From: a virus
Reading direction: 5' to 3' (one strand)
DNA: 64,000 nucleotides
IMG/VR virus record: IMGVR_UViG_3300018080_000014
Coordinates: 24,647-88,646 of that record
Shown here: piece after piece, positions 1 to 64,000 of the stretch
How the letters are laid out: every line of letters starts with the position of its first letter
Position numbering within the stretch: the stretch's first letter is position 1
The notes under the pieces: generated by a model
Told to the model about the DNA's origin: nothing
The model's input: the letters and a program-made list of their open reading frames with translations, nothing else
Database searches by the model: none
Position numbers and translations under genes: made by a program

Positions 1-212
1 CCGGCATCCCTCATCTTGTCCCTTATAATACCAACCAATGGGCCGGGGCTCCAAGGAGTATCACCAATATATAGCTTGTCATCCCCCTGTACGAATCCAA
101 GACCATCACGAGCAGTCCAACCTGCAATGGCAGCCATCCATACTCCTTTCTTGGCATCATTATAATATCTACCCCATGCTGAGGTAAACATCCGGGCATC
201 TATTACTTCCAT
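1..212 (-). CDS. Partial CDS running off the window edge; probable baseplate/tail protein
   Basis: ATG at 212 directly after the baseplate J stop; open to the edge (MEVIDARMFTSAWGRYY...). Function inferred from position only. Confidence 0.5.
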   Translation of the reverse strand, partial: MEVIDARMFTSAWGRYYNDAKKGVWMAAIAGWTARDGLGFVQGDDKLYIGDTPWSPGPLVGIIRDKMRDA

Positions 213-213
213 T

Positions 214-2085
214 TCATTTACCTTCCGTAAATGTCGTGGTTCCTATTTCTGCTATGTTCAATTCACCAATCAATATATCCTTCTCTTGGGCATTGGTGAT
301 CGGCGTTTCCGATTCTTTCTGTATGGTAACGCTTCGTACCTTGATGATTCCTTCAACGTTGAGCATTGCCTTCTCGATCTGCGAGAATACCACGTTTTCC
401 CCGGGTATCAGGTTGTTTATGTAATTGGCAAGCGCTTCCCTGCACTCCGATGATACCGCGGCATAATCGGATTGCGATGTGACGAACAGCGTGGCAGTCA
501 CGTTGATGTTCTTCACCTCTGCCTCCATGATGTTCGCCTGTATGCATATCGGCACGAATGCCCGCCTCTTGAAATCAAATATCCTGCTCCATACTATATC
601 CACGTAGTTGTTAAAATCATATCCTTGGACCATGGCAACAATGACGTTGAACGCGGCACCTCCCCACCGCGTCTTGAACGCGATGTCGGCAAGTCCACTG
701 TTTCTCTCCACGCCATCCGCATACATTTTTCCATCCGCGTACTCGTTGCCACTATTCTGGTATTTCAAGTTCCAGTGACTATCAGATGTTGATCCAGATT
801 CAGCGGTCTTCACGAGAAGCAAGTACGTCTTCGTGTAATCGAGGCCACCAAACTTCTGGGATATTTTTATTTCCTGCCATCCGGTTGGATCATCAGCATC
901 AACATCTTCGGGCGAAAACAATCCAAATGATAGGAGTAGCTTGGATACCGTCGTGGCATAATCATCTACCCACAAGTACAGTTCCATGCGTAGTGGTGGT
1001 GGTTCGCCACCAGTGTTCACTTTCTGCACGTACAATGATATTTCCTTGATGCCAATCCTATCGCCGGTGGGCTTCCATGTCTGGGCAACATCAACATCAC
1101 CTGTACTATAAAAGTTCCACGTCTCGAACGTTGTCCACGTGGCAGATTCTTGCCAATCTGCATTTGGATATGCCACGTCAACGCCAGTAACTTGATATGC
1201 CCTGGCAGATCTGACACCTTCCACTTCCTCTACCAAGCTTTGTATGCGCGAATACCCAAACTGTACCCTGCTCGTGCTGAGTTGTCTCCTGCGATATGAT
1301 GGATCGGATTCTTGTTCAGTCGCACCTATTGACGCTTCGTTATTGATCACCGAAACGACATTTGTTATTCCATCAGTATTCAGCGTTATTTGCCCAGTAT
1401 CAACGACATCCTGTTCACCGTATCTTTCTGCTATGCACGGTATTGTCACTGAAACATTTTCCGTCGGATCCAATCCAACATAATATACTGAATCTTCTGC
1501 TGGTTCTGCACCGCCCGGATTCCAATTAACTTGATCACCATCGAATTCCCAATCCACGTCTTCCGCGTATGCCGTGCCACTTTGTGTTGGTGTCTCGTTT
1601 ATCCATTGTATGGACGTGACGCCCGAGAAGGGGGGTGGGATATTATCGACGCCGTTTGCTGCACCCTTGGTAATTTGTATTATGTTTGGAAGTATCCCTG
1701 CCTGTATCGTGAGATAGTTGATGCCTTTTTCGGTGGAAAATGTTGATGAGATTGGAATGAGCACGTCATTTGCCTTGCCAGTCACCGTCACGTTTACCGT
1801 GCCTTTTGAAGGAACACCCCTGAACACTCCAGATTCTATCCCGTGGTAATCGAGGTAATAATTGCTTGCCGTGGACACGTTCAATTCCTTGAGAACAGAT
1901 GCCATGATGTTATCAAGTTCCACGTACTTGGCAGCAAATACTTTCATCATTTGCCATACCCACGTGCCCTTTCCCGTGTTTACACGTGGATCCAATGAAT
2001 GTAATAAATCAAATTGCTCACGAAGCACCTGATCCAGTGGTTTTAATATGTATCCAGATGCGGTTAGACCGTAATTGATTGAAAT
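214..2085 (-). CDS. Baseplate wedge protein, P2 gpJ/Mu gp47-like, with internal insertions
   Basis: Baseplate-J motifs (V.N...S.GA.EQESD..YRRR; C-terminal YINNLIPGENVVFSQI). The typical N-terminus YGLTASGYILKPL lies upstream of the GTG at 2028, so the start is extended to an ATT at 2085. Confidence 0.8.
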   Translation of the reverse strand: MSINYGLTASGYILKPLDQVLREQFDLLHSLDPRVNTGKGTWVWQMMKVFAAKYVELDNIMASVLKELNVSTASNYYLDYHGIESGVFRGVPSKGTVNVTVTGKANDVLIPISSTFSTEKGINYLTIQAGILPNIIQITKGAANGVDNIPPPFSGVTSIQWINETPTQSGTAYAEDVDWEFDGDQVNWNPGGAEPAEDSVYYVGLDPTENVSVTIPCIAERYGEQDVVDTGQITLNTDGITNVVSVINNEASIGATEQESDPSYRRRQLSTSRVQFGYSRIQSLVEEVEGVRSARAYQVTGVDVAYPNADWQESATWTTFETWNFYSTGDVDVAQTWKPTGDRIGIKEISLYVQKVNTGGEPPPLRMELYLWVDDYATTVSKLLLSFGLFSPEDVDADDPTGWQEIKISQKFGGLDYTKTYLLLVKTAESGSTSDSHWNLKYQNSGNEYADGKMYADGVERNSGLADIAFKTRWGGAAFNVIVAMVQGYDFNNYVDIVWSRIFDFKRRAFVPICIQANIMEAEVKNINVTATLFVTSQSDYAAVSSECREALANYINNLIPGENVVFSQIEKAMLNVEGIIKVRSVTIQKESETPITNAQEKDILIGELNIAEIGTTTFTEGK

Positions 2086-2483
2086 ACTCTTTCCACCTCC
2101 AGTGGTATGTCGAATGTATTGTTATTGACCGATGTTGCTATTATGCCAACTTTCCAGTTACCATCCTCTTCAGGTCTTATATACACCACGCTTGACTCGG
2201 AGATCATTGGTATCCTTTCGTTATTCAGGCAATCCATGATTGCCATGCGTATTACCGTTTCTGGCGGGATATTTTTTACCCTTTTCATCATGTCTGGTAA
2301 TGGCAACCCGTATGATCTATCTATTGCTTCTTCTCCGCGAATCGTGGAAAGGGCAACGATACACTCTTGCCTGAATACCTCTTCCTGCTCGATGGTGACC
2401 ATGTTACCATCCTTGTCCACGTAGATGTCTCCACCTTCAGGGTCCCTGAGAGGCGTCGTCCCTAGGTCTATGTTTGTCGGCAT
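2064..2483 (-). CDS. Baseplate wedge/sheath initiator, gp25/gpW/Mu gp46-like
   Basis: 139 aa; LSTIRGE...D.SYG motif; immediately upstream of baseplate J. Confidence 0.7.
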   Translation of the reverse strand: MPTNIDLGTTPLRDPEGGDIYVDKDGNMVTIEQEEVFRQECIVALSTIRGEEAIDRSYGLPLPDMMKRVKNIPPETVIRMAIMDCLNNERIPMISESSVVYIRPEEDGNWKVGIIATSVNNNTFDIPLEVERVFQSITV

Positions 2484-2829
2484 TTTTCTCCATTTCTTTC
2501 AATATATCCTTGCTTTCGTCAAGTTCCCTGATGAGCTTTTTCCTGTACTCGATGGTTCGCATTTTTGCCCTGATGATTCCTATGGATATTTTGGCAGACG
2601 CCATATCGAATATCGTCTTTATCCTGAGAAGAAACAACGTGTACAGGTAGAAAGCACCACTCAATATAACTATCCACAGAACTTTCAACGTACTGCTCAA
2701 TTCCACGAACATGCTAACACCGTCTTTTTCCATGGTTAAGAACCAATAGACGGCAACAATGCATCCAACATATACCTGCAGCCAAAATAGCCATGCTATG
2801 AATCCTATGATTTTTTCCGTCCTGTTCAT
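2437..2829 (-). CDS. Small membrane protein (2 TM helices plus charged tail), possibly holin-like
   Basis: Likely start MNRTEK at 2829 overlapping the upstream stop; two hydrophobic stretches. Confidence 0.5.
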   Translation of the reverse strand: MNRTEKIIGFIAWLFWLQVYVGCIVAVYWFLTMEKDGVSMFVELSSTLKVLWIVILSGAFYLYTLFLLRIKTIFDMASAKISIGIIRAKMRTIEYRKKLIRELDESKDILKEMEKNADKHRPRDDASQGP

Positions 2830-4565
2830 TCGCTTTTCACCTTCGAGGTGTTTGATTTTATTACTCCAACATTTGATGGCATTCCGGTTGCCACAATATA
2901 TGCATAGAATGCAGCCCATCCAGCCAAAGTTGGTCCGCCACCAGCGGTAGTGGCTGCTACTACGGCTGTCCACCATGGAGATAAGACTGTTGTATCCACT
3001 ATATCGGTAACACGGGCGTTTTTTAATGATGCTGCTGCACCGAGATTTATGGCGGGGCCTTCCACGGTAACTTCACTGCTGGCATTTATTCTTATTTTAC
3101 CATCACTTGCTACTTCTATGTAATTACTATCATCGACATGGATCGTGATGTGCGAATCCTTATCCAGTTCCAACCACATTCCTGTTGCCGTCGTTGGATC
3201 AGGCTTGGATTCGGCGTCATCCGGGTCATCTGCTTCCAGTTTTACACTATTGGATTTCACCAACCATGTCTCTTCTTGCTCATCGAAATACAGTGATCCT
3301 TTCTCCATCCTTAAATAAAAGTCTTTCGGCTCGCATTCCGGTACAACGTCATCTTTCTTCCATATGGAGTTCCCAATCATGGAAAATCCCTGTAACCTAT
3401 CGGTGGAAAATACCATATTGCGTTGCTTGTCGTACACGGGAAACCGCATCCCTATCCCGTTCCCGGCGAACGGGCTAGACCATATGACGTTTTCTATTTG
3501 CTGTCCTTCATAAAATTCTATTTCCTGTGGATCCAGTGTCTTTGTTTTCTTATCCACGTTGAAAAGGACTCTTGTTTTTTCTCTCCATGCATCTCCAATT
3601 TCCTCGTCACTAATACTGGCATCTCCCAGCATTATTTTTGGAGTTTCTATCCAGTCACCGTGTTTTATGTCAATCGCTTCCATCAATGCGCGGGTTGCCG
3701 TGTGATTGTTCTTGATGCATATGCCTATGGATTCTTTCAGTCCCCTTCCATTCTCCCCGTATATTCCTTTTATTATTTTCCACGTCACGCCCTTGTACAC
3801 GAGAGACGATCCGACGATGAATGATGGCGATCCTTCGAGGATAAACGACATGAATAGCCTGCCGCCATACGAGAAATATTTCACCTTGTTATTGAGTATT
3901 TCCATCATGTCATCAATAAAATATGGTCTCGCTGGACACTTGTACCCGAGAGTGATGCTCCCGCTAAATGGATCACAATACCATTCCATGTCGTTCTGTG
4001 CCACGAGATCATCTATGATTTCACCGATACATCTGGAACCATCGTTTACCACGGAATCGTAGTTATATATTCCAGATTCGGAGGCAAGATTCTCAACTGT
4101 TGGTGCCAAGTCAGGATTAATGGAAAATGCCGCTTTCACCATTTCCCTGACGAGCTCGAATATACCAATCGGCTTGCCAAACTTTTTGGAGAATATGATC
4201 TTGTTGCGCATGGTCCATACAGATTCAGGTATAGCATTTATCCTAAAGTGTGCCATTTCACCATTCACTCTTTGTGGTGAAAAAACAGTATTAAGCACGC
4301 GCGCCTTTATTGGAATTTCACCATATGATCTTATCCATATCGGATCGCCTGCTGATAGGCTCTTGATGGCATCCTCGTCGTAATCAAATACCATTATTGA
4401 TATTTTACCACCATCAAACCCATACCTCGTCTGCACGATGTACTCGTTCCTATTGCCGACCACGTTCGTCATCCCAATGATCTCGCCACTATCGAGATCC
4501 TTGGCAGGTATCTTTACCTCGAAATCTGCTATTTTCCTTTCCTTGCTTTCATCTTCCACGCTCAT
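2826..4565 (-). CDS. Baseplate hub plus central spike fusion (VgrG-like architecture)
   Basis: N-terminal hub-like region; C-terminal beta-strand repeats (SHITIHVDDSNYIEVASDGKIRINASSEVTVEGPAINLG...ARVTD) typical of gpV/gp45 spikes; synteny. Confidence 0.65.
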   Translation of the reverse strand: MSVEDESKERKIADFEVKIPAKDLDSGEIIGMTNVVGNRNEYIVQTRYGFDGGKISIMVFDYDEDAIKSLSAGDPIWIRSYGEIPIKARVLNTVFSPQRVNGEMAHFRINAIPESVWTMRNKIIFSKKFGKPIGIFELVREMVKAAFSINPDLAPTVENLASESGIYNYDSVVNDGSRCIGEIIDDLVAQNDMEWYCDPFSGSITLGYKCPARPYFIDDMMEILNNKVKYFSYGGRLFMSFILEGSPSFIVGSSLVYKGVTWKIIKGIYGENGRGLKESIGICIKNNHTATRALMEAIDIKHGDWIETPKIMLGDASISDEEIGDAWREKTRVLFNVDKKTKTLDPQEIEFYEGQQIENVIWSSPFAGNGIGMRFPVYDKQRNMVFSTDRLQGFSMIGNSIWKKDDVVPECEPKDFYLRMEKGSLYFDEQEETWLVKSNSVKLEADDPDDAESKPDPTTATGMWLELDKDSHITIHVDDSNYIEVASDGKIRINASSEVTVEGPAINLGAAASLKNARVTDIVDTTVLSPWWTAVVAATTAGGGPTLAGWAAFYAYIVATGMPSNVGVIKSNTSKVKSE

Positions 4566-6604
4566 ATGCCATACCTTGGATGTATGAAAAATACCTTTAT
4601 ACCAGCATAATCGTCAGTGAGTTTTATGCTATGCACGTACATGTACGTTTCTTCAAGCACGGGCTTGTCTATCGAGTAAAAATCACCGTCATTGTAGGAT
4701 GTCCATATTGGAACGGAATCGTTGTTTCCAATAAAATACACGATACCTTCCTCTATATCAAGTTCCCTGTTACCACGCACGAACATCACGTGGAAAGGAC
4801 TCTGGTAACTGCTGCTAAACATCTCGAACTTGAACTCGCAACTATATGGCAGAGACACCTTCAACGATCCATCTTGCATCACGTCCCCGTACACTGAACA
4901 TATCGTGATGCCCTTGTACAGCATTTGCTCGAATATCTCCTGCCTGTTTTGTGGAGATACAACAAACACGTCCTGCAACGATTCGTCATATTCAAGGGAT
5001 ATTCCAAACTTTAAAAGCACGAGCATTTCCCTGCCCCTATCTGTCAAATGTTTGGATGCCTCACCAACCTTGGAAGAGAAGTCGTACTTCGATTCCGTGG
5101 AATACCTTGTCGCGGTCGTGCTTGACGTGTACTTCATTTCCTGTGTGAGTAAGTATCCAGCTGGTTTTGAATTATCTGGCAAGTATGAAGGAGGCACTAT
5201 CGTGTCAACATCCTTGCACTCGCTTATTGCGGTGGTATTCGTGGGTCCGAAAATGCTTTGGTTTACCATGTTTGAAATGCCAAATAACCTCGATGCTATT
5301 GGATCAGATGAAATCAACTTTCCAAGTCCAAACTGCCACATGTAATACGATGTCCACCCGAGCCTCCAATAGAAATTGATCCTTGATAGCATTTTCTCCC
5401 CGCTTGCCCTGTCATCGGGTACCGTACCGGTGTAAAAATGCGCGACCTGCGTGGAACCGTACACGTCTATCGATTGCTTGACGATGGATTCCTTTATCGC
5501 TTCTTCCTCCTTTTCCAGCATATCGGCAACTTCATCCTCGGTAAATCCCGTTGCCACTCCTTCACTAAGCAATTCCTTGATTGCCCTACCAGTCTCACCA
5601 CCTGACGTGTAAGGCTTCCCCTGATCATCGAACTTTATGGACGTGTCTGCCGTGTTGATTCCCCTGACGTTGTATCTCTTGATCAGCGTGGTTTTTGATT
5701 CCGATGTTTCGAGCAAGAATCTTTTTGGCGGCTCTATGAACCGCCTGAGAAGGAGATGCACCGTGATGCCATCCTTTCCATTCTCTGCCACGTTTTTCCT
5801 CCATATGAGTGTCTGGATGAACATCTCCCTGAATATTTCTTCCTCGCATATCACGTCGAAGGTCTTGTGCATCAATATGCGCTCGTTCCTGACCATCTTG
5901 CCCGTTTCCTTGAAGTACGTGCCAGATCTAAACTTGTCGGCCGTGAGCGTCACATCAGATGCTCCAGTAACCTTTTGGCTGGTCTTCAACTGGTATAGTG
6001 GGTTTCCACCATAACTACCAAGTTGAACAGGACCGCCAATATTTTGCAGGATTGCCCCGGAAGGACCGGTAGTATACGTGACTGCTGATTGGACCACTTG
6101 TGGAATGATGATACCATTGCTTCCTATCGCATTGTCTACCGTTCCTTGTAACAATGTCCTGCCTGTTTCAGATTTAGGTGTCCGGTCTTCCACGGGCCTG
6201 CGCTTGAATGTCGCGGTACCACGCAGGTACAGCTGTTCGAGCGCGTGTAACCACAAGAATCTTGTTGGGCCATCTATGCGTATATCAATCCTGATGGACA
6301 TGTTGTCGCCTTCTTGGAAGGCCATGAAATGTCCACCAATAGATCTGAAATTAAGCAACTTATCAGACTTGGCAACTTCAATATTCTGCACGGCATATAA
6401 AGGAAACACGTGCAGCATAATGTCTGGAGTAAGCTGCAATCTTCCACCAGCAGCAGCATCCGCCAAGGCAAGTGCAGACCATGTTGCTATTTTACCAAGC
6501 AATCCTCCTACTTCATTGAGACTAAAACTCGCTGGCATTATGTTTCCAAATTTCCATACTGGCGTACTAAGTATTGTACCAGATACCGCTGCGCTTATTG
6601 CCAT
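4562..6604 (-). CDS. Tail/baseplate structural protein (tube initiator-like position)
   Basis: 680-aa ORF coupled between tape measure candidate and hub; no diagnostic motif. Confidence 0.45.
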   Translation of the reverse strand: MAISAAVSGTILSTPVWKFGNIMPASFSLNEVGGLLGKIATWSALALADAAAGGRLQLTPDIMLHVFPLYAVQNIEVAKSDKLLNFRSIGGHFMAFQEGDNMSIRIDIRIDGPTRFLWLHALEQLYLRGTATFKRRPVEDRTPKSETGRTLLQGTVDNAIGSNGIIIPQVVQSAVTYTTGPSGAILQNIGGPVQLGSYGGNPLYQLKTSQKVTGASDVTLTADKFRSGTYFKETGKMVRNERILMHKTFDVICEEEIFREMFIQTLIWRKNVAENGKDGITVHLLLRRFIEPPKRFLLETSESKTTLIKRYNVRGINTADTSIKFDDQGKPYTSGGETGRAIKELLSEGVATGFTEDEVADMLEKEEEAIKESIVKQSIDVYGSTQVAHFYTGTVPDDRASGEKMLSRINFYWRLGWTSYYMWQFGLGKLISSDPIASRLFGISNMVNQSIFGPTNTTAISECKDVDTIVPPSYLPDNSKPAGYLLTQEMKYTSSTTATRYSTESKYDFSSKVGEASKHLTDRGREMLVLLKFGISLEYDESLQDVFVVSPQNRQEIFEQMLYKGITICSVYGDVMQDGSLKVSLPYSCEFKFEMFSSSYQSPFHVMFVRGNRELDIEEGIVYFIGNNDSVPIWTSYNDGDFYSIDKPVLEETYMYVHSIKLTDDYAGIKVFFIHPRYGI

Positions 6605-8151
6605 TAAAATTCATCATCTCCTCTTTTCAACACGGACTTGTACTTTATGCTCTCTTCATCTGATGATTCCAATATACTTTTTATTGCTTGCTTTACCATG
6701 TCAATTATTCCAGAGCGTATCTTGGTATTGTTATCTTCAAGCATTTCCTTGAAGTTTATCCTCGATTCTTCCAGCTTCTCTTCCACGATTGTCGTGTTAT
6801 GTTCCGTGATGCGCTCCACGATGCTCTCCCTGTCTATCTCGGATATTTCCCTTATCTCAGGCGTGGCCTCTTCCACGAACCGCTCCACGACTTCAGTTGT
6901 CCTACCAAACTGGAATGGTGTAGTTCTTGTTTCTATTGGCACTTTCTTGCCAAATAGTTCCACGGCTTCTGGTTTTGCCGTCACGGCGTCAATTATCATC
7001 TCCACTCTCTGGCCGAGCTGTGATATTAATTCCATGGATGCGACGACATCCCTTGAAAGATCTGAAAACGAGTAGGAACTCGAATCCTTGAGATCGTAAA
7101 TGGAATCCTGCACGCTGGTAAAGTATTCATCAATGTGTTCCATGGGGAATGGATCAGGTGCGTTGTCGATGATGATATTCCCGATACCACCAATGGCCAG
7201 CTTTAGTTCCGTGAACCGTGGGACAAGTAATTCTATTTCTCGCGATATTGCTGCTAATTCCTGCTGATATTGTGGCAAGTTTTCTATGCTCGTGGAAATC
7301 TCACCAAGTTCCTCGTCATATTCTGGCAATCCTTCTATGCTATCAATTATTTCTTGGAATTTATCAGCATAATCTGGAATATCTATGTCCTTTATGTTCC
7401 TCTTTATGGTTTCCAACCTGCCAGTGTAATCCTTTATTTTTATGTTGCTTATTTTCCTGCGTATAGTATCTAGCCTATCCGTGTAATCCGGTATATCTAT
7501 ATCATCTACCTTGTTGCCAAGCTCGTCAAACTCACCATCGTATACCGGAATGTCTATCGCACCTATCTGCCTTGATATTTCCTCAAGTTCTGCGTGGTAT
7601 CTTGGAATCTTACCGAACTTTCCGGCTATTTCTTCGAGTTGTTCCGTGTAATCCTTTGGTTGTGGCACGTTTGCTATGTCTTCCGATAATATCTCGAACT
7701 CGTCGGAATAATCCGGTATTTCTATCCCTTCTATCTTGCTACCAAGATTGCTTATCCTCGTTGCCACGCCACGTATCTTGTTCTTTATGTCCTGCGCACT
7801 TTCCAGTATCTTGAGCCTCACGGATGCCACGCTTGATTCAAGTGCTACCAGTATATCATCCTTTATTTCCGTGAAATCAGTTTCCTCTCCCACTACCTCG
7901 TTGATCGTGCCAAGTGTTTCCATCATTCCCTTGACATCACCAAGAACGGTTTCCATCCTCTCGTTTATCTGCGTGACGCCCGCCTCCTCCAGCCCAACCC
8001 GTATCTCGATTTCCTTCTTCCTATCGAGATCCTTGAATTGCTTTGACTTGGTAATCTTGTCTATCTGTTGTAGCGATTTTACCAGCGCATTGAGATTACC
8101 CGGATCAGGGCTATCAACTTTCAGGGACACGCTTGTTTCGTCTATGGACAT
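6604..8151 (-). CDS. Putative tape measure protein with ~17-21-aa tandem repeats
   Basis: Helical acidic 515 aa with repeated (I)P.Y...[FL]..I...I units; downstream of tube and chaperone. Confidence 0.55.
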   Translation of the reverse strand: MSIDETSVSLKVDSPDPGNLNALVKSLQQIDKITKSKQFKDLDRKKEIEIRVGLEEAGVTQINERMETVLGDVKGMMETLGTINEVVGEETDFTEIKDDILVALESSVASVRLKILESAQDIKNKIRGVATRISNLGSKIEGIEIPDYSDEFEILSEDIANVPQPKDYTEQLEEIAGKFGKIPRYHAELEEISRQIGAIDIPVYDGEFDELGNKVDDIDIPDYTDRLDTIRRKISNIKIKDYTGRLETIKRNIKDIDIPDYADKFQEIIDSIEGLPEYDEELGEISTSIENLPQYQQELAAISREIELLVPRFTELKLAIGGIGNIIIDNAPDPFPMEHIDEYFTSVQDSIYDLKDSSSYSFSDLSRDVVASMELISQLGQRVEMIIDAVTAKPEAVELFGKKVPIETRTTPFQFGRTTEVVERFVEEATPEIREISEIDRESIVERITEHNTTIVEEKLEESRINFKEMLEDNNTKIRSGIIDMVKQAIKSILESSDEESIKYKSVLKRGDDEF

Positions 8152-8830
8152 TTTGCCTTATCTCCTCCCATTTTTGCACCATGTCTACTTCCTCCTCTGA
8201 CATGGGTTTTAATGGCGTCATTCCAATACCTTTCATCAATTCTTCCATACTACTATACTCATTCTTGGTATCTTTCAAGTACTTGTGTGATTCATGGATA
8301 AACGTCAATTGTAGCTTGGTATGTTTACCAAGCTCTGCAAGTGGAACATTCAAATTCCAGTATGCCTTTGCCAGTATTTTCCCGTTCTCGGTTTCTATCT
8401 GCGATGCCATGCGTTCCTTCCCGTACACGCTCAATTTCAACACCGCGCTGGCAAGTTTTTCTATCTCGAAGTACGAGTCCGGGTGTTCCAGTATCTTTAC
8501 GCCCAAGGGGATTCCTGACCCATCCACGTGTTGCCATTCCTCTCTTTGGAAATCCTTTAATGCGTGGTAGCATATCCATAAAGATATGTCATAATACACG
8601 CTACTCGCCTCCTCCAAGGCATCCTTGGTTACACTAATTTCTGGAATGATCCTGAACCGCATGTGCTTTACTATCGATTTTGCTTCTGGAGAAAGGCGTT
8701 TACACGTGCGATTGAGCACGTCCCTTGTTTCAAGATTGGTCAGGGGACGGTACTTTACCGGGCCATATTTGGAATAAAAAAAAGAATGAAGGTCTATTCC
8801 CTTCAATATGGCATCTACTAAATCCACCAT
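8114..8830 (-). CDS. Putative tail assembly chaperone
   Basis: Start MVDLVDAILKG at 8830 overlaps the tube stop (TAATG); lies between tube and tape measure. Confidence 0.45.
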   Translation of the reverse strand: MVDLVDAILKGIDLHSFFYSKYGPVKYRPLTNLETRDVLNRTCKRLSPEAKSIVKHMRFRIIPEISVTKDALEEASSVYYDISLWICYHALKDFQREEWQHVDGSGIPLGVKILEHPDSYFEIEKLASAVLKLSVYGKERMASQIETENGKILAKAYWNLNVPLAELGKHTKLQLTFIHESHKYLKDTKNEYSSMEELMKGIGMTPLKPMSEEEVDMVQKWEEIRQNVHRRNKRVPES

Positions 8831-9390
8831 TACGTGTACGTACCTATGTTTGTCGGTTTTCCTGTCGTGGAGAAGAACCCGTTTCCTATATAGTGGAAGA
8901 CGCCACCCTGCGCATACGCGAATTTTGTCCACACGTATGGCACAGCTGCATAGACTCTTCCATCCATTCCGTATGATTTGCCATATGGTTCAACCTTGCA
9001 TCCGACAAGTATCTCGTTTCCCGGAATCCATTGCCCGCGGGAAGGGTTCTCCGTGGAATTAAGTTCCGCTACCTTGAGATCGAAGTACTCATCGGATTTG
9101 GCAAGCCATCGCAAGAATCTATAGACATCATCCAATTCGGATACAAGTATTCTCCCGTTTTTGTTTGTTGGTGCTTTTGTTCTTAACCCCAAGCTCCATT
9201 TGCTAAGACCGTGTATGTGCTCATGTGGATAGCCGATGCCATCGACGGATATTTCCTCGACAACTGCTGCGACGATTTCTGGATCTGGTGCAGCACCTGC
9301 TACCAGATCCATTGCAGATGGATATGCTATCGTCCATTTAAGCTTGGTGTTATTCGTGTAGTTTATTGGAAAATTGTTTGCTTCTGACAT
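8830..9390 (-). CDS. Tail tube protein
   Basis: 186 aa, beta-rich, directly downstream of the sheath gene. Confidence 0.65.
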   Translation of the reverse strand: MSEANNFPINYTNNTKLKWTIAYPSAMDLVAGAAPDPEIVAAVVEEISVDGIGYPHEHIHGLSKWSLGLRTKAPTNKNGRILVSELDDVYRFLRWLAKSDEYFDLKVAELNSTENPSRGQWIPGNEILVGCKVEPYGKSYGMDGRVYAAVPYVWTKFAYAQGGVFHYIGNGFFSTTGKPTNIGTYT

Positions 9391-10919
9391 TAGAAGTTCA
9401 CCTCACCAAGGTTTGATAGCTCTATTCGTTCGGTATTGGTTCCCCACCTGTATACCACCGCGATGTTTTCCCAGATACCGGATTCAGCAGCAGTCTGTAT
9501 CACGATTTCATCCGACGCGCTCTTGTTTCTCTTCGTCATGTACGGCATGATTGGTATCTCGATGCTTACCAGCCCGTCATGCCACCCATTCAACTGCGCT
9601 TGTTCCATGTATGCAGTTATGGCAGCTTGCAGCTTGTATCCACCATTCACGTCGTACCGTATGACTCCAGAAAGTATAAGCGCGAGGAGATTCGCTTCGA
9701 GAAGATGCTTTATCTGGTATCGACACCGAACGTTGTTTATCCATTTCTGGACACCAATACCAAACGTGTACCCGTAATTTAGCCACGAGTTTTCCACGAG
9801 ATGCGATGCCTTGACAATTGTCAAGATCCTCGCTTGCTTGAACGCGAGCTGCAGTGCCTCGCTCTCGTATGCCTCGATTGCGGTTGTTGGTATTGTACCC
9901 AGAACATCGTCCCTGACGCCATTCTTTCGTATCATGGCTGCTAACACGGCAGCCCCGTCGAAATCCCCCCTGTACCCATCTCCAGTTGTGGGAGTTTGCC
10001 TGAATGATGGTACCATGACGTTTCTCGTTTGTCCAAAATCACTTTGGCGGAGATCTTGCCATTTATTTGTTGCACCATAACTTGTCCCACTATCACCAGG
10101 TTTGGCATTCGCAGGCAAGCTGCAAATAGCCTGCCTATAGAACCCGCTACCAGATGACTGGTTACAGAAAGCAACTAATTCCTTGTAATCATCGACGAGA
10201 CTCGCACCACCATATATCCCTTCTGCTGGTGCAGATCCTGTCATCCTACCATGATCATACGCGAGGCTTGCGAATTGCGCATCCACTTGTCGCAGTACCT
10301 TGAACGCATCTGCAATTCCACTCGTCGTGTACGTCATGGTAACGATGTCAATTTCATCATTAACCTGCTGGTAATTACCAGCAGCATTGCGTGGATATGT
10401 CGCCTTGAAGGTGATCTTTCCAGTTTTTAACCCGGTGTCATCCTCTTCCTCGTCATATCCGCCAGCATCTTGTGTTACTGGTGCTCCGCCGTCGTATGAT
10501 ACCTTTACATTTGTTATGGTGGAAACCGGACCTATCTCCGACCTCCATTCAGACAAGCTTCCTGCTCTTATTGCTGGCTCATCCGTGTATGTTCCTCCAG
10601 AATCAGTGGTCTTGAACCTGTAAACGTATATAAATGCGGCATCCGCTCCCAGTCCAGCTTCCTCATTATAATAATCCTTTATCCACTTTGCCAGTGGTGT
10701 ATTGGAAATTGTACCGTTGTATGCGCTTTCAAATTCAGCATACGAGCTTATTCGCATTACACGCTTGCTATCAAGACCAGAACCAGACACGGGGCCAGAT
10801 AGGGAGAGAAACTTGGCGTCATTGTCATCGTCATATCCAACAACGATGGCATTTGCTCTGCCGGCACGAACCGGTCCCGGTGATGGTGGGGTTTCATTTA
10901 CTCTAACATATAGACTCAT
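9390..10919 (-). CDS. Tail sheath protein (contractile tail)
   Basis: Sheath hallmarks: N-terminal LYVRVNE, AIVVG, RISSYAEFESAY; C-terminal WINNVR and IRYDVNGG..LQAAI. Confidence 0.8.
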   Translation of the reverse strand: MSLYVRVNETPPSPGPVRAGRANAIVVGYDDDNDAKFLSLSGPVSGSGLDSKRVMRISSYAEFESAYNGTISNTPLAKWIKDYYNEEAGLGADAAFIYVYRFKTTDSGGTYTDEPAIRAGSLSEWRSEIGPVSTITNVKVSYDGGAPVTQDAGGYDEEEDDTGLKTGKITFKATYPRNAAGNYQQVNDEIDIVTMTYTTSGIADAFKVLRQVDAQFASLAYDHGRMTGSAPAEGIYGGASLVDDYKELVAFCNQSSGSGFYRQAICSLPANAKPGDSGTSYGATNKWQDLRQSDFGQTRNVMVPSFRQTPTTGDGYRGDFDGAAVLAAMIRKNGVRDDVLGTIPTTAIEAYESEALQLAFKQARILTIVKASHLVENSWLNYGYTFGIGVQKWINNVRCRYQIKHLLEANLLALILSGVIRYDVNGGYKLQAAITAYMEQAQLNGWHDGLVSIEIPIMPYMTKRNKSASDEIVIQTAAESGIWENIAVVYRWGTNTERIELSNLGEVNF

Positions 10920-10922
10920 GGT

Positions 10923-11570
10923 TTATACCTCCGCCAGTACCAGGGCGTATTCCCAGTCCTGTTCATTGTAATCGCTTTTCGCATCTATCGTCACGCCTCT
11001 TGTTGGTAACCCGAATGTTTCTTCATCATCCTCTACTTGTGACCAAATATCCACGTACCTGATCCAAAATCTGAGGAATCTGTGGGACACCATTTCACTA
11101 CGCAGGTGAGGTGTTATCTCCTTGTTAACCCATCCACGGCTGTAATCAATCGAGCCGCGATAATTGATGAGTATCCTGTCCCAATACTTGCGAACACGGG
11201 AAATCACCAATCTCATTATGGATTCCGAGAAGAATCGTGGATTCACCCGCCTCGATTCTATATTTTGTTCCTTTGATCGTATGGTTATCTGAACCTCGAC
11301 AGTCATCTCCTGTGAGAACAGGTGATACTGCCCACGTTCAGGGTCATTCACCACCTTTAGTAAATCTGACACGTGCCTTCTACTGATCATTTCGCCCCTG
11401 AACTCCACGGCAATGGTGCCATCACTACCAGTGCGCCGCTTGTCTTCAAAGGCTCTCATGGAAACCGAGTTGAAGGTCTCGTTGTTGACTACATATGGTT
11501 GATCATGGAGAGCGTCCACCAGTTCTATCTTGCATGCCTCGCTAAGCAATTGAGTTCGCCTCCACGTCAT
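10923..11570 (-). CDS. Tail terminator/neck protein
   Basis: 215 aa immediately upstream of sheath; beta-strand pattern (MTVEVQITIRS). Confidence 0.55.
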   Translation of the reverse strand: MTWRRTQLLSEACKIELVDALHDQPYVVNNETFNSVSMRAFEDKRRTGSDGTIAVEFRGEMISRRHVSDLLKVVNDPERGQYHLFSQEMTVEVQITIRSKEQNIESRRVNPRFFSESIMRLVISRVRKYWDRILINYRGSIDYSRGWVNKEITPHLRSEMVSHRFLRFWIRYVDIWSQVEDDEETFGLPTRGVTIDAKSDYNEQDWEYALVLAEV

Positions 11571-13209
11571 CGAGCAACCGTTCCGATTCCAATACCAGTC
11601 CTTCTTTTAAACCAAATGTTGAAAATGAAAACGCGGCAAGAGCCTCGTTAACATCCATTTTGTTTTTATAATCAATTTGATTATTCCACATGGTTGATAT
11701 TCTACCAAAATAAAAACTGGCTCCACTTGGCACGTCATATCTTAGCGTGCTCGATATCTTCGCAGCTGGTAGCACCCAGTTCCCACTACCACCTCCTTTA
11801 TACACCCCGCATTGGTCACTGACATGCCACGTACCATCCTCGTTTTGCATCACTTCCCAATGAAATCCATCCGCGGAATCGAGGTACGCGCGCACCCTGA
11901 GGATATACCCGGGTAGTGGTGAAAACCCATCACCAAAGACAATGCTCCTGAACTGCGTGTCATAATACCTGAACCCGTAAACAGTGTCCCAGATTGTAAT
12001 GATGCGAACATTGTCATCGGAATCTATGATATTGCCAACATAGTAATAGTATGTACCTCCGGCATGTGGACCATTCTGTGTCGTGAATTCGATGTAATGT
12101 GTTCCATCAAATGTCTGCGGACTTGGTGATTGTGGAAACGTGTAAATAGCGCCAACATTATTCGCGAGCGTATTTCTACGGAAATATAACCAATTTCCAT
12201 TTGGATTTGACACGACATCAAGCACATTATCACCAATAGCATATGGTATTTCCCACTGTTCACTTGCCTGTGGCTCGAATGGTCCAAGCTCGTATGACGA
12301 GAAATCCTCCTGCATCCCATCCTCGCACATGAAGCCAGTTTCTTCCACCTCCGTCACGGTGGTCGATTCCATGGTATCCATGTTAGTTATCGTGAGTGAA
12401 GCCTGCCCAAGAAGAGGTGTGATTACCAAATCTATCTTGTACGTCGTATCTTGCTCTATTTCAAATGGTCCATAGTACATCTTCCCAAGATATGCTTGCC
12501 ATAGCATGACAAACGTTGCATTATCAATGCCGATTTCCCGTCCTCCATAATCAATCCCGTACAACCCGTTGCTAAGAGCAGTACTTCCAGTAGAGAACTT
12601 GTACGAGATCTTCAGGGCACATGATGATAAAATATTAAGAATGGGAATGGTCGCGATGCCGCTTTCATCATAATCACCGGTCACCATCTCCAACTGTCCA
12701 CCAGATTGCACGATGCTCCTTACGCCCGAATCATCGTACTGCGGATCTTGTATCACCCACTTCTCGGGCACAGGGACGTCATCTGAAAAATCGTATGCCT
12801 TTGAGAGTACCGGGGCAGGATCGGTCGTTCTTTCCAAGAAAATGATGCACGTTCGTTCCTCGTCCATGTGTATATGATCGACGTGTCTAAATATCACGTC
12901 GCCGATAAATGCTCGTGTAAATGGTAGTCTGGTTCCTATTGGTAAATTGTATTTTATAAGTTGACTGTAAGGCACGTGAATCCGTTCTGTACCATGATAT
13001 GACAAGCCCTCCTCCATAGGCATTTCGCGCCTGTGTGGTGATATTACTGGATTCACGGCAAGTACACTAAAAACAATGGTGGGAATCTTCCGTGTATAAA
13101 GCCCACCTTCATCTCTCTCGCGTGGAGGAGACGCTTCTATCTCCAAGTAAATGGGGGTTTTCTTGTTGCGTCTCGCTGCTATGTGTCGAAGTAGCAAGTC
13201 TTGAAGCAT
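11542..13209 (-). CDS. Head-closure-like N-terminal domain fused to beta-sandwich (lectin-like) domains
   Basis: Neck position; ~130-aa N-terminal domain then aromatic/Gly-rich repeats (YDFSDD..., EDFSSYELG...). Confidence 0.45.
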   Translation of the reverse strand: MLQDLLLRHIAARRNKKTPIYLEIEASPPRERDEGGLYTRKIPTIVFSVLAVNPVISPHRREMPMEEGLSYHGTERIHVPYSQLIKYNLPIGTRLPFTRAFIGDVIFRHVDHIHMDEERTCIIFLERTTDPAPVLSKAYDFSDDVPVPEKWVIQDPQYDDSGVRSIVQSGGQLEMVTGDYDESGIATIPILNILSSCALKISYKFSTGSTALSNGLYGIDYGGREIGIDNATFVMLWQAYLGKMYYGPFEIEQDTTYKIDLVITPLLGQASLTITNMDTMESTTVTEVEETGFMCEDGMQEDFSSYELGPFEPQASEQWEIPYAIGDNVLDVVSNPNGNWLYFRRNTLANNVGAIYTFPQSPSPQTFDGTHYIEFTTQNGPHAGGTYYYYVGNIIDSDDNVRIITIWDTVYGFRYYDTQFRSIVFGDGFSPLPGYILRVRAYLDSADGFHWEVMQNEDGTWHVSDQCGVYKGGGSGNWVLPAAKISSTLRYDVPSGASFYFGRISTMWNNQIDYKNKMDVNEALAAFSFSTFGLKEGLVLESERLLDDVEANSIA

Positions 13210-13730
13210 TATAATTCAGGTAATTTTGTGGTAGTTCCTTCCTGATCGGCAATTGCATACGCGGTTCCTCGCGGTACTTCCTTTACTTGTTTCTTGAAGC
13301 GCCACTTCTTCCATCGCTTCATTAATTGGAAAAATTTCGTGCGATAGGTGTCATGCGGCAATAGCTCGTAGAATCCGCGAGCCATCCCTTTAGCAAAAAA
13401 GAACATGGGTTGCCAGCGCTGGAACATTGTTTCCACACGCCCGGAGACTATCCTTTGCACATCCCCGGAAGCGAACTGGACCTGTCCACGCATGGCTAGC
13501 CATTCGAGAGAAAGGGAAAGAGATGCGGCCCATATATATCCATATTGCCGCTTATCTGGCAAGTCCTCGATTTCATCAAAGAGTATTGGTTCGTCTTCCA
13601 GCCATGATTCCAGATCATCCCTTATCATCCACATGAGGACATCGGGAATATCATCTTCTGTTATATCAAAGCCGGAATATTGTAGATACTCCAGTATTTC
13701 ACTCTTTTCTGCTAATCGAGCATTTACCAT
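13209..13730 (-). CDS. Head-tail adaptor protein
   Basis: Likely start MVNARLAEK at 13730 just after the MCP stop; helical 173 aa. Confidence 0.55.
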   Translation of the reverse strand: MVNARLAEKSEILEYLQYSGFDITEDDIPDVLMWMIRDDLESWLEDEPILFDEIEDLPDKRQYGYIWAASLSLSLEWLAMRGQVQFASGDVQRIVSGRVETMFQRWQPMFFFAKGMARGFYELLPHDTYRTKFFQLMKRWKKWRFKKQVKEVPRGTAYAIADQEGTTTKLPEL

Positions 13731-13740
13731 GATTGCCACC

Positions 13741-14871
13741 TTACGCCGTTTCTGGTACGGTTTTTCTAAGCACGACAAGGCTCGAAAAGTCTTCCACGCC
13801 CGGTGCGAACTTGAGTTCAAATCGCATCCTGTAGATGTGCGGCTCGTGAGCAAGATAGCTGTACGTGTACAGCCCATCACCATTGTGGAACTGGCACGTC
13901 TTGCTGGTAAACGTGAATCCAACACGTGGTGCCGTAAGGAACGCGAACTCGTGCCCACTTTCACGCATGAACCAATACTTGTTCCAGTTCGTCCAACTTG
14001 TTGCCGCTTGGTCACCAAGACCCGGCGATCCACGAGCACCAACGTTTGCAGCGTTTTCCTTGTACGTCTGGGAGCGCACGACGTTGACCTGCATGTTGTA
14101 GTTGCTTGCCAATCCACCAAAGAATGCCTGCAGTGTTCCACCAGAAACATCCCTGACGTACTTGATCCGTTCAAGGATCACGTCATGGTTCTTGAGGATC
14201 TTCGCAGTCTTCGTACCAATGAAAAGCTGGTTCAAATCCTCGTCGCCAAGCTGTTGCTGGTATTCCACGGCATTGTCCATGTCTTTGAATGGATCCGAGT
14301 TGGACATATCATCCCACGTCTTGCCCTGCATCCCTTTCAATGATTTGGAAAGGTCAAACGTGAGCAAGCGATCCGTGATCTGGTTGGAGAAATTCCTGAT
14401 AGCATGTAAATTACCATACAGGTAGTTCACCAGCTCCAGTTCAACACGCCGCTCGATGCCACGCACGCAGATTTGCGTGAGTTTCTGCATCTTCGCGGAT
14501 GTTCCGAAGTTCGCCTCTGGTGCAAATTCCTCGAGGAATTCCTCCGGTTCCATCGCGAAACCCATCTTGGTCAAGCGGGTTGCCCATTGCTCGGCATTCA
14601 TGCCGGTCGTGATGTATCGTGTCCTGCCATATGGGGAGTGCATCTCCGAGATCATCTGTGGATCCACGATAAGGGGCCACTCAAAATGACTGCCGCCATC
14701 TGGTCGTCCTTTCATCTTAGGCATGACTCGCCCGAGAACGGCCTCCCATTTGGAATCCCACATGCGCACCATGGGGATAAATGCCTTCTTGAGAAGGGAA
14801 ATGGGAATTAGGTTGGCATAAGCCATGTTAGGTAATCCCATACCACTTGGATCATTAAAGTCCCATGACAT
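13741..14871 (-). CDS. Major capsid protein (HK97 fold)
   Basis: 376 aa after protease/scaffold and decoration genes; spine-helix-like IERRVELELVN and A-domain-like WDD..SDPFKDM...TKTAKILKNH (phage_cap_E-like pattern). Confidence 0.8.
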   Translation of the reverse strand: MSWDFNDPSGMGLPNMAYANLIPISLLKKAFIPMVRMWDSKWEAVLGRVMPKMKGRPDGGSHFEWPLIVDPQMISEMHSPYGRTRYITTGMNAEQWATRLTKMGFAMEPEEFLEEFAPEANFGTSAKMQKLTQICVRGIERRVELELVNYLYGNLHAIRNFSNQITDRLLTFDLSKSLKGMQGKTWDDMSNSDPFKDMDNAVEYQQQLGDEDLNQLFIGTKTAKILKNHDVILERIKYVRDVSGGTLQAFFGGLASNYNMQVNVVRSQTYKENAANVGARGSPGLGDQAATSWTNWNKYWFMRESGHEFAFLTAPRVGFTFTSKTCQFHNGDGLYTYSYLAHEPHIYRMRFELKFAPGVEDFSSLVVLRKTVPETA

Positions 14872-14873
14872 TT

Positions 14874-15371
14874 TTACGACACCACCTTGTTTATCAAGTT
14901 AATACCCATCAAGTTCTTTTCACCCGGCTTGATTGGACCACGTTTCACCCATCCAAGATATTGCTTTCCAGATGCCCACTTCACGGCGCCTCCGGGATAT
15001 GGTGCAATAGGATCGCCAGTCTGCAATACAGTGGATTCTTCCTTGTTCACCATCATTCTCGTGCCGAATTGGCAGAATGAAACGTCTCTCCTGAGATGCC
15101 TGAACTCGATATTCTTCAAGGCTTCTGCCACAGTTCCAGTCCCCTTGGGGATCTGGTCCTCCGACACGCCTATGCAGCGAGCAGCAGAAGTAACATCGGT
15201 GTATTCCGCGACATACGTGTAATCGGTATATACTGGTCCGCTACCACTTCCACTTGTGCCGTCCTCTTTGAGAGGAAACCCGATGCGTACCTGCTTGCCT
15301 TCTCGTACCTTGTATGAGCCAGATTCAATTACATCTGCCTCGTCCTGCCTGTTGAAGAATGGTGCCCCCAT
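14874..15371 (-). CDS. Head decoration/cement protein
   Basis: 165 aa Gly-rich beta protein between scaffold and MCP. Confidence 0.55.
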   Translation of the reverse strand: MGAPFFNRQDEADVIESGSYKVREGKQVRIGFPLKEDGTSGSGSGPVYTDYTYVAEYTDVTSAARCIGVSEDQIPKGTGTVAEALKNIEFRHLRRDVSFCQFGTRMMVNKEESTVLQTGDPIAPYPGGAVKWASGKQYLGWVKRGPIKPGEKNLMGINLINKVVS

Positions 15372-16483
15372 TACTTAAGCACCCCCTTCTTCCTGTAGAA
15401 GTCCGCCATCGCTCCCTTGAGACTTGGATCCACTGCTTCGAGCACCTCTTCAGGGGATACGTCACCGCTTATGCCTTGTGTAAACTCGTTGGCCATTTTC
15501 TTGGTCTGTTGTTGCCAAGTGGAAATTCGGTTATTTGGATCAAGCGTTTGTGTCTGGAGACCACGTAACTTGCCTTCAAGCTCCTTCTTGCGAGCTTCAA
15601 GCTTTTCTTTGGTCCAGCTCTTGTAGACGCTCCCGAATTCCGGTACGCCTTCCAGTTCGACAATAGCATCGATAAGCTTCTTCTCGTCACTCCTTTCAAA
15701 CACGAGCTCGGCTGCTTGTTCCTCGAACTTTCTCTTGAGGACGGTGAAATCCTTGCTGAGCTTTTCCAGCAACACCCGAGTGCTTTGTTCAGAGGAGATG
15801 GAGGCTTCCAGATTTTTCTTTTCCTCATGAGCCCCTTCGAGATCATTCTCAAGCGCGACGATTTTCTCTTCCAGCTCGCCTTTTTCAAGCGTGAGCTTTT
15901 CGAGCATCGTTTCCAGCTCTTGTGAAGTTTTCCCTTCCAAGGAATCAAGAGTGATTTTTTCTTGGTCTTCCAATGCTACCACTTCCGATTTTGGAACGCT
16001 TAAACAGTCTTTGCAGGCTGGATAATGCGTCCCGGTGTGTTCCACAATATCTGCCCAATAAGCTACCCCGTTTTCATATTTCACGGTATATTGAAGTGAT
16101 ATTCCAACTGGATCGCTTTCGTTTGCGGATTTTTCAACCCACTTGGCAAATATAATATTTTCTTCGAGATCCTTGCCGTTTGGAGCCTTTAATGGAACCC
16201 TGTACTCGCTACGCATGAATCTCTTGTTTTCTTCCAATGCTATCCATGACTTGTTGACACGCCCAAATATTGGTATAACTTTGGAATCATTGCCAGCTGG
16301 ATGCCTGTGTCTAAAAATAAGTGGATTACCCGGTGATTGCTCCGCCAGAATCTTCATTACATACTCACAGGCAAAATCCTCGCTAATACTTCTGGCCTCG
16401 AAAAAGAATTTGTCATCCTCGTACCGGTACGTGCCGGTAGATTCAAACTGGATTTTGATCGATTCAGCTGGCATAGCCGTCAC
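15371..16483 (-). CDS. Prohead protease plus coiled-coil scaffold
   Basis: N-terminal domain with PLIFRH, IFGRV, GISL motifs; C-terminal long E/K coiled coil; upstream of MCP. Confidence 0.7.
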   Translation of the reverse strand: MTAMPAESIKIQFESTGTYRYEDDKFFFEARSISEDFACEYVMKILAEQSPGNPLIFRHRHPAGNDSKVIPIFGRVNKSWIALEENKRFMRSEYRVPLKAPNGKDLEENIIFAKWVEKSANESDPVGISLQYTVKYENGVAYWADIVEHTGTHYPACKDCLSVPKSEVVALEDQEKITLDSLEGKTSQELETMLEKLTLEKGELEEKIVALENDLEGAHEEKKNLEASISSEQSTRVLLEKLSKDFTVLKRKFEEQAAELVFERSDEKKLIDAIVELEGVPEFGSVYKSWTKEKLEARKKELEGKLRGLQTQTLDPNNRISTWQQQTKKMANEFTQGISGDVSPEEVLEAVDPSLKGAMADFYRKKGVLK

Positions 16484-16521
16484 TATGAGATAGAATTGTC
16501 CCTACGCATATATAAACCTTG

Positions 16522-16965
16522 CTACAATAACATGCTGATGAAGGCCAGCAAGATGCAAACTACCCCGTTGAGTAGCAGGTATGCATCGGTCCTCCTGACC
16601 GACATCCTGTCCCCCTTCTTGATGTATATCAAGTACGTTCCCGTTTTCGTCCCGTTTGGTGGTTTCAAGTCGGCAAGCAGGTGAACGCCATACATTACAC
16701 AAAACGCGGCTGCACCGTTGAAACTTCCTTCCCAGAACCCGAGCATGAACACGCCCAAGGGGATGATAGCAGAATGCCAGAACCAATGCCTGTGCTTCGT
16801 GGCACCGTTCTTATCTACCTTTCTGGTATCCATGTCTGGTAGTGAGAAGGAAACAAGTGCCACCAGATCTAGCTTGCCAAAGCGCGGATTATCAAACAAT
16901 GCCACGAGCACGAATACCACGATAACACATGGTATCCCCGTGAGAGCATGTTGCCACCATTTCAT
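16522..16965 (-). CDS. Membrane-bound metal-dependent hydrolase (YdjM/DUF457-like)
   Basis: H...LPDMD...HRHWFWHS...HLLAD motif set with TM helices. Confidence 0.7.
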   Translation of the reverse strand: MKWWQHALTGIPCVIVVFVLVALFDNPRFGKLDLVALVSFSLPDMDTRKVDKNGATKHRHWFWHSAIIPLGVFMLGFWEGSFNGAAAFCVMYGVHLLADLKPPNGTKTGTYLIYIKKGDRMSVRRTDAYLLLNGVVCILLAFISMLL

Positions 16966-17237
16966 TCACTGTCACCAAAATCAACAACATTGATACCTTT
17001 CACGTTTTTCACGTGCTCGTTTAAATCCGTACCACAATCGTGCATTTTTGGATTCCACTTGGTCGGATCCCACATTTCTGGCTTCTTCTCGCTTTCTTCA
17101 ACCTGCTTCTGGTAACACTTCTCGCATAGGCGCGTTTCTTCTTCCCAGTAGTATTCATCAACGCTATCCATGCCTGTTGGCTTCTTTGCCTCGAATTCCT
17201 CGTTGCACTTCTCGCATACCTTAATAACCTTGTTCAA
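16962..17237 (-). CDS. Small Zn-finger protein
   Basis: CEKC...CEKC; coupled to neighbours. Confidence 0.6.
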   Translation of the reverse strand: MNKVIKVCEKCNEEFEAKKPTGMDSVDEYYWEEETRLCEKCYQKQVEESEKKPEMWDPTKWNPKMHDCGTDLNEHVKNVKGINVVDFGDSE

Positions 17238-17607
17238 ACTGATCCTCCTCTATTGTTCCAATTGGTCTTTTTCGTGATTGGTTGGCGATGAGAAACTCGT
17301 GCGATTTTGAATCCTGATTATTTGGACATCCTTCTGTATCGCAGCCCATGACTATCGCATTATTGGATTCATCCACCACATCCATGGGTTTTCCACAGAA
17401 TCTACATGGAACGGGTATTGGAAACGATTTTTTCGTCACGCCAAACCTATGGTAATCTTCTCGCTTGTTGTGCGTTATTTCTCGCAATCCAGCATCTATG
17501 TGCCTGCCTATATTGTCAACTCCACGTGGCATCCATTGCTTCGGTTGATCATATGGAATGTCAATGTGGAATTTCCGTAGCTTGCTTTCAAGTTTCGATG
17601 TCATCAC
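17221..17607 (-). CDS. Zn-ribbon protein
   Basis: CRFC...CDTEGC. Confidence 0.6.
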   Translation of the reverse strand: MMTSKLESKLRKFHIDIPYDQPKQWMPRGVDNIGRHIDAGLREITHNKREDYHRFGVTKKSFPIPVPCRFCGKPMDVVDESNNAIVMGCDTEGCPNNQDSKSHEFLIANQSRKRPIGTIEEDQFEQGY

Positions 17608-18227
17608 GGGACACCAGATATGTTTGATGCCAGCGCATTCGTGGCACCTTGTAATATTCTTGCCATCGCAGAGACGTATTCTGCCATTGCACCAGCAGTA
17701 TTCAAGTATGGTCTTGGTGGCACGTTCTTCTTACCATTGAACCACCCTATATGTATTATCAACGAGAGAGCAGGGGCGTCTATCCCTGCCAGCGGATGTA
17801 TGTTGCCCGTCGTTTGGTATCCTACCCTTATCTCGGGCGGATTGGATAAGTTAAGGCCGCCAGCAATCCATGCGGTGAGCTCACGCTCAAGGAATCCCGT
17901 GAGGACTGCCCTGTGACCCGGCCCAAGGGCGAATGGTGGTGCAGGTACTTGGAATGTCGTGCCTTGGCTATCGACAAACCATCGTTTGCCGCTCCATATT
18001 TTATCCTTTTCTTCCACCCATGACTGCGATAGTGGTGGACCATCTGACAGGTCGGCTCGCAGCCTGTCACGTGCAATGCGTTCCACCTCGTCGCGAATAT
18101 CGTTCAAGGCTTGCTGGATGATGGCGGTATTCGCTCTCGATAACCTGCCTCTCCTGTTGCCACTAAGGCGGCGTATCGCCCTGATGAACTGTATCATCTG
18201 GTTCGGATTCATGCTAACGCTTACCAT
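17604..18227 (-). CDS. Virion morphogenesis protein (Mu gpG/HK97 gp10-like)
   Basis: TG.L motif and C-terminal G...VPPRPYL; follows portal. Confidence 0.6.
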   Translation of the reverse strand: MVSVSMNPNQMIQFIRAIRRLSGNRRGRLSRANTAIIQQALNDIRDEVERIARDRLRADLSDGPPLSQSWVEEKDKIWSGKRWFVDSQGTTFQVPAPPFALGPGHRAVLTGFLERELTAWIAGGLNLSNPPEIRVGYQTTGNIHPLAGIDAPALSLIIHIGWFNGKKNVPPRPYLNTAGAMAEYVSAMARILQGATNALASNISGVP

Positions 18228-19718
18228 TCATTCCGCCTTTGTACTTGCTCGTTCCTGTCCACCATTGATTCCGCCATTCATGCTCATCTTGGTGGAATTC
18301 ATTTCCTCGAATTTTGATTGGAGTTTCTTCGCGACTGCTGGATCCAGCTCATCCATCACTGATCCCCATATGCCTTGAAGGATCTGGCGTGGTTCGTTCC
18401 AATCCTCGTAGAACATCTTATCAGCAGCGATGCCGACCGCTTCCACGAGATCTTTCACCTTCTCGATTATTGTTGGTGGAAATCTTATGGAAAATTCACT
18501 TCTCCGTGGTGTCCTCCCGTTTCTTGGCAGGAGGATGTTACGGAAGAAGGGTTCAAGCCTGTTCTTGTACTTGCCGATGAGGCCCTGTATGTACCTGACT
18601 TGTTGCTGATCGAGCGATTTGGATGTTGCCAGTTCTGTACCAGATGTAGAACGAAGTCCCATGGAACCCATGAGACCAAGCATTATTTGTTCGTCATACA
18701 GGTGGATAGCATCTATAAATATCTGTGAACTCTTTGCCGTGCTCTTGGAGAGTATTTCCACCTTGTTGTAACCGGGAGTTGCCATGGCACCAAAGTTGCG
18801 CATGTTTATCAGGGATTCGAGCAGCATGTCACGTTCACGCTTGAACTCCTCGTCATCTTCTGGCATGTACGAGTTGGGGTCGCCCGTGTACCCGACCTTT
18901 ATTGGTGACCACTCGCGCTCCGCGAAATTTCTCATGTACCACCGCACCCACCGCTTGTCGGCCATGATGTCGAGCAATGCTGATACCGGGGGCCGCCGGA
19001 AGAACTCGAATTCCATCATGGTGTCAGGTTTATTTGGAACGACGATGTATTCCATCTGTGTCTCGCCAGCATATAGCTGGAGAACGCTGCTGTTGATGTC
19101 GGTGATTGATTTTATCATCGGAGCACGTGATTTCACCCAGTTAAAGAATCCAGATGACGTGTAAAACGTCTTGTTGAGCTTCCTTGCTGCTTGGACATAA
19201 CATTCATATCCAGCTACTGGATCCTTTACTTTTGCTACGGTAAGTGGATCCAATCTTGCTAAGTCGATGCCATACTCGTTATCATCGCTGTAGAGTATTC
19301 TCCATACGCTCTTGTTGTGTACATGGTTATCAACGAGGGTGTCAGATGCGAGATCGTATATGTCTTGGTTGCTCTCGTTTATGCGCTCGCACCACCCTTC
19401 CACGATTTCCTTGTCCTCGGGATTGTCGCTGTTCACCTTTATCCCGGTTGAAAATATCGTATATGCCAGTATATACGTCCACGATATTGCTATGGGTGAC
19501 CTCCAGAAGCAAATCTCCCTGTTCGTGGCGGTATCGGGTATATCATTAATGTACAGCTTGCGGAGCGTGTCGTTTATTGGTGACATCTTCAGTATTAAAT
19601 CCAAGTATGTCACCAAAGATGGCGCTCCTGCCAGTACTGTTGGTTTTCTGTATATCTTCGTGTTTAAGGAGAGACTCCTTCCAGGATTACTTCCACGCAT
19701 CACTATCATGTTGTTCAC
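18228..19718 (-). CDS. Portal protein
   Basis: 496 aa directly after TerL; RLDPLTV, GTELATSKS, FSIRFPP patterns. Confidence 0.75.
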   Translation of the reverse strand: MNNMIVMRGSNPGRSLSLNTKIYRKPTVLAGAPSLVTYLDLILKMSPINDTLRKLYINDIPDTATNREICFWRSPIAISWTYILAYTIFSTGIKVNSDNPEDKEIVEGWCERINESNQDIYDLASDTLVDNHVHNKSVWRILYSDDNEYGIDLARLDPLTVAKVKDPVAGYECYVQAARKLNKTFYTSSGFFNWVKSRAPMIKSITDINSSVLQLYAGETQMEYIVVPNKPDTMMEFEFFRRPPVSALLDIMADKRWVRWYMRNFAEREWSPIKVGYTGDPNSYMPEDDEEFKRERDMLLESLINMRNFGAMATPGYNKVEILSKSTAKSSQIFIDAIHLYDEQIMLGLMGSMGLRSTSGTELATSKSLDQQQVRYIQGLIGKYKNRLEPFFRNILLPRNGRTPRRSEFSIRFPPTIIEKVKDLVEAVGIAADKMFYEDWNEPRQILQGIWGSVMDELDPAVAKKLQSKFEEMNSTKMSMNGGINGGQERASTKAE

Positions 19719-21544
19719 GCAAGTCTTGTTGCCAGAGATACAAATGGCTTCTTTCTACACGCCCAGTACGCCAGCGCATGGGCGATTACCCTGTCATCGT
19801 GTGCCGATTGGGTCCCGTACTTTGGTTTCTTGCTTTCCGTTATGTCGTAACCGAACTTGAGCATTTCATCCCAAAAGTCCCTTACCTCTGGAAGATCATA
19901 CTGTGGTATGGCGATGTCGCCTCTTTTGGTATATCCTTCCACGAGATTGTCCACGAGATCAATCTTGGATTGCGTGTCGAAGATGAATCCCTTGTGTCTC
20001 TTCTTGGAATACAACCCGGTGCTCTTGTCCGGCTTGTTATCGAATATTTTCGTTCGCAGGCGCTCCCCGGGTGGCATCCTTACCTCGATCTCGTCTATCC
20101 TGCCGTTCGGTTTCGCTACCTGTATTACTATGCGACCAAGCCTTTTAAGTATTTGCAGATCATTCCACATATCATCCATGACAGGATCTCCTACTCCCGT
20201 GGCATCAGGGACAATCCATACTGGATTAAACAATGCGACTACTTGTAAAAACTTTGGTCGTATGTCAACGTAATCGAGATTGCTATATTGTCCACCAATG
20301 GTGAACATGTAATCCCACAACGCTTTTTCTTGTTTCCAGTCATAATGCATCACGTTAAGGGCGCTAGCATCATGCGTCTTGCCAAAATCCATGCCTATGA
20401 CGTAGTTCTTGATATTCTTTCTCGGGCTTGGCACGTTGTTGAGACCCATCATCACCGCGCGCTCCAGTAGTTCCATGCTGAACACGGCGGAACCTTCCTT
20501 GATGATTTCGCCAAGAATCTCCTGCCTTGCTTTTGGAGTATTGCCGGCAAGCCACAACTCGTACTCGATTTCTTCACGCGTCTTCCACGAGCAGGTCCAC
20601 GGATCGACTGGAACTACAGTGATAGCCCCGACACCATACATCCACCTGTTCCCGCCGCAGACGGGACAGTTTGGTAACTTCATTGGTAGAGCATGTGTGC
20701 CAAACTTGGTGATGAACTGGCGCATGAGTTGTGATTCCTGCTTGAATGTTGCTTGGCATACTTTGCCGTTCACGACGTTTGCGCATACTATCGGGCGAGT
20801 TTCCATGCCCATGGTATAGTGCCTGATGAATTCCCCACGATAACCAGCAGGGGTAGAAAGTAGAATCCAGCGTTTTCCGACACGCCTGAATGTTTTCAGC
20901 ACGACATCAGTCATGATCTCCTCATCTATCCACGCGGCTTCGTCCACCAGCCCGAGGTGCAGTGAACGGCCACGGACGCCTCTCGACGCAGGGTAAGCAG
21001 TGGCGGTGACCCGGCCGCCAGATTTTATTATTTTTGTAACATTGCTGGACTCTACCATGTAGCCAAATGGTGAGTTTTCGACAAAGATTTTTATCTTGTC
21101 CATTATTTCCTTGGCACCATCCTCGTTGATGGAGAACGTGCCAATGCGGTATCGCTTGTTCATGAAGATGAACGCGCATGCTGCTGCTATTGCCACGGCA
21201 GTGGTCTTGCCAAACTGGCGAGGCCATATCATCACGATCTCTTTCGGGCGGTCACCTTCTGGTATTACCCACGGGTACTGGTAAATATTGTACCCGAATT
21301 GTATGGAACGGATTGCCGCTTTCTGTGATTCTTCAAGGACGAGGGGCATGTCCTCGTCTTCCGGGTTTGGCAGCCAGTATTCTGCAAAAGATGCCCAGTC
21401 GAACAACGATTGTTGGAACTTTATGAATTCTGTTTCATCCTTTTCCGGGTCTATGCCCATCGTCTCGAATTGTTCCCATAAGAACTTGGTGTCACATCCA
21501 GATGATATGTCTCCTCCACCCATTCCAGCAGGCACTGCGCTCAT
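19715..21544 (-). CDS. terL: Terminase large subunit
   Basis: Walker A PRQFGKTT, Walker B VRGRSLHLGLVDEAA, motif III LSTP, nuclease GMDFG, DATGVG, HDDRVIA. Confidence 0.95.
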   Translation of the reverse strand: MSAVPAGMGGGDISSGCDTKFLWEQFETMGIDPEKDETEFIKFQQSLFDWASFAEYWLPNPEDEDMPLVLEESQKAAIRSIQFGYNIYQYPWVIPEGDRPKEIVMIWPRQFGKTTAVAIAAACAFIFMNKRYRIGTFSINEDGAKEIMDKIKIFVENSPFGYMVESSNVTKIIKSGGRVTATAYPASRGVRGRSLHLGLVDEAAWIDEEIMTDVVLKTFRRVGKRWILLSTPAGYRGEFIRHYTMGMETRPIVCANVVNGKVCQATFKQESQLMRQFITKFGTHALPMKLPNCPVCGGNRWMYGVGAITVVPVDPWTCSWKTREEIEYELWLAGNTPKARQEILGEIIKEGSAVFSMELLERAVMMGLNNVPSPRKNIKNYVIGMDFGKTHDASALNVMHYDWKQEKALWDYMFTIGGQYSNLDYVDIRPKFLQVVALFNPVWIVPDATGVGDPVMDDMWNDLQILKRLGRIVIQVAKPNGRIDEIEVRMPPGERLRTKIFDNKPDKSTGLYSKKRHKGFIFDTQSKIDLVDNLVEGYTKRGDIAIPQYDLPEVRDFWDEMLKFGYDITESKKPKYGTQSAHDDRVIAHALAYWACRKKPFVSLATRLA

Positions 21545-22092
21545 TCAACCACCTCTACTTCCTCGAGCGCAAGCCGCTTTGCCTGCATCTCCTTGAGGAA
21601 CTGTATCTTGAAATCCTCCGACACGTCCTGCCTGCTTTCCATGATCATTTGCACGACCTGCAATTTCGTGATGTGTACCTTGTCCTGCTCGGGTTCCGTC
21701 ATCTTGTGGAGGTCATTCAGCTGTTCTGACATCTGCTTGAGGTAGCCCAAGAGTTGTGGGTGGGGTTTTCCAGGCGCGCCGTGATCGTACAACTCCACTG
21801 CGACACTCTTGGTCACCATGTACAGGAGATTTTTTTCACGTATGGTGTCTATCGGTGCATGGAATGCGATGTCGAGGTCAACAGGCACGAAATTGACCAT
21901 TTTTGACGATTTTTCGTCATTTTCGGACAATTCCGCGCTGGTTGCCTCTTCCATTGCTTCTTCCCCGGAAATTTCGAGTATTTTCGACTCTTCCGCGTGT
22001 AACTGGTCGAGAATCCTTTCGGTTTCCTTTGGATGGAGTTCGACTTCATCCAAGTGTGGTATCTTGACCTTTACCCTATGCTTTGTATACAC
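21541..22092 (-). CDS. Putative terminase small subunit
   Basis: Helical 183 aa coupled immediately upstream of TerL. Confidence 0.5.
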   Translation of the reverse strand: MYTKHRVKVKIPHLDEVELHPKETERILDQLHAEESKILEISGEEAMEEATSAELSENDEKSSKMVNFVPVDLDIAFHAPIDTIREKNLLYMVTKSVAVELYDHGAPGKPHPQLLGYLKQMSEQLNDLHKMTEPEQDKVHITKLQVVQMIMESRQDVSEDFKIQFLKEMQAKRLALEEVEVVE

Positions 22093-22097
22093 CGTGT

Positions 22098-23069
22098 CTA
22101 CACCATGGTAATGTTTGCCGTGTCATCGTATACCCATTCGTAAATATCCGATCGTATGCGGAACTTCGTCTGCCCTGCCTGAGAAGGGAGATTGCCACTA
22201 TAAGAGCCCGTGTTTGGAACTGATGTGTGGTGGGGAATCCACTCTCCTTCTCTCAGGTACAGGATGCTGACGGTGGAATTGTCGAGCCAGCTTGCAGCTA
22301 TGGAGTTGATGTGGAGATTTTGGACACCACCACCCGATGCGAGGAAGGAGATGTACTTGAGGTTGACTGCCGATTGTGTATATATGCCGGAATACACTTG
22401 CTCGTCGTTGATCTTGATGGTGACGTTTCCTGCTGGTTCGTCAAAGATGACCTTGTACGTGACGCCGTGTGGCATGCCACCAACATCTTTTTGCCAGACG
22501 GGGTTAGACCCGGCTCCGAAGACACTGTACCGGATGTAATTGCCCGAGAAGGAGAACCACCCGTAGTGGGCAATGCCTGGTGTTGGTAGCACGTAATCGG
22601 TGAATATGACGGTGAACAGGCCCGTGTGGTCCGATTGGAAATCGATGTCCATCGTGACAGTGGAGTCTTCCTCGAAATCCGATTGTGATGGAAATGCGAA
22701 TACTTTTTCCACGTCCAGGGCACTGTATCGCGCGAACCACCCGTAGCCGTTGTAGAAGACCGCACCTGCGGTGGTATTGTCGGATTGATCGTTTGGTCCT
22801 GCTGCCCAACTTGGCGAGTTCTCCAGCGGGGTGTTGTTATCGTATCCTTCAAAGTCTTCCGTGACGCCCGATCCTATTCCAACCGATTGCCATGCCCAAG
22901 AGAAGGGTATACCAGTAGAGTACTGCTTGGGCTCGTTGGTAGGTGGGTTGGTGAATTCGACCCAGCGCACGGTTTGTTCGGGGATACCATTTTCACGATC
23001 CACGGCGAACTTGCGAAGGAAAGCTGCTGAATGTTTGAATGGTTGCGCGAATATTTTCGGAATGGTCAC
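22098..23069 (-). CDS. Beta-sandwich (LamG/lectin-like) virion accessory protein
   Basis: EDFEGY start of domain; aromatic, Gly/Ser-rich; YKVIFD...VTIKIND..V pattern. Confidence 0.5.
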   Translation of the reverse strand: MTIPKIFAQPFKHSAAFLRKFAVDRENGIPEQTVRWVEFTNPPTNEPKQYSTGIPFSWAWQSVGIGSGVTEDFEGYDNNTPLENSPSWAAGPNDQSDNTTAGAVFYNGYGWFARYSALDVEKVFAFPSQSDFEEDSTVTMDIDFQSDHTGLFTVIFTDYVLPTPGIAHYGWFSFSGNYIRYSVFGAGSNPVWQKDVGGMPHGVTYKVIFDEPAGNVTIKINDEQVYSGIYTQSAVNLKYISFLASGGGVQNLHINSIAASWLDNSTVSILYLREGEWIPHHTSVPNTGSYSGNLPSQAGQTKFRIRSDIYEWVYDDTANITMV

Positions 23070-23419
23070 TCACCAACGTAGCATTCGACTTCGACACTTG
23101 CCGGATCGGTATCGGCAGTGTGGACACCAACCAGCGAGTCAACCTTGCAGCGCGCTCCCCATGGCAGTTGCGACGTTATTGTTCTGCCGAGCGATGGGTT
23201 GTTTGGCATGTTGTTCAGGGACACGCGAATCGAGGAATCCGTTACCACCTCCACTTCCACAGTCACGATCTGCTTGTCGCCAAAATACGCGGAGGCTTCC
23301 GCGAGGAGATCAACGGGCGTCGAGGATACCGAGTAGCGGGCGAAATGATATGATTTGCCGTCAAGGGGGATTGAGGCGTTCTTGACGGGATGGACGAGAT
23401 TTGCCATGGGTGGATACAC
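23066..23419 (-). CDS. Hypothetical small beta-rich protein, first gene of the late operon
   Basis: TATA-like TTTAAAT at ~23431-23437 upstream; coupled to the next gene. Confidence 0.55.
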   Translation of the reverse strand: MYPPMANLVHPVKNASIPLDGKSYHFARYSVSSTPVDLLAEASAYFGDKQIVTVEVEVVTDSSIRVSLNNMPNNPSLGRTITSQLPWGARCKVDSLVGVHTADTDPASVEVECYVGE

Positions 23420-23547
23420 GCCGGCCGCCTATTTAAACTTTTCGACACTTATCCACGGCACGCGCGGGTTGGGGGGGGACTAACATGCCCTGGCGTCAAA
23501 AAGTAATTCTTTTGTCTAAATTTCGCGGAAAAAGAAAAAGAGTGAGT

Positions 23548-23847
23548 TTAGTGAAAGATCGGGAGACGCTTGTTAACACAAGTCTCAAGATCACAAAAAG
23601 AATCGTTAGAATTGTCGTCAGTGAGGAGTATGTAGTAGTACGAGTAGATCTCATCAAATCTGAAGCTCTGACAGTGATTCTTGTAGAGATCTAGGATAGA
23701 TTCGACAGAAGCTGTAGCTCCTCGGGCGTTGTTAATACGTTCGTTATCAACGCGGATTACAATGACGTCGTACTCGCTATCGTAGTGCGTTTTCACGACT
23801 TGACTATGAAAGTGCAAATTGTAGAAGTTTTTGTGTTCGGGATGCAT
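23548..23847 (-). CDS. Hypothetical protein in CCA-free island (Trp-free)
   Basis: GGTGA SD then ATG at 23847 (MHPEHKNF...). Confidence 0.6.
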   Translation of the reverse strand: MHPEHKNFYNLHFHSQVVKTHYDSEYDVIVIRVDNERINNARGATASVESILDLYKNHCQSFRFDEIYSYYYILLTDDNSNDSFCDLETCVNKRLPIFH

Positions 23848-23857
23848 ATTTTTCACC

Positions 23858-23896
23858 TTTTTTGAAAAAAAATAAAAAATGTGAGCGAAAGCTCAC
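23858..23896 (-). terminator. Hairpin plus U-tract
   Basis: GTGAGC-GAAA-GCTCAC hairpin at 23881-23896 followed on the minus strand by ATTTTTATTTTTTT. Confidence 0.55.
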
Positions 23897-24819
23897 TGAT
23901 ACTCAGCTAGCTGAGCGAGGTACTTCTCGTGATACTCAGCTTTGTGAGAAATAATGTCCTTGACGAGGTTCTCGTAGTACGAGAAGCCTCCGCGCTTCAG
24001 AGCCTTTTGATCAAGCTTCTTGATTTTCTCCTCGATCTTCTTTGAACCTAGCTCGCTCAAAATAGCGACACGAGCGGGTTTCTGAGCCTCGTCGAAGAGA
24101 AATCGTGTCGATTTCATAACGTTCAATAACGCGGCGATCCCGTTCATTTTTTTCTCTTTGAGGTAGAAATCTGCAAAGAGATAGAAGAGCTCGTTAAAAT
24201 CATCACCTCCCGCTAGGAACGGGTTGATCGAGGCTAACCCGTCGCTTGAAGCGAGCTTCTTTTTCTGTTCCTCTAATTTCGCTATGTTATCTTTGATTTT
24301 CTCGCTCGGCTTTTTCTCCGCGAGCTTCTCCTGCATCTTCTTGAGAAGATCTGTATCTTTTTTCTCAGCTACCTCAATTGTGAGCTGCATTAGCTCACTG
24401 AGGTGTTTCTCATCTAATTTCTCAGCTTTCTTTAAAGAATCTTGAAGCTTCTTGATTTTCTCGTCGATCTTGTCGATCTTCTTCGCGGTTTCCTCGTCAT
24501 GTGCAACTAGGACGAGCTTCACAGCTCTAAAGAGGAGCCTTTCGTAGTCAGTCACTATTGTGACGTACCCCTTCTTTAAAGCGGGTTCTACGTGAGCTAG
24601 CGCTAGTATTTCAAGCGTTGAAGCTACAGAATCCGCGATTTCTTTCTTGTCCTCGCTCGTGAAAAGCTTGACAAGATTCTCGTTGAACACGTTGATGTTC
24701 GATATGTCAACGTGATTCTTCTTTGAATCAAGAGCGCTCTTGAAGTCCTCAGAGCTGATCTTGTATAGATCTTCAACGTGATTGAAGATCTTTTTCGTCT
24801 TTTTGTTTTTTTTCGACAT
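23893..24819 (-). CDS. Lys/Glu-rich coiled-coil protein in CCA-free island (no Trp, no Cys)
   Basis: Probable start MSKKNKK at 24819 after GAGGT; alternative leaderless start at 24927. Confidence 0.7.
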   Translation of the reverse strand: MSKKNKKTKKIFNHVEDLYKISSEDFKSALDSKKNHVDISNINVFNENLVKLFTSEDKKEIADSVASTLEILALAHVEPALKKGYVTIVTDYERLLFRAVKLVLVAHDEETAKKIDKIDEKIKKLQDSLKKAEKLDEKHLSELMQLTIEVAEKKDTDLLKKMQEKLAEKKPSEKIKDNIAKLEEQKKKLASSDGLASINPFLAGGDDFNELFYLFADFYLKEKKMNGIAALLNVMKSTRFLFDEAQKPARVAILSELGSKKIEEKIKKLDQKALKRGGFSYYENLVKDIISHKAEYHEKYLAQLAEYQ

Positions 24820-24945
24820 TTCAGTTGTAACCTCTTGTTTTTGTGAGGTATGAGCGAGATCTCTTGTTTCCTCTAAGTACAGACGTTCCCGAATGACTCC
24901 GAGGCGATTTCTAGCGTTCCCGCTCATACGTACAAGTAGTAGAGA

Positions 24946-24968
24946 CGACTTATAAACCTTGGCTAGCG
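24946..24968 (-). promoter_or_regulatory. Archaeal TATA promoter for the island operon
   Basis: Minus strand AAGGTTTATAAG ~22 nt upstream of 24927; leader closes via GTATGAGCG/CGCTCATAC. Confidence 0.55.
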
Positions 24969-25075
24969 TTTCCGCGGTTCTAGCGAACGTACACGAGTGT
25001 TTTAGACATAGGCGTACAAGAGATTAAAGAGGAGCCTCTAAAACGTGCACCAGATGCATTTAGAGGCGCCCTGGC

Positions 25076-25150
25076 GAGGAGAATGAAGCCAGCTATGAGA
25101 TCTTCAAATACGAGATCTCAGAGGAGAATGACGCCCGTGATGAGATCTTC
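25076..25150. repeat. Imperfect 30-bp direct repeat, 45-bp period
   Basis: GAGGAGAATGA.GCC....ATGAGATCTTC at 25076 and 25121. Confidence 0.75.
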
Positions 25151-25197
25151 GTTCTAGCTCGCCCGTTTAACGAGGTCTCAGAATGACTGATCTCGGA

Positions 25198-25354
25198 CTT
25201 ATTTTTCATAAGCTGGTGACTTATGAGATATAAGCCTATATTTCATAAGTGGATCGCTTATGTCAAATAAGCTTATACTGGATAAGTAAAAATCGATTCC
25301 GGCTTTTGAGATATAAGCTTATATCGGATAAGCGATCAGCTTATACTGGATAAG
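25198..25354. repeat. Array of eight 15-bp palindromic boxes CTTAT-N5-ATAAG
   Basis: Starts at 25198, 25220, 25235, 25257, 25272, 25303, 25318, 25340 (two with one mismatch); a ninth near-copy at 26059. Confidence 0.9.
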
Positions 25355-26087
25355 CGTAACATATCGACCGGTATCGATATGAAAATCCATGCCGGAGCGC
25401 CATGGCCGGAATGTTGAGCGCCAGCATATCCTATGCCGGATCGCTTGGATCCATTCCTGTATCCAGTGCCCACGCCGGAGAGTGGGATATGCACATGCCG
25501 GAACCCACGTGCCGGTATCATTTTCCAGCATCCTCCTTCCCGTGCCGGCCCATGGCATCTCCCGTGCCAATGCACGATCCGGCAGGGTGTTACTACACCG
25601 GCATACCCCACCACCATATCCCACGCACGCCAATTCTTTTGCCGGCCAGTCAATGTGTGCGCGCCGGATCGAAAAAAATGAGTTTGGACATAAACAGCCG
25701 GCTGGCTTTCAGGAGTTTCATGCCAAACAGGCTACTCCGTTAAAACCATTGGCGGCCCCGGCCATGGCTTTAATAAAACAACACATCCAGCAAGCGCTCC
25801 AGTAAACAGCCTAAACAGCGCCAGAAACAAATGAAACGCATGTTCGGACGCTTGCTCCGGGGTCCCCACCTAACAACTTAGGTAAACAGCCGGCACGAAA
25901 CTTAGGGGATTTCCGAAGCCGTTTCCCGGGATCTCGGTATAACCCTGCCGGGTGGGGACGCGGATCTGGCCCAGCTACTAGGATCATGTTCGGAGGTCAG
26001 CACGAAATGCCATTAATAAATAATTAAATAAAGGATATTTTAAACCTTCTCCGAAGTAGTTATACTGGATAAGTCAGATCACATGCA

Positions 26088-26105
26088 CCAGCGTAAAGTT
26101 TAAAT
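26088..26105 (+). promoter_or_regulatory. Conserved early promoter (extended BRE+TATA)
   Basis: CCAGCGTAAAGTTTAAAT; near-identical copies elsewhere. Confidence 0.75.
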
Positions 26106-26191
26106 GTAATGCTTCATTCCAGTATATCATGAGAAAAGGCTACGCTTGTAGGATCGCCGTTTTCTCTAAACCAGTTTAAAGATGATGATTC

Positions 26192-26935
26192 ATGCCAACG
26201 CTAGATGAAATAGTCAATGCGATGTTGGAAATCAACAATTCCGACGACAAGGAGAAAATCCTCCGCCAGTACACTCAACAACTGATGGCGGAGGCTCAAT
26301 CCAAAGCGAAATCAAAAACCTCCCGGAAACGGCCGCGAAGATCCAAGACCGTTCCCTACAATCCAGTCACGGACGACCCGTTCCCGAAAGTACTCGAGGA
26401 CGAGGAAGTCCGGCCGTACATCGTCCGCACCACCGTCACGATAAACGGCAAGAAGAAGCTCGTCGAAACGGCGGACGAATGGGGTGAATCCAGATTACCC
26501 TGTCCGTTCTGCGAGGAGTTGCACACGGAGTACGATCGGGTGCAAATACATGGCTTGAAATACCGCTGTCGGCGCTGCGGGTATACAGCCGCGCTCCTCA
26601 CCGCCCCCTGTGGTTGTGTCGGGTTGGAGAAATTCGACATGACCAGAAAAATAATCCATAACGAGGAGAAAGTTGTCCTCGTCGGCCAGAGAACGGGATA
26701 CTGCATTATCCAGCACCATGTTCCACCCGGCCTCGGGCTCGACCGGTATCACAACGAGGATAACCCACCAGACATCACTGGCAAGCCGTACCGCGAGAAG
26801 TCCAACTTTCTCGTGCCGAACGAGCTGCCGAAAATCATGTTCTTCGCACCGTTCAATTCCTCCCGCAGGAATCTCCGCGTGCAACCAGTCTTGTTATTCA
26901 ACAATCCAAAACAACATTCCAACGTGATCCTATAA
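26192..26935 (+). CDS. Hypothetical protein with Zn ribbon
   Basis: CPFC...CRRC; first ORF after the promoter. Confidence 0.65.
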   Translation: MPTLDEIVNAMLEINNSDDKEKILRQYTQQLMAEAQSKAKSKTSRKRPRRSKTVPYNPVTDDPFPKVLEDEEVRPYIVRTTVTINGKKKLVETADEWGESRLPCPFCEELHTEYDRVQIHGLKYRCRRCGYTAALLTAPCGCVGLEKFDMTRKIIHNEEKVVLVGQRTGYCIIQHHVPPGLGLDRYHNEDNPPDITGKPYREKSNFLVPNELPKIMFFAPFNSSRRNLRVQPVLLFNNPKQHSNVIL

Positions 26936-27501
26936 TGTGTCTAACAAACCGGTTAAATCCCGACCGCACGTGCGCCATGTGCGGTAAAATCGGAAACATG
27001 CGCCCGTTCTCTGACTGGTGCATGGAATGTGAACTCGCCGTTCTACACGACGATTGTTCACTGGTAGAATGCATCCACCACTCCAATCCAAGAGAATGCA
27101 TGCACTACCAACTCGTCCCCGACGAGCACACCAGAATCACCGAGCCTCACCAGTGCCCCAAGTACCGGGCCTGCAAGCTCGACTGGTGTCTCTATCACGG
27201 TGATCCAGACTGCAAGTGCCGACATCTTGCAATCGGCACCAACCCGTTCAGGTGCAACGTGCACGTGAACGGCAAGCTAGTCTACATGCCAACACTGTCA
27301 TGCCTGTGTCCATCATGTAGCCTCTCCTACCCGTCCCTTCTCGGGCACCGCGCCGGCTGCGGGTACGTGTTTCGATGCCACAACTGTGGCCGCGAAATAA
27401 CTCTCCACCTCGGCCGCCCGTGCTACGCCGACGGGTGCAACAACCCTCCGCTGCATGACAGCGATTACTGTCCAGACCACGACGAGAGGTTCTGGACATG
27501 A
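26935..27501 (+). CDS. Cys/His-rich multi-Zn-finger protein
   Basis: About 20 Cys; coupled start/stop. Confidence 0.6.
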   Translation: MCLTNRLNPDRTCAMCGKIGNMRPFSDWCMECELAVLHDDCSLVECIHHSNPRECMHYQLVPDEHTRITEPHQCPKYRACKLDWCLYHGDPDCKCRHLAIGTNPFRCNVHVNGKLVYMPTLSCLCPSCSLSYPSLLGHRAGCGYVFRCHNCGREITLHLGRPCYADGCNNPPLHDSDYCPDHDERFWT

Positions 27502-27641
27502 GAAAATGGTGCAAGGGGTGCAAGAAATTCCAGCACCACGTCAAGCCCAAGTTGGTTGCCGACGACTGGGATACATCCGGCAACCCGCTTCACTTTGTTT
27601 CCATCCCACTGTGCCGCCGTTGTAGGAGGAGAATCCGATGA
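27498..27641 (+). CDS. Zn-finger microprotein (47 aa)
   Basis: MRKWCKGC...LCRRC; ATGA overlaps; not in ORF track. Confidence 0.55.
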   Translation: MRKWCKGCKKFQHHVKPKLVADDWDTSGNPLHFVSIPLCRRCRRRIR

Positions 27642-27790
27642 TAAGTGGTTCCGTGAACCAGATCCAGTGTTACACGTGCGGCCGCGTGCCAGACACGACG
27701 TACCGTGACACCGACGGTACGCTCTGGTGGTGGTGTCGGCGCTGCAATATCCTCACCGAACCGGTCCACGTCGAACACTTCCAATTCTGA
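27638..27790 (+). CDS. Zn-finger microprotein (50 aa)
   Basis: CYTC...WWWCRRC; ATGA overlap. Confidence 0.55.
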   Translation: MISGSVNQIQCYTCGRVPDTTYRDTDGTLWWWCRRCNILTEPVHVEHFQF

Positions 27791-27847
27791 TCGCGCCTAA
27801 GAGGTGGAGCCATACTCCATCTCAGGCATAGCCCACCAGCATTATAG

Positions 27848-28450
27848 GTGGCACACACAGAGTTGACTACCATGTATGTTAAAATGCAAATTAGCCAGCA
27901 GCTGTACAACGCACTCTACGCCAGTGCGTTCAGGTACATCCGGGGAGAATTCCCGGAGCAGTTCCCCGTGTACGCCGGGGAAAACAACCATTTCGGGGCC
28001 TATTTTACCTCAGGCCCCGGCGTGGACAACAACGGCCTGTGGGCCGAGTACTCGTGCACCAATTTCGTAGAAATTGTTGCCTGCACGGGTAACAGTTGGA
28101 CGCTCACGTGGTTCGATCACGAGGAGCCAACACTTGAATACCGGGGAAGTAGGGCCGGTTTCCACTCGTTCAATCCGTGGCGATACTCGGGCTACAACCT
28201 CGAGTGGCTCCAGAACGGGCTCCGCGTGAGCCCGTGGCGTGAAATCGAAGAGGACCATCCCGACACGTTCCGGTTCCCCATCACCGTGGTGGAGTACGAG
28301 ACCTCCACACCTCCGGAATGGGGCATCGAGTGGTTCCAAGACGTCGTTTACGACGTGGTGGCATTCCCAACCCCGGAGAAAATGTTCCGGTGGAAGGGGG
28401 CCTACCCTTCCATCCGGAAGTATCCGGATGGTAAGATGGTGGTATGGTGA
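27848..28450 (+). CDS. Hypothetical aromatic-rich protein
   Basis: 200-aa ORF in operon orientation. Confidence 0.6.
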   Translation: MAHTELTTMYVKMQISQQLYNALYASAFRYIRGEFPEQFPVYAGENNHFGAYFTSGPGVDNNGLWAEYSCTNFVEIVACTGNSWTLTWFDHEEPTLEYRGSRAGFHSFNPWRYSGYNLEWLQNGLRVSPWREIEEDHPDTFRFPITVVEYETSTPPEWGIEWFQDVVYDVVAFPTPEKMFRWKGAYPSIRKYPDGKMVVW

Positions 28451-28620
28451 TGCCATTCACCTGCACCAAGTGCGGCAGCGAGGTCTCCTGCATTTACCCC
28501 GGAGATCTCTGCTGGACCTGTCACTGCAAAGAGGAAACCGCTCCACCAGCAAACAGGGTGGTATCGAAGCGCCGGGCACGGGCTCGGCACGCCCGTCTTC
28601 AACACATCCGGAGAATGTAA
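28450..28620 (+). CDS. Zn-finger microprotein with basic tail (56 aa)
   Basis: MPFTCTKC...CWTC; TGATG overlap. Confidence 0.55.
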   Translation: MPFTCTKCGSEVSCIYPGDLCWTCHCKEETAPPANRVVSKRRARARHARLQHIRRM

Positions 28621-28629
28621 ACACGCACA

Positions 28630-28648
28630 CCAGCGTAAACTTTAAATA
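28630..28648 (+). promoter_or_regulatory. Conserved early promoter
   Basis: CCAGCGTAAACTTTAAATA. Confidence 0.75.
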
Positions 28649-28719
28649 CTTTCTTTCTTTCCATTTACGTGGAGCGAAGAGTACGTCTCGCTCCTCGATC
28701 CAGATTACGGTGAAATATC

Positions 28720-28872
28720 ATGAACTTTTGGAAACTAATTCGGAAAAAGGAATTCTGCCGCCATTGTGAAATAGTTGACGGGAAAACGGTCGAGCTCGTA
28801 CCAGACCGGTGGGGTTACTCCTGTCCCGAGTGCGGCATCGATTACCTAAAAAACGGTGACCTAGCATGCTGA
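28720..28872 (+). CDS. Zn-ribbon microprotein (50 aa)
   Basis: GGTGA SD; CRHC...CPECG. Confidence 0.6.
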   Translation: MNFWKLIRKKEFCRHCEIVDGKTVELVPDRWGYSCPECGIDYLKNGDLAC

Positions 28873-29330
28873 ACCGGTACACGAAAGATCTCCTCCGCCG
28901 CGTGCGGGCGGAGATCAAGACCAAAGACCTCGCGATGGAGATAGACGATCTCTTGTCTCCATTGCAGGGGAATGTCGAAGCGGCCTTGTACAACCTACGC
29001 AAGGCCTTAAAGATGGCAAAAGATTGCTTGGTAATGTACTCAATCAAGGAGGCCATCTCATACTTGGAAAACACGGGCTCACGCAGCCGGTTATTCTTCG
29101 AGGCGCTGCGCCATGATCCCGTGTTGAAATCCGATTTCGCGGACCCGAAGCTCCATACAAGCGAAGTGGAAGGCGAGTACAAGTTTTCACTTGAAGTGGA
29201 TCAAGTATTCACCTACCAATGTCCGCAAGCGAACTTGGACGAACTCCGCCAGCTTGTCACGATTTGTGACCAGCACGGCGTGACATGCCTGCTGGATTTT
29301 GATAGCGACGAGCTCCATTTTATCATCTAG
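28866..29330 (+). CDS. Hypothetical protein
   Basis: GGTGA SD, 154 aa. Confidence 0.6.
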   Translation: MLNRYTKDLLRRVRAEIKTKDLAMEIDDLLSPLQGNVEAALYNLRKALKMAKDCLVMYSIKEAISYLENTGSRSRLFFEALRHDPVLKSDFADPKLHTSEVEGEYKFSLEVDQVFTYQCPQANLDELRQLVTICDQHGVTCLLDFDSDELHFII

Positions 29331-29624
29331 GTGATTCCAATGCATGAAGACTGGTTCCTAGATCGCCACGAGTACGAGGCCGAATGTTGCGACGACCTCT
29401 TCCGCGAGGAAGGTGTGGAAGAAGTCCTCCGCCTCATGATACCATGCAAAAACTGTGGCGAGCTCCGCCCGAGAGATGATCCCGAGATCCTGCGTACCGG
29501 CTGCTGCTACCTGTGCAACAAGTCCGATTTCCACCGCGAGAAACGGGCCACGTCCGACGGGTGCAGTGCCAATACACGCACGTTGGCAAAATTAGTCGAA
29601 AAACTGGAGGATTCAAGATGGTGA
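29331..29624 (+). CDS. Small Zn-finger protein
   Basis: CKNC...CYLC. Confidence 0.55.
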   Translation: MIPMHEDWFLDRHEYEAECCDDLFREEGVEEVLRLMIPCKNCGELRPRDDPEILRTGCCYLCNKSDFHREKRATSDGCSANTRTLAKLVEKLEDSRW

Positions 29625-29854
29625 AAAAATGTCACGGGTGCGGGCGTATCCCCACCAAAATATTCACCACCTTGGACAATATCCTCCATACGTATTGTGA
29701 AAAGTGTGGTCTTCTCGTCCAACCCTATGACGAGATAGCGGACACCCACGCATTCTGCCTACACTGTGACGCATTCTTCCATATTCGCGAACTGTGGGAT
29801 GGTGCAAGTCGCGGCGATGCCGTCGTGTGTCCGCGCTGCGGAGAGGAACTATGA
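29618..29854 (+). CDS. Double Zn-ribbon microprotein
   Basis: GGAGG SD; CHGC, CEKC, CLHC, CPRC. Confidence 0.6.
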   Translation: MVKKCHGCGRIPTKIFTTLDNILHTYCEKCGLLVQPYDEIADTHAFCLHCDAFFHIRELWDGASRGDAVVCPRCGEEL

Positions 29855-30301
29855 TGGAACACGCAACCGATTCCCCCGAGTACCTCGAAATGGAGAAGAA
29901 GGCCTATTACCTCTCCGCCATGGCCTGTGCAGATCCTCTCCACCATTACAAGAAATACATCCAGCACCTCGATAAAATGCTGGATTTTATTGAAAAACAC
30001 CACCAAAAGAAGGATGCCTGAAATGATGAAATTAAGACTGGACATAATCGTTCTCCCGTTCCATTACCGCGGGTGGAACGATCTTCCACTCCGCAAGAAG
30101 CTCGAGCTCCTTGCCGACGTGGGTATCGAAGATTGCCACTACATCAGTGGCGAAGACGACGCCATCAGCATTCATGGTGCCGAGCTCTCGGAATCCATCA
30201 AACAGCTCACCATCGGCGAGCTCCTTGTTCAGAATGGAGACGTTGCCGCCGCACTGAAAGCTGCCAACTCTGAAAATTAATCCATTTTTCTCTTTTTTTA
30301 A

Positions 30302-30320
30302 CCAACGCAATATTTAAATA
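30302..30320 (+). promoter_or_regulatory. Early promoter variant
   Basis: CCAACGCAATATTTAAATA after a T-rich terminator. Confidence 0.65.
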
Positions 30321-30553
30321 CTTTCTCTTCTTCCACCTCATGGAGCGATAGCTCCTCACAAGGTGAAAACCATGTTAAATGAGAATGGAACGGAAATCAC
30401 GATCTCCGCCCCGCATGTCGGCGACGGCATGCTGCGTGGATTAGTGGAGATGAAAGATCACGTGACCAACACGACGAACAAGACGCTCGCCATACGGATA
30501 CATGGCCCCTTGAAAATCACGTTGGACCTATTTTAATTTTTTGGTGATCACGC

Positions 30554-30958
30554 ATGGAAAAACTAAACAACCGGAAACCAACACTGGAAGAGGAGATGGA
30601 ACACAGGCCACTATCCCGGTTCCTCCTCCATCTCTCCCGATGCCTCTTGGGCAGCAACGATGAATTTGGTGAAGAAAAGTCGGACCACATCCGCGATTCT
30701 TGTCGGAAATCCTTCGAGTTCATTTCCAACTCGCCGGTGGCATATGAGGAATTCACGCAGTGGTGCCACCAGTGTGCCATGGATTTTACGGACAAGGATG
30801 ACATCAGTCCAGAACACTGGAAAAATGTCTACCAGAATGGACATTTCGCAACCCATTTTTCCGCGTTCTGGTGTATCACGAAGTGGCGGTTCTCCGACTG
30901 GGAGCGAGACGATCCACCGTTTCGCATCCTGCCATTTCCACCATTCATCAGGTTCTAA
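30554..30958 (+). CDS. Hypothetical protein
   Basis: GGTGA SD, 134 aa. Confidence 0.6.
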   Translation: MEKLNNRKPTLEEEMEHRPLSRFLLHLSRCLLGSNDEFGEEKSDHIRDSCRKSFEFISNSPVAYEEFTQWCHQCAMDFTDKDDISPEHWKNVYQNGHFATHFSAFWCITKWRFSDWERDDPPFRILPFPPFIRF

Positions 30959-30977
30959 CCAACGTAAAGTTTAAATA
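30959..30977 (+). promoter_or_regulatory. Conserved early promoter
   Basis: CCAACGTAAAGTTTAAATA. Confidence 0.75.
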
Positions 30978-31120
30978 TGTCGAATCATATTGGATATTTG
31001 AAAATGTCACTTTCTATACATGCCCTTGTGGTAGCGGGTTCCGACAAGAGTCAACCAAGTGGCGGTAACCGCGTAATTTGCGGGCAAACAGCTACCAAGC
31101 AGATCAAAGTGGACAGAACA

Positions 31121-31366
31121 ATGGTAAGACACAGAGTGTATGCCCGTGTCACCACCTATGACGTGGATGATCGCATCCAGCGTGATAGTGTTGGTGTTGG
31201 CGGCCGTCGCACGATTGGTTCCTCGAAAGTGGAATTCAACTGTGATACAGCCAACGGGCAGAACGTGCAAGTAGTGGTGCGGGTCACCATCGATGATGAT
31301 GGCAAGGGTGCCGTCGAGATGCAATGCCCCACCGAGTTCAAGTTCCACTTGAACAAACCAAAGTGA
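31121..31366 (+). CDS. Small beta-rich hypothetical protein
   Basis: Start MVRHRVY preferred because the longer ORF begins inside the promoter. Confidence 0.5.
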   Translation: MVRHRVYARVTTYDVDDRIQRDSVGVGGRRTIGSSKVEFNCDTANGQNVQVVVRVTIDDDGKGAVEMQCPTEFKFHLNKPK

Positions 31367-31372
31367 GCAAAC

Positions 31373-31939
31373 ATGGCGAAAAAAGTAAGCACCAAGTTCG
31401 ACAAGAAATTCACGGAAGAAGCCATCCGCGTAGCCTTAGAGGCTGGAGACGCGGAACAGTTAGCCGAAATTCTGGCCAAGGGGTACAACGACCGCACCGT
31501 GTCGATCAATCCCCAAATCCAGAAGAAACTCGCAAAGACCATCATGGATATTTGCGGGTATGAACCTCCAGAGAAAGTCCGCACGTCCAGCAACAGCGTC
31601 GTGGGAAAGCTGGAAGAACTCCAGAAGAAAATCGCTGCATCTGGGAACCTCACGCCAGAAATCGCCGAGCTAATCGGCAAGCAGATGGAGGAGTCAACCA
31701 CGTCATTCGTCGCATCAGATGGCGTCCAAAAAGGCTGGCAAGCCTTCGTGATCGAGTGCGTCTCCGAAAGGATGGACCGTGAGAAGCACAAGAAACCAGC
31801 AGCCGCGCTAATTGGTGCGGTGGACAAGATCGTGGATTATGGCGCAAAGCGTGCGATGACTGCCGAGGAACAACGGGAGTACGACGCCAAGAAAGCGGCC
31901 GGGCAATCCAACGACGAGGAAGAAGAACTGGAAGAGTAA
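31373..31939 (+). CDS. Hypothetical helical protein with acidic tail
   Basis: 188 aa, followed by a T-rich terminator. Confidence 0.7.
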   Translation: MAKKVSTKFDKKFTEEAIRVALEAGDAEQLAEILAKGYNDRTVSINPQIQKKLAKTIMDICGYEPPEKVRTSSNSVVGKLEELQKKIAASGNLTPEIAELIGKQMEESTTSFVASDGVQKGWQAFVIECVSERMDREKHKKPAAALIGAVDKIVDYGAKRAMTAEEQREYDAKKAAGQSNDEEEELEE

Positions 31940-31985
31940 ACGGGCAGCACGATCCAATTTTTATTTTCCCCTTTTTTCCAATCCA

Positions 31986-32025
31986 TGGGTATGCTCGGTG
32001 GTTCAAATCCACCCTTACCCAACCA
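31986..32025 (+). ncRNA. tRNA-like minihelix (acceptor stem + T-arm + ACCA)
   Basis: TGGGTATG-CTC-GGTGG-TTCAAAT-CCACC-CTTACCCA-ACCA; no D or anticodon arm. Confidence 0.45.
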
Positions 32026-32246
32026 AACCATGGGGCACGCCCGTGCCAATTCCCTTTCCCAAAATTCGACATTTCTTTAATCTGGTAGTCAACTCATGTT
32101 ATTTTGCACGGGCCGCCCCTTTACCTTGGTGATACCATGTGACCACGGCAAGCCATCCAAACCAGCTGTAGCGGCACCACATCCTTTTCCTTTTTATTAT
32201 CTTTTTCTCCATATTTTTGCCGCACGACGTGGCGGGCTGGTGTGGG

Positions 32247-32435
32247 ATGAGCACCACAATCAAAAAGAGAGACCAGAAAATGTACTTCGATGAAGAAGCA
32301 ATGGACATGCTGCGCCAAGCAGTCTTTGACGACGTGGTGGAATGTCCCAAGTGCGGCTCCAAGATGGAGCCAGATGCGGAAAAATGCGGCGAGTGCGGAT
32401 TCTCCGGCACGCTCCGCGGGATGGGGTTGATTTAA
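32247..32435 (+). CDS. Zn-ribbon microprotein
   Basis: CPKCGSKMEPDAEKCGECG. Confidence 0.6.
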   Translation: MSTTIKKRDQKMYFDEEAMDMLRQAVFDDVVECPKCGSKMEPDAEKCGECGFSGTLRGMGLI

Positions 32436-33551
32436 ATGGAAACAACGCTCGTAGTTGTATCCAAATCCCGTGCCATGAACCGCACCTCCCGACGCACCGG
32501 CAGGCAATACAGTGTCAGGTATCTTACCTGCCAAAAACCAGACGACCCATGGACGGCATACAGGCTCGCCATATATCCAAATGGAGACGTATGGCCACCC
32601 ATATACACATACAGCCAGATAATCGTTCCCGTGCGGGAAACACGATCCGACCGGGTAAACGAGAAGTACGACATCAACTTGGATGGTGTGCCATTCAGGC
32701 ATGCCTGCTGGGTGAATGGATTCAAGCAACACGAAATCCAGATAAAGGGATTCTATACCACCACAAAAGCACTTGTGGTGCCACTTGAACGGTGCGAGAT
32801 CCTCGCCGATCACCTCGAGGCGCTCGACGGGACGGTGAGAATTCCTGCAGGGGACTTTGGCCTCACGCACTTTCCTGCGATTACACGCCAAGTTGAATGG
32901 CATGGAGACATCATCATTTTTGCCGAGTTCGAGTGGCACCTACGCAACGTCTTCAACCAGGCAACACGCAGGAAGGAATTCCGAAAGGTTGAGCAATACA
33001 AGGAAGGAACGCTCATCATCTCCAAATCCCAGCTTGGCCTACTCCACCAAGTCATCCAGACAGCACAGGACCAGAAAAAGCTGCAGGAAGTCATTGCCAA
33101 GATCCGATCCGAGCTCTCCAAGGGCACGTACATTAGCATCGAGCAAGTAGAAGAATGGCTTACTCTTGCCGAGCTCTACGGCGAGGATCCAGAACGAATT
33201 CTCCGCTCCCAGTGCCTAAGGGGAGAATACGAGCCAATCTTTTTCGAGATGCTGCGGGATGAGCATGACCAGAACCACGACATCTATTTTGGATCACACG
33301 GATTCATATTCCATATTAACGGCAAGTGGGTGTGGGAAGAGCCAAAGTACGGGGCCGCTACTTACCTGTTTAGAGGAGATCATCTGGATGGTCGAACACT
33401 TTCAGTAGCACTGTCCAATCTCAGCAGGACCGATTTGCTCGGGAGCGACGAGCTGCAAACGGTCACCGGGTTCCTGAACCGCGTTATCCATCCAAAAGAT
33501 GCAAGCGTAGAACGGTATCTCGACCGTTGGATGAGCGAGGTGTGTGGCTAG
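32436..33551 (+). CDS. Hypothetical protein (371 aa)
   Basis: Long ORF in operon; no recognised family. Confidence 0.7.
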   Translation: METTLVVVSKSRAMNRTSRRTGRQYSVRYLTCQKPDDPWTAYRLAIYPNGDVWPPIYTYSQIIVPVRETRSDRVNEKYDINLDGVPFRHACWVNGFKQHEIQIKGFYTTTKALVVPLERCEILADHLEALDGTVRIPAGDFGLTHFPAITRQVEWHGDIIIFAEFEWHLRNVFNQATRRKEFRKVEQYKEGTLIISKSQLGLLHQVIQTAQDQKKLQEVIAKIRSELSKGTYISIEQVEEWLTLAELYGEDPERILRSQCLRGEYEPIFFEMLRDEHDQNHDIYFGSHGFIFHINGKWVWEEPKYGAATYLFRGDHLDGRTLSVALSNLSRTDLLGSDELQTVTGFLNRVIHPKDASVERYLDRWMSEVCG

Positions 33552-33635
33552 GAAATACCTACATTTAAATAGGTGTTTTACCTAGTCAAGCTTAGTGCAA
33601 AGCGGCACTCGTTATACCAAAGCAACCGAGGCAAA

Positions 33636-34043
33636 ATGAAAATGGCAGTAAACGTAGGAGAGTTGGTAACCGAATTAAAGGTTGCCAAAGATGTTAAATC
33701 AAAAAACAAGTACCTCCAGTTCCCGGACGTGGAGACGTACAACCAGTTCGTGGACATCGTGAAGGAAGCTGAAGAGACCTCCAAACTCGCGGAGGAATTC
33801 GCATCCGGCGGAGAAGATGCCGAGACCTTCAACGCAAACTTGGACAAGTTGATTACCGTGTCCAAGAAAACGATGGAAGCAGCCAAGGACGACAGCACCA
33901 AGGAGTTCATGGCATCAGAAATCGAACGGTTGGAGAAAAAGCGGAAAGGCCAACGCAAGTTGACCCTGTCCTTTCTGCTCAAATGGCTGTTTATCACCAA
34001 TCAATACAAGGAAATCCAAGAGTTAGGAGAACGGATTTCCTAA
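33636..34043 (+). CDS. Hypothetical coiled-coil protein
   Basis: GAGG SD, MKMAVNV; T-rich terminator follows. Confidence 0.65.
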   Translation: MKMAVNVGELVTELKVAKDVKSKNKYLQFPDVETYNQFVDIVKEAEETSKLAEEFASGGEDAETFNANLDKLITVSKKTMEAAKDDSTKEFMASEIERLEKKRKGQRKLTLSFLLKWLFITNQYKEIQELGERIS

Positions 34044-34084
34044 TCCTTTCTTTTTTTTCCCTTTTCCAGTTGGCCACGGGAGGA

Positions 34085-34103
34085 CCAACGTAAAGTTTAA
34101 ATA
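34085..34103 (+). promoter_or_regulatory. Conserved early promoter
   Basis: CCAACGTAAAGTTTAAATA. Confidence 0.75.
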
Positions 34104-34154
34104 CGTTGATTCATTTTGGATCCATGTAGCCTAGCTACGGGAGATTTTTCAAAG

Positions 34155-36122
34155 ATGGAACTTAAAACGCAAATGGCCATGAACCTCGAAGGGTACATGG
34201 CACATCTCAAAAAGGAGTTGGCCAATCTACCAGCAGAGCTGGTCAAGAATGGCCTTGAAGTACCCGACTCTACCACCATAAAAGTGTGGCTCGATGAAAC
34301 CATGCTCACGGTGGAAAATGACGGGTCTCCGATTGGAAGTGTTGATGACTTCCAGAAGTATATCCTGACTTGTTTTGAAACCTCCAAATCCGAGCAGAAC
34401 TACGGCAAGGGTTTCACCGCCATTCTCATGGAAGAGGAAACAGACGTGTATACAGGCTGTATACATGCCACAATCCGAGCGTGGAATGACATTACTATTC
34501 GCACGGACTCCGAATTCCAGCAAGGAATGCGTGTCGTTGTCCACCTGAAACCAGACAGCCAAGTGCTCATGGAAGGGAGCGCAAAACTCTTTCTCCATCT
34601 CTCCGATTATATCACCAGAAAGACCATCATCTTCAACGATAGGCCAGTAGAACTGGAAGAACTAAGCGGTTCATTCGAGCCATTTCTTCGTGACTGGTCC
34701 AAGAGCATCCTTTATTATGATACCTCCATCTTGGGCAGTATTGACTCGTTTGGCCACTATTTCATGCTATCAACTGGCGATCTGGCACCAATACAGCTCG
34801 ACAACGTGCCGAGGTTCGTCGGGGTCATCATCTCCGACGTGAAGCACGTTGACACCGAGCGCACCAAGCTGGTCCACGCAAGCAGGCATTACCTCGAAAG
34901 GTGGGCCGACACGAAGCTCCAAGACAAGTACAAGGAGCAGAACGTGACAGCCGAGGTGGTTGCGTGGCTCCGCGAGTGGGCTGACTGGTGCGAGGAATTC
35001 GTGTACAAGATTTCTGGAGAGCGGTTCTCGTTTTTCCGCAACGATGATGGTGTGAAAATGGGAGATTTGCGGGTGCTTGAAAAATGGATAGAATACCTGA
35101 ACAAGGTGTCCAACCAAGCGAAGATGAAGCCATTCACCACGCCACGGCCCGAGATGGATGAGAATCATGAAGAGATGGTGAAAATCTCGAAGAGTGGAAT
35201 GGTAACCGATTATCTCATGCGTGAGATTGGTGAATGGTTTTTCAATCCAATACTGCACCACCCTTTTGGGCGGATAAAGATAGGCGTGTGTGTTATTGGT
35301 GGAGAAGTGGATAGAAATGGATTCATCGATGACGTGGTATTGTACAAGATGATCCACACGATTGATTCTGGAGTATTCTGGGAAAACGTGAACGAACGGT
35401 TTCCACCAGTGGTCGCCTATTACGTGGATCCTGGTCCAATCATATACGCGGATACACTTGACGTGAGAACCGTCATGAAGGAAACGGAGAGCAAGGTATC
35501 GATAGAAAGGCCTCCAGAAGACAAGAAGATCGAGGCGCCGAAAGAGAAAAAAGTGGAATTAATCGCGGAGAAAGCATCACCAGAACAGATGAAAACCGCC
35601 ATAAAAACCATGTGTAGGAATCGGAAAAGTAAGATGGACGAGGAAGATGAATATGAAAACCCGATTGGCAAGCCTGTGGAAGGTAGACCAGATTACACGT
35701 TTGTCGAGCACAAGGGCATATGGTGCATCGTGCATCATTCCGTGACTGACTTGGAGAAGGTGAAGTTCACGCGGAGCGTACAGATGGAGAAGTGGAAGGC
35801 GTGGACAAATACCATCTCGCTCATCCTGCAATATACTGGAGATTTCTTCTGCGAGGCGTGTGTTCCAGTGCTGTTCATCAGCAAGAAAAATACCGCATTG
35901 GCTCGCCATGTTGGTCCATATGTTGCGCTTAACCGCGTGAAAACATCTCTGCCAGATACGAAATACCGCAGGGCAATATATTTGCTCTCGCTTGCCATCC
36001 ATGAGCTGACGCATTTCCGTGTCAAGAATCACGGAACGGCATTCACGCAAATATCGGAAGATATGTTTCTCGAACTGGTAAAGCACCCGACGTTCCTATC
36101 GGAACTCGTGAAGGTGATATAA
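34155..36122 (+). CDS. GHKL (Hsp90/MORC-like) ATPase fused to C-terminal HExxH metallopeptidase
   Basis: ELVKNGLE, TVENDG, NYGKGF GHKL-like boxes; AIHELTHFRVKNHGTAF WLM/SprT-like motif. Confidence 0.7.
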   Translation: MELKTQMAMNLEGYMAHLKKELANLPAELVKNGLEVPDSTTIKVWLDETMLTVENDGSPIGSVDDFQKYILTCFETSKSEQNYGKGFTAILMEEETDVYTGCIHATIRAWNDITIRTDSEFQQGMRVVVHLKPDSQVLMEGSAKLFLHLSDYITRKTIIFNDRPVELEELSGSFEPFLRDWSKSILYYDTSILGSIDSFGHYFMLSTGDLAPIQLDNVPRFVGVIISDVKHVDTERTKLVHASRHYLERWADTKLQDKYKEQNVTAEVVAWLREWADWCEEFVYKISGERFSFFRNDDGVKMGDLRVLEKWIEYLNKVSNQAKMKPFTTPRPEMDENHEEMVKISKSGMVTDYLMREIGEWFFNPILHHPFGRIKIGVCVIGGEVDRNGFIDDVVLYKMIHTIDSGVFWENVNERFPPVVAYYVDPGPIIYADTLDVRTVMKETESKVSIERPPEDKKIEAPKEKKVELIAEKASPEQMKTAIKTMCRNRKSKMDEEDEYENPIGKPVEGRPDYTFVEHKGIWCIVHHSVTDLEKVKFTRSVQMEKWKAWTNTISLILQYTGDFFCEACVPVLFISKKNTALARHVGPYVALNRVKTSLPDTKYRRAIYLLSLAIHELTHFRVKNHGTAFTQISEDMFLELVKHPTFLSELVKVI

Positions 36123-36549
36123 ATGCAAAAGGAGGTGAAATGAATGGTAATGGTAAACAAGGATTTATCCATATGCATTGATTGTGTCAAGTGGAACGTG
36201 TGCTCGCTTGTTGTGGCACTTGAAAGGATGGAACCAAACATTCCAGAAATAGAATGCTCGATCAGAGTGGAAGAATGTGTTGAACATCACCCTGAGGACA
36301 AGTAGTCCTCTTTTTTGCCCGAAACCATCATGGCGCCAATACACCCTTTCCAAATTTAAATCTCCCCTTTATTTTGCGACCATGGTGGCGGGAAGCAGGC
36401 ATTCCACCAAGAGTGGAACCGATTCGACGGTAACATTCCTAACTACTTAGGAGATTAATTGCAGGAAGCTCCATTATATATATTATTTATTATTGGAGTT
36501 TCCTCCGCTTCTCCTAACCGATTAGGAGTTTTACTGTCAGACCAACCAA

Positions 36550-36924
36550 GTGATACCAAACATGAACCTGAAAAAACACATCCAGACCCTCACCGCCTTG
36601 GCTCTGGATAAATGGAATGAACTGGATAGCGAGATAAACGATACATGCGCCTTCTGCGACGATGCCGTTGACAGGAAAGGATGCATGCGCCAGAAATGTC
36701 AAGTGTGCCTGTGCCCACCATGTTTATGTGACATGGGTGCCAGGAAATGGCCATCCGCTGTGAATTTTTTCCTCGATAATGGTTGCATCTACGTGGATGA
36801 TGCGATGGATAAATTCCCGCTGGTGATGCAGGCATTCCGAGACATTCTCCAGAGTCTCGTGGAACATGGCGACGTGGGTGACATTCTCGTTGAAAAGATG
36901 GAGGACCTCCTGAATGAAACTTAA
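36550..36924 (+). CDS. Cys-rich hypothetical protein
   Basis: CAFC...CQVCLCPPCLC. Confidence 0.55.
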   Translation: MIPNMNLKKHIQTLTALALDKWNELDSEINDTCAFCDDAVDRKGCMRQKCQVCLCPPCLCDMGARKWPSAVNFFLDNGCIYVDDAMDKFPLVMQAFRDILQSLVEHGDVGDILVEKMEDLLNET

Positions 36925-37287
36925 CTGGAAGCAAGAAATCTGCTCCGAGTGCGAAATGTTAGAAGGTTGCGACGAGTTCGGTGGCAATGATTATTATTGC
37001 TGCGCCATGGACGTGCTGGAGCGCATCAAGAAACGCCTCGGCGAGAGCCTGCCACCGACAATGGACATGGACACGTACACCAAGATCCGCCGCGATATAT
37101 TGAACATGATTGGTGATTAAACGATGGACAAAAACAACATATGCTCCAGATGCGAGCTGGAATTGGAATGCGATCGCCTGAACGTTGAATGCATCGCAAT
37201 CCATCTTCTCGATGACATGTGCGAACCAAGCATCGAGGATGCCATCAGTTCCCTTTCCCGCATCAAGGAAGCCATGGAAAAAGGTAG

Positions 37288-38166
37288 ATGGTAATGACAC
37301 TGGCAGTAATAGGATTGGATGGATTTGACATGACATTCGACCACAGGTTTCTCACGGTCATGCCATTTGTCAAATCCTACATAGACAAGTGGTGGACGGA
37401 AATCCGATGTGATACAGCACCACATTCCGCTCCATCATGGTTCACCATTTTCACCGGCGTCCCGCAATATTTGTGGCCACTTGATGGTAAAGTGTCGGCG
37501 GTTGTAGACGTGGATAATGAGTACCATAATGTCCACGGGTTCTACCAATTCTCGGAAGGTGAGAACTGGGCCACCGAAAAACGCGAAGGCGATAAGCCGT
37601 GGAACCCGAAGACCATACAGGAGGAAGCCGACCGTGTTGGTGGTTTCGTGTGGCAAAAACACGATGGCATCGCCCAAGGGGTGATGTGTATACAGCCGCA
37701 CTATAGCTACCGGTGCGTGAGAGACAAGCGGGCATATTACGATGGCAAGTATGATTCTGCTGAAAAGGCCAAGGAGTACCTGGATAATTTCATGGCCACC
37801 TTCGATAGAACCATTTCCCTCTCAGGCGTACCGGAATTATGGTGTGGCGTGTTCCAGATTGTCGATCAGGTGCATCATCACTACAACAGCATGCCGTTCT
37901 ACGAGCACTCGGTAACCATGCGAGAGGTGGATAGATGCGTGCGACAGATTGCCGAACATTTTGATGACGTGATCCTGCTTTCCGACCACGGTGTACCGGA
38001 TGAACCAATAGAATATACATGGGCGAGGATACGGCTCCACTCGCACCGACCACGAGCTTTCATCACGCATAATGGAGCGCGTGATCAAATAAATGGCACG
38101 TTGGACATAGTACCACTCATAGATGGATTGCTTGATTCTGGAAGCGAAGCTAGCGATCCAAGCTAG
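37288..38166 (+). CDS. Alkaline phosphatase superfamily phosphodiesterase/nucleotide pyrophosphatase
   Basis: VIGLDG, HSAPSWFTIFTG, DQVHH, LLSDHG, C-terminal H. Confidence 0.8.
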   Translation: MVMTLAVIGLDGFDMTFDHRFLTVMPFVKSYIDKWWTEIRCDTAPHSAPSWFTIFTGVPQYLWPLDGKVSAVVDVDNEYHNVHGFYQFSEGENWATEKREGDKPWNPKTIQEEADRVGGFVWQKHDGIAQGVMCIQPHYSYRCVRDKRAYYDGKYDSAEKAKEYLDNFMATFDRTISLSGVPELWCGVFQIVDQVHHHYNSMPFYEHSVTMREVDRCVRQIAEHFDDVILLSDHGVPDEPIEYTWARIRLHSHRPRAFITHNGARDQINGTLDIVPLIDGLLDSGSEASDPS

Positions 38167-38998
38167 AACCTCCGTCACGAGCAACCTCGCGGAGGCCTTG
38201 GCATTATTGGTTGCCAGCTCACGCTACGATTTCTCCATATGTGGCGTGAAATCCAACCTATATGTTCTTATTGTTGGAGACAGTTCCATAACACACAAGA
38301 GCACTGCCACGAGATACGCATTGAGCATGTGCTCGAACGTCAATCCAATTGGAACTGCCGCCGACTTCAGGAAACAAATGACCGAAAGGAGATTGGAATA
38401 CTACGTGTCGAAGAAAATAATGCTCCATGATGACGAGTTTGCGATGACCATGAAGAACATGCGATCTGGATCGCAGGGATACAAGATCATGAAGGACCTG
38501 CTCAATTCCGCATACGATGGAGTGGTAAAGTTTCCCGGCAATAACAGGCTGCGTCCAAAGACCGTGATGGACGTGAAAGTTGGATTTGTCGGGTCCACGA
38601 CAATTGAGCATTTCAAGCGGCAGGCAGATCCTGTATTCCTCGAAGGTGGCCTGATGAAGCGAATGTTGGTAGTGATACCAGGCAAGGCCAGATACAGGTC
38701 AAGACGCCATTGTGTCCAAGATTCTACACCACAATTTCGCATGGAGCGGCGTGGTAAAATGGACATGGACAACGAAGCATGGGAAGAGCACGACGCATTC
38801 ATGGAAAATGTATACAACACAATGGATAGTTCCATGGCAGGTATATGGGCACGTGCCGAATCACAAATCTTCAAGATTGGAGCATTGCATGCTATCGATA
38901 CGGGAAAGCAGGAAGTAGATCTCAGAAGCTGGACATATGCCAAGAACGTGGTAAATGAATCCGTGACGGCACATGCCGTCTTGAAGCAATTAGTCTGA
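38123..38998 (+). CDS. DUF3987-like P-loop helicase domain protein
   Basis: NLYVLIVGDSSITHKST (Walker A-like), HDDEF, AYDG, GGLMKR. Confidence 0.65.
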   Translation: MDCLILEAKLAIQARTSVTSNLAEALALLVASSRYDFSICGVKSNLYVLIVGDSSITHKSTATRYALSMCSNVNPIGTAADFRKQMTERRLEYYVSKKIMLHDDEFAMTMKNMRSGSQGYKIMKDLLNSAYDGVVKFPGNNRLRPKTVMDVKVGFVGSTTIEHFKRQADPVFLEGGLMKRMLVVIPGKARYRSRRHCVQDSTPQFRMERRGKMDMDNEAWEEHDAFMENVYNTMDSSMAGIWARAESQIFKIGALHAIDTGKQEVDLRSWTYAKNVVNESVTAHAVLKQLV

Positions 38999-39020
38999 CA
39001 TGCCATTTATTTTTTTATTT

Positions 39021-39040
39021 CCAACGAAAGATTTATAAAT
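39021..39040 (+). promoter_or_regulatory. Promoter variant
   Basis: CCAACGAAAGATTTATAAAT after a T-tract. Confidence 0.6.
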
Positions 39041-39367
39041 GATTGCACGATCCACTAACCAGTGAAAAAAGTGAAATTTTACAGTCTTGGCAGGTGCGAC
39101 GTGGACCAGCTCTGCGATGATTGCGGATGCAGGATCAACTCGCCAATGATAGTAAACCCGATTGCCGCTATTTGGAAAGATGATGATGGTGAACGGGTCT
39201 ACTTGTGCGACTTCTGCCACAACATGCGCCAGGAGGAAAAATGGAATGCTTGACGTGATAGCATGGTGCCCGGAATGCAATTCTGATTCGTGGCACGACA
39301 AGATAAAAGAAGGAATAAAATGCCACTTCTGTGGCAGGTTAAACTACAACAAGAAAGGTTTACCAAG

Positions 39368-40081
39368 ATGGAATTAATATCAACCAAAAACAGACCATGC
39401 ACCGCTGAAACGTGTCCAATTGCCGACATGCGGTGTCCGAATTGTTTCCCGCACAAGAACTGTGCGTTGTACAACAGGAAAACAGGATATTGCCGCCTGC
39501 AAGATAGCATCTTCGGGAACATGATGGTAATGGATAATGAAGGGATGGACAAGGAATCCATGATGAAGGCATTCATGGAAACAACCTATCCAATGATTGA
39601 TACCATGAACAAGGCAATAATAAACGTGCTGGTGGACATCAGCAAGGATTTCGAGATAGATCTCCCGCATCTCGCGGAATGGTCGTCGTGCGTGAAAACG
39701 TCCGGGGAAACCCGCATCGAGGACATCTTCGGCAAGGAAGGAGAGATAACCATTTCCATGCACGATGGCGAGGTGTACATCGACGTGCGTGAAGGCGATC
39801 GCCATGAAGAACACCGCATCGTGATGGAAAGCAGGCACGTATTATCATCCGATGTTGAACGGTTATGGGAGTCTGGAAAGAATCTCAGGAAACAGGTTGA
39901 TGAGCTGGAGGAACGACTCGAAATGATAGGTTCCGGCGAAGCATATTGTGACACCTGCGGAAACTTCGTGGAAAACAGCATGGGTCAGATCGGATGCTCC
40001 CTTTCCAAGGATGAATGGTTGAAATGTACCACGGGAGCGTACGGGCTTTGGAGGCCAATGGATCGTGATAATAATGAATGA
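39368..40081 (+). CDS. Hypothetical protein with N- and C-terminal Cys clusters
   Basis: Start MELISTK probable; coiled coil in the middle. Confidence 0.55.
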   Translation: MELISTKNRPCTAETCPIADMRCPNCFPHKNCALYNRKTGYCRLQDSIFGNMMVMDNEGMDKESMMKAFMETTYPMIDTMNKAIINVLVDISKDFEIDLPHLAEWSSCVKTSGETRIEDIFGKEGEITISMHDGEVYIDVREGDRHEEHRIVMESRHVLSSDVERLWESGKNLRKQVDELEERLEMIGSGEAYCDTCGNFVENSMGQIGCSLSKDEWLKCTTGAYGLWRPMDRDNNE

Positions 40082-40207
40082 GGAAGATCTGGACAAACTG
40101 GCCGAGAAAATGGACAAGATTATAGAGATCTTGGAGGAATTCAAGGATGCCCTTTATTGCGTGTATTATGGTGGAAGGCTTGGACCATTCGACGTGAGGG
40201 TGATGCA

Positions 40208-40444
40208 ATGAGGAAACTTGGAGAGATACTCGTGGACGAGCTGCACGGGCTGTTCGTCGTCTCGATCTTTGGCATCATTCTCGGGATCTCGGCCATCATC
40301 ATTTCCATCATGGTGGACAACGGGATCGCTCCCATCGAACGGTACACGGGTGTCATGGCAATAGCAGGAACCATACTGCTCGTGATTAGCGCGTGGATTT
40401 TCGTGGTATCGATACTGGAGACGAGGAAAAATGACCGAATCTAA
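40208..40444 (+). CDS. Small 2-TM membrane protein
   Basis: GGTGA SD; two hydrophobic helices. Confidence 0.55.
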   Translation: MRKLGEILVDELHGLFVVSIFGIILGISAIIISIMVDNGIAPIERYTGVMAIAGTILLVISAWIFVVSILETRKNDRI

Positions 40445-40976
40445 ACTAACATGGGCAAATTGCCCGATCCGACCCCGGCACGATAGCACGCTCGTCCTCG
40501 CCCCTATTCCCGATGACCCGGATCACCTGTTATTGGTGGCGGCAGCGTGGCCGCTCTACATTTTACCGTTCGGCGATCGCATAATAGACGTTGATGAATT
40601 AGATCAGTACGAGCAGGGGATGAAATGCCCGCCTAATTTAGCAGGGTACATGCGTGAGAAATTGAGCCGTCTTCAAATCATCGACGTCGCTCGAATGTCG
40701 TGCGACATTGCACGAATGCACGCACGATATGCTGCGGATGCTGCTGATTATGCGGCTGCTAATTATGCGGCTGATTATTCGGCTGATTATGCTGCCAGTG
40801 CGGCTGATTATGCTGCTCGTGCGGCTGGTGCGGCTGTTGATGCTGCTGCTAATGCTTATCATAATAGAGTTAGTAAACACGAGTTTACTATCACTCGTGG
40901 TAGTAAACACGAGTGCATGCAGCACATCGTCGATTATGCCGTACAAATGGTAAAAGGGGAGAGGACACGTGGCTAA
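40431..40976 (+). CDS. Protein with Ala/Asp/Tyr low-complexity repeat tract
   Basis: YAADAADYAAANYAADYSADYAASAADYAA; GCGGCTGATTAT-type repeats. Confidence 0.65.
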   Translation: MTESKLTWANCPIRPRHDSTLVLAPIPDDPDHLLLVAAAWPLYILPFGDRIIDVDELDQYEQGMKCPPNLAGYMREKLSRLQIIDVARMSCDIARMHARYAADAADYAAANYAADYSADYAASAADYAARAAGAAVDAAANAYHNRVSKHEFTITRGSKHECMQHIVDYAVQMVKGERTRG

Positions 40977-41262
40977 AAAATGGCACGTGGATAGATGGGT
41001 TCTGCCAGAATCATTGCCACGAACCCTTGAAAGATTGGAGAAAAATGGATACATATGCCTTGATTGTGGTCACAGGTTCAAGCATCCGTATATATTGAGC
41101 ATACCGGAGCATCACGGACCACCAGCAGAGTTCGATGCGTGTCCAAAATGCCATAGCACGGGTATATGGCGTGAAAAATTACCTACCAAGCCAATCGAGA
41201 ATGATGACCGGTTCGACCGCATGATAGCGGAGAAAGAAAGCAGGAAGGAGGCATGGGAATGA
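40969..41262 (+). CDS. Zn-ribbon protein
   Basis: CLDCGHRF...CPKCHS. Confidence 0.6.
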   Translation: MAKKWHVDRWVLPESLPRTLERLEKNGYICLDCGHRFKHPYILSIPEHHGPPAEFDACPKCHSTGIWREKLPTKPIENDDRFDRMIAEKESRKEAWE

Positions 41263-41356
41263 CCAAAAAGTCGTGGCAGGAAAACAGGTGCAGGAATGGA
41301 TTGTGGAAATCAATAATGCGAACTTTATTAAACATGGAATGGAGGCTTGCTGAAGA

Positions 41357-41677
41357 ATGGAAGACTACGAGATAGAAGCATGCTTCGACACGGACACCCA
41401 GATCCCGATAAAAACGAGACTGATGGTGCGTGCTGAAGGAATCGATAATGCCACCAATGCGGCATGGGTATTCGTGCTTGGACGCATCCACAACTTGAAG
41501 GATATTAATCCAGTCTTGATGTGGCTAACAGTACGTGGATACGTGATCGGAGAATATGATCCAAGAACAAATACACTAACACAATCATATCCAACATTCA
41601 AGGTATTTGAATGGAAACATGACCAACTTGGAGCGCAGGAAGAAATGGAACGATGGATCAAGGAAGCATTAAAATGA
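41357..41677 (+). CDS. Hypothetical protein, last gene of plus-strand block
   Basis: GGAGG upstream; converges with the minus-strand block. Confidence 0.55.
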   Translation: MEDYEIEACFDTDTQIPIKTRLMVRAEGIDNATNAAWVFVLGRIHNLKDINPVLMWLTVRGYVIGEYDPRTNTLTQSYPTFKVFEWKHDQLGAQEEMERWIKEALK

Positions 41678-41693
41678 TGGTAAAAAAGAAAAA

Positions 41694-42446
41694 TTAGGTC
41701 TCGTTAGAGGCCACCATTTTCCATAATTCCTGCATGCTCTTTTTGAAAATTAGGAACCACTTATCTTTTTCTTCTTCTGGTACTACTGGAAATTGTATTT
41801 CTACTTCTTGGAGGAATCTCCTTATTTTTGCTTTTACATCCACAGCGCCAACTGCATCCAACAATACGGGATCCATTCCAATATATGACCACCTGAAATG
41901 ATCGCACACGGTTCCCGGCTGTATTTTTAACACCTTGTGGCAATACGCACCTCCTTTTCCATCCGGATGTGGTTCCATGCAATTCGCACAACATCTCGCA
42001 GGCTTAAATCCGATATTCAGCATGGTATCATCAACATCGATGCGACGAGGGTCCTCGTCACACTTGCGGCAGATCCGACGCAGGACCGAATCCATCACAC
42101 GCATCCTCGTTTCATCGGCACGTTGCCCGCACCACTCACAGTACGTTGGTTCCACGCATTCCTCGAAGTCGGTTTCCATCTCGCGTAGCAACGCTGCCTC
42201 GTGCTCATGCCTCATCCTGTACCTGTCCGATTCATCAAGTCCTTCCATCACGGCAAGCTGCCAGTCGTTTGCCTTCTTCTTTCGTTTTTCCCACCCTTCT
42301 CGGGCCTTCGGAGGCTTTGGTTCGTGCATCAATTCAAGCGTAAACAGGCGGTGCGCCATGCCAGACATGGTTTCATCGAGCACCTTCCTTCGTTTTTCCA
42401 GATTCTTGTACATTTCTTCCGGAACATGTACACTAACCAATTTCAT
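41694..42446 (-). CDS. Ribbon-helix-helix N-terminus plus Zn-binding domains
   Basis: MKLVSVHVPEEMYKNL...TMSGMAHRL; CEWC/CRKC and CANC..C..C. Confidence 0.6.
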   Translation of the reverse strand: MKLVSVHVPEEMYKNLEKRRKVLDETMSGMAHRLFTLELMHEPKPPKAREGWEKRKKKANDWQLAVMEGLDESDRYRMRHEHEAALLREMETDFEECVEPTYCEWCGQRADETRMRVMDSVLRRICRKCDEDPRRIDVDDTMLNIGFKPARCCANCMEPHPDGKGGAYCHKVLKIQPGTVCDHFRWSYIGMDPVLLDAVGAVDVKAKIRRFLQEVEIQFPVVPEEEKDKWFLIFKKSMQELWKMVASNET

Positions 42447-43159
42447 TTTCTCTCGTACTCCTTGTTGAATCTTTTTATTTCCGTGTGTAGTATGTCCGAA
42501 AGGACCTCGATGATCATGTTCCAGTTCTCCTCGCCCGTAATGGCGTCATATATACCAGTCACCAATTTTCTCTTCTTCACGTCCCTTTCGACATCTTCCT
42601 TCGTTCTTTGTATCATTTATCCACCTTCTTTTTCCGTTACCATTATCGTGTCCCGTATCTTGCCACACTTCGGGCATTTTACCATGATCGTGATGGTGAC
42701 GTGGTAATCGTGGTCACATGCTTCTCTCTTGGCAACTATTTTTTCAATGTGCTCGTCAATCATCCCGAGTTCCAATATCGGCATGGAGTCCACCAATTTT
42801 TCGCATGAATTCGTGCTTCTTGTTGTAGTATATTGTGGCACCACCACTGCCACCTGTTTTCGTGGCACCACACGCGTTGCATATCCACATGTTGTCAAAC
42901 TCGTTGTGCATGCGAGGTGTCATGGCACTCTCGCCGCATTCGTGACATATTACCAGCTTTTGTATAAAGTTTGCTTTTTTCCAGTTATCGTGCATGGTCA
43001 TCACATATCGTATTGCCGCGTATTTTAAATTTCGGATGCTTGATACAATACTCCTGTATTCTATAATCTGTGATGAGTCTTAAATGCCGGCATGTCAGGC
43101 ACGTGTCCGCTTCCCTGAAATTCTTTTCCATGGAGGATTTCACGGATTCTTCAATTGTT

Positions 43160-44212
43160 TCATCTGGCAAAGTCAAGCACCCACTCCTTCTTTATTCCTC
43201 TTGCCACGTATTTTTTCGTGGCCTTGATTACTCTTTGTCCCTTGTCAACCAGACGAAGGCCAATATTATCCATTATATCTATCGTGTTATTTGCCCAGTT
43301 ATCATCCTTTGATGGTGCCACGACCACGATAATATGCCCGCCTTCTCTCAAGTACGGTGCAATCTTGGTAAAGTAGATATTGAGTTGTGCGGTGGTCTGT
43401 ATGAAATCGCTTGGCACGGGAGGATCACCGGGGGAAAAAATGGCATGCGTGAACTCGTGGATCCCGGGGTAGTTTACCACCTTGAGACTGCCGTAGGGGG
43501 GTGATGTTACCACCAAGTCGTATGGTTCCCCGAGCCTTTTTTTCTTGGTATTGATGATGGTAGGCTTCTTGCCATTGAGATATGCCGGGTGTTGCTGGTA
43601 GAATTCGACGAAATTGCGCATCGTGGTCTCTAATTTTTGTCGAAACTCGCCAATGAAATCGGTGTTGTAATGTGGATCTTTTGGTCGCTGCCAATCAATT
43701 TCTCCTATCTTGGCATACGAGCATCTTCGTAAACACTGCGCCGCACACAGGCGGAAAAAGTCCTTCATGTATATATCTCCACGAGCTCTTTGGATTGCTT
43801 TCCTGACAGCTTCGATCTGGTGCTGTATGGGGACCGGGAAGAAATACTCGGGATCGCCGTTCCTCGCAATCACCCGGCGTATGTTTTCAGGTAGGGGACC
43901 TGTTCTCGGGTGTTCTAATTGCTCGTTTATCGCCACCTGTCCAAAATGGAAGTCACGCTTGGTAAATTCGTGTGTCTTTACTCTCGCAAGCATGAAACTA
44001 GCGGGCATGATGTCCATGTGGATACCATGGCATCCCGCGAGCTTCGCTTCTACCACTGTTGTTCCCGATCCACCAAAACAGTCGAGCACTATCTCCGGAT
44101 TGTACTTGTTGATGAAATACCGCGGAATTTGTGGCACGAACCGGGCAGGATAGGAATAAATAGTATGAACGCCATAATTGGTAACGGCGTCATCAAAATC
44201 CAAGTTGTCCAT
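43160..44212 (-). CDS. N4-cytosine DNA methyltransferase (alpha-class order)
   Basis: H.IYSYPARF, VLDCFGGSGTT (motif I) before VTSPPY (motif IV). Confidence 0.85.
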   Translation of the reverse strand: MDNLDFDDAVTNYGVHTIYSYPARFVPQIPRYFINKYNPEIVLDCFGGSGTTVVEAKLAGCHGIHMDIMPASFMLARVKTHEFTKRDFHFGQVAINEQLEHPRTGPLPENIRRVIARNGDPEYFFPVPIQHQIEAVRKAIQRARGDIYMKDFFRLCAAQCLRRCSYAKIGEIDWQRPKDPHYNTDFIGEFRQKLETTMRNFVEFYQQHPAYLNGKKPTIINTKKKRLGEPYDLVVTSPPYGSLKVVNYPGIHEFTHAIFSPGDPPVPSDFIQTTAQLNIYFTKIAPYLREGGHIIVVVAPSKDDNWANNTIDIMDNIGLRLVDKGQRVIKATKKYVARGIKKEWVLDFAR

Positions 44213-44229
44213 GCCATCATTCCTCGTAT

Positions 44230-44832
44230 TTATCCATGTAAACTTGGGTCTCCATCCTCGGATTCTTCCTCCATCTTTCTCAGGCGTTCTTTCTTGAGAT
44301 CTTCCATTGTTTTTTCATGTGGGTTGCCCATCACTTGTGCGTAATGTTCCGCGCATGTCGGCTTGCCATTTGCCACCATGGCGGTCGGTTTACCACATAT
44401 AGAACATTTCATCTCTTGCGACGCTTGTTGCGTGGCTTGTTGTGGTGTTCTCGATAATATCGGATACCGCTGGTATAACCATGGCATTACATGCTTATCG
44501 CATTCCTGCAATGCCGCGATGGCATTCTGCCACAAGAATGCGAACTGCAGGCTGTTCTGCTCGTGCTTTTTCATCTCGTTCTCTATTTCCGTTATCTTGC
44601 TCTCGTTTTCTGGAATTGCTTTTAATTCTTCCAACCTGTGTACCGATGCTGCTGCCATGTTGGAAGCTTGCTCCGTCTTGTCTGCTATTGATGATAGAAT
44701 CAAGTATTCGAGCACCATGTCCATGTGAGCAAGTGTATCTACCTTCTTTTCCAAGGTAGTAAGGAGGTTTCCTTGCCTATCTATTGATTTTTCCAATTTT
44801 TTCAATGCTTTTACCAGTTTTTCACTCATCAT
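44230..44832 (-). CDS. Coiled-coil protein with C-terminal Zn finger
   Basis: CSICGKP...CAEH. Confidence 0.6.
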   Translation of the reverse strand: MMSEKLVKALKKLEKSIDRQGNLLTTLEKKVDTLAHMDMVLEYLILSSIADKTEQASNMAAASVHRLEELKAIPENESKITEIENEMKKHEQNSLQFAFLWQNAIAALQECDKHVMPWLYQRYPILSRTPQQATQQASQEMKCSICGKPTAMVANGKPTCAEHYAQVMGNPHEKTMEDLKKERLRKMEEESEDGDPSLHG

Positions 44833-45130
44833 TCCAACCTTCTTCCATGTTTTTGAAGGTGAGTATCACGCCAGCATTTTTCAACTTCACGATGTGTATC
44901 TGGTATCCATCTTTTATCGTGCTGTATTCCATGGCAATACCGAGATTCACGAGATCCGTGACGTAGTTGTTCACCGTTGGATACGTCACCCCGAGTAAAT
45001 CCGCTATTTTCCCCTTGGAAAGGGGAGACTTGGAGAGCTCCATGAGCATCTTGACACGATTGCGATTGCTCAGGATTTTCCCCCAGCCTTTTGCATCTGT
45101 TATGGTTTTTATTGTTGCGTGTTCTGACAT
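44822..45130 (-). CDS. ArsR-like winged-HTH regulator
   Basis: LSNRNRVKML..L...PLS..IA..LGVTYPTV..YV..L...GI. Confidence 0.8.
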   Translation of the reverse strand: MSEHATIKTITDAKGWGKILSNRNRVKMLMELSKSPLSKGKIADLLGVTYPTVNNYVTDLVNLGIAMEYSTIKDGYQIHIVKLKNAGVILTFKNMEEGWNDE

Positions 45131-46077
45131 ATCGCCAACCTCGATAGAATTGCTCCGACTTGAATATCACGGTCTCCGCCCATGGCTATATTCATATCCA
45201 CTTCTGCGAACAATTCCGCTAGATCGAATGCCATGGGTCCAAGCAACTCGTGTAGATCCTTGAGGAACCGGCGTATGTTGAATTTTTGCTTCCCGTGCTG
45301 CGACGTGAAATATTTCCGTGCTGCATAGTATCCCTTGACAGCATCCTTCTCGGCGCTTATCTCTGCCAGTATTTTGATGGCGATTGCCTTGGTTGACGAG
45401 GACAAATCCAGATCACTTCCAGTGACCTCGTGCTTTATCCCGATCAGCTTTTCTAGGCAGTCGTTGAACATCTTGCGAATATCACCTTCATAATATGCCG
45501 CGATTTTGTGGCATAATTCGACACTAATCTGGACGCCGAGCGCGTCGGCTTGAGTTTTGAAGTATCCAGCGGCCACGTCATCTGGCAGCGCCTCGAAACG
45601 GAAAATTGCACACCTGCTTTTTATGGCATCGATGTAAGATTCGTCGTTGCCCAAGAAGATGAAACGGCACTTGTCACTATTATCTTCCACGATTGCACGG
45701 AGAGCGTCTTGTGCATCCTTGGTAAGCTTGTCACCTTCATCCAAGATAATTATCCTGTACTTTGCAGATGTTGGTTGTGCTCTGGCAAAATCCTTTATTT
45801 CTCCACGCACGACATCAATTCCGCGTTCGTCGCTAGCATTCTTGATAAGGAGGTCCGGGTGTCCCACATCCCATACATTAAATGGACCATCTTTATTGGC
45901 AAAAAAATGAGATGCGAAGACAAGCGCACTCGTGGTTTTCCCGGAACCGGGTGGTCCCACCATGATCATGTGCGGAAAATCTTCTCTCTCAAGCCATCGC
46001 AGCATTGGTTCCTTGACGAGTTCTTGGCCTTGTATTTCGTCAAACGTGCGTGGCCTAATATCATCCACTATAGTCAT
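45109..46077 (-). CDS. rfcS: Replication factor C small subunit
   Basis: RPRTFDEIQGQ, GPPGSGKTT, NASDERGIDVVR, IILDEGD, AQDALR, SRC. Confidence 0.92.
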   Translation of the reverse strand: MTIVDDIRPRTFDEIQGQELVKEPMLRWLEREDFPHMIMVGPPGSGKTTSALVFASHFFANKDGPFNVWDVGHPDLLIKNASDERGIDVVRGEIKDFARAQPTSAKYRIIILDEGDKLTKDAQDALRAIVEDNSDKCRFIFLGNDESYIDAIKSRCAIFRFEALPDDVAAGYFKTQADALGVQISVELCHKIAAYYEGDIRKMFNDCLEKLIGIKHEVTGSDLDLSSSTKAIAIKILAEISAEKDAVKGYYAARKYFTSQHGKQKFNIRRFLKDLHELLGPMAFDLAELFAEVDMNIAMGGDRDIQVGAILSRLAICQNTQQ

Positions 46078-46078
46078 C

Positions 46079-46459
46079 TTATTCCTCTTCCAGTTCTTTT
46101 ACTCGTTTTTTCCATTCCTCGTTGGTTTCTTCGCCTGCGAATAGTTCCTCAAGTGTTGGATATTTTGGATTGTCAGTATGCCGCACGAATACAGTCCCAT
46201 GCGGTGCTATGTAACCAGCATATACCCATCCATTCTTTGCTTCCTCGTTCAAGGAAAATATCAAGGCGTTTCGTTCTTCTTCCACCTTTGTCATGGACTT
46301 AAGGTTGTGCGCGTTCCTGCAAACGTTCGCGTACTCCCTTGCCTTTTCCCACGGTTCCCATCCATCAAGCCCGACGATTTTCACTTCCATGGATTGCGGG
46401 GAACTGCCAGATTGTTCGATTTCTTTTTCTTCGTTTGTTCTTGTTACCATTTTATCCAC
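46079..46459 (-). CDS. Hypothetical protein between RFC subunits
   Basis: 126-aa ORF abutting both neighbours. Confidence 0.55.
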   Translation of the reverse strand: MDKMVTRTNEEKEIEQSGSSPQSMEVKIVGLDGWEPWEKAREYANVCRNAHNLKSMTKVEEERNALIFSLNEEAKNGWVYAGYIAPHGTVFVRHTDNPKYPTLEELFAGEETNEEWKKRVKELEEE

Positions 46460-47569
46460 CTAGAAATCAAATGGATCCACCGACGTGCTACCGACTACAA
46501 CTTCCTTCTTCTTGGCAACTGGAGCAGGAGTAACTTTCTTTATCTCTTCCACGTCTTCTTTCTTGTGCTTACGCTGCGAGTTAAACAGCGCAGCTGGAAA
46601 TTTCAACGCGGATCTCCTGCCGGGAGAAGGTAGCGCGGCGAACATCGTCGCTAGAAATTGTTTATTAGTACGGTATACCCATCTATCTATCTTGGCAAGC
46701 TTTCGCAAGAAATCAGATAACTCTTCTGGTTTCCTGAAAAATCTTGCGCAATTGTAATCCAACCATGTGGTCACCCATGCGAGAGGATCTTTCGATTTCA
46801 TTATCCTCCCGAGCCTGCGTTTCACGTTCCTATCTCCGAAAACCGCACCAGCCACCCCTTCGGCGGTGATCTCGATCTCCTTCATGTACGTGCCGGAGTA
46901 CCCGTGTAGCAATCTCCTGATGACGACGCGGAAATCCTCGTCGTACAGCTTTGGAACTTCATGTACCCTGTCCGGGAATGATTGCTCCATGAATTGCCTG
47001 AAATCATCAATGCTTGGCGGGTACATCTTGATTATCTTCCCTTCCTTCTTGAGCATGGACATGATGGTTTTTGGTATCTTGCTAACGTTGTTGCAGGTCA
47101 TGATGATGGATACCTGCGATTCATCAAGGACTTTTTTAAAGTACACGTGGCTTCTCCAGTGAAAATTGTCCGCCTCATCAAAAAGAAATACCACGTCTGA
47201 TGGTGTCCTGTGGGCACCAAACAACGTATTGGCAAGTAACGTGCCAGTTCGCTTGTCGGAGAGATTTATCTTCCGCATTATTTTTCCAGCTTCTCTTATG
47301 GCAAACGTTGCCGATGCTGTCTTGCCAATACCCGGCTCGCCATGTAGAAGAACGTGCTTGTGTTGCTTTATTGCCAGTTGTATGGTATTTATCGTGTCAT
47401 CGTGACCAACCACGAACATGCCCGGTGGAAGGTCTTTGCCAGTATATCCCTTGTATAACTCGGCGGCTTCTGCCATGGTGACACCGACCATATGGCATAT
47501 TTCTTGCATGCTCCATCTGTTTTGGAGCACGTATTTCTTGATCGCCTTGGCCTTGTCCATAGAATTCAC
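46460..47569 (-). CDS. rfcL: Replication factor C large subunit
   Basis: GEPGIGKT, NLSDKRT, LFDEAD, IIMTCN, DFR; Lys-rich tail ending DPFDF. Confidence 0.8.
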   Translation of the reverse strand: MNSMDKAKAIKKYVLQNRWSMQEICHMVGVTMAEAAELYKGYTGKDLPPGMFVVGHDDTINTIQLAIKQHKHVLLHGEPGIGKTASATFAIREAGKIMRKINLSDKRTGTLLANTLFGAHRTPSDVVFLFDEADNFHWRSHVYFKKVLDESQVSIIMTCNNVSKIPKTIMSMLKKEGKIIKMYPPSIDDFRQFMEQSFPDRVHEVPKLYDEDFRVVIRRLLHGYSGTYMKEIEITAEGVAGAVFGDRNVKRRLGRIMKSKDPLAWVTTWLDYNCARFFRKPEELSDFLRKLAKIDRWVYRTNKQFLATMFAALPSPGRRSALKFPAALFNSQRKHKKEDVEEIKKVTPAPVAKKKEVVVGSTSVDPFDF

Positions 47570-47599
47570 TTCTCCTAAGTAGTTAGGATTACAGTAGAT

Positions 47600-47660
47600 C
47601 TATTGTAATGTAGTATTTAAATATCTTTCGATCACACAAAGTTTAAATATGTATAAGGTA
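47600..47660. promoter_or_regulatory. Divergent TATA promoters for replication operons
   Basis: TATTTAAATA (minus) and CAAAGTTTAAATA (plus) between divergent genes. Confidence 0.6.
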
Positions 47661-47693
47661 ATGATCTAATTACCGTCGAGAATTTTTTAATCG

Positions 47694-49214
47694 ATGGAAA
47701 CAGAGGTAAGCGACATGGTAAGCAGGAAACTCTCTAAAGCAGATTTGGAGAAAATTAAACCATGGGCTGAAACCATGGTGGAACGATTCGAGCTGGATGA
47801 TGTCGAGGATGTCATGACAACCATCCAAGACAAGTACGAGGAGTTCTCCAAACGACCCAAGTTTGAAACAAAGCCCAAGGTATTCATCCTTAACAGGGCC
47901 AAATCTGCTGCCAATATAAAGTACACAGGAATTGGAAATCTTGAGCGCATGCTGGCCGTCTTCCTAGGACCCGGTGGTAGACCCAAAAATTGGACCGAGG
48001 AAGATTACAACAAGGTGCTCGAAGCTGCTGCGAAAGGAAGCCAAGCCGATGTGATGCAAATGGCCAAAGAAAGGAAGATAGCAAGCATCAAGGAGGCTCG
48101 TGGAGAAGGTGATAATGTCAGGGAAATACGCATCCCGGTGCGTAAGATTCTTGGCAATGGCAGGCTGGTAAAAACGAGTGCCAAGCCTGTCAACTTCGAG
48201 GTTCGGAAATGGCTTGACGAGGCCAAGACTGTACCGGGATACGAACTATGGACACCCGGTGATCCAGTGATACCTCTTGATACCGACAAGTACTTGTCTG
48301 CTGACAAGAAGAAACCAGTGGAAGAACGCAGGGAAAACTGGAACCACACGAACGTTCTCTTGCCAAATTGGGGCGTGACGATATATGCTCTAATATGGAG
48401 AGGAGATCAGGCAATGCCACATATCGCGCAAATAAAAGTGTACGGTGATGCCGCTGATCCAAACAACAAGGGAAACATAATTGATTACTTTGGATCCAGA
48501 GGCTTGTGGTTACATCCTGTACATTTCAAGGCGGAATTCAACGAGGACAAATCATCTGGCGAGCACTGGGAAATAAGGGTGACTCGTGACAAGTGGGCCG
48601 TGAAACCACTCAAGGGCAAGGAAATAGAGGAATTCGACATGTACGAGAAGGGATATGAGTGGGCATACGAGCCAGACTTCACCGGTGATCCATTTGATGG
48701 TGGCATTGCTGTCCCGACACAATGGGAAGGTGATCTCCCGCCACCATTTGGAATATGCGATCTTGAACATCTGCGTGAATGGCATGAGAAGATACAAACG
48801 ATCTATAATTCCAGTGGCGATGCCTATAAGAGTTATGATCGTGTTGGTATGATGGAATGCACTATCATGGCACAAGCGCAACCAGAAGACGGTAATTCGA
48901 TCAAAATATCCATCAAGGACAACTCTCTCCAGAAGACTCGTTTTTCAGCATTTCTCCCATCCATATTCTCGGAACTCCCTTTTGCAGGTGCCGCGGATGC
49001 ACTTATCTGGTTCACGAGCAAGAAGGGTAAGAAATGGAAAAACCCGGCAACCGGTGAATGGGAAGAAGACAAAACAGGCACGAAAGCAAGCATCAACATA
49101 GGCCTCATCAACATGCTCATCCTCATGGAACATGACGAAGGTGATGGAGAGGATGATGACGTGGAAGAAGTTGATGTAGTGGACGAGGACGCGGAGAACG
49201 AGGTGCGCGTGTAA
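47694..49214 (+). CDS. Putative ssDNA-binding protein with acidic tail
   Basis: Beta-rich, D/E-rich C-terminus, heads the replication operon; no diagnostic motif. Confidence 0.4.
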   Translation: METEVSDMVSRKLSKADLEKIKPWAETMVERFELDDVEDVMTTIQDKYEEFSKRPKFETKPKVFILNRAKSAANIKYTGIGNLERMLAVFLGPGGRPKNWTEEDYNKVLEAAAKGSQADVMQMAKERKIASIKEARGEGDNVREIRIPVRKILGNGRLVKTSAKPVNFEVRKWLDEAKTVPGYELWTPGDPVIPLDTDKYLSADKKKPVEERRENWNHTNVLLPNWGVTIYALIWRGDQAMPHIAQIKVYGDAADPNNKGNIIDYFGSRGLWLHPVHFKAEFNEDKSSGEHWEIRVTRDKWAVKPLKGKEIEEFDMYEKGYEWAYEPDFTGDPFDGGIAVPTQWEGDLPPPFGICDLEHLREWHEKIQTIYNSSGDAYKSYDRVGMMECTIMAQAQPEDGNSIKISIKDNSLQKTRFSAFLPSIFSELPFAGAADALIWFTSKKGKKWKNPATGEWEEDKTGTKASINIGLINMLILMEHDEGDGEDDDVEEVDVVDEDAENEVRV

Positions 49215-50398
49215 TGGGAAAAAGCGTGTTTGCGAGCGGGACCGCGCCAAGTACAAAGGCGAAAAACCCAGAGATGAATGCCAGTGAACAAGCATACGTA
49301 AACACACAAGTCATGACACGCCCCATAGAATTCCAGCCAATCACGGACGAGGAAGGAAACTATATCGATGCAGCGGAAGGTATTAACGTCACGTTCCGTG
49401 GCAAGCAGAAGTTTGGCAAGACGCTGAACGGGTTGCTATGGGGGTACTTCAACTCCGAGTACAAGAGCCAGCTGCGAGCGATGAACCTTGATCATGCCAT
49501 CGAGGTAATGGACCAAGGTGTACTTCCAGAAATAGAGTACATCATTGCCATAGATACCGAGTGTGATATAAAGGCGAATCTTCGACGTGGAAAGATGAAG
49601 CAATTGTGTGGGAAACTCCGCAAGAAGATCAAGCACGTGCCCACGCCACTTCAACGAAAAGTTGAAGGGATGAAGGATGGCAAGGCCGTGACGCTCAACG
49701 CATTGGAGATAGATGCTCAACGCCAGAACATAGAAGCTGCAATCTGGAAAGCCGTGGACACGTTCGGGGAAAACGTCATGATATTCTTCGATTCGGCAAG
49801 CGACTACAAGAAAGCACTTGATGATCTCTCCGACGTGGTGTTCAAGAAAACGGTGAAGACGAGCATGAGTCCTGCGAAAGGAAAGCAGGATACGGAGAAC
49901 GATCCATTCTGGCGTTCCTTTTACCAGTACCGCAACAAGTGGTGGCACAATTCGCTCATCAAGTTGAAATCGTTCCAAGGATGGTGCATCAGTACCATCA
50001 AGGAAGAGGATGTTGAAGAGGAATACCGCGTCGTGTTGGACAAGAACACGAAGAAACCAGTCCTCGATGAAAATGGCAATCAAATCTTCAAGCCTCCAAC
50101 GAAGACGCAGGAAGTAGCTCGCACGGCATTCAGGATCGACCAAGGATATTCCTTCCGCGACAGGTTCAACTTGGAAACAGGTGAGTACGAGCACTGCCTG
50201 AGATGGGACTGGGGAAAGTGGGAGCATCCCGGCGTGAAATCGTTTGACAGGATAGGCAACGACTGGAAACAGGAGCACAAGTGTTACGTGCCGTACCATT
50301 ACAACCACCGTCTCGCGATGATGGAAATCTTGAATGATCTCGGTCCTTCCATCTTAGGTGAATTGGAAGAAGGAAAAACTGATGATGATTTATGGTAA
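49214..50398 (+). CDS. RecA-fold/Sak4-like P-loop ATPase
   Basis: GKQKFGKT, IAIDTE, IFFDS. Confidence 0.65.
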   Translation: MGKSVFASGTAPSTKAKNPEMNASEQAYVNTQVMTRPIEFQPITDEEGNYIDAAEGINVTFRGKQKFGKTLNGLLWGYFNSEYKSQLRAMNLDHAIEVMDQGVLPEIEYIIAIDTECDIKANLRRGKMKQLCGKLRKKIKHVPTPLQRKVEGMKDGKAVTLNALEIDAQRQNIEAAIWKAVDTFGENVMIFFDSASDYKKALDDLSDVVFKKTVKTSMSPAKGKQDTENDPFWRSFYQYRNKWWHNSLIKLKSFQGWCISTIKEEDVEEEYRVVLDKNTKKPVLDENGNQIFKPPTKTQEVARTAFRIDQGYSFRDRFNLETGEYEHCLRWDWGKWEHPGVKSFDRIGNDWKQEHKCYVPYHYNHRLAMMEILNDLGPSILGELEEGKTDDDLW

Positions 50399-50604
50399 GC
50401 CCGTTGAACGAGAATGATGCGATTGCGCTGGATATTATTTCCACTTATGGGCCAGTATGTAAGAGCGATGCGCCACAATATGGAATGCCAGCAACAACTT
50501 TCCAAAATCATGCAAAGAAGCTGGAAAGATTGGGAATTGTCAAGTCATTCAAGTTGCCACAAGCAGGGCGCGGATCGCCAAAAACAATGTACGAGGTAAA
50601 ATAA
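50392..50604 (+). CDS. Small winged-HTH protein
   Basis: MPATTFQNHAKKLERLGIV...GRGSPKTMY. Confidence 0.7.
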   Translation: MVSPLNENDAIALDIISTYGPVCKSDAPQYGMPATTFQNHAKKLERLGIVKSFKLPQAGRGSPKTMYEVK

Positions 50605-51522
50605 ATGCCACGGTTTAACACGGATAAGAATACGCTGGAAACCTTTGTCAATGCTATCAAGTGCGAAGGTATTACCAGCGTGGATAGTGACAAGGTAAAG
50701 AGCGGCACTCTCTTCAACGATTTTGTGCTCGACGTGAAGGAAGATGCCGTGTATTGTAATGCCACGGATACCAAGTCACACAAGGTAATAGCACAGCACG
50801 TGCTGAAAGACGTGGAGATAGTCGAAGAAGGTGAGATATACGTCACCGATACCGGAAACTTCGTCAAGGCAATGGACAGGTGTGGCGGTGGTAAAGGTGA
50901 CAGGATTTCAGTCTTGTATCCAGACGAGTACAACGGGATAACCATTCAGAGAATGGGGACAAAGACCGCGTTCTCCTTCCCGACGCAGGGAAAGAAGGAC
51001 GTGACGTCACTGGAAAGGACAACAAACATACCACATGTGTGGGACGACGAAGCAAAGAACGTGCTATCGACATCGGCAAAGAGCGGAAAAAGTTTTCACT
51101 GGCAGCACAAGCTTATAGCTGACCCGGATGACCTCGCGGAGATTGCCAAGGACATGAAGGATTTTGTCAAGCAAAAAGTGGTCACCATGACAATATCCAA
51201 TGGAGAAGTGCTGTTCAATCTTGGAAATATATCTTCCACGAAGAAAGGAAAGCGGCAACTATTCGCAAGCGTGAGACAGGAATTCAAGGATGGAAAATGG
51301 ATGCCAGCCGAGGAAGGTGCAGAAGACATAGTCAGCAACTACTACCACGGGTTCTACGCGGTGATACAGAACATACCATCAAAGCAGCCAATGGAACTAT
51401 ACTTTGGCAAGTTTGGAAATGGATACATGGTTTGGATCAGGAGCTTTAGCAGCAAGATGGATCTTCATTACTTGGTTCCCCACGACGCGGGGCTAGAACC
51501 AAAGAAAGAGACCAAGAGTTGA
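50605..51522 (+). CDS. Divergent PCNA-like sliding clamp
   Basis: Clamp-like pattern (LDVKEDAVYCNATD, EGEIYV...FVKAM...DRISV, second domain DLAEIAKDM...VTMTI); context of RFC and PolB. Confidence 0.7.
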   Translation: MPRFNTDKNTLETFVNAIKCEGITSVDSDKVKSGTLFNDFVLDVKEDAVYCNATDTKSHKVIAQHVLKDVEIVEEGEIYVTDTGNFVKAMDRCGGGKGDRISVLYPDEYNGITIQRMGTKTAFSFPTQGKKDVTSLERTTNIPHVWDDEAKNVLSTSAKSGKSFHWQHKLIADPDDLAEIAKDMKDFVKQKVVTMTISNGEVLFNLGNISSTKKGKRQLFASVRQEFKDGKWMPAEEGAEDIVSNYYHGFYAVIQNIPSKQPMELYFGKFGNGYMVWIRSFSSKMDLHYLVPHDAGLEPKKETKS

Positions 51523-51892
51523 ACATCTCCAACGCCCCGAGGAGAATAAATAAAAGGGGCGCCCACATAGGGCATGCACCAGAAACCATCAAAATCACAC
51601 ACCCTTTATCCATTTGGATTGTAAGCTTCATCCCGCAAACATTTCCCACGCTACTTTTGATGGCTGGATAGCATGGTAAAAGTAATGCTGGTCTTCAAGC
51701 AGAAGACACTTTCAAAGGAACAGGTCATGTCTGGCATGACCGTGGAAAAAAGCACGAACGTTGAATTAACCATAACTATACCAGATGGAATGAAACTTTC
51801 CAAGGTCATTACCGACAAGGAAGTGGTGGACATGACACTACGAGAAAAGCGGCCGCCACTAAAACCAGTGAAATTACCACCATTAAAACCAA

Positions 51893-52059
51893 TGCAGGGT
51901 AGGGAAGCAGATAACCCGCGAGGCTCATAACCGCTTCCACGTCCGGCCCACAGGTTGGGAACTTCGTGGCACGAATGATCGGCAGCTCATTGGATAATGA
52001 TGCCGATTGAGTGGCGGAGAGAGACCTTGAGATCGGTGGTGCAACTCCACCCCCTGCAA
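51893..52059 (+). tRNA. tRNA-Met(CAT), initiator-like, with 94-nt intron at 37/38
   Basis: Acceptor TGCAGGG/CCCTGCA, D stem GGG/CCC, anticodon stem CGAGG/CCTTG, loop CT-CAT-A|A, T arm GGTGG-TGCAACT-CCACC; intron 51930-52023 with relaxed BHB; CCA not encoded. Confidence 0.8.
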
Positions 52060-52253
52060 CTTTAAAATGGTGATAAACATGGGATTATTCGGTTGTAAAA
52101 ATTGGGAACCAAAGAAATGTGTTCGATGCGGTGCTGCTTGGGGCATGTCAGATTGCTTCGAGCGGATAGATTTTGCCAGCAAGGAAGAAGCCGAGGCTTT
52201 CTACAAGTCAAAAGGTGGCAAGGGAGCATCTGAACCGATGAAGGTGTGATGAA

Positions 52254-52403
52254 ATGATACAAGTTGAATGCCCCGAATGCGGGATTGACATGGAATTATT
52301 GCATCCTCCAAGTGATCACTTGTTCGAGTGCGTAGCATGTGGCAGGCGATACAGCATGAACAAGATGACTCGCGAGCTTGTAATGGTAAAGGGTGCGGAT
52401 TAG
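52254..52403 (+). CDS. Zn-ribbon microprotein (49 aa)
   Basis: MIQVECPECG...FECVACG. Confidence 0.55.
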   Translation: MIQVECPECGIDMELLHPPSDHLFECVACGRRYSMNKMTRELVMVKGAD

Positions 52404-52407
52404 GTGA

Positions 52408-52842
52408 GTGTACATGCGAACAATATGCCTATCAACATCGACAACGCTGGATCACGAGAAGATCCGGCCATTATACGAGAAAATCATTAGTGCCAATAGG
52501 AGGTGCGCGTTCTTCATTGACCGCACGAACCCCGTGCTCGAAGAAATGATAAAGAAATACAGGTGTCGCAAGATGCGGTTTCATCTCCAGCGAGCACTCA
52601 TGCGAGCTCGTGCAGCGTATGCTGATAGGGCAAAAAGAATCGTGGAGAAGGCCCAATCTTGTTATTGCGTGGTTGATAGCAAGGACAAGTATGCGGGACC
52701 AGTAGAAATAGCAGTGGAATTTATGGAAAGACATCCAGATCTCCACATAGAAATATATTTTGTTACTGGAGGAGAATGGAAACAGGTAACGATGCGAGAA
52801 GCGAGGAAAGGTACTCCATGGGATACGTTCCTATCCAAATAG
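52408..52842 (+). CDS. Possible SLOG/YspA-like Rossmannoid protein
   Basis: R...IVEKA..CYCVVDSK...GP pattern loosely matches the SLOG C-terminal motif. Confidence 0.35.
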   Translation: MYMRTICLSTSTTLDHEKIRPLYEKIISANRRCAFFIDRTNPVLEEMIKKYRCRKMRFHLQRALMRARAAYADRAKRIVEKAQSCYCVVDSKDKYAGPVEIAVEFMERHPDLHIEIYFVTGGEWKQVTMREARKGTPWDTFLSK

Positions 52843-55800
52843 AGAACGCCGATTACTCGGAAGAGATCGGCGAGGCAGTGCTACACATTACTGGATACGC
52901 CCGAGATGGGAGTAGGCACTATGTTGTCATACATGGAGAAGGCATCTATCCTTCTTTTGGTGTTCCATACGAGGAATTCTGGCTCATAAAGGATGACCCG
53001 AGGATAGTGGATTACTGGCGCGGACCTGATTCACCACTCGGTGAGCCCGTCATGGAAGTGAGGACGAAATTGCCAAGCGATATAGGAACGGGACAGGATG
53101 CGCTTCGCAATTACACGTCGCACTCGTACCAAGGGGACATCAAGTACTTCAAGAAATGCCTCACGCAGCTCGGGTTCTTTAACGGGTATTTCCAGTATGA
53201 TGATGCATACTTGGAGCATGATAAAATAGCATATCATCATCCCGCATTCAAGGTGCATGCGCATGTTCACACGGATCACGTCAAGCCATTACCAGATAGC
53301 GAGCGGTTCTTTGCCCAGAAAACAAAGGTGTACTGGGACACGGAATGGGACATGAGCGAGCTCAAGAACGAGTATGGTGAATTCAGGGGCTCGCAGCTGG
53401 ATAAAAACCATGATTGGAAACGTAGCAGGATGATAACCGTGGTATTTTATGAGTTTAAATACCAGAAATATGTCGCGTTTACATGGCATCCCCTGCTCAG
53501 GAAGGAAGTACACGACATGGAGGATTACATCAGCAGGATTGACGAGAAAATCCGCAACAAGATAAACATTCCTGAAAAATATACCAGTGAAGTAAACGGG
53601 TTCTTGGATGAAAGCACCATGTTCGATGCTATCATCGAGTACCTGCACGTGGTATCACCTGGATGCTTGCTTGGTTATAATTCGGCTGGTGGTATACATG
53701 GCAAGGGTGATGACAAGCACTGGATAAACGGGTTCGACATGCCGTATTTCTTTCTAAGGGCCGAGCATCTCAAGAAGCCAGTAAACAGGTTGAGCCCCAT
53801 GGGATCGGCGTACAAGCAATTCAGGAAAGGATGGGAGGAATTCTTCGTTAACATAAAGCTGGTGACGCAGTTCGATTTGTGGCATTCTGCCGAGTTTTTT
53901 GATATAACGTGGAAAGACTACTGGATAAAGAACAAGAAGCTTGACACGTTAATGTACAATTACTTGGGTATAGGGAAGGTAAAACATATAGGGCACGTAT
54001 GGGAACAGTGGCTGGAAGATCCATATCACGAGCGATATTATTGTACGGGTGATGTGGAGGGCACGTTCGCGCTGGATGTCATGTTTAACATGAGCGAGGA
54101 TGGATACAATAGGGCCATGATGTCTGGCACAGTGTGGGAAGATTACCAGTTCGCATCAAAGCTGCACGACCAAATCAACCTTCGCCTGTACAAGGACTTG
54201 TATTTCTTGGACACTAAGTGGCAAAAGGTAAGGGATATTGCCACGGGACACAAGATAAAAACGGAAGAACACGAGCATGGTATAAGGTGGAGACGTGACT
54301 GGATTACCAACCACATAGGAATAGAAGTGGAAAAGAAAGGTGGATACGTACCTGTACCAATCATAGGATTGCATGAAGGCGTCGTGGTGATAGACTTCAA
54401 CAAGTTCTATCCAAATTCCGCCATGGCTGCCAACTGTGGTCCAGAAACATTCGTTAACGTCAAGAAGCTCCGGTTCAAGAAGGCCGACACTGATATTTAT
54501 GGCGATGCAGAAGGTGTCAGGATACGCATTCCGAACATGGGAATAGAAGTGGTGGAACTTCGCCCCTTTCTCAGGCGGGAAATCGAGGATTGGGAGGAAG
54601 AAATGCGAAAGGCGCGTGCTGCCGTGGGGAATAACGTGTATGATCTCCACGAGTATTTCAAGAACGAGCTGATAGAATGGAAAGAAGTTGCGCATGATTG
54701 GAATGATTTGAACAGGACACCATCTGGATTCTTCTTGAAGACACCAACGGCAAAGAATACGATTGCTTTCGAGGAATTGCTGCGAAAGAGAAAGGAAATG
54801 CAGAAGCTTGCCAAGGATAGGCTTGCTGAGGTTGGTGATAAGAATGATTGGATGTACAAGGTATATGATTTACTCCAGTTTTCATTCAAGGGTCTAACCA
54901 ATGCGCGGTTTGGTATCACTGGAATGATGGCGGATAGGTTATACATGCTTCCAATATTTAATACGTTCACGCTTGTCGCACAAACACTTATCCGGGAATG
55001 CATACGATACATGGAAGAAGATCTTGAATATACCATTGTTGGTGGTGATACTGATAGTGTCTTTATCAAGCTCAAGAAGAAACTGGACCTGAAGCGTGAG
55101 GTTTTGGACAACGGGAGAGAAAGATGGTACTCCGTGGAAGCCGACACGTTGTGTAACATGCTAAACAAGCACGTGTGGGAGCATGCACAGCAGGAGTTCA
55201 ACTTCGACCGCAACACGTTCAACATGGACGTTGAAGATATTAGTGGATATTTTTATATCCATACTAAAAAGCACTACGTCAAGGCCGTGCTGGTTCGTGA
55301 AGGGGTGAAGTTCGATCACCCTGTTCTCATGTGGAAAGGATTGAAGCGTGTTAGCAGGTCAACATCACTCTGTACAGATGATATTCAAGATGCCTTGGGC
55401 GCAATAATCCTAAAGGGTGGCACGCTTGATGATGCCATACAATACATCATGAAGATACACGAGGAGTTCAATAACTACGAGCCAATGTACCTGTGCAAGG
55501 TATTGCCGTTGAAAAGACCACTTAGCAAGTACTCGAAAAACGGGGAAACGTGGAAAGCATACACGCTTGCTAACCAGTATTTCAATGCTGGATATGGCCT
55601 TGGAGCACGTGCGTTTATCGGCAGGCTTAAATATTGCCCGCCCAAGATAAAAGGGAGAAAAGTCAATCCTCAGCTTGGAGATGTCATAGCATTCGATGAG
55701 AGGATGTTGCCTGAAATAAAGGAAGCTGGATTGGTATTTGATTACGATGAATTGGAAGACAAGGCTGCTGCGGCAGCTGCGAATGAGTTACTCGCAAGAT

Positions 55801-55862
55801 TTGATACGTCATATTGGGATGTGCTGGAAGATGTCAGGACATACGACCCTTGGGAATTCTAA
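52776..55862 (+). CDS. polB: Family B DNA polymerase with 3'-5' exonuclease
   Basis: WDTE, GYN...FDMPY, YCTGDV; DFNKFYP, KGLTNARFG, GDTDS, KKHY. Confidence 0.95.
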   Translation: METGNDARSEERYSMGYVPIQIENADYSEEIGEAVLHITGYARDGSRHYVVIHGEGIYPSFGVPYEEFWLIKDDPRIVDYWRGPDSPLGEPVMEVRTKLPSDIGTGQDALRNYTSHSYQGDIKYFKKCLTQLGFFNGYFQYDDAYLEHDKIAYHHPAFKVHAHVHTDHVKPLPDSERFFAQKTKVYWDTEWDMSELKNEYGEFRGSQLDKNHDWKRSRMITVVFYEFKYQKYVAFTWHPLLRKEVHDMEDYISRIDEKIRNKINIPEKYTSEVNGFLDESTMFDAIIEYLHVVSPGCLLGYNSAGGIHGKGDDKHWINGFDMPYFFLRAEHLKKPVNRLSPMGSAYKQFRKGWEEFFVNIKLVTQFDLWHSAEFFDITWKDYWIKNKKLDTLMYNYLGIGKVKHIGHVWEQWLEDPYHERYYCTGDVEGTFALDVMFNMSEDGYNRAMMSGTVWEDYQFASKLHDQINLRLYKDLYFLDTKWQKVRDIATGHKIKTEEHEHGIRWRRDWITNHIGIEVEKKGGYVPVPIIGLHEGVVVIDFNKFYPNSAMAANCGPETFVNVKKLRFKKADTDIYGDAEGVRIRIPNMGIEVVELRPFLRREIEDWEEEMRKARAAVGNNVYDLHEYFKNELIEWKEVAHDWNDLNRTPSGFFLKTPTAKNTIAFEELLRKRKEMQKLAKDRLAEVGDKNDWMYKVYDLLQFSFKGLTNARFGITGMMADRLYMLPIFNTFTLVAQTLIRECIRYMEEDLEYTIVGGDTDSVFIKLKKKLDLKREVLDNGRERWYSVEADTLCNMLNKHVWEHAQQEFNFDRNTFNMDVEDISGYFYIHTKKHYVKAVLVREGVKFDHPVLMWKGLKRVSRSTSLCTDDIQDALGAIILKGGTLDDAIQYIMKIHEEFNNYEPMYLCKVLPLKRPLSKYSKNGETWKAYTLANQYFNAGYGLGARAFIGRLKYCPPKIKGRKVNPQLGDVIAFDERMLPEIKEAGLVFDYDELEDKAAAAAANELLARFDTSYWDVLEDVRTYDPWEF

Positions 55863-55865
55863 GAG

Positions 55866-56468
55866 GTGTACAAAATGCTACAAATGGAAGAACCTGATCC
55901 GGGAAGAATAACCGCGTTCGTGAGTGGTAGTTGGAAGGACAAGGACTTGGTATCAGAAGTCATCCAGTACCTGTGGGATAGAGGCATACATATAACACAT
56001 GACTGGACGAATGACAGGGACATGCTGTGGAGCAATATACAGGTAAGAGAAGCGATAAAGAAGGCAAAATATTTTGTACTCGTCAACGGGCCAGATCCAA
56101 CGCAAGGAAAGGCATGGGAGTGCGGCCTTGCTGATGCGTGGGAAATTCCAATCATCGTGCTCGGTGAGCCAATAACCAACAGCTTCTATTACAGGCCTGT
56201 AATACACGAGAAAATAGATAAGAATACGGATATTGGTGCAGTTGCCGCGGATTGCATCATAGCAGTCGATATGTTTATTTCCCTTAGTGGAATGAACCCC
56301 GGCGAGGCGCTTGAGTATGAATTGGTAAAGAAAGACCCGTACACGTGGAATCTGAAGCGCATGGAACGTGCAGTTGCTAACATGACAAAGGCAATGCTCA
56401 CGATAAATCCAGAAGGTGGGTTGCTCGGTGATCCAGACGGGTTCAAGGACAAAAAGTCCCCTACCTAA
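55866..56468 (+). CDS. Nucleoside 2-deoxyribosyltransferase-like protein
   Basis: FVSG.W, HDW, GKAWECGLA...IPIIVLG. Confidence 0.7.
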   Translation: MYKMLQMEEPDPGRITAFVSGSWKDKDLVSEVIQYLWDRGIHITHDWTNDRDMLWSNIQVREAIKKAKYFVLVNGPDPTQGKAWECGLADAWEIPIIVLGEPITNSFYYRPVIHEKIDKNTDIGAVAADCIIAVDMFISLSGMNPGEALEYELVKKDPYTWNLKRMERAVANMTKAMLTINPEGGLLGDPDGFKDKKSPT

Positions 56469-56527
56469 CTTCGCCGCTACCGGGTGTAATTGAACGATAA
56501 AATGCAGTTTTACGAGATGGGGACACG

Positions 56528-56869
56528 ATGCCACGAGACAAACAAGCAGGAAAAAAATACCTCCAAGACGACTCGACAAAAAAGCTCGGTTCGGTAGATA
56601 ATGTCGAACCACCTCCATGTATACCAGACTTAGCAGGAGTGCCCACTATAGATTGGAGAATATATGTGGATTGTCGAATAAGCAGGTTCGAGTCTGCCAT
56701 AGAATCAATAGCCACACTCTTGGGCAAAAATGCGCACAAGAAAGTAGCAGCAGTGGAAAGGTTGAAAGGAGAATGGCAAAGGGTCCAAGGAGAATACCAA
56801 GATCAAAAACGATACACGGCATTTGGAATGAAAGCGCTGAAATTGCTGGAGGTGCTATGGGATGATTAG
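56528..56869 (+). CDS. Hypothetical protein
   Basis: 113 aa, coupled to the next gene. Confidence 0.55.
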   Translation: MPRDKQAGKKYLQDDSTKKLGSVDNVEPPPCIPDLAGVPTIDWRIYVDCRISRFESAIESIATLLGKNAHKKVAAVERLKGEWQRVQGEYQDQKRYTAFGMKALKLLEVLWDD

Positions 56870-57551
56870 ATGCAGGTTTTGCGACAGGATAATGCGCAGC
56901 GTTTACGAGGACACCGATTCAATCTTGGCAATATGCGATACGCCGGGTTGTCAGAACAATCCAAGAACCAATTACAACAAGCAAGAGGAAGATAAAGGAT
57001 TCGTCAGGCTAACTGACCTGTACCCGCAAGGTCCAGAGGTTTCCCGTGATATTGGTGACAACGTGTTCTTGCTACGATTTTGCGACAGGATAATGCACAT
57101 GGGATTCGCAATGGAACCACAACACTGGGAAGATGCGCATGCACCAATTCTTCCCACATCTCGTGCCATGGAGGAGGCAACGAGAGCAATAGAAAGACGC
57201 ATCGAGGCAGATACCATCAATTGTATTGCTGGAGAGCGGTTCATCGATCCGCCTACCTGTGAACAATGTGATCCCGAGGTAGTGGAGGATGCGCATGATG
57301 ATCTTGTAGACGCACTCGAACATGCGCTGGTGACACCTAGGCAGGAAGAAATGCGTGAACGGGAAACAGAATCACGCAGGTTGCAACCAATGCACTTTTT
57401 CTCATGGAGCCTGTCGGCGCCAGCCATCCGCATGCACAATGGATCGAGGATTTGTATCATGGATTCGCAATACGATCCAAGTCCAGTACGTGGACACAGT
57501 GCAAGGGTTATCATGGATGATGAAGACGAGGAGGATGACGATGACGGGTGA
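56862..57551 (+). CDS. Mosaic protein: Zn ribbon + MCP-like segment + terminase-like motifs
   Basis: Segments align by eye with ORF 17221-17607, MCP ~99-153, and TerL nuclease and Walker B motifs. Confidence 0.7.
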   Translation: MIRCRFCDRIMRSVYEDTDSILAICDTPGCQNNPRTNYNKQEEDKGFVRLTDLYPQGPEVSRDIGDNVFLLRFCDRIMHMGFAMEPQHWEDAHAPILPTSRAMEEATRAIERRIEADTINCIAGERFIDPPTCEQCDPEVVEDAHDDLVDALEHALVTPRQEEMRERETESRRLQPMHFFSWSLSAPAIRMHNGSRICIMDSQYDPSPVRGHSARVIMDDEDEEDDDDG

Positions 57552-57804
57552 CGTGATACGCCTGATAGACCTGTACCCGGAGCTTGGTGATCTCCATGCA
57601 CACGATGACGAGATTATATGCTTCGTTTTCAATGGCAGGACCAAAAGGTTATCATTGGGTAATATCAGGATCTCGCTGTGGATTGGTAACGCCATGTGCC
57701 CTGTACACCACGTGACGTTCGATGACAGGAGGCAGCGTGGCGTGCTAGCGGTGAACGAGACGGAATATGGTCATAGAGGATGTGGATTCGTTGATCAATT
57801 ATAG
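57541..57804 (+). CDS. Hypothetical protein
   Basis: GGAGG SD; VIRLIDLYPE resembles FVRLTDLYPQ in the upstream gene. Confidence 0.5.
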   Translation: MTGDVIRLIDLYPELGDLHAHDDEIICFVFNGRTKRLSLGNIRISLWIGNAMCPVHHVTFDDRRQRGVLAVNETEYGHRGCGFVDQL

Positions 57805-58459
57805 CAGGAATAGCGGAAGGACAACCGCGGCGATGAACGATGCCATAGAAGTGGCAAACACTGGCACGAGGATACGATTCGTATGTTCCAGTACGAAGCA
57901 ATGCAGCTATGCGAGGAGCATGTTAAAACAGGCCGGTAGTGATCCGTTCTTGTCACCATGTGATCGTCCAGAATTTATAGAAATAATCACCGCTAACCAG
58001 CTTGACTATGAATGTAACGTATCTATCCGCCAAGGAATACGAACCATCCTCGATCACCACGTGTGGGAACTGATGGAAGATGGCAAGTTTAGATACCTGC
58101 ACGAGGAAATCATGAAGCATGGAGATTTTTTCGAGTTATTGCTACATCCCGTCGGGTCGCCATACGAGAACGATGCCGATCCAACCATGTGCAGGATGAC
58201 CGACGTGTACAAGGAAGAATGGGAAAAGGAAATAGAGAACGAGATAAGCGAGCTGCGAGTAGAGGATGGTCAGGAAGACATAATAGATGCGATCTCTGAC
58301 AAGTTTGGCATAGAAATATCCATGAACGATACAAACAAATCCGTTTTATCAAAAATGACACGAGTAATGGCATCAACAATGGAAAATTTGGAAATGGCAA
58401 TGAGAGAAATATTTAGAATGGAAAAGCGCATACACGAGTTGGAAAACGATGATAGTTGA
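57767..58459 (+). CDS. Degenerate terminase-ATPase-like domain plus coiled coil
   Basis: SRNSGRTTAA (Walker A with K to R), IRFVCSSTKQ, TILDH. Confidence 0.55.
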   Translation: MVIEDVDSLINYSRNSGRTTAAMNDAIEVANTGTRIRFVCSSTKQCSYARSMLKQAGSDPFLSPCDRPEFIEIITANQLDYECNVSIRQGIRTILDHHVWELMEDGKFRYLHEEIMKHGDFFELLLHPVGSPYENDADPTMCRMTDVYKEEWEKEIENEISELRVEDGQEDIIDAISDKFGIEISMNDTNKSVLSKMTRVMASTMENLEMAMREIFRMEKRIHELENDDS

Positions 58460-58715
58460 AATATTCAACTGGATAGCCTGCGTGATGGCAGTACTTGGTT
58501 CACTCACGCTGGCATGCAAGGCTGATAACATGCGAGGATGGATCATATATACAATAGCAGCAGTGGCAGGAATCATTTATTTTTCCATGACTGGAAACTG
58601 GCCACAGCTTGGAGTCTGGTGCATGTTCCTGTTCAACGACATCCTTGCCATGAGAAGGAAACTGCGAACAAGTAAAGATGATGACGCGCCACGAGTGATG
58701 TGGAAAAAATATTGA
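58449..58715 (+). CDS. Small 3-TM membrane protein (PnuC/SemiSWEET-like size)
   Basis: WIA...AVLG..L......GW pattern; three hydrophobic helices. Confidence 0.5.
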   Translation: MIVEIFNWIACVMAVLGSLTLACKADNMRGWIIYTIAAVAGIIYFSMTGNWPQLGVWCMFLFNDILAMRRKLRTSKDDDAPRVMWKKY

Positions 58716-59092
58716 ATGATATACAAAAGGATCTTGAAGATGCGTTCAAGAACATCAAGAATTTCGGTGATCTTGCCCCTTCAAATATATGGATGACCAA
58801 GAAAACGGCAACAATGATAAAGGAACACCGTGTACCTCCACACGTACCACGCATGGTGGATCATTACACGAGGCCTAGATTCATGCCGCGATGGAAGTGG
58901 TACTTCCTGAGATGGTTCGATGATTTCAAGCAAGAACTTGCCACGATGAAATGGAGACAAGGAGGCAAACCAAACCACGGCATTCTGTACATGCCCGGAT
59001 TCTTCATAAACAGCACGGTGGCGAGACTGCTGGAAACAGCATGCGAGCCCATGTACCACGGCCCGGGTGAAAGGAAGGGTAATGAAAAATGA
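58700..59092 (+). CDS. Protein with N-terminal MCP A-domain-like fragment
   Basis: DIQKDLEDA...FGD...KKTATMIKEHRV vs MCP DPFKDMDNA...LGD...TKTAKILKNHDV. Confidence 0.6.
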   Translation: MEKILNDIQKDLEDAFKNIKNFGDLAPSNIWMTKKTATMIKEHRVPPHVPRMVDHYTRPRFMPRWKWYFLRWFDDFKQELATMKWRQGGKPNHGILYMPGFFINSTVARLLETACEPMYHGPGERKGNEK

Positions 59093-59322
59093 TCAAGGAT
59101 AAATCCACGCACGAGCTGCTATACATTTTATCACAGAAGGGACATTGCTGGTACAACGAGACGAAATGCTACAGGATATTCAACGAGCTGGTAGATAGGA
59201 TTGATGATGATGAAAGAAGAAACCTGTCCGTGGCATTATCACACATGTACTCATGCGGGGAAGGACCAATGGAACTGATAGACATATGCAAGGAATTGAT
59301 GGAGAAGTACAAGGATGATTAG
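59089..59322 (+). CDS. Small helical hypothetical protein
   Basis: Coupled on both sides. Confidence 0.55.
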   Translation: MIKDKSTHELLYILSQKGHCWYNETKCYRIFNELVDRIDDDERRNLSVALSHMYSCGEGPMELIDICKELMEKYKDD

Positions 59323-60190
59323 AAGCCCGATAAAATGGTTTGGTGGAAAGAGCTGGCTGGTGGAGAAAATCATCAGCTACATACCACGAGAATGTGACGT
59401 GGTAATAGAAGCATTTGGTGGAGGAGCATGGCTGACGCTCAATCTTCCTCTTGGGCGGTTCAAGGTAATCATATGCAACGACATCAACGACCTGCTCATA
59501 AATTTCTGGATGGTCCTAAAGAATTCACACGCGGAACTGAAGGATGCTGCCATGCATGTACCAGATAGTGAGGTGGTATATGGGCATTTCGAGGACGTGA
59601 TAAACCATGGTGTACCGTACTTGGAAAAACTGGAAGATCCCGTGGAGATGGCACTGGCATTCTTTTACTTGAATACGCACAGTTATTCTGGCATACACAC
59701 GGGATTCCACGGGTTGAACTTTTCCACGCCTACGCAAAACCAACGAGCATACTTGTCAAAAATAGACCTATTCGAGGATATATGGTCCAGAATAAAATAC
59801 GTTACATTTAAAAACACTGACGTTATAGACCTGTTGAAGTCTGCTGATCGTGATAATGTTTTCATTTACTTGGACCCGCCATACTTCCAAGGTGGTGAAG
59901 TCTATGAATCCATCCATGGTGGCAAGCCGTGGGGCGAGGAAGATTTTTTCCGCCTGAGGGAAAGATTGTGGGAAATGGAGCATGCAAAAATACTCGTGTC
60001 CATCGATCAAGGAGAGTATTTCAAGAAGGAAGGGTGGCACATGGAGGAGATAGAGAAGACGAAAAAGCTGCGAGCAGAAGCAAAGATTGGAAGAGAAACG
60101 TTGGTGATGAATTACGAGCCTATTGGAATGGTTGAAAATGGAGAAAAAACACAGGCAGGAAGCACGGCAGCAGACCCGTGGTACTTCTAA
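59315..60190 (+). CDS. Dam-like (D12 class) N6-adenine DNA methyltransferase
   Basis: SPIKWFGGK, EAFGGG, NDIN..LINFW, YLDPPY; ends DPWYF. Confidence 0.9.
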   Translation: MIRSPIKWFGGKSWLVEKIISYIPRECDVVIEAFGGGAWLTLNLPLGRFKVIICNDINDLLINFWMVLKNSHAELKDAAMHVPDSEVVYGHFEDVINHGVPYLEKLEDPVEMALAFFYLNTHSYSGIHTGFHGLNFSTPTQNQRAYLSKIDLFEDIWSRIKYVTFKNTDVIDLLKSADRDNVFIYLDPPYFQGGEVYESIHGGKPWGEEDFFRLRERLWEMEHAKILVSIDQGEYFKKEGWHMEEIEKTKKLRAEAKIGRETLVMNYEPIGMVENGEKTQAGSTAADPWYF

Positions 60191-60464
60191 GAATTTGGTA
60201 CATGAGATAGACGAGGCAATAGACGAGTTCCGCGAGCAGCATTTCAGGCAACCGGAATTCCTGCTCTTGAATTACCGCACGGCATTTGTTGTCAAGAAGG
60301 AGATTGGCGAAAGGATGAAATACATCGTTGATGCCCGTAACAACCTTATTGGATCCACGTACAGGGGATTGGAGGTTTTTGAATGTGGAATGGACATACC
60401 GTTTATAGTTATTGGTGGTAATATTACAAAGTTACTGAGATATGCAAGAAGGGAATACATATGA
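60138..60464 (+). CDS. Stand-alone HK97 A-domain-like small protein
   Basis: EIDEAI...PEFLLLNYRTA...ERMKYIVD...YRGLEV vs MCP DMDNAV...QLFIGTKTA...ERIKYVRD. Confidence 0.55.
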   Translation: MEKKHRQEARQQTRGTSKNLVHEIDEAIDEFREQHFRQPEFLLLNYRTAFVVKKEIGERMKYIVDARNNLIGSTYRGLEVFECGMDIPFIVIGGNITKLLRYARREYI

Positions 60465-61741
60465 CAATACTACATGGCGACTGCTTCCAGTTGGTGAAAT
60501 CCGTACCCCATGAAACGTTCCACGCTATCGTCACGGACCCACCATACGGGATTGAATGGCTGAATAACGATTGGGATAAGCCAGACAAACTGTGGGATAA
60601 GCGGCAGACAGACTACCCTTCAGCACGCGGTACAGATGGTAAAGCCAACCTTAACGAATACGAAGCTGGAGAGAAGTTCTATTTTTGGTTTTCCCCTATT
60701 GCACGAGAAATGCAGCGGACACTAAAAACGGGAGGTAGTTGCTTTGTATTTTCATCCACGAGAACACTGCACCATCCGATGCGATGCTTGGAAGAGGCAG
60801 GATTTTTGATAAAGGATGTCCTGATGTGGAATTACCATACTGGATTTCCCAAGGCAATAAGTGTCCCCTTTCTTGTTGACAAGCGTGCGGGAATTGTTAG
60901 CACGAGTGACCCGAATGGACACACGGCTGTTTCCCAAGCGGCACAGGAACATGAAGGATGGGTGGTAGGTCGTGCCAAGCCAGCATGGGAACCAATTATA
61001 TGGGCGACAAAGCCATGTGATACAGCCATAGACTGCATGCTTGAAGACGGTATAGGTGGTATAAATGTTGGAGAAACGAGAATACCGGTGAACCCGGAGA
61101 TCGATGACATGAAACGCACGGTGATCCGCCAGCCACGCCATCCTGATAACGTGCTTAATTTCGATGACGCCGGTATCGGTGACAAGAAGGAGATGTTCAC
61201 CGGTGTCAGGGAGGAAGGTAGATTCCCGGCAAACGTGGTAGTGGTAAATGGTGAGATATTGGGAAAGCCGAAATTTAATATAATGTATGGCATACGGAAA
61301 GATGACCAAGTAATAGATATACCTAAACCGGACAGGAGCGAAAGGGACATGGGATTGGAAAACTGCTCCCACAACCCCATCTCGGGCGACGTGTGGGACA
61401 AGAAACTTGTATGCGCATCATGTGGAAAGAGTGTCAGGAAGCCGAAGACGACATGCGGATGTGGCAATCCTGTACTACAGTGGAAAAAATCGAAAAGAAA
61501 GGTGGTAAGGAATACCCATCCAACCGTGAAACCAATCGCGCTGTTCGAGCATCTTGTACGTCTCGTGACGAGAAGGGGGCAAGTTGTTGCCGATTTCTTT
61601 GAAGGATCTGGAACGTGTGCGATAGCATGCAAGAAAACTGGACGCGAGCACTGGGGAGCGGAACAGGATGAGGAGTACTACAACTTGGCCACGTCACGCG
61701 TGGCAAACCTATTCAATACATATGACCCGTGGGATTTTTGA
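60461..61741 (+). CDS. Beta-class amino-DNA methyltransferase with Zn-ribbon insert
   Basis: GDC, VTDPPY, GFPK, KPAWEPI, GRFPAN, HPTVKP, DFFEGSGT; ends DPWDF. Confidence 0.9.
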   Translation: MTILHGDCFQLVKSVPHETFHAIVTDPPYGIEWLNNDWDKPDKLWDKRQTDYPSARGTDGKANLNEYEAGEKFYFWFSPIAREMQRTLKTGGSCFVFSSTRTLHHPMRCLEEAGFLIKDVLMWNYHTGFPKAISVPFLVDKRAGIVSTSDPNGHTAVSQAAQEHEGWVVGRAKPAWEPIIWATKPCDTAIDCMLEDGIGGINVGETRIPVNPEIDDMKRTVIRQPRHPDNVLNFDDAGIGDKKEMFTGVREEGRFPANVVVVNGEILGKPKFNIMYGIRKDDQVIDIPKPDRSERDMGLENCSHNPISGDVWDKKLVCASCGKSVRKPKTTCGCGNPVLQWKKSKRKVVRNTHPTVKPIALFEHLVRLVTRRGQVVADFFEGSGTCAIACKKTGREHWGAEQDEEYYNLATSRVANLFNTYDPWDF

Positions 61742-62025
61742 TGACGAGGCACAGCAGGCAGAGAAACATGAAAATAGTAACCACGTATCTGGGCAAGCAG
61801 CATGTTAGAATGCTGGAATTGCTCGTGGAAGAAGGATATTACCTTAATAACAGCGATGCCATAAGGGCGGCGATAGATCTCCTGATAGACGTGAGACTTG
61901 GAACGTCCGAAAAACTGGCAGAAATTGAAAGCAAGATGAAAGATCTTGGCAAAATGAGCTACGATGAAAGACGTGCCAAGAGGCGTGGAGAAGTGTACGA
62001 CAAGGATGGGATGGTGATAACGTGA
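61741..62025 (+). CDS. Ribbon-helix-helix (CopG/Arc) regulator
   Basis: KIVTTYL...L..LVEEGYY.N.SDAIRAAI. Confidence 0.8.
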   Translation: MTRHSRQRNMKIVTTYLGKQHVRMLELLVEEGYYLNNSDAIRAAIDLLIDVRLGTSEKLAEIESKMKDLGKMSYDERRAKRRGEVYDKDGMVIT

Positions 62026-62738
62026 GAATATCAAAAGTCAGCAACCAAGGCATGGCAGAGTTCGATGATGGCATATCAGCGATAGTATTCTTCTGCGGAT
62101 GCGATCTCGATTGCCCGTTCTGCCATAACGACAAGCTGATAAAGCTGGAAGATTGCCCGAAAAATGATTACGAGGCATGGGAAGCGGCGGAACTCATAAA
62201 GCTTGACATGGTGGATTGGGTATCGCTCACCGGTGGAGAGGTGCTTGTACAATCAGATTTTGGAACCGTGCGAAACATGATCGAGTACGTGAAAAGCAAA
62301 GGCAAGAAAGTAAACATAGATACCAACGGATTCATACGCAACGGATCGCCAAAGTGGAAGAATCTAAAGTCTATTGCTGGCATGCTTGACTGCATAAGCG
62401 TGGATATAAAGATGCAGAAAGTACAAACGAACACGTACCTGAACATGCATACATGGCTTGATGGCTTGCGTGTTCGAGATAAAACAAGATTTCGCATGGT
62501 AGTGCTGGAAGAAGTATCGGATGTATATTTCGCGAATCATACCATGAAGTTTTTCAAGTATAATGGTATAAAACGAATTGAACTGCTTCCAAATTCCATG
62601 CTCGGGAGAGGTGTGCAATTTTCGCGAACATCGAAAGAATTACTTGGACAGATTGCCACGTTTTATTCCGACAATGGAATTTCTACAGGACCAACGGAAA
62701 GCTTAAATACGAGTAATCATACAGGAGCTCGAGGCTAA
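62022..62738 (+). CDS. Radical SAM protein, glycyl-radical activase (NrdG/PflA)-like
   Basis: GCDLDCPFCHN, LTGGE, IDTNG, SVDIK. Confidence 0.8.
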   Translation: MRISKVSNQGMAEFDDGISAIVFFCGCDLDCPFCHNDKLIKLEDCPKNDYEAWEAAELIKLDMVDWVSLTGGEVLVQSDFGTVRNMIEYVKSKGKKVNIDTNGFIRNGSPKWKNLKSIAGMLDCISVDIKMQKVQTNTYLNMHTWLDGLRVRDKTRFRMVVLEEVSDVYFANHTMKFFKYNGIKRIELLPNSMLGRGVQFSRTSKELLGQIATFYSDNGISTGPTESLNTSNHTGARG

Positions 62739-64000
62739 TGATTATTGACGAATTTGAATCCAAGGGATATTCCATCAAGCTGGTAGATGACTACGATATA
62801 AGGGTGGTAAATCCATTTGGCAAGAAAATAAAGAATCCTCCATCACACGCTAGAAAGCATCCAAAGTGGCAAGAATTCAAGGACTTGCGAAAGATACATC
62901 GCAGGGAAGTTGCTGGGATAAAGCACGAATTCCTGAGATCCATGATGATGCGCAAGGAGGTTGACACGTACATTACCACGTCGAGAAAAAGCACGGTGAC
63001 GAATATAACAATGGCTGATTTGTATTCTGTCGTGGAAAACATGTACGTCGAGGCTCGTGTTAGAGCACATGATCCGGTAATACAAAAGGAGCCATTTGAT
63101 GAAACATGGAGAGGATTCGTGACTGGATACAACGACACGAACCTGCTCGTTGACGGAAAGATGGCGAGATTGATACGCATGCTGCATCCATCCGAGATAG
63201 ACGACTTGTGGGAAGTGCAGAAGCAGGCAATCATCGAGCTGCGAGACACGCATATCATGCAGCTTTTCAGGCCAACATTCGAGCCCGAGATAGACGAGGA
63301 ATACTATGTCATGCGGTTCTTGGAAATACCGATCAAGGCGAACCAGGCATATAAGGTGATAGACACGTATGATTGGAAAGTTCCACGATTACAAAACATG
63401 CCAGAAGAAGGAACTGTTGCCAAGTATTTCACTTCCAAGGATAACAAGTACATGGTACGGTGGCAATACTCCTTGGACTACCCGAGAGGGAAAAGTGAGT
63501 GGGAATCTGGCACGATGGAATTCTTCTTGTGCCATGATGGAATTGCACCACAACCATGCAGGGTGGTTGATGTTGATCCCGTGGTGTTTTCCGAGGCCGT
63601 GTGGGAGATACAGAAGATCATAGACACGTGCCGGGTCGATGACGAGGTATCCAAGACTACCATGACGTACAGGCAAAACATTGCCAAGATTTACATGGAT
63701 GCGTTGCACATAACCAATTGTGAAATAGTTGGTAGCGTCATAAAGGTGTATGGTGATTGGGGGATATATGGAATATCACTCAAGGATGGTAGATCCATGT
63801 GGTGGAGTAACAAGAGATATATCTGCATACAACCACTTACCGGGCACGAGCGTCCAAAATATGGCGCGTATCTTGTTGGTGATGGTGTTTTGGATGATCC
63901 AACATTAGCGTTGGCCATAGCAAAGATGCGTGATTTATCGGATGACACGCACCCAATAGATGAAGTTGAAGGTAGACAAATAAGACCAGAAAATCCCAAC
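62738..64000 (+). CDS. Partial CDS to window edge, DUF4132-like
   Basis: ATG at 62738 after promoter CCAACGGAAAGCTTAAATA; GKKIKNPP...K..FKDL...M and IRMLHPSE..W patterns. Confidence 0.45.
   Translation, partial: MIIDEFESKGYSIKLVDDYDIRVVNPFGKKIKNPPSHARKHPKWQEFKDLRKIHRREVAGIKHEFLRSMMMRKEVDTYITTSRKSTVTNITMADLYSVVENMYVEARVRAHDPVIQKEPFDETWRGFVTGYNDTNLLVDGKMARLIRMLHPSEIDDLWEVQKQAIIELRDTHIMQLFRPTFEPEIDEEYYVMRFLEIPIKANQAYKVIDTYDWKVPRLQNMPEEGTVAKYFTSKDNKYMVRWQYSLDYPRGKSEWESGTMEFFLCHDGIAPQPCRVVDVDPVVFSEAVWEIQKIIDTCRVDDEVSKTTMTYRQNIAKIYMDALHITNCEIVGSVIKVYGDWGIYGISLKDGRSMWWSNKRYICIQPLTGHERPKYGAYLVGDGVLDDPTLALAIAKMRDLSDDTHPIDEVEGRQIRPENPN

Follow-up and report, generated by a model that had tools for sequence, protein, structure and literature searches.

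The virus recorded as IMGVR_UViG_3300018080_000014 is an uncultured tailed virus from anoxic marine sediment with a genome of ~88.5 kb, and the coordinates used here refer to a stretch of 64,000 nucleotides of that record, hereafter the window. Three assemblies circularise at ~88,523 bp, with end overlaps of 123 nt in the IMG/VR record, 30 nt in a Logan contig (measured) and 141 nt in a third contig (deduced from its size). Between the promoter of the virion/terminase operon, which contains the large terminase and portal genes, and a 1.2-kb non-coding control region lie two genes, designated ORF-B and ORF-A, and the zone free of CCA and TGG in which they sit, hereafter the island, matches what reads as one self-contained transcription unit. 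This unit would comprise, in order, a TATA box, a 22-nt interval, a leaderless ATG, ORF-B, a hairpin with a T-run, a Shine-Dalgarno-like site, ORF-A and oligo-T tracts, the latter being the likely end of the unit (Table 1). An alternative start for ORF-B is available at ATG 24819 (308 aa), with GAGGT 11 nt upstream. The first CCA on the right (24960-24962, TGG on the + strand) abuts the TATA box, and the first CCA/TGG site on the left comes beyond the oligo-T tracts.

Table 1. Features of the island and its immediate surroundings (window coordinates)
Feature	Position	Strand	Basis
Late-operon promoter box AAGTTTAAATA, 22 nt before ATG 23405-23407	23430..23440	-	sequence
G8 run at left edge of block	23471..23478	.	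sequence
Wider compositional block; TGCA-only rule; rich in AGCT, GATC, CTAG and AGATCT	23483..25390	.	word counts
CCA/TGG-free zone, both strands	23494..24959	.	gap and window counts, four nulls
Oligo-T tracts 3' of ORF-A stop	23503..23545 (approximate)	-	read from sequence
ORF-A, 99 aa, GGTGA 7 nt before ATG	23548..23847	-	ORF
Hairpin GTGAGC-TTTC-GCTCAC then T-run, directly after ORF-B stop	23866..23896	-	sequence
ORF-B, 344 aa, leaderless from ATG 24927	23893..24927	-	ORF
TATA-like box TTTATAA after AAGG, exactly 22 nt before ATG 24927	24950..24956	-	sequence
Direct repeats GAGGAGAATGA...ATGAGATCTTC, then ACGAGRTCTCAGA, upstream of ORF-B promoter	25076..25190 (approximate)	.	sequence
Eight CTTAT-N5-ATAAG dyads, at most 1 mismatch	25198..25354	.	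pattern scan

The promoter box of the late operon is one of five copies of the virus's standard promoter word. The G8 run that an earlier note on this DNA had placed next to the island does adjoin it, lying between the late promoter and the island, and contigs of two other runs end on either side of it (23481 and 23483). On the opposite flank, the direct-repeat region contains AGATCT at 25098, 25113 and 25143, and the eight dyads are set back from the ORF-B promoter, 240-400 nt upstream of it. A ninth dyad (26059-26073, 14/15 match) is located beside an early promoter ~700 nt outside the wider compositional block, and a dyad half-site occurs at the late promoter, also outside the block. Near the unit, a GCCGG cluster accounts for 19 of the 105 genome copies of this word in 564 nt, ten of them as TGCCGG/CCGGCA.

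The host of this virus is probably an archaeon. Archaeal-type spacing was observed at three of the six promoters examined, 44 of 78 ORFs carry a Shine-Dalgarno-like site (17 expected), and the nearest structures to one clamp-loader subunit are archaeal RFC small subunits, a likeness that serves as a lead only; as to the host domain, these three observations are suggestive and not proof. The virus encodes three DNA methyltransferases and a primase-like protein (phrog_3022, E 2e-7). Part of its large terminase aligns with 38 IMG/VR loci at 26-30% identity, two phage records match the terminase at 33%, and its family B DNA polymerase shares at most 24.5% identity with those of T4-like phages and haloarchaeal tailed viruses. 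No DNA match to the virus was returned from the phage collection, no match in IMG/VR to the putative capsid protein or to either gene flanking the island, and none among genome contigs to the anaerobic ribonucleotide reductase NrdD, all in searches from which records of near genomes may be omitted. The window contains no tRNA genes, known RNA families gave sub-threshold chance matches only, and no RNA runs are among the sequencing runs listed for the virus. Contigs of runs X2, X3 and X4 leave parts of the window uncovered, and X2 and X3 contain a divergent strain at ~12x depth.

The ORF-B product is a basic protein (pI 8.9) rich in Lys, Glu and Leu, with short internal repeats, in which Met never precedes G, A, V, D or E, and that of ORF-A is acidic (pI 5.5). 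Single-sequence AlphaFold2 predictions returned low-confidence models, all-helical for ORF-B (pLDDT 43.7) and mixed strand/helix for ORF-A (pLDDT 40.5). Homologue searches retrieved only the query itself in either case, for ORF-B among 8,000 scored candidates of a 5.8-billion set plus 1.84 billion representatives. Neither protein matched anything in Pfam, PHROGs or PADLOC, or by sequence in the PDB; two matches of ORF-B to TraC in NCBIfam were far below the cut-offs (20 and 18 bits versus 127 and 120), the Atlas gave no usable feature match and structure matches of TM 0.45 at most, and ORF-B was absent from the viral and metagenome contigs searched, from which near records may be omitted. The proposal that these genes encode pre-early anti-defence or host-takeover factors was not borne out: both proteins are without homologue, family or confident fold, no recognisable takeover or anti-restriction protein appeared among the Pfam, PHROGs, NCBIfam, PADLOC and PDB matches, and no family match indicated Acr/Aca similarity or an HTH/RHH regulator in the operon. 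A plasmid-type partition cassette was also considered but was not supported, given that no ParA, ParM or TubZ and no P-loop, actin-like or tubulin-like family was found and that the low-confidence model is all-helical. Both proteins lack Trp, as had been stated, yet among the 95 ORFs of 95 aa or more, 11 have none.

The absence of CCA and TGG between 23491 and 24960, on which the earlier note was built, was fully upheld. The stretch free of these words on both strands measures 1,469 nt, which is 67 times their genome mean spacing (21.9 nt); the second-largest CCA/TGG gap in the window is 247 nt. For the other 31 strand-symmetric trinucleotides the largest gap amounts to 6.5-20 times their own mean spacing, the 20-fold case being GCA/TGC at the same place. 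The island holds 0 sites versus 49-94 (mean 67.9, sd 7.8) in 85,592 genome windows of 1,466 nt that do not overlap it. The number of sites expected in the island is 68 from genome frequency and 14.5 from a first-order Markov chain of the island itself, and in the two ORFs 16.3 are expected under synonymous-codon permutation (minimum 3 in 5,000) and 32 when codons are resampled with virus usage (minimum 19 in 2,000). On the sense strand alone, CCA (9.3 expected) and TGG (6.9 expected) are both at zero, and neither word was absent in any of 3,000 permutations. Both codon nulls single out CCA as the strongest outlier among 32 trinucleotides (z -5.7 and -7.4), and in the rest of the genome it is the second most over-represented trinucleotide, with an observed/expected ratio of 1.31 (GCA 1.10). 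The purge is real and lies far beyond chance. The 247-nt gap (40548-40795), the only other long one, is a trivial tandem repeat encoding an ADYAA motif.

The sites are missing in all frames, on both strands and across codon junctions, and the 131 non-coding nt of the island are likewise without them, indicating that the purge acts on DNA and not on codons. A codon- or tRNA-related cause was rejected, as out-of-frame, antisense and non-coding occurrences are also missing and the window is devoid of tRNA genes, while the loss of the word together with its reverse complement from the sense strand makes an RNA-level nuclease unlikely. The related words CCT/AGG (32 versus 37.9 expected) and CCG/CGG (20 versus 35.9) are still present, in agreement with the original description; the reported absence of CCGG, GGCC and GGCA/TGCC also stands as an observation, but is not significant on its own because local-null expectations are so low (1.1, 0.3 and 0.8-1.5, respectively). 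At 374 island positions a single substitution would create CCA or TGG, and the probability of retaining zero sites after neutral divergence is 0.08 at 2% and 0.002 at 5%, which suggests that selection persists or was relaxed very recently.

It is highly improbable that the purge is a by-product of composition, low complexity or context-dependent mutation, such as C-to-T deamination at CCA, with no selection on words. In 4-mer and 5-mer complexity the island comes lowest of all stretches compared (rank 0 of 436), and ORF-B has internal repeats; TCA/TGA (1.67x) and CTA/TAG (2.47x), each one transition away from CCA/TGG, are enriched, and TCA is in excess under permutation (76 versus 58). The codon nulls, however, allow for low complexity, and the Markov, permutation and resampling nulls all reject such an origin. 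Furthermore, the G/C skew expected from transcription-linked deamination is not seen (C 0.211, G 0.213), both ORFs are intact despite a sequence rich in stop-like words, and GTA, into which deamination would turn GCA, shows no enrichment (1.04x).

A second word rule accompanies the first. GCA/TGC outside TGCA occurs once (at 23786) versus 15.9 expected, a count as low being reached in none of 3,000 permutations; AGCA/TGCT is absent from the island ORFs (10 expected), and GCA is the third and second lowest trinucleotide under the two codon nulls (z -3.3 and -5.1). This TGCA-only rule extends over the wider block (about 23483-25390), in whose right part (24960-25389) CCA/TGG is thinned to 9 sites versus ~20 expected from genome frequency. 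That the tolerance of TGCA reflects a protecting TGCA methylase is no more than a guess. The earlier note had likened the island to T5 DNA that is generally poor in restriction sites, a comparison that did not hold, as the block is instead enriched in palindromes: the island has 105 four-base palindromes (84.6 expected), and the wider block 38 six-base palindromes (22.6 expected) and 9 of the 32 AGATCT copies of the genome. Outside the island the genome is short of TGCA, CTAG and GATC, whereas the island is not. Both traits would be unexpected in DNA selected for a general evasion of host nucleases.

The composition of the cassette is atypical relative to the rest of the genome (CC/GG 0.39x, CTA/TAG 2.47x, AGCT 6x), and it could thus be asked whether a 1.9-kb block, consisting of the two genes and the dyad array, came very recently from an unknown replicon of small size, for instance a plasmid, a satellite or another virus, whose entire sequence had been purged elsewhere, in which case the purge would have no role in the present virus. 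We regard such an import as unlikely, and the cassette, judged by codon usage and operator content, as probably native. The k-mer signature departs from that of the rest of the genome, overall codon deviation places ORF-B 3rd and ORF-A 7th among 95 ORFs, the ORF-B promoter box is unlike the virus's standard word, and both proteins are without relatives in the virus or elsewhere, all of which would suit a foreign origin; moreover, one island piece shows excess depth in X2 and X3, and both genes also occur on a separate JGI contig of 2,431 bp, which could mean that the cassette exists in several contexts. The codon deviation is nevertheless confined to motif-linked families, in which ORF-B and ORF-A rank 3rd and 2nd of 95 ORFs, whereas in motif-neutral two-fold families they rank 17th and 52nd. 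The share of C-ending codons is 0.63 for ORF-B and 0.60 for ORF-A, and 0.60 for the putative capsid gene. The block is flanked by neither a target-site duplication nor terminal repeats, its edges sharing a word of at most 8 nt, a length reached in 60 of 300 shuffles, and searches of Pfam and PHROGs revealed no integrase in adjacent genes. Outside the block, the early promoter has its copy of the operator and the late promoter a half-site, which suggests long co-evolution, and together with the restriction of odd codons to motif-linked families the early-promoter copy favours selection in place over import. Zero sites would permit only ~2% or less neutral divergence since arrival, and an import would merely shift the cause of the purge to an unseen donor. 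Were the block recently imported, it would point to an unseen small replicon under extreme sequence constraint.

Phage DNA that enters the cell early is known to avoid restriction motifs locally. The first-step-transfer DNA of T5 and the early region of T7 are motif-poor leading DNA, and in lambda the DNA beside the cos site upstream of the terminase genes is packaged last and ejected first. In Autographiviridae/Murciavirus, the lack of a type I motif in just the first-injected region is enough for the phages to escape restriction (PMC12455610). The reading advanced in the earlier note was of this kind, namely that the island is the leading end, purged of a motif read by host defence or modified by the virus; a genome end would then lie at the G8 run, or the 1.9-kb block would be a terminal repeat, with pre-early proteins made ahead of entry of the remaining genome. 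In keeping with this, the island adjoins the promoter of the large terminase/portal operon, the block has abrupt compositional boundaries at the G8 run and at 25390, the former being also the exact point where contigs of the two other runs break off, and k-mer depth over the piece 23894-25208 (in X3, 24290-25208) is 7-7.9 versus 2.6-4.2 for its neighbours in X2 and X3, as a terminal repeat might. As in phage leading regions, word avoidance is local and involves small, fast-evolving and often orphan genes, here putatively early, near a genome landmark. We nonetheless consider it rather unlikely that the island is first-injected terminal DNA. Three assemblies are circular at the same size, and no termini appeared among the contigs placed on the genome; the depth excess stems from low-coverage contigs with identical breaks in both runs, which are therefore perhaps not independent, and may reflect a segment common to co-occurring strains; and neighbouring island pieces (23483-23820, and 23894-24295 in X3) reach a depth of only 3.6-4.2. 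Were the end at the G8 run, entry of the promoter would come last, with transcription directed outward. Restriction sites are, in addition, not generally scarce. The island also departs from phage leading regions in that its word is of 3 nt, not a 4-8-nt or bipartite site, in that avoidance is total over 1.47 kb, and in that it adds the GCA-only-as-TGCA rule, with classical palindromes enriched and a host that is probably archaeal.

The operator half-site core CTTA/TAAG is found once inside the ORFs versus 9.1 expected, from which the sequence appears to be sculpted against DNA-reading proteins. This depletion would also fit a reading in which CCA/TGG and TGCB/VGCA are the cores of protein-binding sites and the unit is kept unbound, unsilenced and unblocked, the candidate binders being an origin-binding factor, a silencer or a factor acting on the neighbouring GCCGG cluster. 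Two dense arrays, of dyads and of GCCGG, adjoin the unit, and TGCC, GCC and CCGG are scarce or absent in the island. A 3-nt core is, however, too short for specificity, and the blocking of cooperative binding needs no complete removal of sites; the GCCGG block is not enriched in CCA/TGG (30 versus 26.2 expected), and no candidate protein was found, such that avoidance of protein-binding words appears quite unlikely.

Single-stranded DNA may likewise be read in short words. Further primases with trinucleotide recognition exist besides those of T7 and plants. A desert of primase starts, or of sites for another trinucleotide reader in replication, near an origin or in a terminal repeat would accord with such recognition and with the primase-like protein of the virus, with the origin-like repeat region that adjoins the island and with the over-representation of CCA (and, less so, GCA) in the remaining genome. 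Recognition of trinucleotides is typical of primases according to papers on the T7 and plant Twinkle primases. This explanation is very unlikely, as the literature search found no primase-site deserts described and the fit of the purge to a transcription unit would be left without a reason.

The reading that we favour, though tentatively, is that an immediate-early or regulatory cassette is kept free of the words read by a 3-nt-reading enzyme, for example one that is Ssp- or CviPII-like. DNA-level selection would remove CCA/TGG from both strands of the unit and would also clear the unit and its upstream control DNA of GCA/TGC unless these lie within TGCA, by way of synonymous codons, codon junctions and amino-acid choice (no Trp; few Pro, Gly and Met; Met never before G, A, V, D or E), so that the purge would have reshaped the amino-acid content of both proteins. 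Host or virus would encode the agent, which could be a frequent nickase, a restriction enzyme or a modification enzyme comparable to Ssp (CCA) or CviPII (CCD). The unit would be exempt because it is needed intact, unmodified and transcribable while the rest of the genome is not, and its products would act before or against the short-word enzyme. Tolerance of a nick or cut elsewhere in the genome would make sense only with staged entry or with repair of the damage. The suggestion that the motif is read by a DNA-acting factor is consistent with a purge at the level of DNA; the agent itself did not emerge, in that no enzyme with CCA specificity was found in the virus and no Ssp-like family among the viral proteins scanned, a subset of its ORFs.

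The statement in the earlier note that Ssp systems use CCA proved correct, the consensus of Ssp phosphorothioation being 5'-CCA-3' and its effector SspE being a nickase (PMC9646914, PMC12914056). The likeness consists of a 3-nt word and a nickase effector in the sole defence system found with a consensus of exactly CCA; the difference is that the systems described in these papers are bacterial and carry no link to GCA/TGC. In the published model SspE needs phosphorothioate marks in host DNA and nicking at CCA is left open, so that an absence of CCA would be no obvious escape.

Virus-encoded 3-nt nickases are represented by Nt.CviPII (^CCD) and Nt.CviQII (R^AG) of chloroviruses (PMC3017599, a review whose reference list includes titles on a 'CviPII nicking and modification system' and on a methyltransferase cognate to Nt.CviQII). 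These nickases resemble the inferred agent in being encoded by a virus and in reading 3-nt words that include CCA, and the present virus has three DNA methyltransferases; in contrast, CCD would remove CCT and CCG too, which the island keeps, and a nickase gene was not recognised in the present virus. We know of no site-free islands in chloroviruses.

Archaeal viruses have been described to carry immediate-early anti-defence operons under common regulatory sequences (PMC11065993), which the cassette resembles in its small orphan genes, its strong canonical promoter and the palindromic operator-like repeats nearby. It differs from them in having no known Acr/Aca similarity, and word purging is unmentioned in the excerpted text of that paper. 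A narrower version of the enzyme reading, in which an 'enzyme-blind' immediate-early module faces a system that reads CCA as well as GCA outside TGCA, and in which the two orphans inhibit or control that system, is doubtful; were it true, the island would be the natural footprint of an undescribed short-word DNA-targeting system.

Should a DNA-reading enzyme lie behind the purge, the island would record the specificity of that enzyme, legible from sequence alone, and the two orphans would be candidate regulators or inhibitors in a lineage without cultured relatives. The approach may be reusable, in that word-free transcription units in viral genomes could expose short-word defence or modification systems together with the genes that escape them. 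A full-text literature search found no description of a total two-strand trinucleotide purge of a whole transcription unit, nor of a context rule that allows GCA only as TGCA. A bipartite, type I-like motif composed of CCA and GCA half-sites was also considered and rejected, as no spacing-specific depletion was detected in the main genome, where only TGGCCA, which contains GGCC, is low (18 versus 46).

The earlier note had described a stretch free of CCA and TGG, and a recount confirmed it, with zero sites between 23491 and 24960. This gap, here called the island (23494-24959), amounts to 67 times the mean CCA/TGG spacing, while for the other trinucleotides the ratio of longest gap to mean spacing ranges from 6.5 to 20 (the 20-fold case being GCA/TGC, at the same place), and each other 1,466-nt window contains 49-94 CCA/TGG sites. 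Judged by its dinucleotide content, the island should carry 14.5 sites; the expectation is 16.3 under synonymous-codon permutation within its two ORFs (minimum of three in 5,000) and 32 when the same proteins are re-encoded with the codon usage of the virus. When the sense strand is taken separately, CCA (0 versus 9.3 expected) and TGG (0 versus 6.9 expected) are both absent, as they are from the island's 131 non-coding bases. The purge thus acts at the level of DNA, irrespective of strand and reading frame. The feature is real, statistically extreme and clear in its anatomy, and full-text literature searches found no description of it in print. Set beside these expectations, a compositional or mutational by-product appears extremely improbable. 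Recognition of single-stranded DNA or by a primase is rated as quite improbable.

GCA/TGC follows a rule of its own, as 12 of its 13 occurrences in the island fall within six TGCA sites, leaving one outside TGCA versus 15.9 expected (0/3,000 permutations); AGCA/TGCT is absent (10 expected), and the two in-frame GCA codons are both preceded by a T-ending codon. Only one non-TGCA GCA/TGC is found across 23487-25389, a span that continues past the CCA-free zone to take in non-coding DNA upstream of the two genes and an array of eight dyads (CTTAT-N5-ATAAG). The corresponding compositional block (approximately 23483-25390) is rich in AGCT, GATC and CTAG, and its 1.9 kb hold nine of the genome's 32 AGATCT sites (0.5 expected; 23646-25143). 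Three of these lie inside the direct repeats that precede the ORF-B promoter, and AGATCT may therefore be a binding or methylation word. That the missing words are themselves protein-binding words, avoided for that reason, is considered unlikely. Elsewhere in the genome TGCA, CTAG, GGCC and GATC fall below expectation (obs/exp 0.59-0.79) and CCA ranks second among the over-represented trinucleotides (obs/exp 1.31), so that in those words the block shows the inverse of the remaining genome's pattern.

The constraint at the DNA level has also shaped the amino-acid content of the two proteins of this cassette, i.e., the basic 344-aa product of ORF-B and the acidic 99-aa product of ORF-A. Both lack Trp, as the earlier note stated, and they are poor in Pro (1.4 versus 4.5% for the genome), Gly (2.5 versus 6.3%) and Met (1.4 versus 2.8%), with none of their seven Met residues followed by G, A, V, D or E. 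Searches of protein families, the PDB and large protein sets left both as complete orphans, and their structure models were unreliable.

The promoter word (cgta)AAGTTTAAAT(a) occurs in five copies, every one upstream of an operon and correctly oriented. The late (virion/terminase) and early operons carry an 8-bp box exactly 22 nt before an ATG, without a Shine-Dalgarno-like site between, while the remaining three promoters have longer leaders. This spacing, which recurs at ORF-B's own box and which we take to be the geometry of archaeal leaderless transcripts, suggests transcripts of that type; an archaeal host is likewise suggested. An alternative ORF-B start at 24819 is preceded by GAGGT, and public gene calls contain both forms. 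ORF-B is followed by a hairpin, a T-run, ORF-A (with GGTGA before its ATG) and finally oligo-T tracts. At the right edge the closest CCA/TGG abuts the TATA box of ORF-B and at the left edge it lies just past the oligo-T tracts, so the zone without these words coincides with the transcription unit.

Features of the cassette, its control region and selected virus genes (window positions unless stated)
Feature	Position	Remark
ORF-A	23548-23847	minus strand
ORF-B	23893-24927	minus strand
Promoter word	23431, 26096, 30967, 34093, 47639	each heads an operon
ORF-B promoter box TTTATAA	24950-24956	22 nt before ATG at 24927
Eight CTTAT-N5-ATAAG dyads	25198-25354	phased array, <=1 mismatch
Ninth dyad GTTATACTGGATAAG	26059-26073	~25 nt upstream of early promoter word
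Dyad half-site CTTATCCA	23448	directly upstream of late promoter
GCCGG/CCGGC cluster	25391-25954	19/105 genome copies in 564 nt without credible ORF
ThyX and RNase H-like gene	6608-10237 (genome coordinates)	thymidylate synthase; between two group-1 glycosyltransferases
Three DNA methyltransferases	43160-44212, 59315-60190, 60461-61741	one D12 class, two N6/N4 beta class

The cassette is arranged head-to-tail, upstream of the late promoter, and its other flank is formed by 1.2 kb of DNA that reaches to the early promoter, lacks credible genes and contains direct repeats, the dyad array, a palindrome and the GCCGG cluster. Only two further one-mismatch dyad matches exist in the whole genome, and the dyads together with the half-site resemble a set of operators for a master regulator. 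Many copies in the GCCGG cluster read (T)GCCGG with weakly conserved flanks, AAACAG-type repeats follow it, and CCA/TGG is not enriched within it (30 versus 26.2 expected); the cluster may represent an origin or a set of methylation sites.

Recent import of the block would account for its deviant composition, and overall codon usage indeed ranks ORF-B third and ORF-A seventh of 95 in deviation. The deviation is concentrated in the motif-capable families (NTG, NCC, GCA, CCN and GGN; ranks three and two, respectively), while the genes rank 17 and 52 of 95 when the two-fold families (K, E, D, N, Q, H, Y and F) are considered, and they favour C-ending codons to the same degree as the putative capsid gene. 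No insertion-marking repeats were found flanking the block, and operator copies occur outside it at both the early and the late promoter. Furthermore, 374 island positions are one substitution away from CCA/TGG, and neutral drift would therefore bring sites back fast (with 2% divergence the probability of zero sites is 0.08, and with 5% it is 0.002). Taken together, these findings lead us to favour a purge maintained by selection in this virus, and a very recent import is regarded as less likely.

The explanation ranked highest, albeit tentatively, is that the unit represents an immediate-early or regulatory cassette from which the words recognised by a short-word DNA enzyme are kept out. For a 3-nt word, precedents are provided by Ssp, for which PMC9646914 and PMC12914056 describe phosphorothioation mainly at CCA and a nickase effector, SspE, and by the chlorovirus nickases Nt.CviPII (^CCD) and Nt.CviQII (R^AG), as given in PMC3017599, whose cited titles include a 'CviPII nicking and modification system' and a cognate methyltransferase for Nt.CviQII. 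Local avoidance has its precedent in a type I motif whose loss from the first-injected region alone permits escape, according to PMC12455610. In a nick-based system, nicks elsewhere would be reparable while a nicked template could not be transcribed at once, which would explain the payoff of a local exemption. The tolerance of TGCA and the enrichment of palindromes weigh against such an enzyme, as does the fact that none reading these words was identified among the virus proteins scanned.

The 88,646-bp record, of which the window covers bases 24647-88646, has a 123-nt end repeat that most plausibly represents an assembly overlap. Another public contig of the virus measures 88,664 bp; the Logan contig of the source run has a length of 88,553 bp and overlaps itself by 30 nt. 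Arithmetically, one circle of ~88,523 bp fits all three lengths if the 88,664-bp contig has a 141-nt overlap. The proposal of the earlier note that the island forms the leading, first-injected end of the genome is judged rather unlikely.

The virus, present in metagenomes that several studies obtained from marine sediment, encodes a large terminase, a portal protein, a family B DNA polymerase, two clamp-loader-like ATPases, a primase-like protein, an anaerobic ribonucleotide reductase with its radical-SAM activase, and a PD-(D/E)XK nuclease. The neighbourhood of ThyX and the glycosyltransferases may hint at DNA modified with sugars or at glycosylation of the virion.

Contigs from two other sequencing runs, X2 and X3, are identical to the island wherever they cover it. 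Contigs of two runs besides the source run stop at 23481 and resume at 23483, on either side of a G8 run (23471-23478), which could reflect homopolymer length heterogeneity or a real DNA end. The k-mer depth is 7.0 for the X2 contig at 23894-25208 and 7.9 for the X3 contig at 24290-25208, compared to 4.2 for the X3 piece at 23894-24295 and 2.6-4.2 for neighbouring pieces; a terminal repeat, a segment common to several strains and low-coverage noise are all possible causes. X2 and X3 also contain a divergent relative (~12x depth) whose matches are limited to short conserved patches of the terminase gene (21161-21250 and 21709-21727). Elsewhere, an ADYAA-coding tandem repeat (40700-40860) lies inside a 181-aa ORF whose codon usage is the most deviant of the genome.

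Follow-up and report, generated by a model that had tools for sequence, protein, structure and literature searches.

The window analysed here, a 64,000-nucleotide stretch from an uncultured tailed virus (record IMGVR_UViG_3300018080_000014, positions 24,647 to 88,646), carries a set of genes for DNA replication and DNA methylation. On the minus strand, a small clamp-loader subunit resembling gp44 and RFC-S (45109–46077, 322 aa; PF13177, 6e-13; phrog_168, 4e-39) lies beside a large-type AAA+ clamp-loader subunit (46460–47569, 369 aa; PF00004, 5.6e-9; phrog_168 'clamp loader', 9e-17). The plus strand encodes a family B DNA polymerase (PolB; 52776–55862, 1028 aa; PF00136, 3e-18; phrog_262, 6e-55), a D12-class (Dam-like) N6-adenine DNA methyltransferase (59315–60190, 291 aa; PF02086, 3e-23) and an N6_N4 (beta-class) DNA methyltransferase (60461–61741, 426 aa; PF01555, 6e-32). 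A 305-aa protein that, on the evidence of a structural model and a fold search, is a putative divergent two-domain sliding clamp is encoded on the same strand at positions 50605–51522, and two proteins of 506 and 394 aa are encoded between the loader and this candidate. The enzyme families named in the original prediction are those recovered here, its 'RFC-L' being an AAA+ protein with matches to clamp-loader families of PHROG. The polymerase is nearest to T4-like gp43 and the small loader subunit to T4-like gp44; this subunit aligns with gp44 of T4-like cyanophages at 28.7% identity, with 97% of its length covered. A search for proviruses by scanning genome contigs with a PolB profile returned 11 pattern matches, none of which was confirmed, and the two phage records weakly matched by the terminase gave no host.

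Four of these proteins end in the peptide DP[WF]xF. The large loader subunit ends in ...GSTSVDPFDF, with the pentapeptide DPFDF at 46463–46477 following some 75 residues of linker rich in K, E and V; PolB ends in ...VRTYDPWEF (DPWEF at 55845–55859), the D12 methyltransferase in ...GSTAADPWYF (DPWYF at 60173–60187, carried by an extension some 20 residues long) and the N6_N4 methyltransferase in ...FNTYDPWDF (DPWDF at 61724–61738). The shared ending had been noticed in these four proteins, and a scan of the whole genome (88,646 bp) adds a fifth, a 194-aa protein encoded outside the window (genome positions 439–1035) that ends in ...TCTFDPFDF; further clients come from related viruses. The catalytic domains end before the tails, and domain alignments stop 9 to 76 residues short of the protein ends: the phrog_168 alignment of the large loader reaches only residue 293 of 369, that of PolB to phrog_262 residue 1010 of 1028, and that of the N6_N4 enzyme to PF01555 residue 411 of 426, while the D12 enzyme is aligned to residue 238 by PF02086 and to residue 271 of 291 by phrog_56. 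The Dam protein of P-SSM2 stops about seven residues past a shared strand motif, beyond which the D12 methyltransferase described here runs for about 24. Neither the small loader subunit nor a third methyltransferase (43160–44212) carries the tail, and this tailless methyltransferase counts against the clamp-docking reading proposed below.

Within the window, DP[WF]xF occurs in four of 1204 stop-to-stop open reading frames of at least 30 aa, each time at the extreme C-terminus, and no internal copy is found in any frame of these ORFs. The looser pattern DP[WFY]x[FWY] yields nine matches among the 1638 ORFs of the whole genome, five of them the client C-termini and the other four internal and involving Y, three of the latter in short ORFs. 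With expected counts computed from the amino-acid frequencies of this virus itself, the five C-terminal matches compare with 0.0009 expected among 114 called genes, and matches at any position, of which 0.22 are expected across 27,031 positions, are likewise five and all terminal. The claim that unrelated proteins share this ending is thus not only upheld but strengthened. A DNA duplication is ruled out as the origin of the tails because their codons differ, with D encoded by GAT or GAC, P by CCG, CCA or CCT, and F by TTT or TTC. Several other proteins with comparable endings were not counted as clients. The 394-aa protein ends in ...TDDDLW, an ending that is not kept in its orthologues, and a 515-aa structural protein ending in ...GDDEF is a looser candidate. 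The ThyX protein (genome positions 7786–8601) ends in ...YDNLEVF, as does its 84% identical orthologue in the related virus L009, and this ending may simply be ThyX sequence.

Orthologues in five related metagenomic viruses retain a C-terminal aromatic tail, and in four relatives, too, the polymerase and unrelated client proteins share one tail peptide. All 12 PolB homologues with a complete C-terminus (38–59% identity) end in F or W, all six large loader orthologues seen finish with F directly after an acidic residue, and the terminal F or W is kept in five of five D12 methyltransferases and in seven of seven relatives of the 194-aa protein. This survey of relatives, which the original prediction had called for, also qualifies the motif. 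DP[WF]xF is indeed terminal and conserved, but the core that holds across relatives is rather hydrophobic-D-P-x-x-[FW]-COOH, since position -3 may be H, T, L, F or W, and is often not aromatic, and conservation is highest at the terminal aromatic residue with its free carboxylate. One clade carries this five-residue type and the other a six-residue type, x-x-x-G-[DE]-F, and within each genome all client families carry the type of that genome, so that the types switch together. The D12 orthologues of L006/L008, L009, L010 and L011 each have the tail type of their own genome, and the N6_N4 methyltransferase of L008, which has no BLAST match to the proteins of the present genome, ends in ...NIFEATTW. 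On the forward strand of record G001, G-[DE]-F followed by a stop occurs four times, always in client genes, and the reversed control pattern does not occur; the loader tail of the same record (...KMNLDDF) is without the G of its genome's type. In the PolB tree, the two tail types are split at one branch with 100/100 support. The concerted change is hence a single event on one branch, and could partly reflect shared ancestry instead of repeated co-evolution. Overall, the tail is a genuine motif that is bound to its position and subject to selection.

The 50605–51522 ORF had been proposed as a divergent clamp, and modelling and fold search now lend this proposal moderate support. The ORF has no match to Pfam (PCNA models included) or to PHROG, and at the level of sequence it does not fall into the PCNA, DnaN or gp45 families: a family profile searched against the PDB reaches clamps at non-significant E-values of 0.11–0.31, and comparison with gp45 of P-SSM2 returns a probability of 0.6%. 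Searched against 1.84 billion representatives, a profile recovers only 35 relatives at E ≤ 0.001, and in a scan of 10 distant family members none reaches the Pfam cut-off, one of them giving a faint DNA_pol3_beta match (E = 0.053). The AF2 model (pLDDT 70.2, pTM 0.52; mean pLDDT is 38–51 in three of the five models) displays a secondary structure of two similar halves. In a Foldseek search with this model, 474 of the best 500 matches have E ≤ 0.001, and the matches listed are all sliding clamps or clamp complexes (best E 1.4e-7, TM 0.23–0.31), among them, by title, PDB 1ISQ (the RFCL PIP peptide with PCNA) and 3A2F (PolB with PCNA). Alignment to beta clamps with VIA-align gives Z-scores of 11.7–13.7 at an rmsd of 18–20 Å. 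In the model, both clamp domains are recognised but their mutual arrangement is not, because of this high rmsd and the low TM scores. With moderate confidence, then, the protein is predicted to adopt a clamp fold, with two beta-alpha-beta-beta-beta units per chain. The gene is also syntenic, lying between loader and polymerase in all relatives seen. In a complex prediction with three copies of clamp residues 1–285 and the C-terminal 35 residues of the D12 methyltransferase, the tail scores 0.43, 0.42 and 0.38 and the controls 0.02, 0.26 and 0.00; with a margin of less than 0.20 over the best control, these scores speak neither for nor against binding.

The reading that we favour, and regard as reasonably probable, is that the shared peptide is a clamp-docking tail akin to the gp45-binding tails of T4, hooking its clients onto the virus's own sliding clamp. 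B-family polymerases often hold their clamps by means of a brief motif at the C-terminus (PMC3201878), and here the tail is found on two classic holders of C-terminal clamp peptides, polymerase and large loader subunit. In this model, the sequence [small]-[hydrophobic]-D-P-x-x-[F/W]-COOH, or x-[D/N]-[P/T]-x-G-[D/E]-F-COOH in the sister clade, would dock, from the end of a flexible linker, by inserting into a hydrophobic pocket of the putative ring-shaped clamp. We infer that this clamp is its receptor and would rely for loading on the viral AAA+ clamp loader with its two subunits. The tail would presumably serve the polymerase for processivity and the large loader subunit for gripping the clamp, while the two DNA methyltransferases and the 194-aa protein would ride clamps on freshly made DNA, so that the viral genome may be methylated at or just behind the fork.

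Alternatively, the tail might dock on another viral hub, namely the 506-aa or the 394-aa protein (possibly of SSB or helicase type) or a primase-like protein. All three are conserved and syntenic in all relatives, as is the clamp candidate, and match no known family, and the orthologues of the 506-aa protein have a conserved acidic C-terminal tail of their own, a feature of hub-type single-strand-binding proteins. In SSB-type hubs, however, the tail belongs to the hub and not to its clients, and in known systems B-family polymerases and large loader subunits alike use their C-terminal peptide to hold the clamp, so that such a hub appears an unlikely receptor. A protein atlas gave best feature scores of 0.79 and 0.83 for the fifth client and the 506-aa protein, with structural TM scores of at most 0.38, all in the chance range; Pam3_Gp34/DUF5895 is a lead from these comparisons. 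The fold prediction of the fifth client, made from a five-sequence alignment, is unusable (mean pLDDT 43.6).

Hydrophobic C-terminal tails are a general currency of clamp binding, and the polymerase of phage IC12 ends in ...NDLDLF, resembling some of the tails described here, so the receptor might also be the host clamp (PCNA or beta), alone or besides the viral one, with clients recruited to host forks or competing with host clients. The tail nonetheless matches neither the QxxLxxFF nor the QL[SD]LF type, and tail type drifts among related viruses each with its own divergent clamp, a pattern more consistent with a private receptor that co-evolves than with a conserved clamp of the cell, and one that renders a host receptor improbable. 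The replisome orthogonal to host PCNA that was originally predicted would presuppose an archaeal host. Short hydrophobic C-terminal peptides with a free carboxylate can also serve as protease or chaperone tags, and although the clients, all of them DNA-acting, might have to be cleared late in infection, a degron, localisation signal or virion-packaging signal that co-regulates these enzymes is very improbable, given that the scanned proteins, which cover part of the genome's genes, include no protease or adaptor of matching conservation, that neither a polymerase nor a clamp loader is likely to be degraded or packaged, and that strict retention of the tail on polymerase orthologues fits the clamp-tail precedent.

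If the docking model is extended to the lineage as a whole, it would describe a rare group of tailed viruses with a clamp family of its own and a C-terminal docking code (hydrophobic-D-P-x-x-[FW]-COOH) that has shifted once, in step on all clients, and that places N6/N4 methyltransferases, some of them unrelated and separately acquired, and the 194-aa factor on the replisome. The outcome would be co-replicative methylation, a prokaryotic-virus counterpart of the DNMT1-PCNA system, a proposition that we judge to be evenly poised between acceptance and rejection. In the literature searched, no prokaryotic-virus methyltransferase with a clamp tail was found. Should the tail bind the clamp, replisome clients, proteins of unassigned function such as those of the 194-aa family included, could be spotted by an easy sequence criterion even where the clamps themselves escape sequence recognition. 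Viral anti-restriction methylation would then be coupled to the fork, not left to diffusion, which bears on how fast new genomes gain protection from host defence. The five- and six-residue tail types with their cognate clamps would constitute a ready system for the co-evolution of a hub with many clients, and the orthogonal clamp-and-tag pair could be used as a tethering tool.

The tails were originally predicted to be a non-canonical PIP box, yet they contain no Q and no adjacent aromatic pair. Like the PIP box (Qxx[LIM]xx[FY][FY]; PMC4929162), they occupy the C-terminus of the large loader subunit and of PolB, and a single clamp would serve many clients. PIP-box clients in archaea and eukaryotes include PolB, the RFC large subunit and Fen1, among others. 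Unlike the PIP box, none of the five tails has a Q seven residues from its end or the position-4 aliphatic, and their aromatics are separated by one residue. The PolB of halovirus HRTV-2, a distant homologue, has a PIP-like ending, ...QSGLGAFI. Judged by analogy, the gp45-binding tails of T4 are a better precedent than archaeal PIP boxes, because T4-like gp43 and gp44 are the closest counterparts of the polymerase and the small loader subunit. In T4 and RB69, the C-terminal tails of gp43, gp55 and gp33 and an internal loop of T4 ligase are described as binding gp45 (PMC2988020; PMC7892883; PMC6212786), and the resemblance lies in a short peptide, hydrophobic and acidic, that a variable linker holds at the very C-terminal end of polymerase and non-polymerase clients alike. 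As in T4, the virus encodes a two-subunit clamp loader and a clamp predicted by model and fold search, with a distantly gp44-like small loader subunit and a distantly gp43-like polymerase. The T4 motif is LDFLF (PMC6212786), whereas the tails here follow hydrophobic-D-P-x-x-[FW] (DPFDF, DPWEF, DPWYF, DPWDF); the predicted clamp has no detectable sequence relation to gp45, as tested with that of P-SSM2; the second of the loader subunits belongs to the AAA+ proteins, unlike its T4 counterpart; and methyltransferases and a 194-aa protein take the place of transcription factors, with binding measured in T4 and tails read from sequence here. DNMT1 carries a clamp-binding motif through which newly replicated DNA is preferentially methylated (PMC9690074), and in both cases a DNA methyltransferase bears a clamp-binding motif, here a putative one. 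DNMT1 is a cytosine-C5 maintenance enzyme acting with cellular PCNA, whereas two predicted N6/N4-type enzymes with C-terminal tails would here act, presumably, with a viral clamp. The PIP motif of DNMT1 is N-terminal.

The four genes proposed to share a C-terminal DP[WF]xF peptide, encoding a family B DNA polymerase (PolB), the large clamp-loader subunit and two DNA methyltransferases, are all present and end as the original prediction stated. The motif occurs in 4 of the 1204 stop-to-stop ORFs of at least 30 aa in the window, each time at the very end of a long gene's product, whose final five residues it forms, and no internal copy was found among these ORFs. A scan of the whole genome extends the set to five, adding a 194-aa protein encoded upstream of window position 1 (L001:439-1035 in genome coordinates) that ends in ...TCTFDPFDF. 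Given the residue frequencies of the virus itself, 0.0009 C-terminal occurrences would be expected among the 114 called genes, and 0.22 at any place over 27,031 positions, against five observed, every one of them terminal. The codons differ among the five tails, which are therefore not copies of one DNA segment.

The tailed proteins, hereafter clients, belong to unrelated families. PolB matches PF00136 (3e-18) and phrog_262 (6e-55), and one methyltransferase is of the D12 class (PF02086, 3e-23), the other of the N6_N4 class (PF01555, 6e-32). The large loader subunit, an AAA+ protein, matches PHROG clamp-loader families (9e-17) and adjoins a second, gp44/RFC-S-like loader subunit (phrog_168, 4e-39). 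In each of these four clients the family alignment ends before the C-terminus, at residue 1010 of 1028 in PolB, 271 of 291 in the D12 enzyme, 411-417 of 426 in the N6_N4 enzyme and 293 of 369 in the large loader subunit, which makes the tail an appendage carried by a linker. The fifth client matched no Pfam or PHROG family and its model gave no usable fold (pLDDT 43.6); among seven relatives, conservation is highest in the T-x-D-P-F-(G)-D-F tail, and the client's gene is flanked by an NrdG-like radical-SAM gene and by a PD-(D/E)XK exonuclease and a primase-like gene. A third DNA methyltransferase (43160-44212, minus strand; partial PF01555 match, phrog_18146) ends in ...EWVLDFAR, without the tail, and may work away from the replisome.

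The 88,646-bp contig, of which the window is the final 64 kb, begins and ends with the same ~123 bases, suggesting a complete genome that is either circularly closed or terminally redundant. An ORF at 62738-64000, resembling DUF4132/DUF7737, is open at its 3' end, where the window ends with the contig. Other genes encode a terminase, a portal-like protein, an HK97-type capsid protein and a baseplate protein, together with NrdD and its radical-SAM activase, ThyX, a PD-(D/E)XK exonuclease and a primase-like protein; this is a tailed virus with an anaerobic host. ThyX (genome 7786-8601) ends in ...YDNLEVF both here and in the related virus L009 (L009:15124-15903), the two proteins being 84% identical; this ending loosely matches a six-residue form of the tail, D-x-hydrophobic-x-x-F, and ThyX may be a sixth client or the ending may merely be ThyX sequence. 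The closest known polymerases to PolB, from Rhizobium/Agrobacterium phages, T4-like cyanophages and haloviruses, are just 23-24% identical, and the small loader subunit, compared along its entire length, shares 28.7% identity with gp44 of T4-like cyanophages. Neither a provirus nor a host was found in a PolB-profile scan of genome contigs.

Homologues of PolB at 38-59% identity were found in metagenomes only. Those whose C-terminus is complete, 12 in number, all have F or W as the last residue, preceded by an acidic or small one; their endings include FDPHDF, FDPTAW, FDPFAW, FDATAW, FDATEW and VDVDDF, as well as NPFGDF, DTFGEF, NTHGEF, NTHGDF, DPFGEF and DTTGEF. Two tail types can be told apart, a five-residue type (hydrophobic-D-P-x-x-[FW]) and a six-residue type ending in G-[DE]-F. 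Homologue P0014, with only 71% of the query matched and an apparently incomplete C-terminus, stands outside this count. Gene order is conserved at loci from five related viruses, running from the small loader subunit through a small ORF, the large loader subunit, the 506-aa and then the 394-aa protein, a small winged-helix-like ORF, the clamp and the polymerase to the D12 methyltransferase, and within each relative's genome several unrelated proteins bear one tail type. In L008, PolB ends in TFDPFAW, the loader in AFDPFSF, the D12 enzyme in TFDPLQF and an N6_N4 methyltransferase, which has no BLAST match among the proteins of the present genome, in IFEATTW. The corresponding PolB, loader and D12 endings are MNPFGDF, ADPFGDF and QNPFEEF in L009, ANTHGDF, KMNLDDF and ADTGGDF in L010/G001, and ANTMGDF, VSTFGEF and AETTGEF in L011, and relatives of the 194-aa protein in these viruses end in LDPFGDF, ADPFGDF and SDPFGDF, respectively. 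A zinc-ribbon-like ORF of 61-73 aa in L010 (L010:15286-15507; G001:17520-17705), ending in ...ANTFGDF, is a further small client; no counterpart was found in the present genome. A search of the 71-kb G001 for DNA encoding G-[DE]-F-stop gave four forward-strand matches, all at the ends of client genes, and a reversed control gave no matches.

In the PolB tree, a single branch with support 100/100 splits the five-residue type (7 rows) from the six-residue type (5 rows), so that all client families switched type together, in one event rather than several. The conserved core consists of a hydrophobic residue followed by D/N, by P/T/A, by two to three variable residues and, at the very end, by an aromatic residue whose carboxylate is free. 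Conservation in orthologues holds for the terminal aromatic, kept in all 12 complete polymerases, but not for the exact DP[WF]xF, and position -3, whose aromatic the original prediction stressed, is occupied in relatives by H, T, L or F.

Some neighbouring genes carry other endings. The 506-aa protein (47694-49214), of no recognised family, adjoins the clamp gene and has orthologues sharing an acidic C-terminal tail (...EEPDV, ...ERPDV, ...EKPDV, ...ESPEV; here ...ENEVRV), which could represent another, second code for docking, carried perhaps by an SSB-like hub. The conserved 394-aa protein (49214-50398) ends in ...GKTDDDLW and was not counted as a client, this ending not being kept in orthologues. 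Directly 3' of PolB, a 200-aa ORF (55866-56468, plus strand) matches TIR_2 weakly (E 3.5e-4, short of the Pfam cut-off) and has an internal DPYTW.

The proposed receptor, the ORF at 50605-51522, has no Pfam or PHROG match and belongs to a rare family (35 proteins at E <= 0.001 when its profile was searched against 1.84 billion representatives). Its AlphaFold2 model, built from 8 sequences, has a mean pLDDT of 70.2 and two similar beta-alpha-beta halves. Of the best 500 Foldseek matches in the PDB, 474 had E <= 0.001 (best E 1.4e-7), and all of the matches listed are PCNA, bacterial beta clamps or clamp complexes. VIA-align to beta clamps gave Z of 11.7-13.7, and superpositions on clamps are poor (rmsd 18-20 A, TM 0.23-0.31): clamp domains are recognised in the model, and their mutual arrangement in it is unreliable. 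Profile comparison with the PDB reached clamps at a non-significant E of 0.11-0.31, and comparison with the P-SSM2 clamp gp45 gave a non-significant probability of 0.6%. On predicted fold and gene context we accept the divergent viral clamp originally placed here, as a two-domain protein of putative ring form.

The shared peptide appears to be a tail by which the clients dock on one receptor, because it lies at the C-terminus, outside the folded domains, and persists on orthologues at ~40% identity, and because unrelated methyltransferases acquired it and it changed in concert across clients. The receptor is probably the viral clamp, with another conserved viral protein and then the host clamp as rival candidates for the same docking role; a degron or sorting signal is a further, unlikely rival. 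There are precedents for clamp docking: archaeal polymerase and large loader subunit hold the clamp by a C-terminal peptide (PMC4929162), B-family polymerases often bind clamps in this way (PMC3201878), and T4 ligase has an internal copy of the clamp-binding motif (PMC6212786, PMC7892883). PDB 1ISQ and 3A2F, by title archaeal clamp-peptide and polymerase precedents, are among the fold matches of the clamp model, and reference polymerases have hydrophobic tails of other sequence (HRTV-2 ...QSGLGAFI; S-RSM4 g43 ...IGSFFE; phage IC12 ...NDLDLF). If the clamp is the receptor, both tailed methyltransferases would travel with clamps on newly made DNA, which they would methylate at the fork.

As a motif the tail is well supported, and the clamp is its candidate receptor. 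DNMT1 on PCNA is the sole clamp-tethered methyltransferase named in a clamp review (PMC9690074), and full-text searches of the literature outside subscription journals listed no account of a bacterial or archaeal virus DNA methyltransferase with a clamp-binding tail. The original reading as a non-canonical PIP box survives in part, as a terminal docking tail and a modelled clamp fold, but not as a PIP box by sequence. The proposed mode of working is like that of the T4 clamp-binding set and of PIP-box clients, but the motif is not LDFLF-like, the tails lack both the Q and the adjacent aromatic pair, and the clamp ORF falls, by sequence, into none of the PCNA, DnaN and gp45 families; on sequence grounds the system belongs to neither the T4 set nor the PIP-box clients.

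Follow-up and report, generated by a model that had tools for sequence, protein, structure and literature searches.

The window analysed here, a 64,000-nucleotide stretch, belongs to the 88.6-kb genome of a tailed and probably archaeal virus. Its plus strand carries a block of small open reading frames (Table 1), flanked by PolB and two DNA methyltransferases and lying at least 36 kb from the head module, a setting which bears out an earlier sequence-only reading that had placed the block beside replication genes and far from the virion module. Every plus-strand ORF favoured an in-frame codon-usage model by 0.13–0.25 per codon, as known genes do, while antisense ORFs lacked such an in-frame fit. 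A Shine-Dalgarno-like GGAGGTG lies 7 nt upstream of the start of ORF A.

A D12-class Dam methylase downstream of PolB is also present in relatives, where the two genes are spaced 0.6–1.6 kb apart as opposed to 3.45 kb here. The block is best read as a variable, accessory part of a replication and DNA-modification operon. The major capsid protein (MCP) of the virus, to which the block was compared, belongs to a lambda-E-like family (PDB 3bjq).

Table 1. Features of the block, its flanks and the reference genes, in window positions.
Feature	Position	Strand	Length	Remarks
MCP, HK97-type	13741-14871	minus		Reference for fragments; matches phrog_1005 (E 2.8e-9) and phrog_29
Head-module protein	17221-17607	minus	128 aa	Zn-ribbon at residues 66-97 resembles ORF A N-terminus
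Large terminase (TerL)	19715-21544	minus		Matches phrog_2 (E 2.6e-30) and Terminase_6N
PolB	52776-55862			Upstream flank of block
ORF A	56862-57551	plus	229 aa	Apparent chimera: Zn-ribbon, MCP-like segment, acidic tail
ORF A residues 2-33	56865-56960	plus		Zn-ribbon module, like 17221-17607 and its G001 ortholog
Direct repeats in ORF A	56877-56898, 57078-57099	plus	22 nt each	In frame; 21/22 identical; 201 nt apart
ORF A residues 72-124	57075-57233	plus		Apparent copy of MCP 95-153 with 2- and 4-residue deletions
ORF A2	57541-57804	plus, frame differs from ORF A		GAGGAGG motif upstream
ORF B	57767-58459	plus	230 aa	P-loop/RecA-like fold neighbours, the sole weak lead
88-aa ORF	58449-58715	plus	88 aa	Weak, sub-threshold transporter-family matches
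ORF C	58700-59092	plus	130 aa	Residues 6-45 (58715-58834) resemble MCP 192-231
ORF E	59089-59322	plus	77 aa	Similarity sought, none found
D12-class N6-adenine DNA methyltransferase (Dam)	59315-60190	plus		Overlaps ORF D start
ORF D	60138-60464	plus	108 aa	HK97 A-domain-like, free-standing; homolog at L007:17238-17474
N4/N6 DNA methyltransferase (PF01555)	60461-61741	plus		Start overlapped by ORF D stop

Similarity of ORFs A, C and D to the capsid protein

The sequence-only reading had proposed that four ORFs, A to D, carry segments of the MCP or the terminase, none being a complete structural protein. Resemblance to the MCP held for A, C and D; ORF B and the terminase did not stand. The three match only MCP 95-153 or about 190-256, and none has the complete HK97 MCP fold (N-arm, E-loop, P-domain with spine helix, and A-domain, over roughly 250–400 aa). 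The N-arm, E-loop, complete P-domain and C-terminal third of the MCP were found nowhere else in a six-frame scan of the genome. Shuffled controls, which that reading had named as a check, set ORF A clearly apart and left C and D marginal as members of the MCP family.

Homology to the MCP is, as judged from sequence, strong for ORF A among the three. The matching region of the MCP is a conserved segment with the predicted spine helix, and BLASTP aligned it at 22/59 identical residues (E 7e-9). The Smith-Waterman score of 88 (shuffles averaged 31) was reached by 0/200 and 0/5000 shuffles, and hhalign against a 16-sequence MCP alignment returned 90% (E 1.6e-6). ORF A matched 16/16 MCP homologs, at the same position in each, and in an all-versus-all comparison of 93 window ORFs it formed the top pair with the MCP. 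Its Zn-ribbon is identical to that of the 128-aa head-module protein at 15 of 32 residues (E 1e-7). Since the second 22-nt repeat starts exactly where the MCP-like segment starts, the repeat pair is likely a recombination scar; a further 20-nt stretch (16/20 identical) is common to ORFs A and A2, and together these repeats point to local recombination. Capsid similarity was looked for in ORF A2 and the 88-aa ORF, and none was found.

ORF C resembles the start of the A-domain and is otherwise unrelated to the MCP. Its alignment score was reached by 0/200 and 7/5000 shuffles, hhalign gave 51% (E 1.5e-4), and 11/16 MCP homologs were matched at E <= 0.01; we regard the similarity as probable, if marginal. 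ORF D aligns with MCP residues about 190-256 at a score reached by 1/200 and 22/5000 shuffles. It matched 6/16 homologs at the same threshold, and its hhalign value of 34% fell to 21% once its homolog (see below) was added.

The terminase comparisons were uniformly at the level of shuffled sequence. ORF A scores against TerL were reached by 96/200 and 255/500 shuffles, and its best match there, a short AHDD-type motif, by 135/500. For ORF B, scores against MCP, TerL and portal were reached by 155, 30 and 40 of 200 shuffles, respectively, and in a larger test against TerL by 76/500. Against terminase and portal no ORF of the block rose above shuffles, and the proposed terminase pieces were rejected.

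Marginal scores of this kind suit an explanation in which ORF A is the only capsid-derived member, a relic with no capsid role, and C and D reflect chance or a generic alpha/beta fold. At p of about 0.001–0.004, C and D singly fail correction for about 92 proteins, and their hhalign values (51%, and 21–34%) are consistent with it, as are the recombination marked by the repeats and the state of ORF A itself, an ORFan with an Atlas model pLDDT of 0.39. We nevertheless consider this explanation somewhat unlikely. When the 1641 six-frame ORFs of the whole genome were searched with the MCP HMM, A, C and D were the top three non-self matches (12.0, 11.5 and 6.5 bits; the fourth reached only 3.5), all in coding frames and all within 3.6 kb, and such ranking and clustering in an unbiased scan is unlikely by chance. 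Their frames have also remained open and codon-biased despite saturated third positions, and for ORF D the fold search yields almost only HK97 A-domains, with the gene retained in a distant relative.

Over the aligned segments, identity at third codon positions is 0.26, 0.15 and 0.30, compared to 0.39–0.68 at positions 1 and 2. Because third positions are thus randomised, A, C and D are not, on this sequence measure, recent DNA copies of the MCP gene. The pieces are 30–37% identical to the virus's own MCP, and C and D resemble distant MCP homologs equally well or better. No homolog of ORF A was detectable among 5.8 billion and 1.84 billion proteins; any selection on this gene is thus unproven, and the MCP-like part may be a recent capture from an unsampled distant virus.

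The fold and relatives of ORF D

The standing of ORF D as a capsid relative is suggested mainly by its predicted fold, sequence similarity being marginal. Structure prediction, also named as a check in the sequence-only reading, placed ORF D on HK97 A-domains, through an AF2 model of low confidence (pLDDT 57). In a structure search of 48,161 PDB chains, independent of Foldseek, the best match was 2pk8 (Z 6.7, in the "middling" range of the tool; rmsd 3.5; 80/94 residues aligned). Judging from their titles, HK97-fold capsid or encapsulin entries account for 13/13 chains at Z >= 5 and for 47 among the best 50 matches. The matches lie on the A-domains of these entries, for example residues 249-334 of HK97 gp5, and the structural register approximates that of the sequence alignment, as related through 3bjq.

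Conservation extends, for ORF D, to a distant relative; counterparts of A, B and C were absent from relatives by tblastn. The L007 homolog of ORF D is 30% identical, PolB of the same relative being 41% identical. It is preceded by a 211-aa protein with no family match and followed by a radical-SAM gene.

The best structural match, PF0899 of Pyrococcus furiosus, belongs to the Family-4 encapsulins (DUF1884/PF08967), described as A-domain-only proteins of roughly 100 aa encoded downstream of an enzyme (PMC8346489, PMC11664910). ORF D shares with them its length and, on a low-confidence model, the A-domain alone, a combination found in neither A nor C. In this genome it lies directly downstream of an enzyme gene, the end of which it overlaps, while at the L007 homolog the gene upstream is the 211-aa protein; the setting is probably archaeal, as for PF0899. 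However, ORF D is viral rather than cellular, it still resembles the MCP of its virus weakly in sequence, and it and its homolog neighbour DNA methyltransferases and a radical-SAM gene in place of GAPDH, DeoC, hydrogenase or OsmC. Neither ORF D nor the L007 homolog matched PF08967 at E <= 10.

Possible roles of the capsid-like pieces

Taking together the observed similarities, their age, the clustering of the genes, a codon usage typical of genes and the existence of a homolog for ORF D, we tentatively favour, at a little short of an even chance, the explanation that A, C and D derive from capsid protein of long ago and were exapted within an accessory block. As early branches of the capsid-protein gene family, they would no longer build shells, and would serve as soluble protein-binding modules produced together with the replication genes. 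ORF D would be a free-standing copy of the MCP axial (A) domain, most likely acting, by analogy, like the cellular Family-4 "A-domain encapsulins": small, self-associating and docking on a partner, for which the candidates are an enzyme encoded next to it or a protein whose usual contact is the MCP A-domain. ORF A would join a Zn-ribbon to a spine-helix segment of roughly 55 MCP residues and an acidic tail, and ORF C would retain only about the first 40 residues of the A-domain, both being lineage-specific products of local recombination that generates new ORFs in the block. The remaining small ORFs, ORF B included, would bear no relation to virion proteins. Compared to the MCP, A, C and D are fragments in a non-structural setting, and the pieces in A and C are fused to unrelated sequence.

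Several observations are counter-points to the exaptation reading: the marginal sequence scores of C and D, the low confidence of the ORF D model, and the drop in its hhalign value with the homolog. The gene order with an enzyme upstream, moreover, appears not to be conserved at the L007 homolog.

In HK97 capsids, the A-domain and spine-helix region make contacts within and between capsomers. This general knowledge of the fold lends itself to another explanation, that the fragments dock on the MCP or its partners as assembly modulators or dominant-negative interferers, delaying the virus's own head assembly or poisoning the capsids of co-infecting relatives. Full-length MCP homologs do serve interference, and one of them, SaPIbov5 Ccm (7rwz_B), is among the structural neighbours of ORF D. 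Such fragments would, however, strike the virus's own MCP too, and A and C are not conserved; we consider this role decidedly unlikely.

The sequence-only reading had itself proposed immune decoys, that is, capsid-derived proteins made before the late proteins which occupy capsid-recognising host sensors without activating them. The retained pieces come from those regions of the MCP that are best conserved (the PHROG and 3bjq signal falls in residues 176-245), and the location of the genes among replication genes, remote from the head module, would suit early production. Capsid-sensing systems recognise fold and not sequence, according to a 2026 review (PMC13728456), and DSAD1 of SPbeta-like phages, an anti-DSR2 protein, is described as blocking DSR2 through tail tube protein mimicry, occupying the sensor pocket (PMC10973363). 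DSAD1 was the sole functional precedent found in the sources consulted; it mimics a tail tube protein and not a capsid. A capsid-derived decoy was not found in the literature searched, including passages of the review. For a decoy, the pieces share little identity with the MCP of the virus itself, and C and D are no closer to it than to distant MCPs; homologs of ORF A were not detected, ORF D has a non-immune cellular analogue in Family 4, and the terminase and ORF B members of the supposed array fail. We thus regard decoys as very unlikely, though by analogy conceivable.

Returning to exapted binding modules, A-domain-only HK97 proteins have so far been described as cellular (Family 4), with a presumed viral origin. 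The present case is a virus-carried candidate of this kind, weakly similar to its own MCP and situated amid DNA-modification enzymes; the two further capsid-like pieces beside it offer a concrete viral context for the origin of such truncations. At 108–229 aa, A, C and D form a small clonable set, with enzymes, capsid proteins and capsid-sensing immune proteins as candidate ligands. A broader proposition, which we think very doubtful, is that free-standing capsid-fold pieces made with replication genes constitute a recurrent, unrecognised non-structural class of soluble stand-ins for unassembled capsid protein; these would blunt capsid-sensing immunity or sabotage competitors' heads, and the A-domain encapsulins of cells could descend from them.

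Proteins of other tailed viruses bear on how common such pieces may be. A search of BFVD with the predicted fold of ORF D placed at least 31 proteins of 73–128 aa among the best 50 matches, with E from 3.8e-3 to about 1 and TM by target up to 0.75, at only 8–19% identity and with predicted models on both sides; the best neighbour had E 3.8e-3 and TM 0.71. These neighbours suggest that an unstudied class resembling ORF D, as modelled, occurs widely among tailed viruses. They include an 82-aa protein of Bacillus phage CP-51 (A0A068EMQ5) and proteins of Haloferax tailed virus 1 and Halogranum tailed virus 1.

Capsid likeness of three ORFs in the replication operon

The sequence-only reading held that four ORFs beside the replication genes carry segments resembling the virus's own HK97-type major capsid protein (MCP) or its terminase. 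Nine ORFs were compared with the MCP, the large terminase (TerL) and the portal (27 comparisons, 200 shuffles each), and only ORF A (z 11.4, 0/200), ORF C (z 4.4, 0/200) and ORF D (z 4.2, 1/200) scored above their shuffles, always against the MCP. Counts against the MCP in 5000 shuffles were 0 for A, 7 for C and 22 for D. Shuffles, hhalign and HMM searches support the capsid part of the claim for these three ORFs, strongly for A and marginally for C and D, and its remainder falls away: terminase-like segments were at chance level by shuffled controls, as was the similarity of any ORF to TerL or portal, and ORF B was ruled out as a virion-protein fragment by its comparisons with MCP, TerL and portal.

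BLASTP placed ORF A residues 72-124 on MCP 95-153 (37% identity, E 7e-9), ORF C 10-45 on MCP 196-231 and ORF D 47-83 on MCP 216-254. These placements were identical across all 16 MCP homologs, which were matched at E <= 0.01 by A in 16/16 cases, by C in 11/16 and by D in 6/16; some distant homologs match C and D better than the virus's own MCP does. The hhalign probabilities against the MCP alignment were 90% (A), 51% (C) and 34% (D), and A-MCP was the best pair in an all-versus-all comparison of 93 window ORFs. Among 1641 six-frame ORFs of the genome, an MCP HMM ranked A (12.0 bits), C (11.5) and D (6.5) directly after the MCP itself, the next match reaching 3.5 bits; all three lie in coding frames within 3.6 kb. 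Mainly because the top HMM matches cluster in this way, we regard ORF C as probably capsid-derived and ORF D, judged by sequence alone, as possibly so. Direct comparison of C with D showed no relation.

ORF A also carries an N-terminal Zn-ribbon, which formed the second-best pair of the all-versus-all comparison with a head-module ORF at 17221-17607 (15/32 identical). The same type occurs in other early ORFs and is therefore treated as a promiscuous module. The Zn-ribbon unit lies between two in-frame direct copies of a 22-nt sequence (21/22 identical), up to the MCP-like part, and ORF A shares 16/20 nt with the small ORF A2. No homolog of ORF A was found among 5.8 billion and 1.84 billion proteins.

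Neither ORF B nor the remaining small ORFs of the block had a virion-protein match. Against Pfam and PHROGs, ORF B gave sub-threshold matches only; its Atlas neighbours were weak and P-loop/RecA-like (TM 0.38-0.50, model pLDDT 0.58), a predicted likeness that gives no more than a lead. Relatives carry, upstream of PolB, a conserved ~200-aa family (L019:10916-11527 plus five further members) in which a 16-residue stretch is like MCP 233-248; at an hhalign value of 5.6%, this family was not accepted as capsid-like.

Setting, age and turnover of the block

The virus record comprises 88,646 bases with direct terminal repeats, bases 24647-88646 forming the window. The ORFs between PolB and the second methylase are tightly packed, stops overlapping starts, and a strong GGAGGTG motif lies upstream of ORF A. 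Every plus-strand ORF of the block matches the genome's in-frame codon model as well as known genes do; its antisense ORFs do not. The plus-strand operon likewise encodes a ribbon-helix-helix (RHH) protein and, downstream of the methylases, a radical-SAM/4Fe-4S protein with a DUF4132/DUF7737 protein behind it (62022-64000).

Coordinates of the ORFs under study and of landmark genes in the window
Feature	Position	Strand	Annotation and module
MCP	13741-14871	minus	phrog_1005 + phrog_29; virion module
Portal	18228-19718	minus	virion module
TerL	19715-21544	minus	virion module
Family-B PolB	52776-55862	plus	PF00136 (precomputed annotation); replication operon
ORF A	56862-57551	plus	
ORF A2	57541-57804	plus	
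ORF B	57767-58459	plus	
ORF C	58700-59092	plus	
D12 Dam methylase	59315-60190	plus	replication operon
ORF D	60138-60464	plus	
N4/N6 methylase	60461-61741	plus	replication operon

In the aligned segments, third-codon identity to the MCP gene was 0.26, 0.15 and 0.30, a random level, and codon positions 1 and 2 gave 0.39-0.68. Since third positions are random, A, C and D cannot have been copied recently, as DNA, from the resident MCP gene; the pieces were either kept for a long time at the protein level or acquired from a distant MCP that has not been sampled. Among 1.84 billion representatives, none was a closer donor.

The one ORF D homolog, L007:17238-17474 on the contig of a related virus, is 30% identical, the PolB of that contig being 41% identical. 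It is flanked by a protein without a family match and by a radical-SAM gene, which is conserved on the downstream side of D-family genes, in a block that includes Dam, a ThiS/SAMP2-like gene and ThyX. On this contig the ThiS/SAMP2-like small modifier and ThyX occupy 14841-15903, between Dam and the D homolog. A second candidate homolog, L006:13768-14265, was rejected (hhalign 0.4%).

Relatives keep the order PolB, Dam, radical SAM at a PolB-to-Dam distance of only 0.6-1.6 kb, and A, B and C are absent from them by tblastn. This absence, together with the repeats in A and A2, marks the block as a place where genes turn over. Two 33-nt stretches in direct orientation (73% identical; 56841-56873 and 59294-59326, 2453 nt apart) span the ORF A start and the Dam start and bracket exactly the ORFs missing from relatives; they may mark an insertion or be due to chance.

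When relatives were sought, the phages collection and a genome contig scan returned no match. Viral contigs scanned with A, with MCP, with PolB and with the alignment of D returned nothing close; the MCP and PolB alignments recovered only one relative, of 70,984 bases, and a single remote PolB. The MCP family counts 15 homologs at 56-84% identity, one named after a Thermoplasmata MAG; with the ThiS/SAMP2-like gene present in one relative, this makes an archaeal host probable, and the SAMP-like gene of L007 fits such a host. The 7240-base contig L012 shows a PolB match on both strands at mirror positions (1565-3628 and 5676-3613) and looks like a fold-back assembly artefact.

Predicted fold and candidate role

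The AF2 model of the MCP has a pLDDT of 39 and is therefore unfit for mapping beyond secondary structure. Within it, a 25-residue helix (126-150) may be read as the spine helix, and a helix-strand-helix spans 194-240; MCP 180-242 aligns with residues 145-207 of 3bjq, a lambda-E-type capsid structure.

ORF D was modelled jointly with its homolog (pLDDT 57). Foldseek returned nothing at E <= 0.001, and its list consisted nearly entirely of HK97-fold proteins. Outside Foldseek, the best match among 48,161 chains was 2pk8 (Z 6.7, rmsd 3.5 A, 80/94 residues). Every chain with Z >= 5 (13 in all) was an HK97-fold entry, and 47 of the best 50 were capsid or encapsulin by title, with their HK97 axial domains (A-domains) aligned, alongside two tRNA-synthetase domains and HypA. 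Among the best 50 BFVD neighbours, 31 were viral proteins with lengths of 70-128 aa that the table lists as uncharacterised or without a name; two haloarchaeal tailed viruses contribute some of them. The 19 larger entries include 11 named capsid proteins.

According to PMC8346489 and PMC11664910, 2pk8 is the only solved structure of a Family-4 'A-domain encapsulin', forms a dimer in the crystal and has no known function, and Family-4 proteins are cellular, mostly archaeal, of ~100 aa, restricted to the A-domain and encoded downstream of an enzyme. The ORF D model comes closest to this structure; by sequence, ORF D falls outside their Pfam family.

Direct support reaches ancestry, predicted fold, setting and the conservation of D, and no further. 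With modest confidence, we regard A, C and D as exapted: they would serve as soluble binding modules that descend from the capsomer. By analogy with the Family-4 protein, ORF D may combine self-association with docking on a partner, which could be a protein encoded nearby or one that normally touches the A-domain. That such capsid-derived proteins interfere with assembly seems unlikely to us; a predicted complex of the MCP alignment with ORF A residues 60-170 scored 0.00, which carries no weight either way. Their service as decoys for immune sensors, the role proposed in the sequence-only reading, we consider quite improbable. In the titles, abstracts and passages that the literature search returned, we found no description of a capsid-derived decoy, nor of a viral free-standing A-domain.

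Other features of the replication operon

A C-terminal DPWxF motif is common to PolB (55845-55862), the Dam methylase (60173-60190) and the N4/N6 methylase (61724-61741), and an AAA+ (RFC-like) protein ends in DPFDF (46460-46477, minus strand); these tails look like a common C-terminal docking peptide. Directly after PolB, a 200-aa ORF (55866-56468) gave sub-threshold matches to TIR_2 (E 3.5e-4) and nucleoside 2-deoxyribosyltransferase; the 71-kb relative encodes a homolog of it.

The same genotype seems to recur across samples. Over window positions 52700-64000, the longest listed contig pieces from four other public runs, labelled as sediment and seawater metagenomes, carried no differing letters. 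Over the block, these runs contributed only short pieces, likewise listed without differing letters, and all nine differing letters reported in their contigs fall inside PolB.

Follow-up and report, generated by a model that had tools for sequence, protein, structure and literature searches.

The accessory island and the target ORF

The window analyzed here is a stretch of 64,000 nucleotides from the genome of an uncultured 88.6-kb tailed dsDNA virus, which is probably archaeal and whose host is presumed to be archaeal. Downstream of its polB gene lies an island of small ORFs that includes the 229-residue ORF examined in this study, referred to below as the target.

55866–59322, plus strand: hypervariable accessory island of eight ORFs including the target, between polB and a Dam-like methyltransferase gene
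56848–56854, plus strand: Shine–Dalgarno-like GGAGGTG, 7 nt 5′ of the target ATG, read from the sequence
56862–57551, plus strand: target ORF, 229 aa, pI 4.56, nine cysteines
57516–57548, plus strand: acidic C-terminal tail DDEDEEDDDDG at the end of the target ORF

A TIR/ThsB-like gene adjoins the target, and the gene string further comprises polB, ORFans, two DNA methyltransferases, and a radical SAM gene. The target is 42 kb away from the head module, on the other strand, and not beside scaffold or protease genes. Because it belongs to a co-directional replication string, its product is presumably made with the replication proteins, apart from the virion genes on the opposite strand.

Judged by its sequence features, the target looks like a real coding gene, and we take it as translated on the basis of its codon usage, the Shine–Dalgarno-like motif, and the overlaps with its neighbors: The first 8 nt are shared with the end of the upstream ORF, and the last 11 nt with the beginning of the downstream ORF. 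The codon log-likelihood per codon is +0.21/+0.15 in the target frame versus −0.15/0.00 for the antisense ORF, and the shifted frames of the locus also have a worse codon-usage likelihood than the annotated one. The long core genes have higher coding scores, which we count against the reading as a working gene. The C-terminal part is strongly acidic, with 26 D and E versus 9 K and R in residues 131–229.

Comparison with five relatives showed that polB–methyltransferase synteny is common, while the content of the island is not. The gap between the two genes spans 3.45 kb here versus about 0.6–1.6 kb in the relatives, and none of the seven island ORFs used as tblastn queries (all but the 88-aa ORF 58449–58715) had a match below E 0.1 in their loci. 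The closest relative is a 94,616-nt JGI contig, with an MCP 84% and a polB 59% identical to those of this virus. Scans of IMG/VR with single MCP or polB proteins returned no relatives; an MCP alignment retrieved one IMG/VR record, and a polB alignment 14 metagenome loci. Among genome contigs, the polB search found none and the MCP search found one Thermoplasmata MAG contig.

The target itself is an ORFan in these searches. It retrieved only itself from 5.8 billion clustered sequences and from 1.84 billion representative proteins, and no match was obtained by tblastn against 50,697 phage records, by a pattern scan of IMG/VR, or among PDB sequences at E up to 10. No family was assigned from Pfam, PHROGs, PADLOC, or NCBIfam, of which the last two cover defense and housekeeping families but not anti-defense ones, and the ESM Atlas results were uninformative (feature scores of at most 0.78, TM of at most 0.32).

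Segments of the target and their parent genes

Per-segment Smith–Waterman comparisons showed that the target is a mosaic with two segments of different parentage, each matching its own parent only.

56865–56960, plus strand: four-Cys zinc ribbon (CxxC-17-CxxxxC), target aa 2–33, paralogous to ORF128
17317–17412, minus strand: closest zinc-ribbon paralogue, aa 66–97 of ORF128 (17221–17607), found by BLASTP and phmmer
57075–57233, plus strand: diverged copy of MCP aa 95–153, target aa 72–124, found by BLASTP, hhalign, Smith–Waterman, HMM, and phmmer
14413–14589, minus strand: MCP aa 95–153, the parental or paralogous segment, in the MCP gene (13741–14871)

An earlier note on this DNA had described the ORF as a concatenation of four late-gene motifs. 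Two of them, the zinc ribbon and the MCP-like segment, exceed chance, whereas the two attributed to TerL do not. The ribbon matches ORF128, whose gene lies in the head block with the portal gene on one side and the MCP gene on the other, at 15 of 32 residues (pairwise BLASTP E 3e-7), and all four cysteines of the ORF128-type ribbon (CRFC...CDTxGCxNN) are among these identities. The Smith–Waterman score of 82 was equaled in 0/500 shuffles, and phmmer recovered the pair at E 2-4e-5 among all six-frame ORFs of the genome. A homologue of ORF128 occupies the syntenic place in relative G001 with the ribbon motif kept, and it too is matched by the target ribbon, at E 1e-3. CxxC...C matches as such are scattered over early and late regions of the genome (18 in 17 ORFs), so the ribbon does not hold up as a specific late-gene motif; among all of them, ORF128 is by far the closest copy of the one in the target.

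The second segment aligns with the MCP at 22 of 59 positions (pairwise BLASTP E 7e-9), again as the earlier note had proposed. Its Smith–Waterman score of 88 was reached in 0/500 shuffles, and the genome-wide phmmer E-value was 8e-5 to 1.4e-4. Profile methods agree: hhalign of the target against a 16-member MCP alignment gave a probability of 91% (E 1e-6), and an MCP HMM run against 1015 six-frame ORFs found the target at E 0.0042; the second-best E-value stayed at 0.6 or above in each of 20 shuffled databases. In an all-against-all phmmer comparison of the genome, excluding terminal-repeat self-matches, the ribbon and MCP pairs were two of the three strongest.

By its profile matches (phrog_1005 at 2.8e-9, phrog_29 at 7e-5, and a weak match to PDB 3bjq), the MCP of this virus is assigned to the lambda gpE-like, HK97-type family, in which aa 95–153 are among the most conserved stretches. 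The target keeps G104, F105, M107, P109, M128, T132, I139, E140, R141, R142, E144, N149, and G153, but has lost the invariant W96, T101, E111, L113, F116, G123, L131, L145, L147, and Y150. Identities are not significantly enriched at MCP positions conserved in at least 90% of the family (15/29 versus 7/24 at variable positions, p 0.16). The lineage-specific MCP residues M103, A106, and A117 are present in the target, which scores 88 against its own MCP, 85 against that of the closest relative, and 51–74 against the other 14. It holds only 53 of about 376 residues, without the remaining fold: A whole-fold match of some 300–400 aa is absent, and only aa 72–124 match the profile, at positions 97–153.

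Nucleotide comparisons indicate, at the level of sequence, that both paralogous segments are under protein-level constraint. Identities at codon positions 1, 2, and 3 number 29, 34, and 14 of 53 in the MCP-like segment and 19, 20, and 9 of 32 in the zinc-ribbon segment (positions 1 and 2 versus 3, Fisher p 1e-4 and 0.004, respectively). In both, third positions agree no more often than at random, as against 55–64% identity at positions 1 and 2, a pattern that points to a peptide under coding constraint rather than to decaying debris. Consistently, MGFAMEP is the same in both proteins with three synonymous differences in its 21 nt, and the claim of the earlier note that similarity is maintained at the protein level is borne out. 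The codon-position pattern suggests selection to retain the capsid-like peptide itself.

The strings assigned to TerL, AHDDRVIA and VRGRSLHLGLVDE, exist in TerL, yet the best BLASTP match of the target is at E 2.1. The C-terminal part of the target reaches a Smith–Waterman score of 33 against TerL, equaled by 128/500 shuffles, and for the whole target 249/500 shuffles are as good. The Walker B and nuclease Asp motifs thus come without above-chance similarity to the large terminase (Terminase_6N ATPase and nuclease), and the resemblances are best put down to chance. The best local TerL alignment of the C-terminal half falls at its AHDD motif. AHDD also occurs in a neighboring 87-aa ORF, whose comparison with TerL, one of 72 such tests, gave z 2.8 (3/200 shuffles, uncorrected).

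After the target, the best genome-wide matches to the MCP profile are two other ORFs in its gene string.

58724–58840, plus strand: weaker MCP-like segment, aa 9–47 of ORF 58700–59092 (MCP aa 195–233), by HMM, hhalign, and Smith–Waterman
60189–60407, plus strand: weaker MCP-like segment, aa 23–95 of ORF 60123/60138–60464 (MCP aa 192–265), by the same three methods

For ORF 58700–59092, the MCP HMM gave E 0.006 genome-wide, hhalign 58% (E 1e-4), and Smith–Waterman z 4.5 (1/200 shuffles); for ORF 60123/60138–60464, which has a homologue in relative L008 at 14238–14474, the corresponding values were E 0.19, 70% (E 4e-5), and z 4.5 (0/200 shuffles). Three ORFs lay this close together in 748/200,000 random triples. 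ORF 57767–58459, at an hhalign probability of 0.2%, was dismissed as a mimic of the MCP. A second MCP gene, decayed and extending across the island, was likewise discarded: The MCP-like pieces are 1.5–1.3 kb apart with a methyltransferase gene between them, and two of the three cover the same MCP region. In relatives, an MCP-like motif was found in two of four full-length members of a pre-polB protein family, so cross-lineage conservation of the theme is weak. The MCP alignment retrieved only the MCP itself from G001.

The internal repeat and the assembly

The internal duplication pointed out in the earlier note corresponds to the 19-nt sequence TTTTGCGACAGGATAATGC, which occurs exactly twice in the window, in frame and 201 nt apart.

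56877–56895, plus strand: 19-nt direct repeat, copy 1 (codes FCDRIM), by exact match search
57078–57096, plus strand: 19-nt direct repeat, copy 2, bordering the MCP-like segment on its N-terminal side

Two matches were obtained in 0/100 shuffles, and no other short-range exact repeat in the genome is as long. Its surroundings are repeat-rich, with five exact repeats of at least 10 nt at the target versus a genome mean of 0.9, in keeping with the recombination-type trace that the note had suspected. The parts of the target were probably joined by short-homology recombination, with the 19-nt repeat as a putative trace. Tandem duplication of a 201-nt unit was rejected, since the units share nothing past seven repeated residues.

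Read mapping showed nothing to suggest a chimeric assembly. A single 88,553-nt contig from run X1, probably the source sample, covers the region in the Logan assembly (depth about 22) without a joint and with 0 differences. Runs X2 and X3, which may be one data set filed twice and leave some bins without cover, contain short identical pieces, including parts of the target ORF. A deleted or joined form between the two repeat copies was absent from the X1–X3 contigs, which drop rare variants.

Interpretation and known systems

Taken together, the results give good support to the view that the target is a lineage-specific chimeric accessory gene of this virus, which joins a zinc ribbon related to the head-gene block, a diverged copy of aa 95–153 of the virus's own MCP, and a unique, strongly acidic C-terminal half. 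As the best explanation of the whole, we tentatively propose, with a probability of roughly 45%, that the product of this chimeric gene acts as a soluble mimic of the MCP segment. The target protein would present an MCP-like helix–loop–helix in soluble form and would compete for a partner of unassembled MCP (a sensor or other factor of the host, or an assembly factor of the virus), with the zinc ribbon and acidic tail supplying a second contact. In a low-confidence AlphaFold2 model of the MCP (mean pLDDT 44, 16 sequences), aa 95–153 are predicted to form two helices, the first short and the second long, with a loop between them. Neither this model nor that of the target alone (pLDDT 39.5) is good enough to map the segments or to support fold searches, and a complex prediction of the MCP with target aa 60–135 scored 0.00, which speaks neither way on binding. 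Against a mimic, we count that the MCP-like piece is short (53 residues, 37% identity) and that the segment may be buried in the folded MCP. A broader version holds that at least three small proteins encoded in the replication string (56862, 58700, and 60138), each with a different conserved MCP piece and made apart from the virion genes, are soluble self-mimics that blunt host sensing of unassembled MCP. We consider this extension distinctly doubtful; if true, such a set would be an undescribed counter-defense strategy.

The strongest competing explanation, unlikely in our estimate, is that the target is a young patchwork ORF or proto-gene, in which scraps of zinc-ribbon and MCP genes were joined by illegitimate or short-homology recombination without any MCP-related function. 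Its product would then be merely tolerated, if not a proto-gene product, and the resemblances would tell no more than the source of the material. The birth of bacterial genes through fusion of distant fragments is on record, in the portion of the source available (PMC12803068). The ORFan status of the target by every search run, an island content not common to relatives, and a repeat-rich ORF that carries the genome's longest short-range exact repeat would all be expected of such an origin, as would a codon-usage score under that of the core genes and the lack of significant enrichment of MCP-invariant residues among the identities. Neutral decay that randomized third codon positions would have randomized positions 1 and 2 too, however, which did not happen. 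In addition, the ORF has 229 open codons, an SD-like motif, and coupled starts and stops, with antisense and shifted frames scoring worse, and a donor MCP divergent enough to account for 37% identity would not be expected to share M103, A106, and A117.

It is more doubtful still that the target is a virion-targeted protein, whose MCP-like segment and ribbon would be tickets into the assembling head, so that it is delivered with the DNA (for example, as an acidic anti-restriction protein) or modulates assembly from inside. Both paralogous modules do come from head-block genes, and the tail is acidic; precedents are the T4 internal proteins, which carry a capsid-targeting sequence, and SaPI CpmB. 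This reading sits poorly with the location of the gene in the replication string, at a distance of 40 kb from the head genes, which occupy the opposite strand. Furthermore, ORF128 is not established as a virion protein, its nearest Atlas clusters being generic zinc-ribbon proteins, and the comparisons revealed no similarity of the target to a scaffold or to the N-terminal region of the MCP.

A reading along the lines of the earlier note takes the ORF as an epitope concatemer of head protein, MCP, TerL nuclease, and TerL Walker B that serves as a decoy for Avs-type sensors, which we regard as very improbable. Two of its four motifs are real, the two strings are present in TerL, and the best TerL alignment falls at AHDD, a motif shared by the neighboring 87-aa ORF (z 2.8, uncorrected). 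With TerL similarity at chance level, the link to terminase-sensing Avs proteins falls, and there is no match to the portal. Moreover, what Avs1–3 recognize is the fold of terminase and portal, not a short linear motif. In the available part of PMC13601566, non-terminase activators of Avs2 share the fold of the whole ATPase domain, and the T4 TerL paralogue vs.8 is an activator, not an inhibitor. Finally, chance similarity or an assembly chimera with nothing biological behind it, as short segments in a metagenome-derived genome might suggest, is scarcely credible given that 0/500 shuffles reach either score, that the profile matches agree, and that the X1 contig (0 differences, depth about 22) and the identical X2 and X3 pieces contain the same sequence.

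Viral accessory regions commonly contain chimeric orphan genes, whose parentage is rarely readable; in this case, both parents persist alongside the chimera in one genome, and the capsid protein is among them. If the target and similar proteins are mimics, whether their model is an immune trigger or an assembly interface, this would be a new class of viral accessory function and would offer a way to identify host factors that bind the MCP in uncultured archaea.

Several known systems resemble this arrangement in part. SaPI CpmB and the 80alpha scaffolding protein have a common C-terminal segment that competes for the capsid protein. Like the target, CpmB is a small accessory protein in which a short stretch shows homology to a structural or assembly protein, and it acts via the same binding site; CpmB is satellite-encoded and mimics the scaffold, whereas the virus described here copies its own MCP, with binding only proposed. 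The mimic reading requires that unassembled MCP or an MCP peptide be recognized by the host, which Lit and CapRel-SJ46 show to be possible, although these are bacterial systems while the host here is presumed archaeal. For such a host, we know of no MCP-sensing counterpart. The Lit protease, together with the Gol peptide of T4 gp23, constitutes a defense that senses an MCP peptide. The MCP is also sensed by CapRel-SJ46, according to the part of the report available (PMC13728456). The literature searched offered no precedent for a phage-encoded MCP-fragment inhibitor or decoy of such defenses, nor for dominant-negative capsid fragments in superinfection exclusion.

A non-structural phage gene homologous to the phage's own virion or packaging protein is exemplified by the accessory gene vs.8 of T4. 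This paralogue of the TerL ATPase domain is confined to one phage lineage and discussed with immune sensing in the text available (PMC13601566). In the target, by contrast, all that is kept is an MCP segment of 53 residues, joined to a zinc ribbon, and there is no TerL similarity that survives controls. Similarly, the "deletion-born fusions", chimeric genes formed from fused distant gene fragments, are described in the accessible part of their source (PMC12803068) as combining two unrelated parental segments in a single new ORF, as here, and a short direct repeat marks a junction; in the target, the 19-nt repeat lies where the MCP-like segment begins. Those fusions arose in bacterial chromosomes, whereas both parents of the target are intact in the same viral genome and the copies are so old that synonymous sites are saturated. 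Should the target be only raw material for gene birth, it would still provide a clean example of viral ORFans assembled from core-gene fragments.

Genome setting and coding properties

The virus record (88,646 bp, of which the window comprises bases 24647-88646) has a direct terminal repeat of 123 bp. Its genes are split by strand, with virion genes on the minus strand and replication and DNA-modification genes on the plus strand.

Landmark genes (MCP, major capsid protein)
13741-14871 (-): MCP; phrog_1005 at 2.8e-9, phrog_29 at 7e-5
18228-19718 (-): portal; Portal_Mu, E 7.6e-6
19715-21544 (-): TerL; Terminase_6N, E 4e-9
47694-49214, 49214-50398 and 50605-51522: upstream genes of conserved order, syntenic in five relatives
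52776-55862 (+): family-B polymerase (polB), 1028 aa
59315-60190 (+): D12-class (Dam-like) methyltransferase
60461-61741 (+): N6_N4 methyltransferase
62022-62738 (+): radical-SAM protein

The virus is remote from the whole phage collection, in which nothing is more than 24% identical to its polB, and relatives of its MCP at 56-84% identity were found only in metagenomes. The sole hint of a host is contig MUGE01000025.1 (9520 nt), which encodes an MCP 61% identical to that of the window and is binned as 'Thermoplasmata archaeon M11B2D'; this binning weakly suggests an archaeal host.

The ORF at 56862-57551 (+) encodes a protein of 229 aa with a pI of 4.56, nine cysteines and an acidic tail, DDEDEEDDDDG. 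Its ATG, preceded by GGAGGTG 7 nt upstream, overlaps the stop of a 113-aa ORF, and its own stop overlaps the ATG of an 87-aa ORF (57541-57804). A codon-usage model derived from 21 long genes favored the annotated frame (+0.21/+0.15 per codon) over an antisense 209-aa ORF (-0.15/0.00); the values of the annotated frame lie below the core-gene mean (0.30/0.28) and are similar to those of other small ORFs. The first nine bases, ATGATTAGA (MIR), are shared with the Dam-like methyltransferase (59315), which is probably trivial.

A zinc ribbon and an MCP-like segment in one ORF

Residues 2-33 of the 229-aa protein form an ungapped alignment with residues 66-97 of ORF128 (17221-17607 (-), between the portal and MCP genes), with 15 of 32 positions identical, including all four cysteines of a CxxC-17-CxxxxC ribbon. 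The similarity is well above noise in pairwise comparison (E 3e-7; Smith-Waterman 82 versus 30±5 for shuffled sequences, none of 500 as good) and in phmmer searches of all six-frame ORFs of the genome (E 2-4e-5). The genome has 18 CxxC...C matches, which are spread over 17 ORFs of both early and late regions; several are of the type CxxCG...D...L...CxxC. In the Atlas, the clusters nearest to ORF128 comprise generic viral or zinc-ribbon proteins. The ribbon thus recurs as a module throughout this virus and does not mark late genes. The copy closest to that of the 229-aa protein is by far ORF128. Small zinc-ribbon ORFs are unusually many in this genome (e.g., 27626-27787, 29513-29854, 41694-42446 and 16962-17237).

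The second module, residues 72-124, matches MCP residues 95-153, which belong to the best conserved parts of the MCP family. Identity extends over 22 of 59 columns (pairwise E 7e-9; Smith-Waterman 88 versus 31±5, none of 500 shuffles as good), phmmer gave E 8e-5 to 1.4e-4, and hhalign against a 16-member MCP alignment gave 91% probability (E 1e-6). An AlphaFold2 model of the MCP, poor in this region (mean pLDDT 44), has short helices between 109 and 120, followed by one of 26 residues (126-151), which may correspond to the HK97 'spine helix'. Capture of the segment from a distant virus is disfavored, because lineage-specific residues are shared with the virus's own MCP (M103, in 2/16 family members; A106, in 5/16; A117, in 1/16) and this MCP gives the best score (88, with 85 for that of the nearest relative and 51-74 for the other 14). 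Identities at family-invariant positions are not significantly enriched (15/29 versus 7/24, p 0.16), which counts against a strong claim on the segment.

In an all-against-all phmmer comparison of the genome, excluding terminal-repeat self-matches, both of these pairs were among the top three; the third, and strongest, paralogy is between the zinc fingers 29513-29854 and 27626-27787 (2.4e-6). Two of the genome's three real internal paralogies thus fall in a single ORF and pair it with different genes of the virion block. The related genome G001 (70,984 bp) lacks a homologue of the 229-aa protein; there, the ribbon matches the syntenic ORF128 homologue (E 1e-3) and the middle of the protein matches the MCP (E 5e-3), so what the two modules resemble is conserved in both parental families.

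The earlier note had read four late-gene motifs into this ORF, of which those from ORF128 and the MCP stand. The two strings ascribed to the TerL nuclease and TerL motif II do occur in TerL, but the similarity is at noise level: the best BLASTP match had E 2.1, and the Smith-Waterman score, 33, was reached by 128/500 shuffles when only the C-terminal part was compared and by 249/500 for the whole protein. An AHDD string, as in the 229-aa protein, also occurs in the 87-aa ORF 57541-57804 (+), which scores z 2.8 against TerL (3/200 shuffles, uncorrected).

The internal duplication proposed in the same note was also borne out. The window has exactly two copies of TTTTGCGACAGGATAATGC, in frame and offset by 201 nt, a number of matches reached in 0/100 shuffles; no 800-nt stretch of the genome contains a longer exact direct repeat. 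The stretch with the 229-aa ORF contains five exact repeats of at least 10 nt, versus a genome mean of 0.9. Copy 1 lies within the first knuckle of the ribbon, where CRFC...M is common to ORF128, and copy 2 at the N-terminal end of the MCP-like segment, agreeing there with the MCP only in R and a conservative I/L. From this fit of the sequences, copy 2 looks derived from copy 1. A decayed tandem duplication was rejected, as the 67-codon units share nothing outside the seven repeated residues. Through a 12-nt exact repeat (57015/57568), VRLTDLYPQ of the 229-aa protein is connected with IRLIDLYPE of the following 87-aa ORF (57541-57804 (+)); the pattern RL[TI]DLYP, shared by both, lies at residues 48-56 of the 229-aa protein. 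Two other regions, ~40155-41550 and 23755-25950, exceed the 229-aa ORF in their number of short exact direct repeats (up to 8 of at least 10 nt per 800 nt; longest 16-18 nt).

Chimeric assembly left no sign in Logan contigs of three sequencing runs. In run X1, probably the source sample, one 88,553-nt contig (depth ~22) runs through 55800-60600 without a joint and shows 0 differences. Short low-depth contigs of X2 and X3 (a second sediment run and a 'seawater' run) are identical to this interval and include parts of the 229-aa ORF. Piece lengths are the same in both runs, which suggests one data set filed twice, the alternative being that the virus is present elsewhere.

Identity at codon positions 1/2/3 is 29/34/14 of 53 in the MCP-like segment and 19/20/9 of 32 in the ribbon (positions 1+2 versus 3, Fisher: p 1e-4 and 0.004), and is thus at random level at third positions. 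Only 9 of 22 identical residues of the MCP-like segment use the same codon, three of these Met. The synonymous differences pointed out in the earlier note were confirmed. Had a duplicated fragment decayed neutrally, identity at positions 1 and 2 would have been lost too.

The island behind polB and further candidate MCP-like ORFs

The three upstream genes, polB and the Dam-like methyltransferase follow one another in the same order in five related metagenome loci. The gap between polB and the methyltransferase measures 3.45 kb with 8 ORFs here, versus ~0.6-1.6 kb in the relatives, and tblastn of seven of these ORFs (all but the 88-aa ORF 58449-58715) against the five loci found nothing below E 0.1. 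The first island gene, directly 3' of polB (55866-56468 (+), 200 aa), is TIR/ThsB-like (PADLOC PDLC00436, E 1.3e-7; Pfam TIR_2 at 3.5e-4, under the family cut-off); nothing equivalent occurs in the relatives' gaps. A TIR domain encoded by a virus may be relevant to immune signaling.

An MCP-family HMM was searched against all 1015 six-frame ORFs of at least 45 aa. The best three non-self matches were as follows, and the fourth had E 1.5.

Best non-self matches to the MCP HMM
56862-57551 (+): 229-aa ORF; E 0.0042, MCP 97-153
58700-59092 (+): E 0.006, MCP 192-230; hhalign 58%, E 1e-4
60123-60464 (+): E 0.19, MCP 194-254; hhalign 70%, E 4e-5

The two additional ORFs match within MCP residues 192-265. 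In 20 shuffled databases, the second-best E stayed at 0.6 or above and the third-best at 1.3 or above; the best E was 2.1 with reversed sequences and 0.05 with a polB HMM as a control. All three matches lie within 3.1 kb, and random ORF triples were this close in 748/200,000 draws. A homologue of ORF 60123/60138-60464 is present in related locus L008 (14238-14474) beside a radical-SAM gene, and the hhalign value stays at 70% when it is added. ORF 57767-58459 was rejected as MCP-like (hhalign only 0.2%).

Immediately 5' of polB, four relatives encode a conserved ~200-aa protein whose N-terminal part carries a CxxC...H...H knuckle and whose C-terminal domain is conserved; the window contains no clear homologue.

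Pre-polB protein in related loci
L009 5718-6329
L010 5580-6320
L013 93-818
L015 5619-6254

In L009 and L010 it contains an ERLKYV-type MCP-like motif (E 0.009, 1461 ORFs), which we regard as a lead only, since it lies in the variable middle of the protein and is lacking in the other two of four full-length members. The extra matches are individually weak; taken together, they render MCP-like segments a plausible, though not proven, theme of the replication gene string.

Functional models and known systems

We are fairly confident that the 229-aa ORF is a translated, lineage-specific chimeric accessory gene built from two self-derived modules. Its position in the replication gene string suggests that it would be expressed together with the replication genes. 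In the simplest working model, the protein would, as a soluble mimic, compete with unassembled MCP for one of its partners, which may be a sensor of the host, a chaperone or a viral assembly protein. This model draws on the placement in the gene string, on the immunity-related genes named for the island (the TIR-like gene and two methyltransferases) and on an MCP-like peptide kept by selection. Structure models of the protein and of the MCP are both poor. Rival explanations are a functionless patchwork or proto-gene and a protein targeted to the head. The earlier note's reading as a four-motif decoy for Avs sensors holds as far as a chimeric ORF with two parental modules, but is disfavored as a whole because its terminase half is noise.

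Chimeric viral accessory genes are already known as a kind, and related themes include SaPI CpmB/scaffold mimicry, the T4 Gol peptide and T4 capsid-targeting sequences. MCP-fragment decoys were not described in the literature searched, and there is a modest chance that this gene belongs to an undescribed functional class. Systems that sense MCP, among them CapRel-SJ46 (PMC13728456), demonstrate that unassembled MCP can set off defense. T4 vs.8, a TerL ATPase-domain paralogue (PMC13601566), keeps a whole domain, whereas the 229-aa protein has only a short segment.
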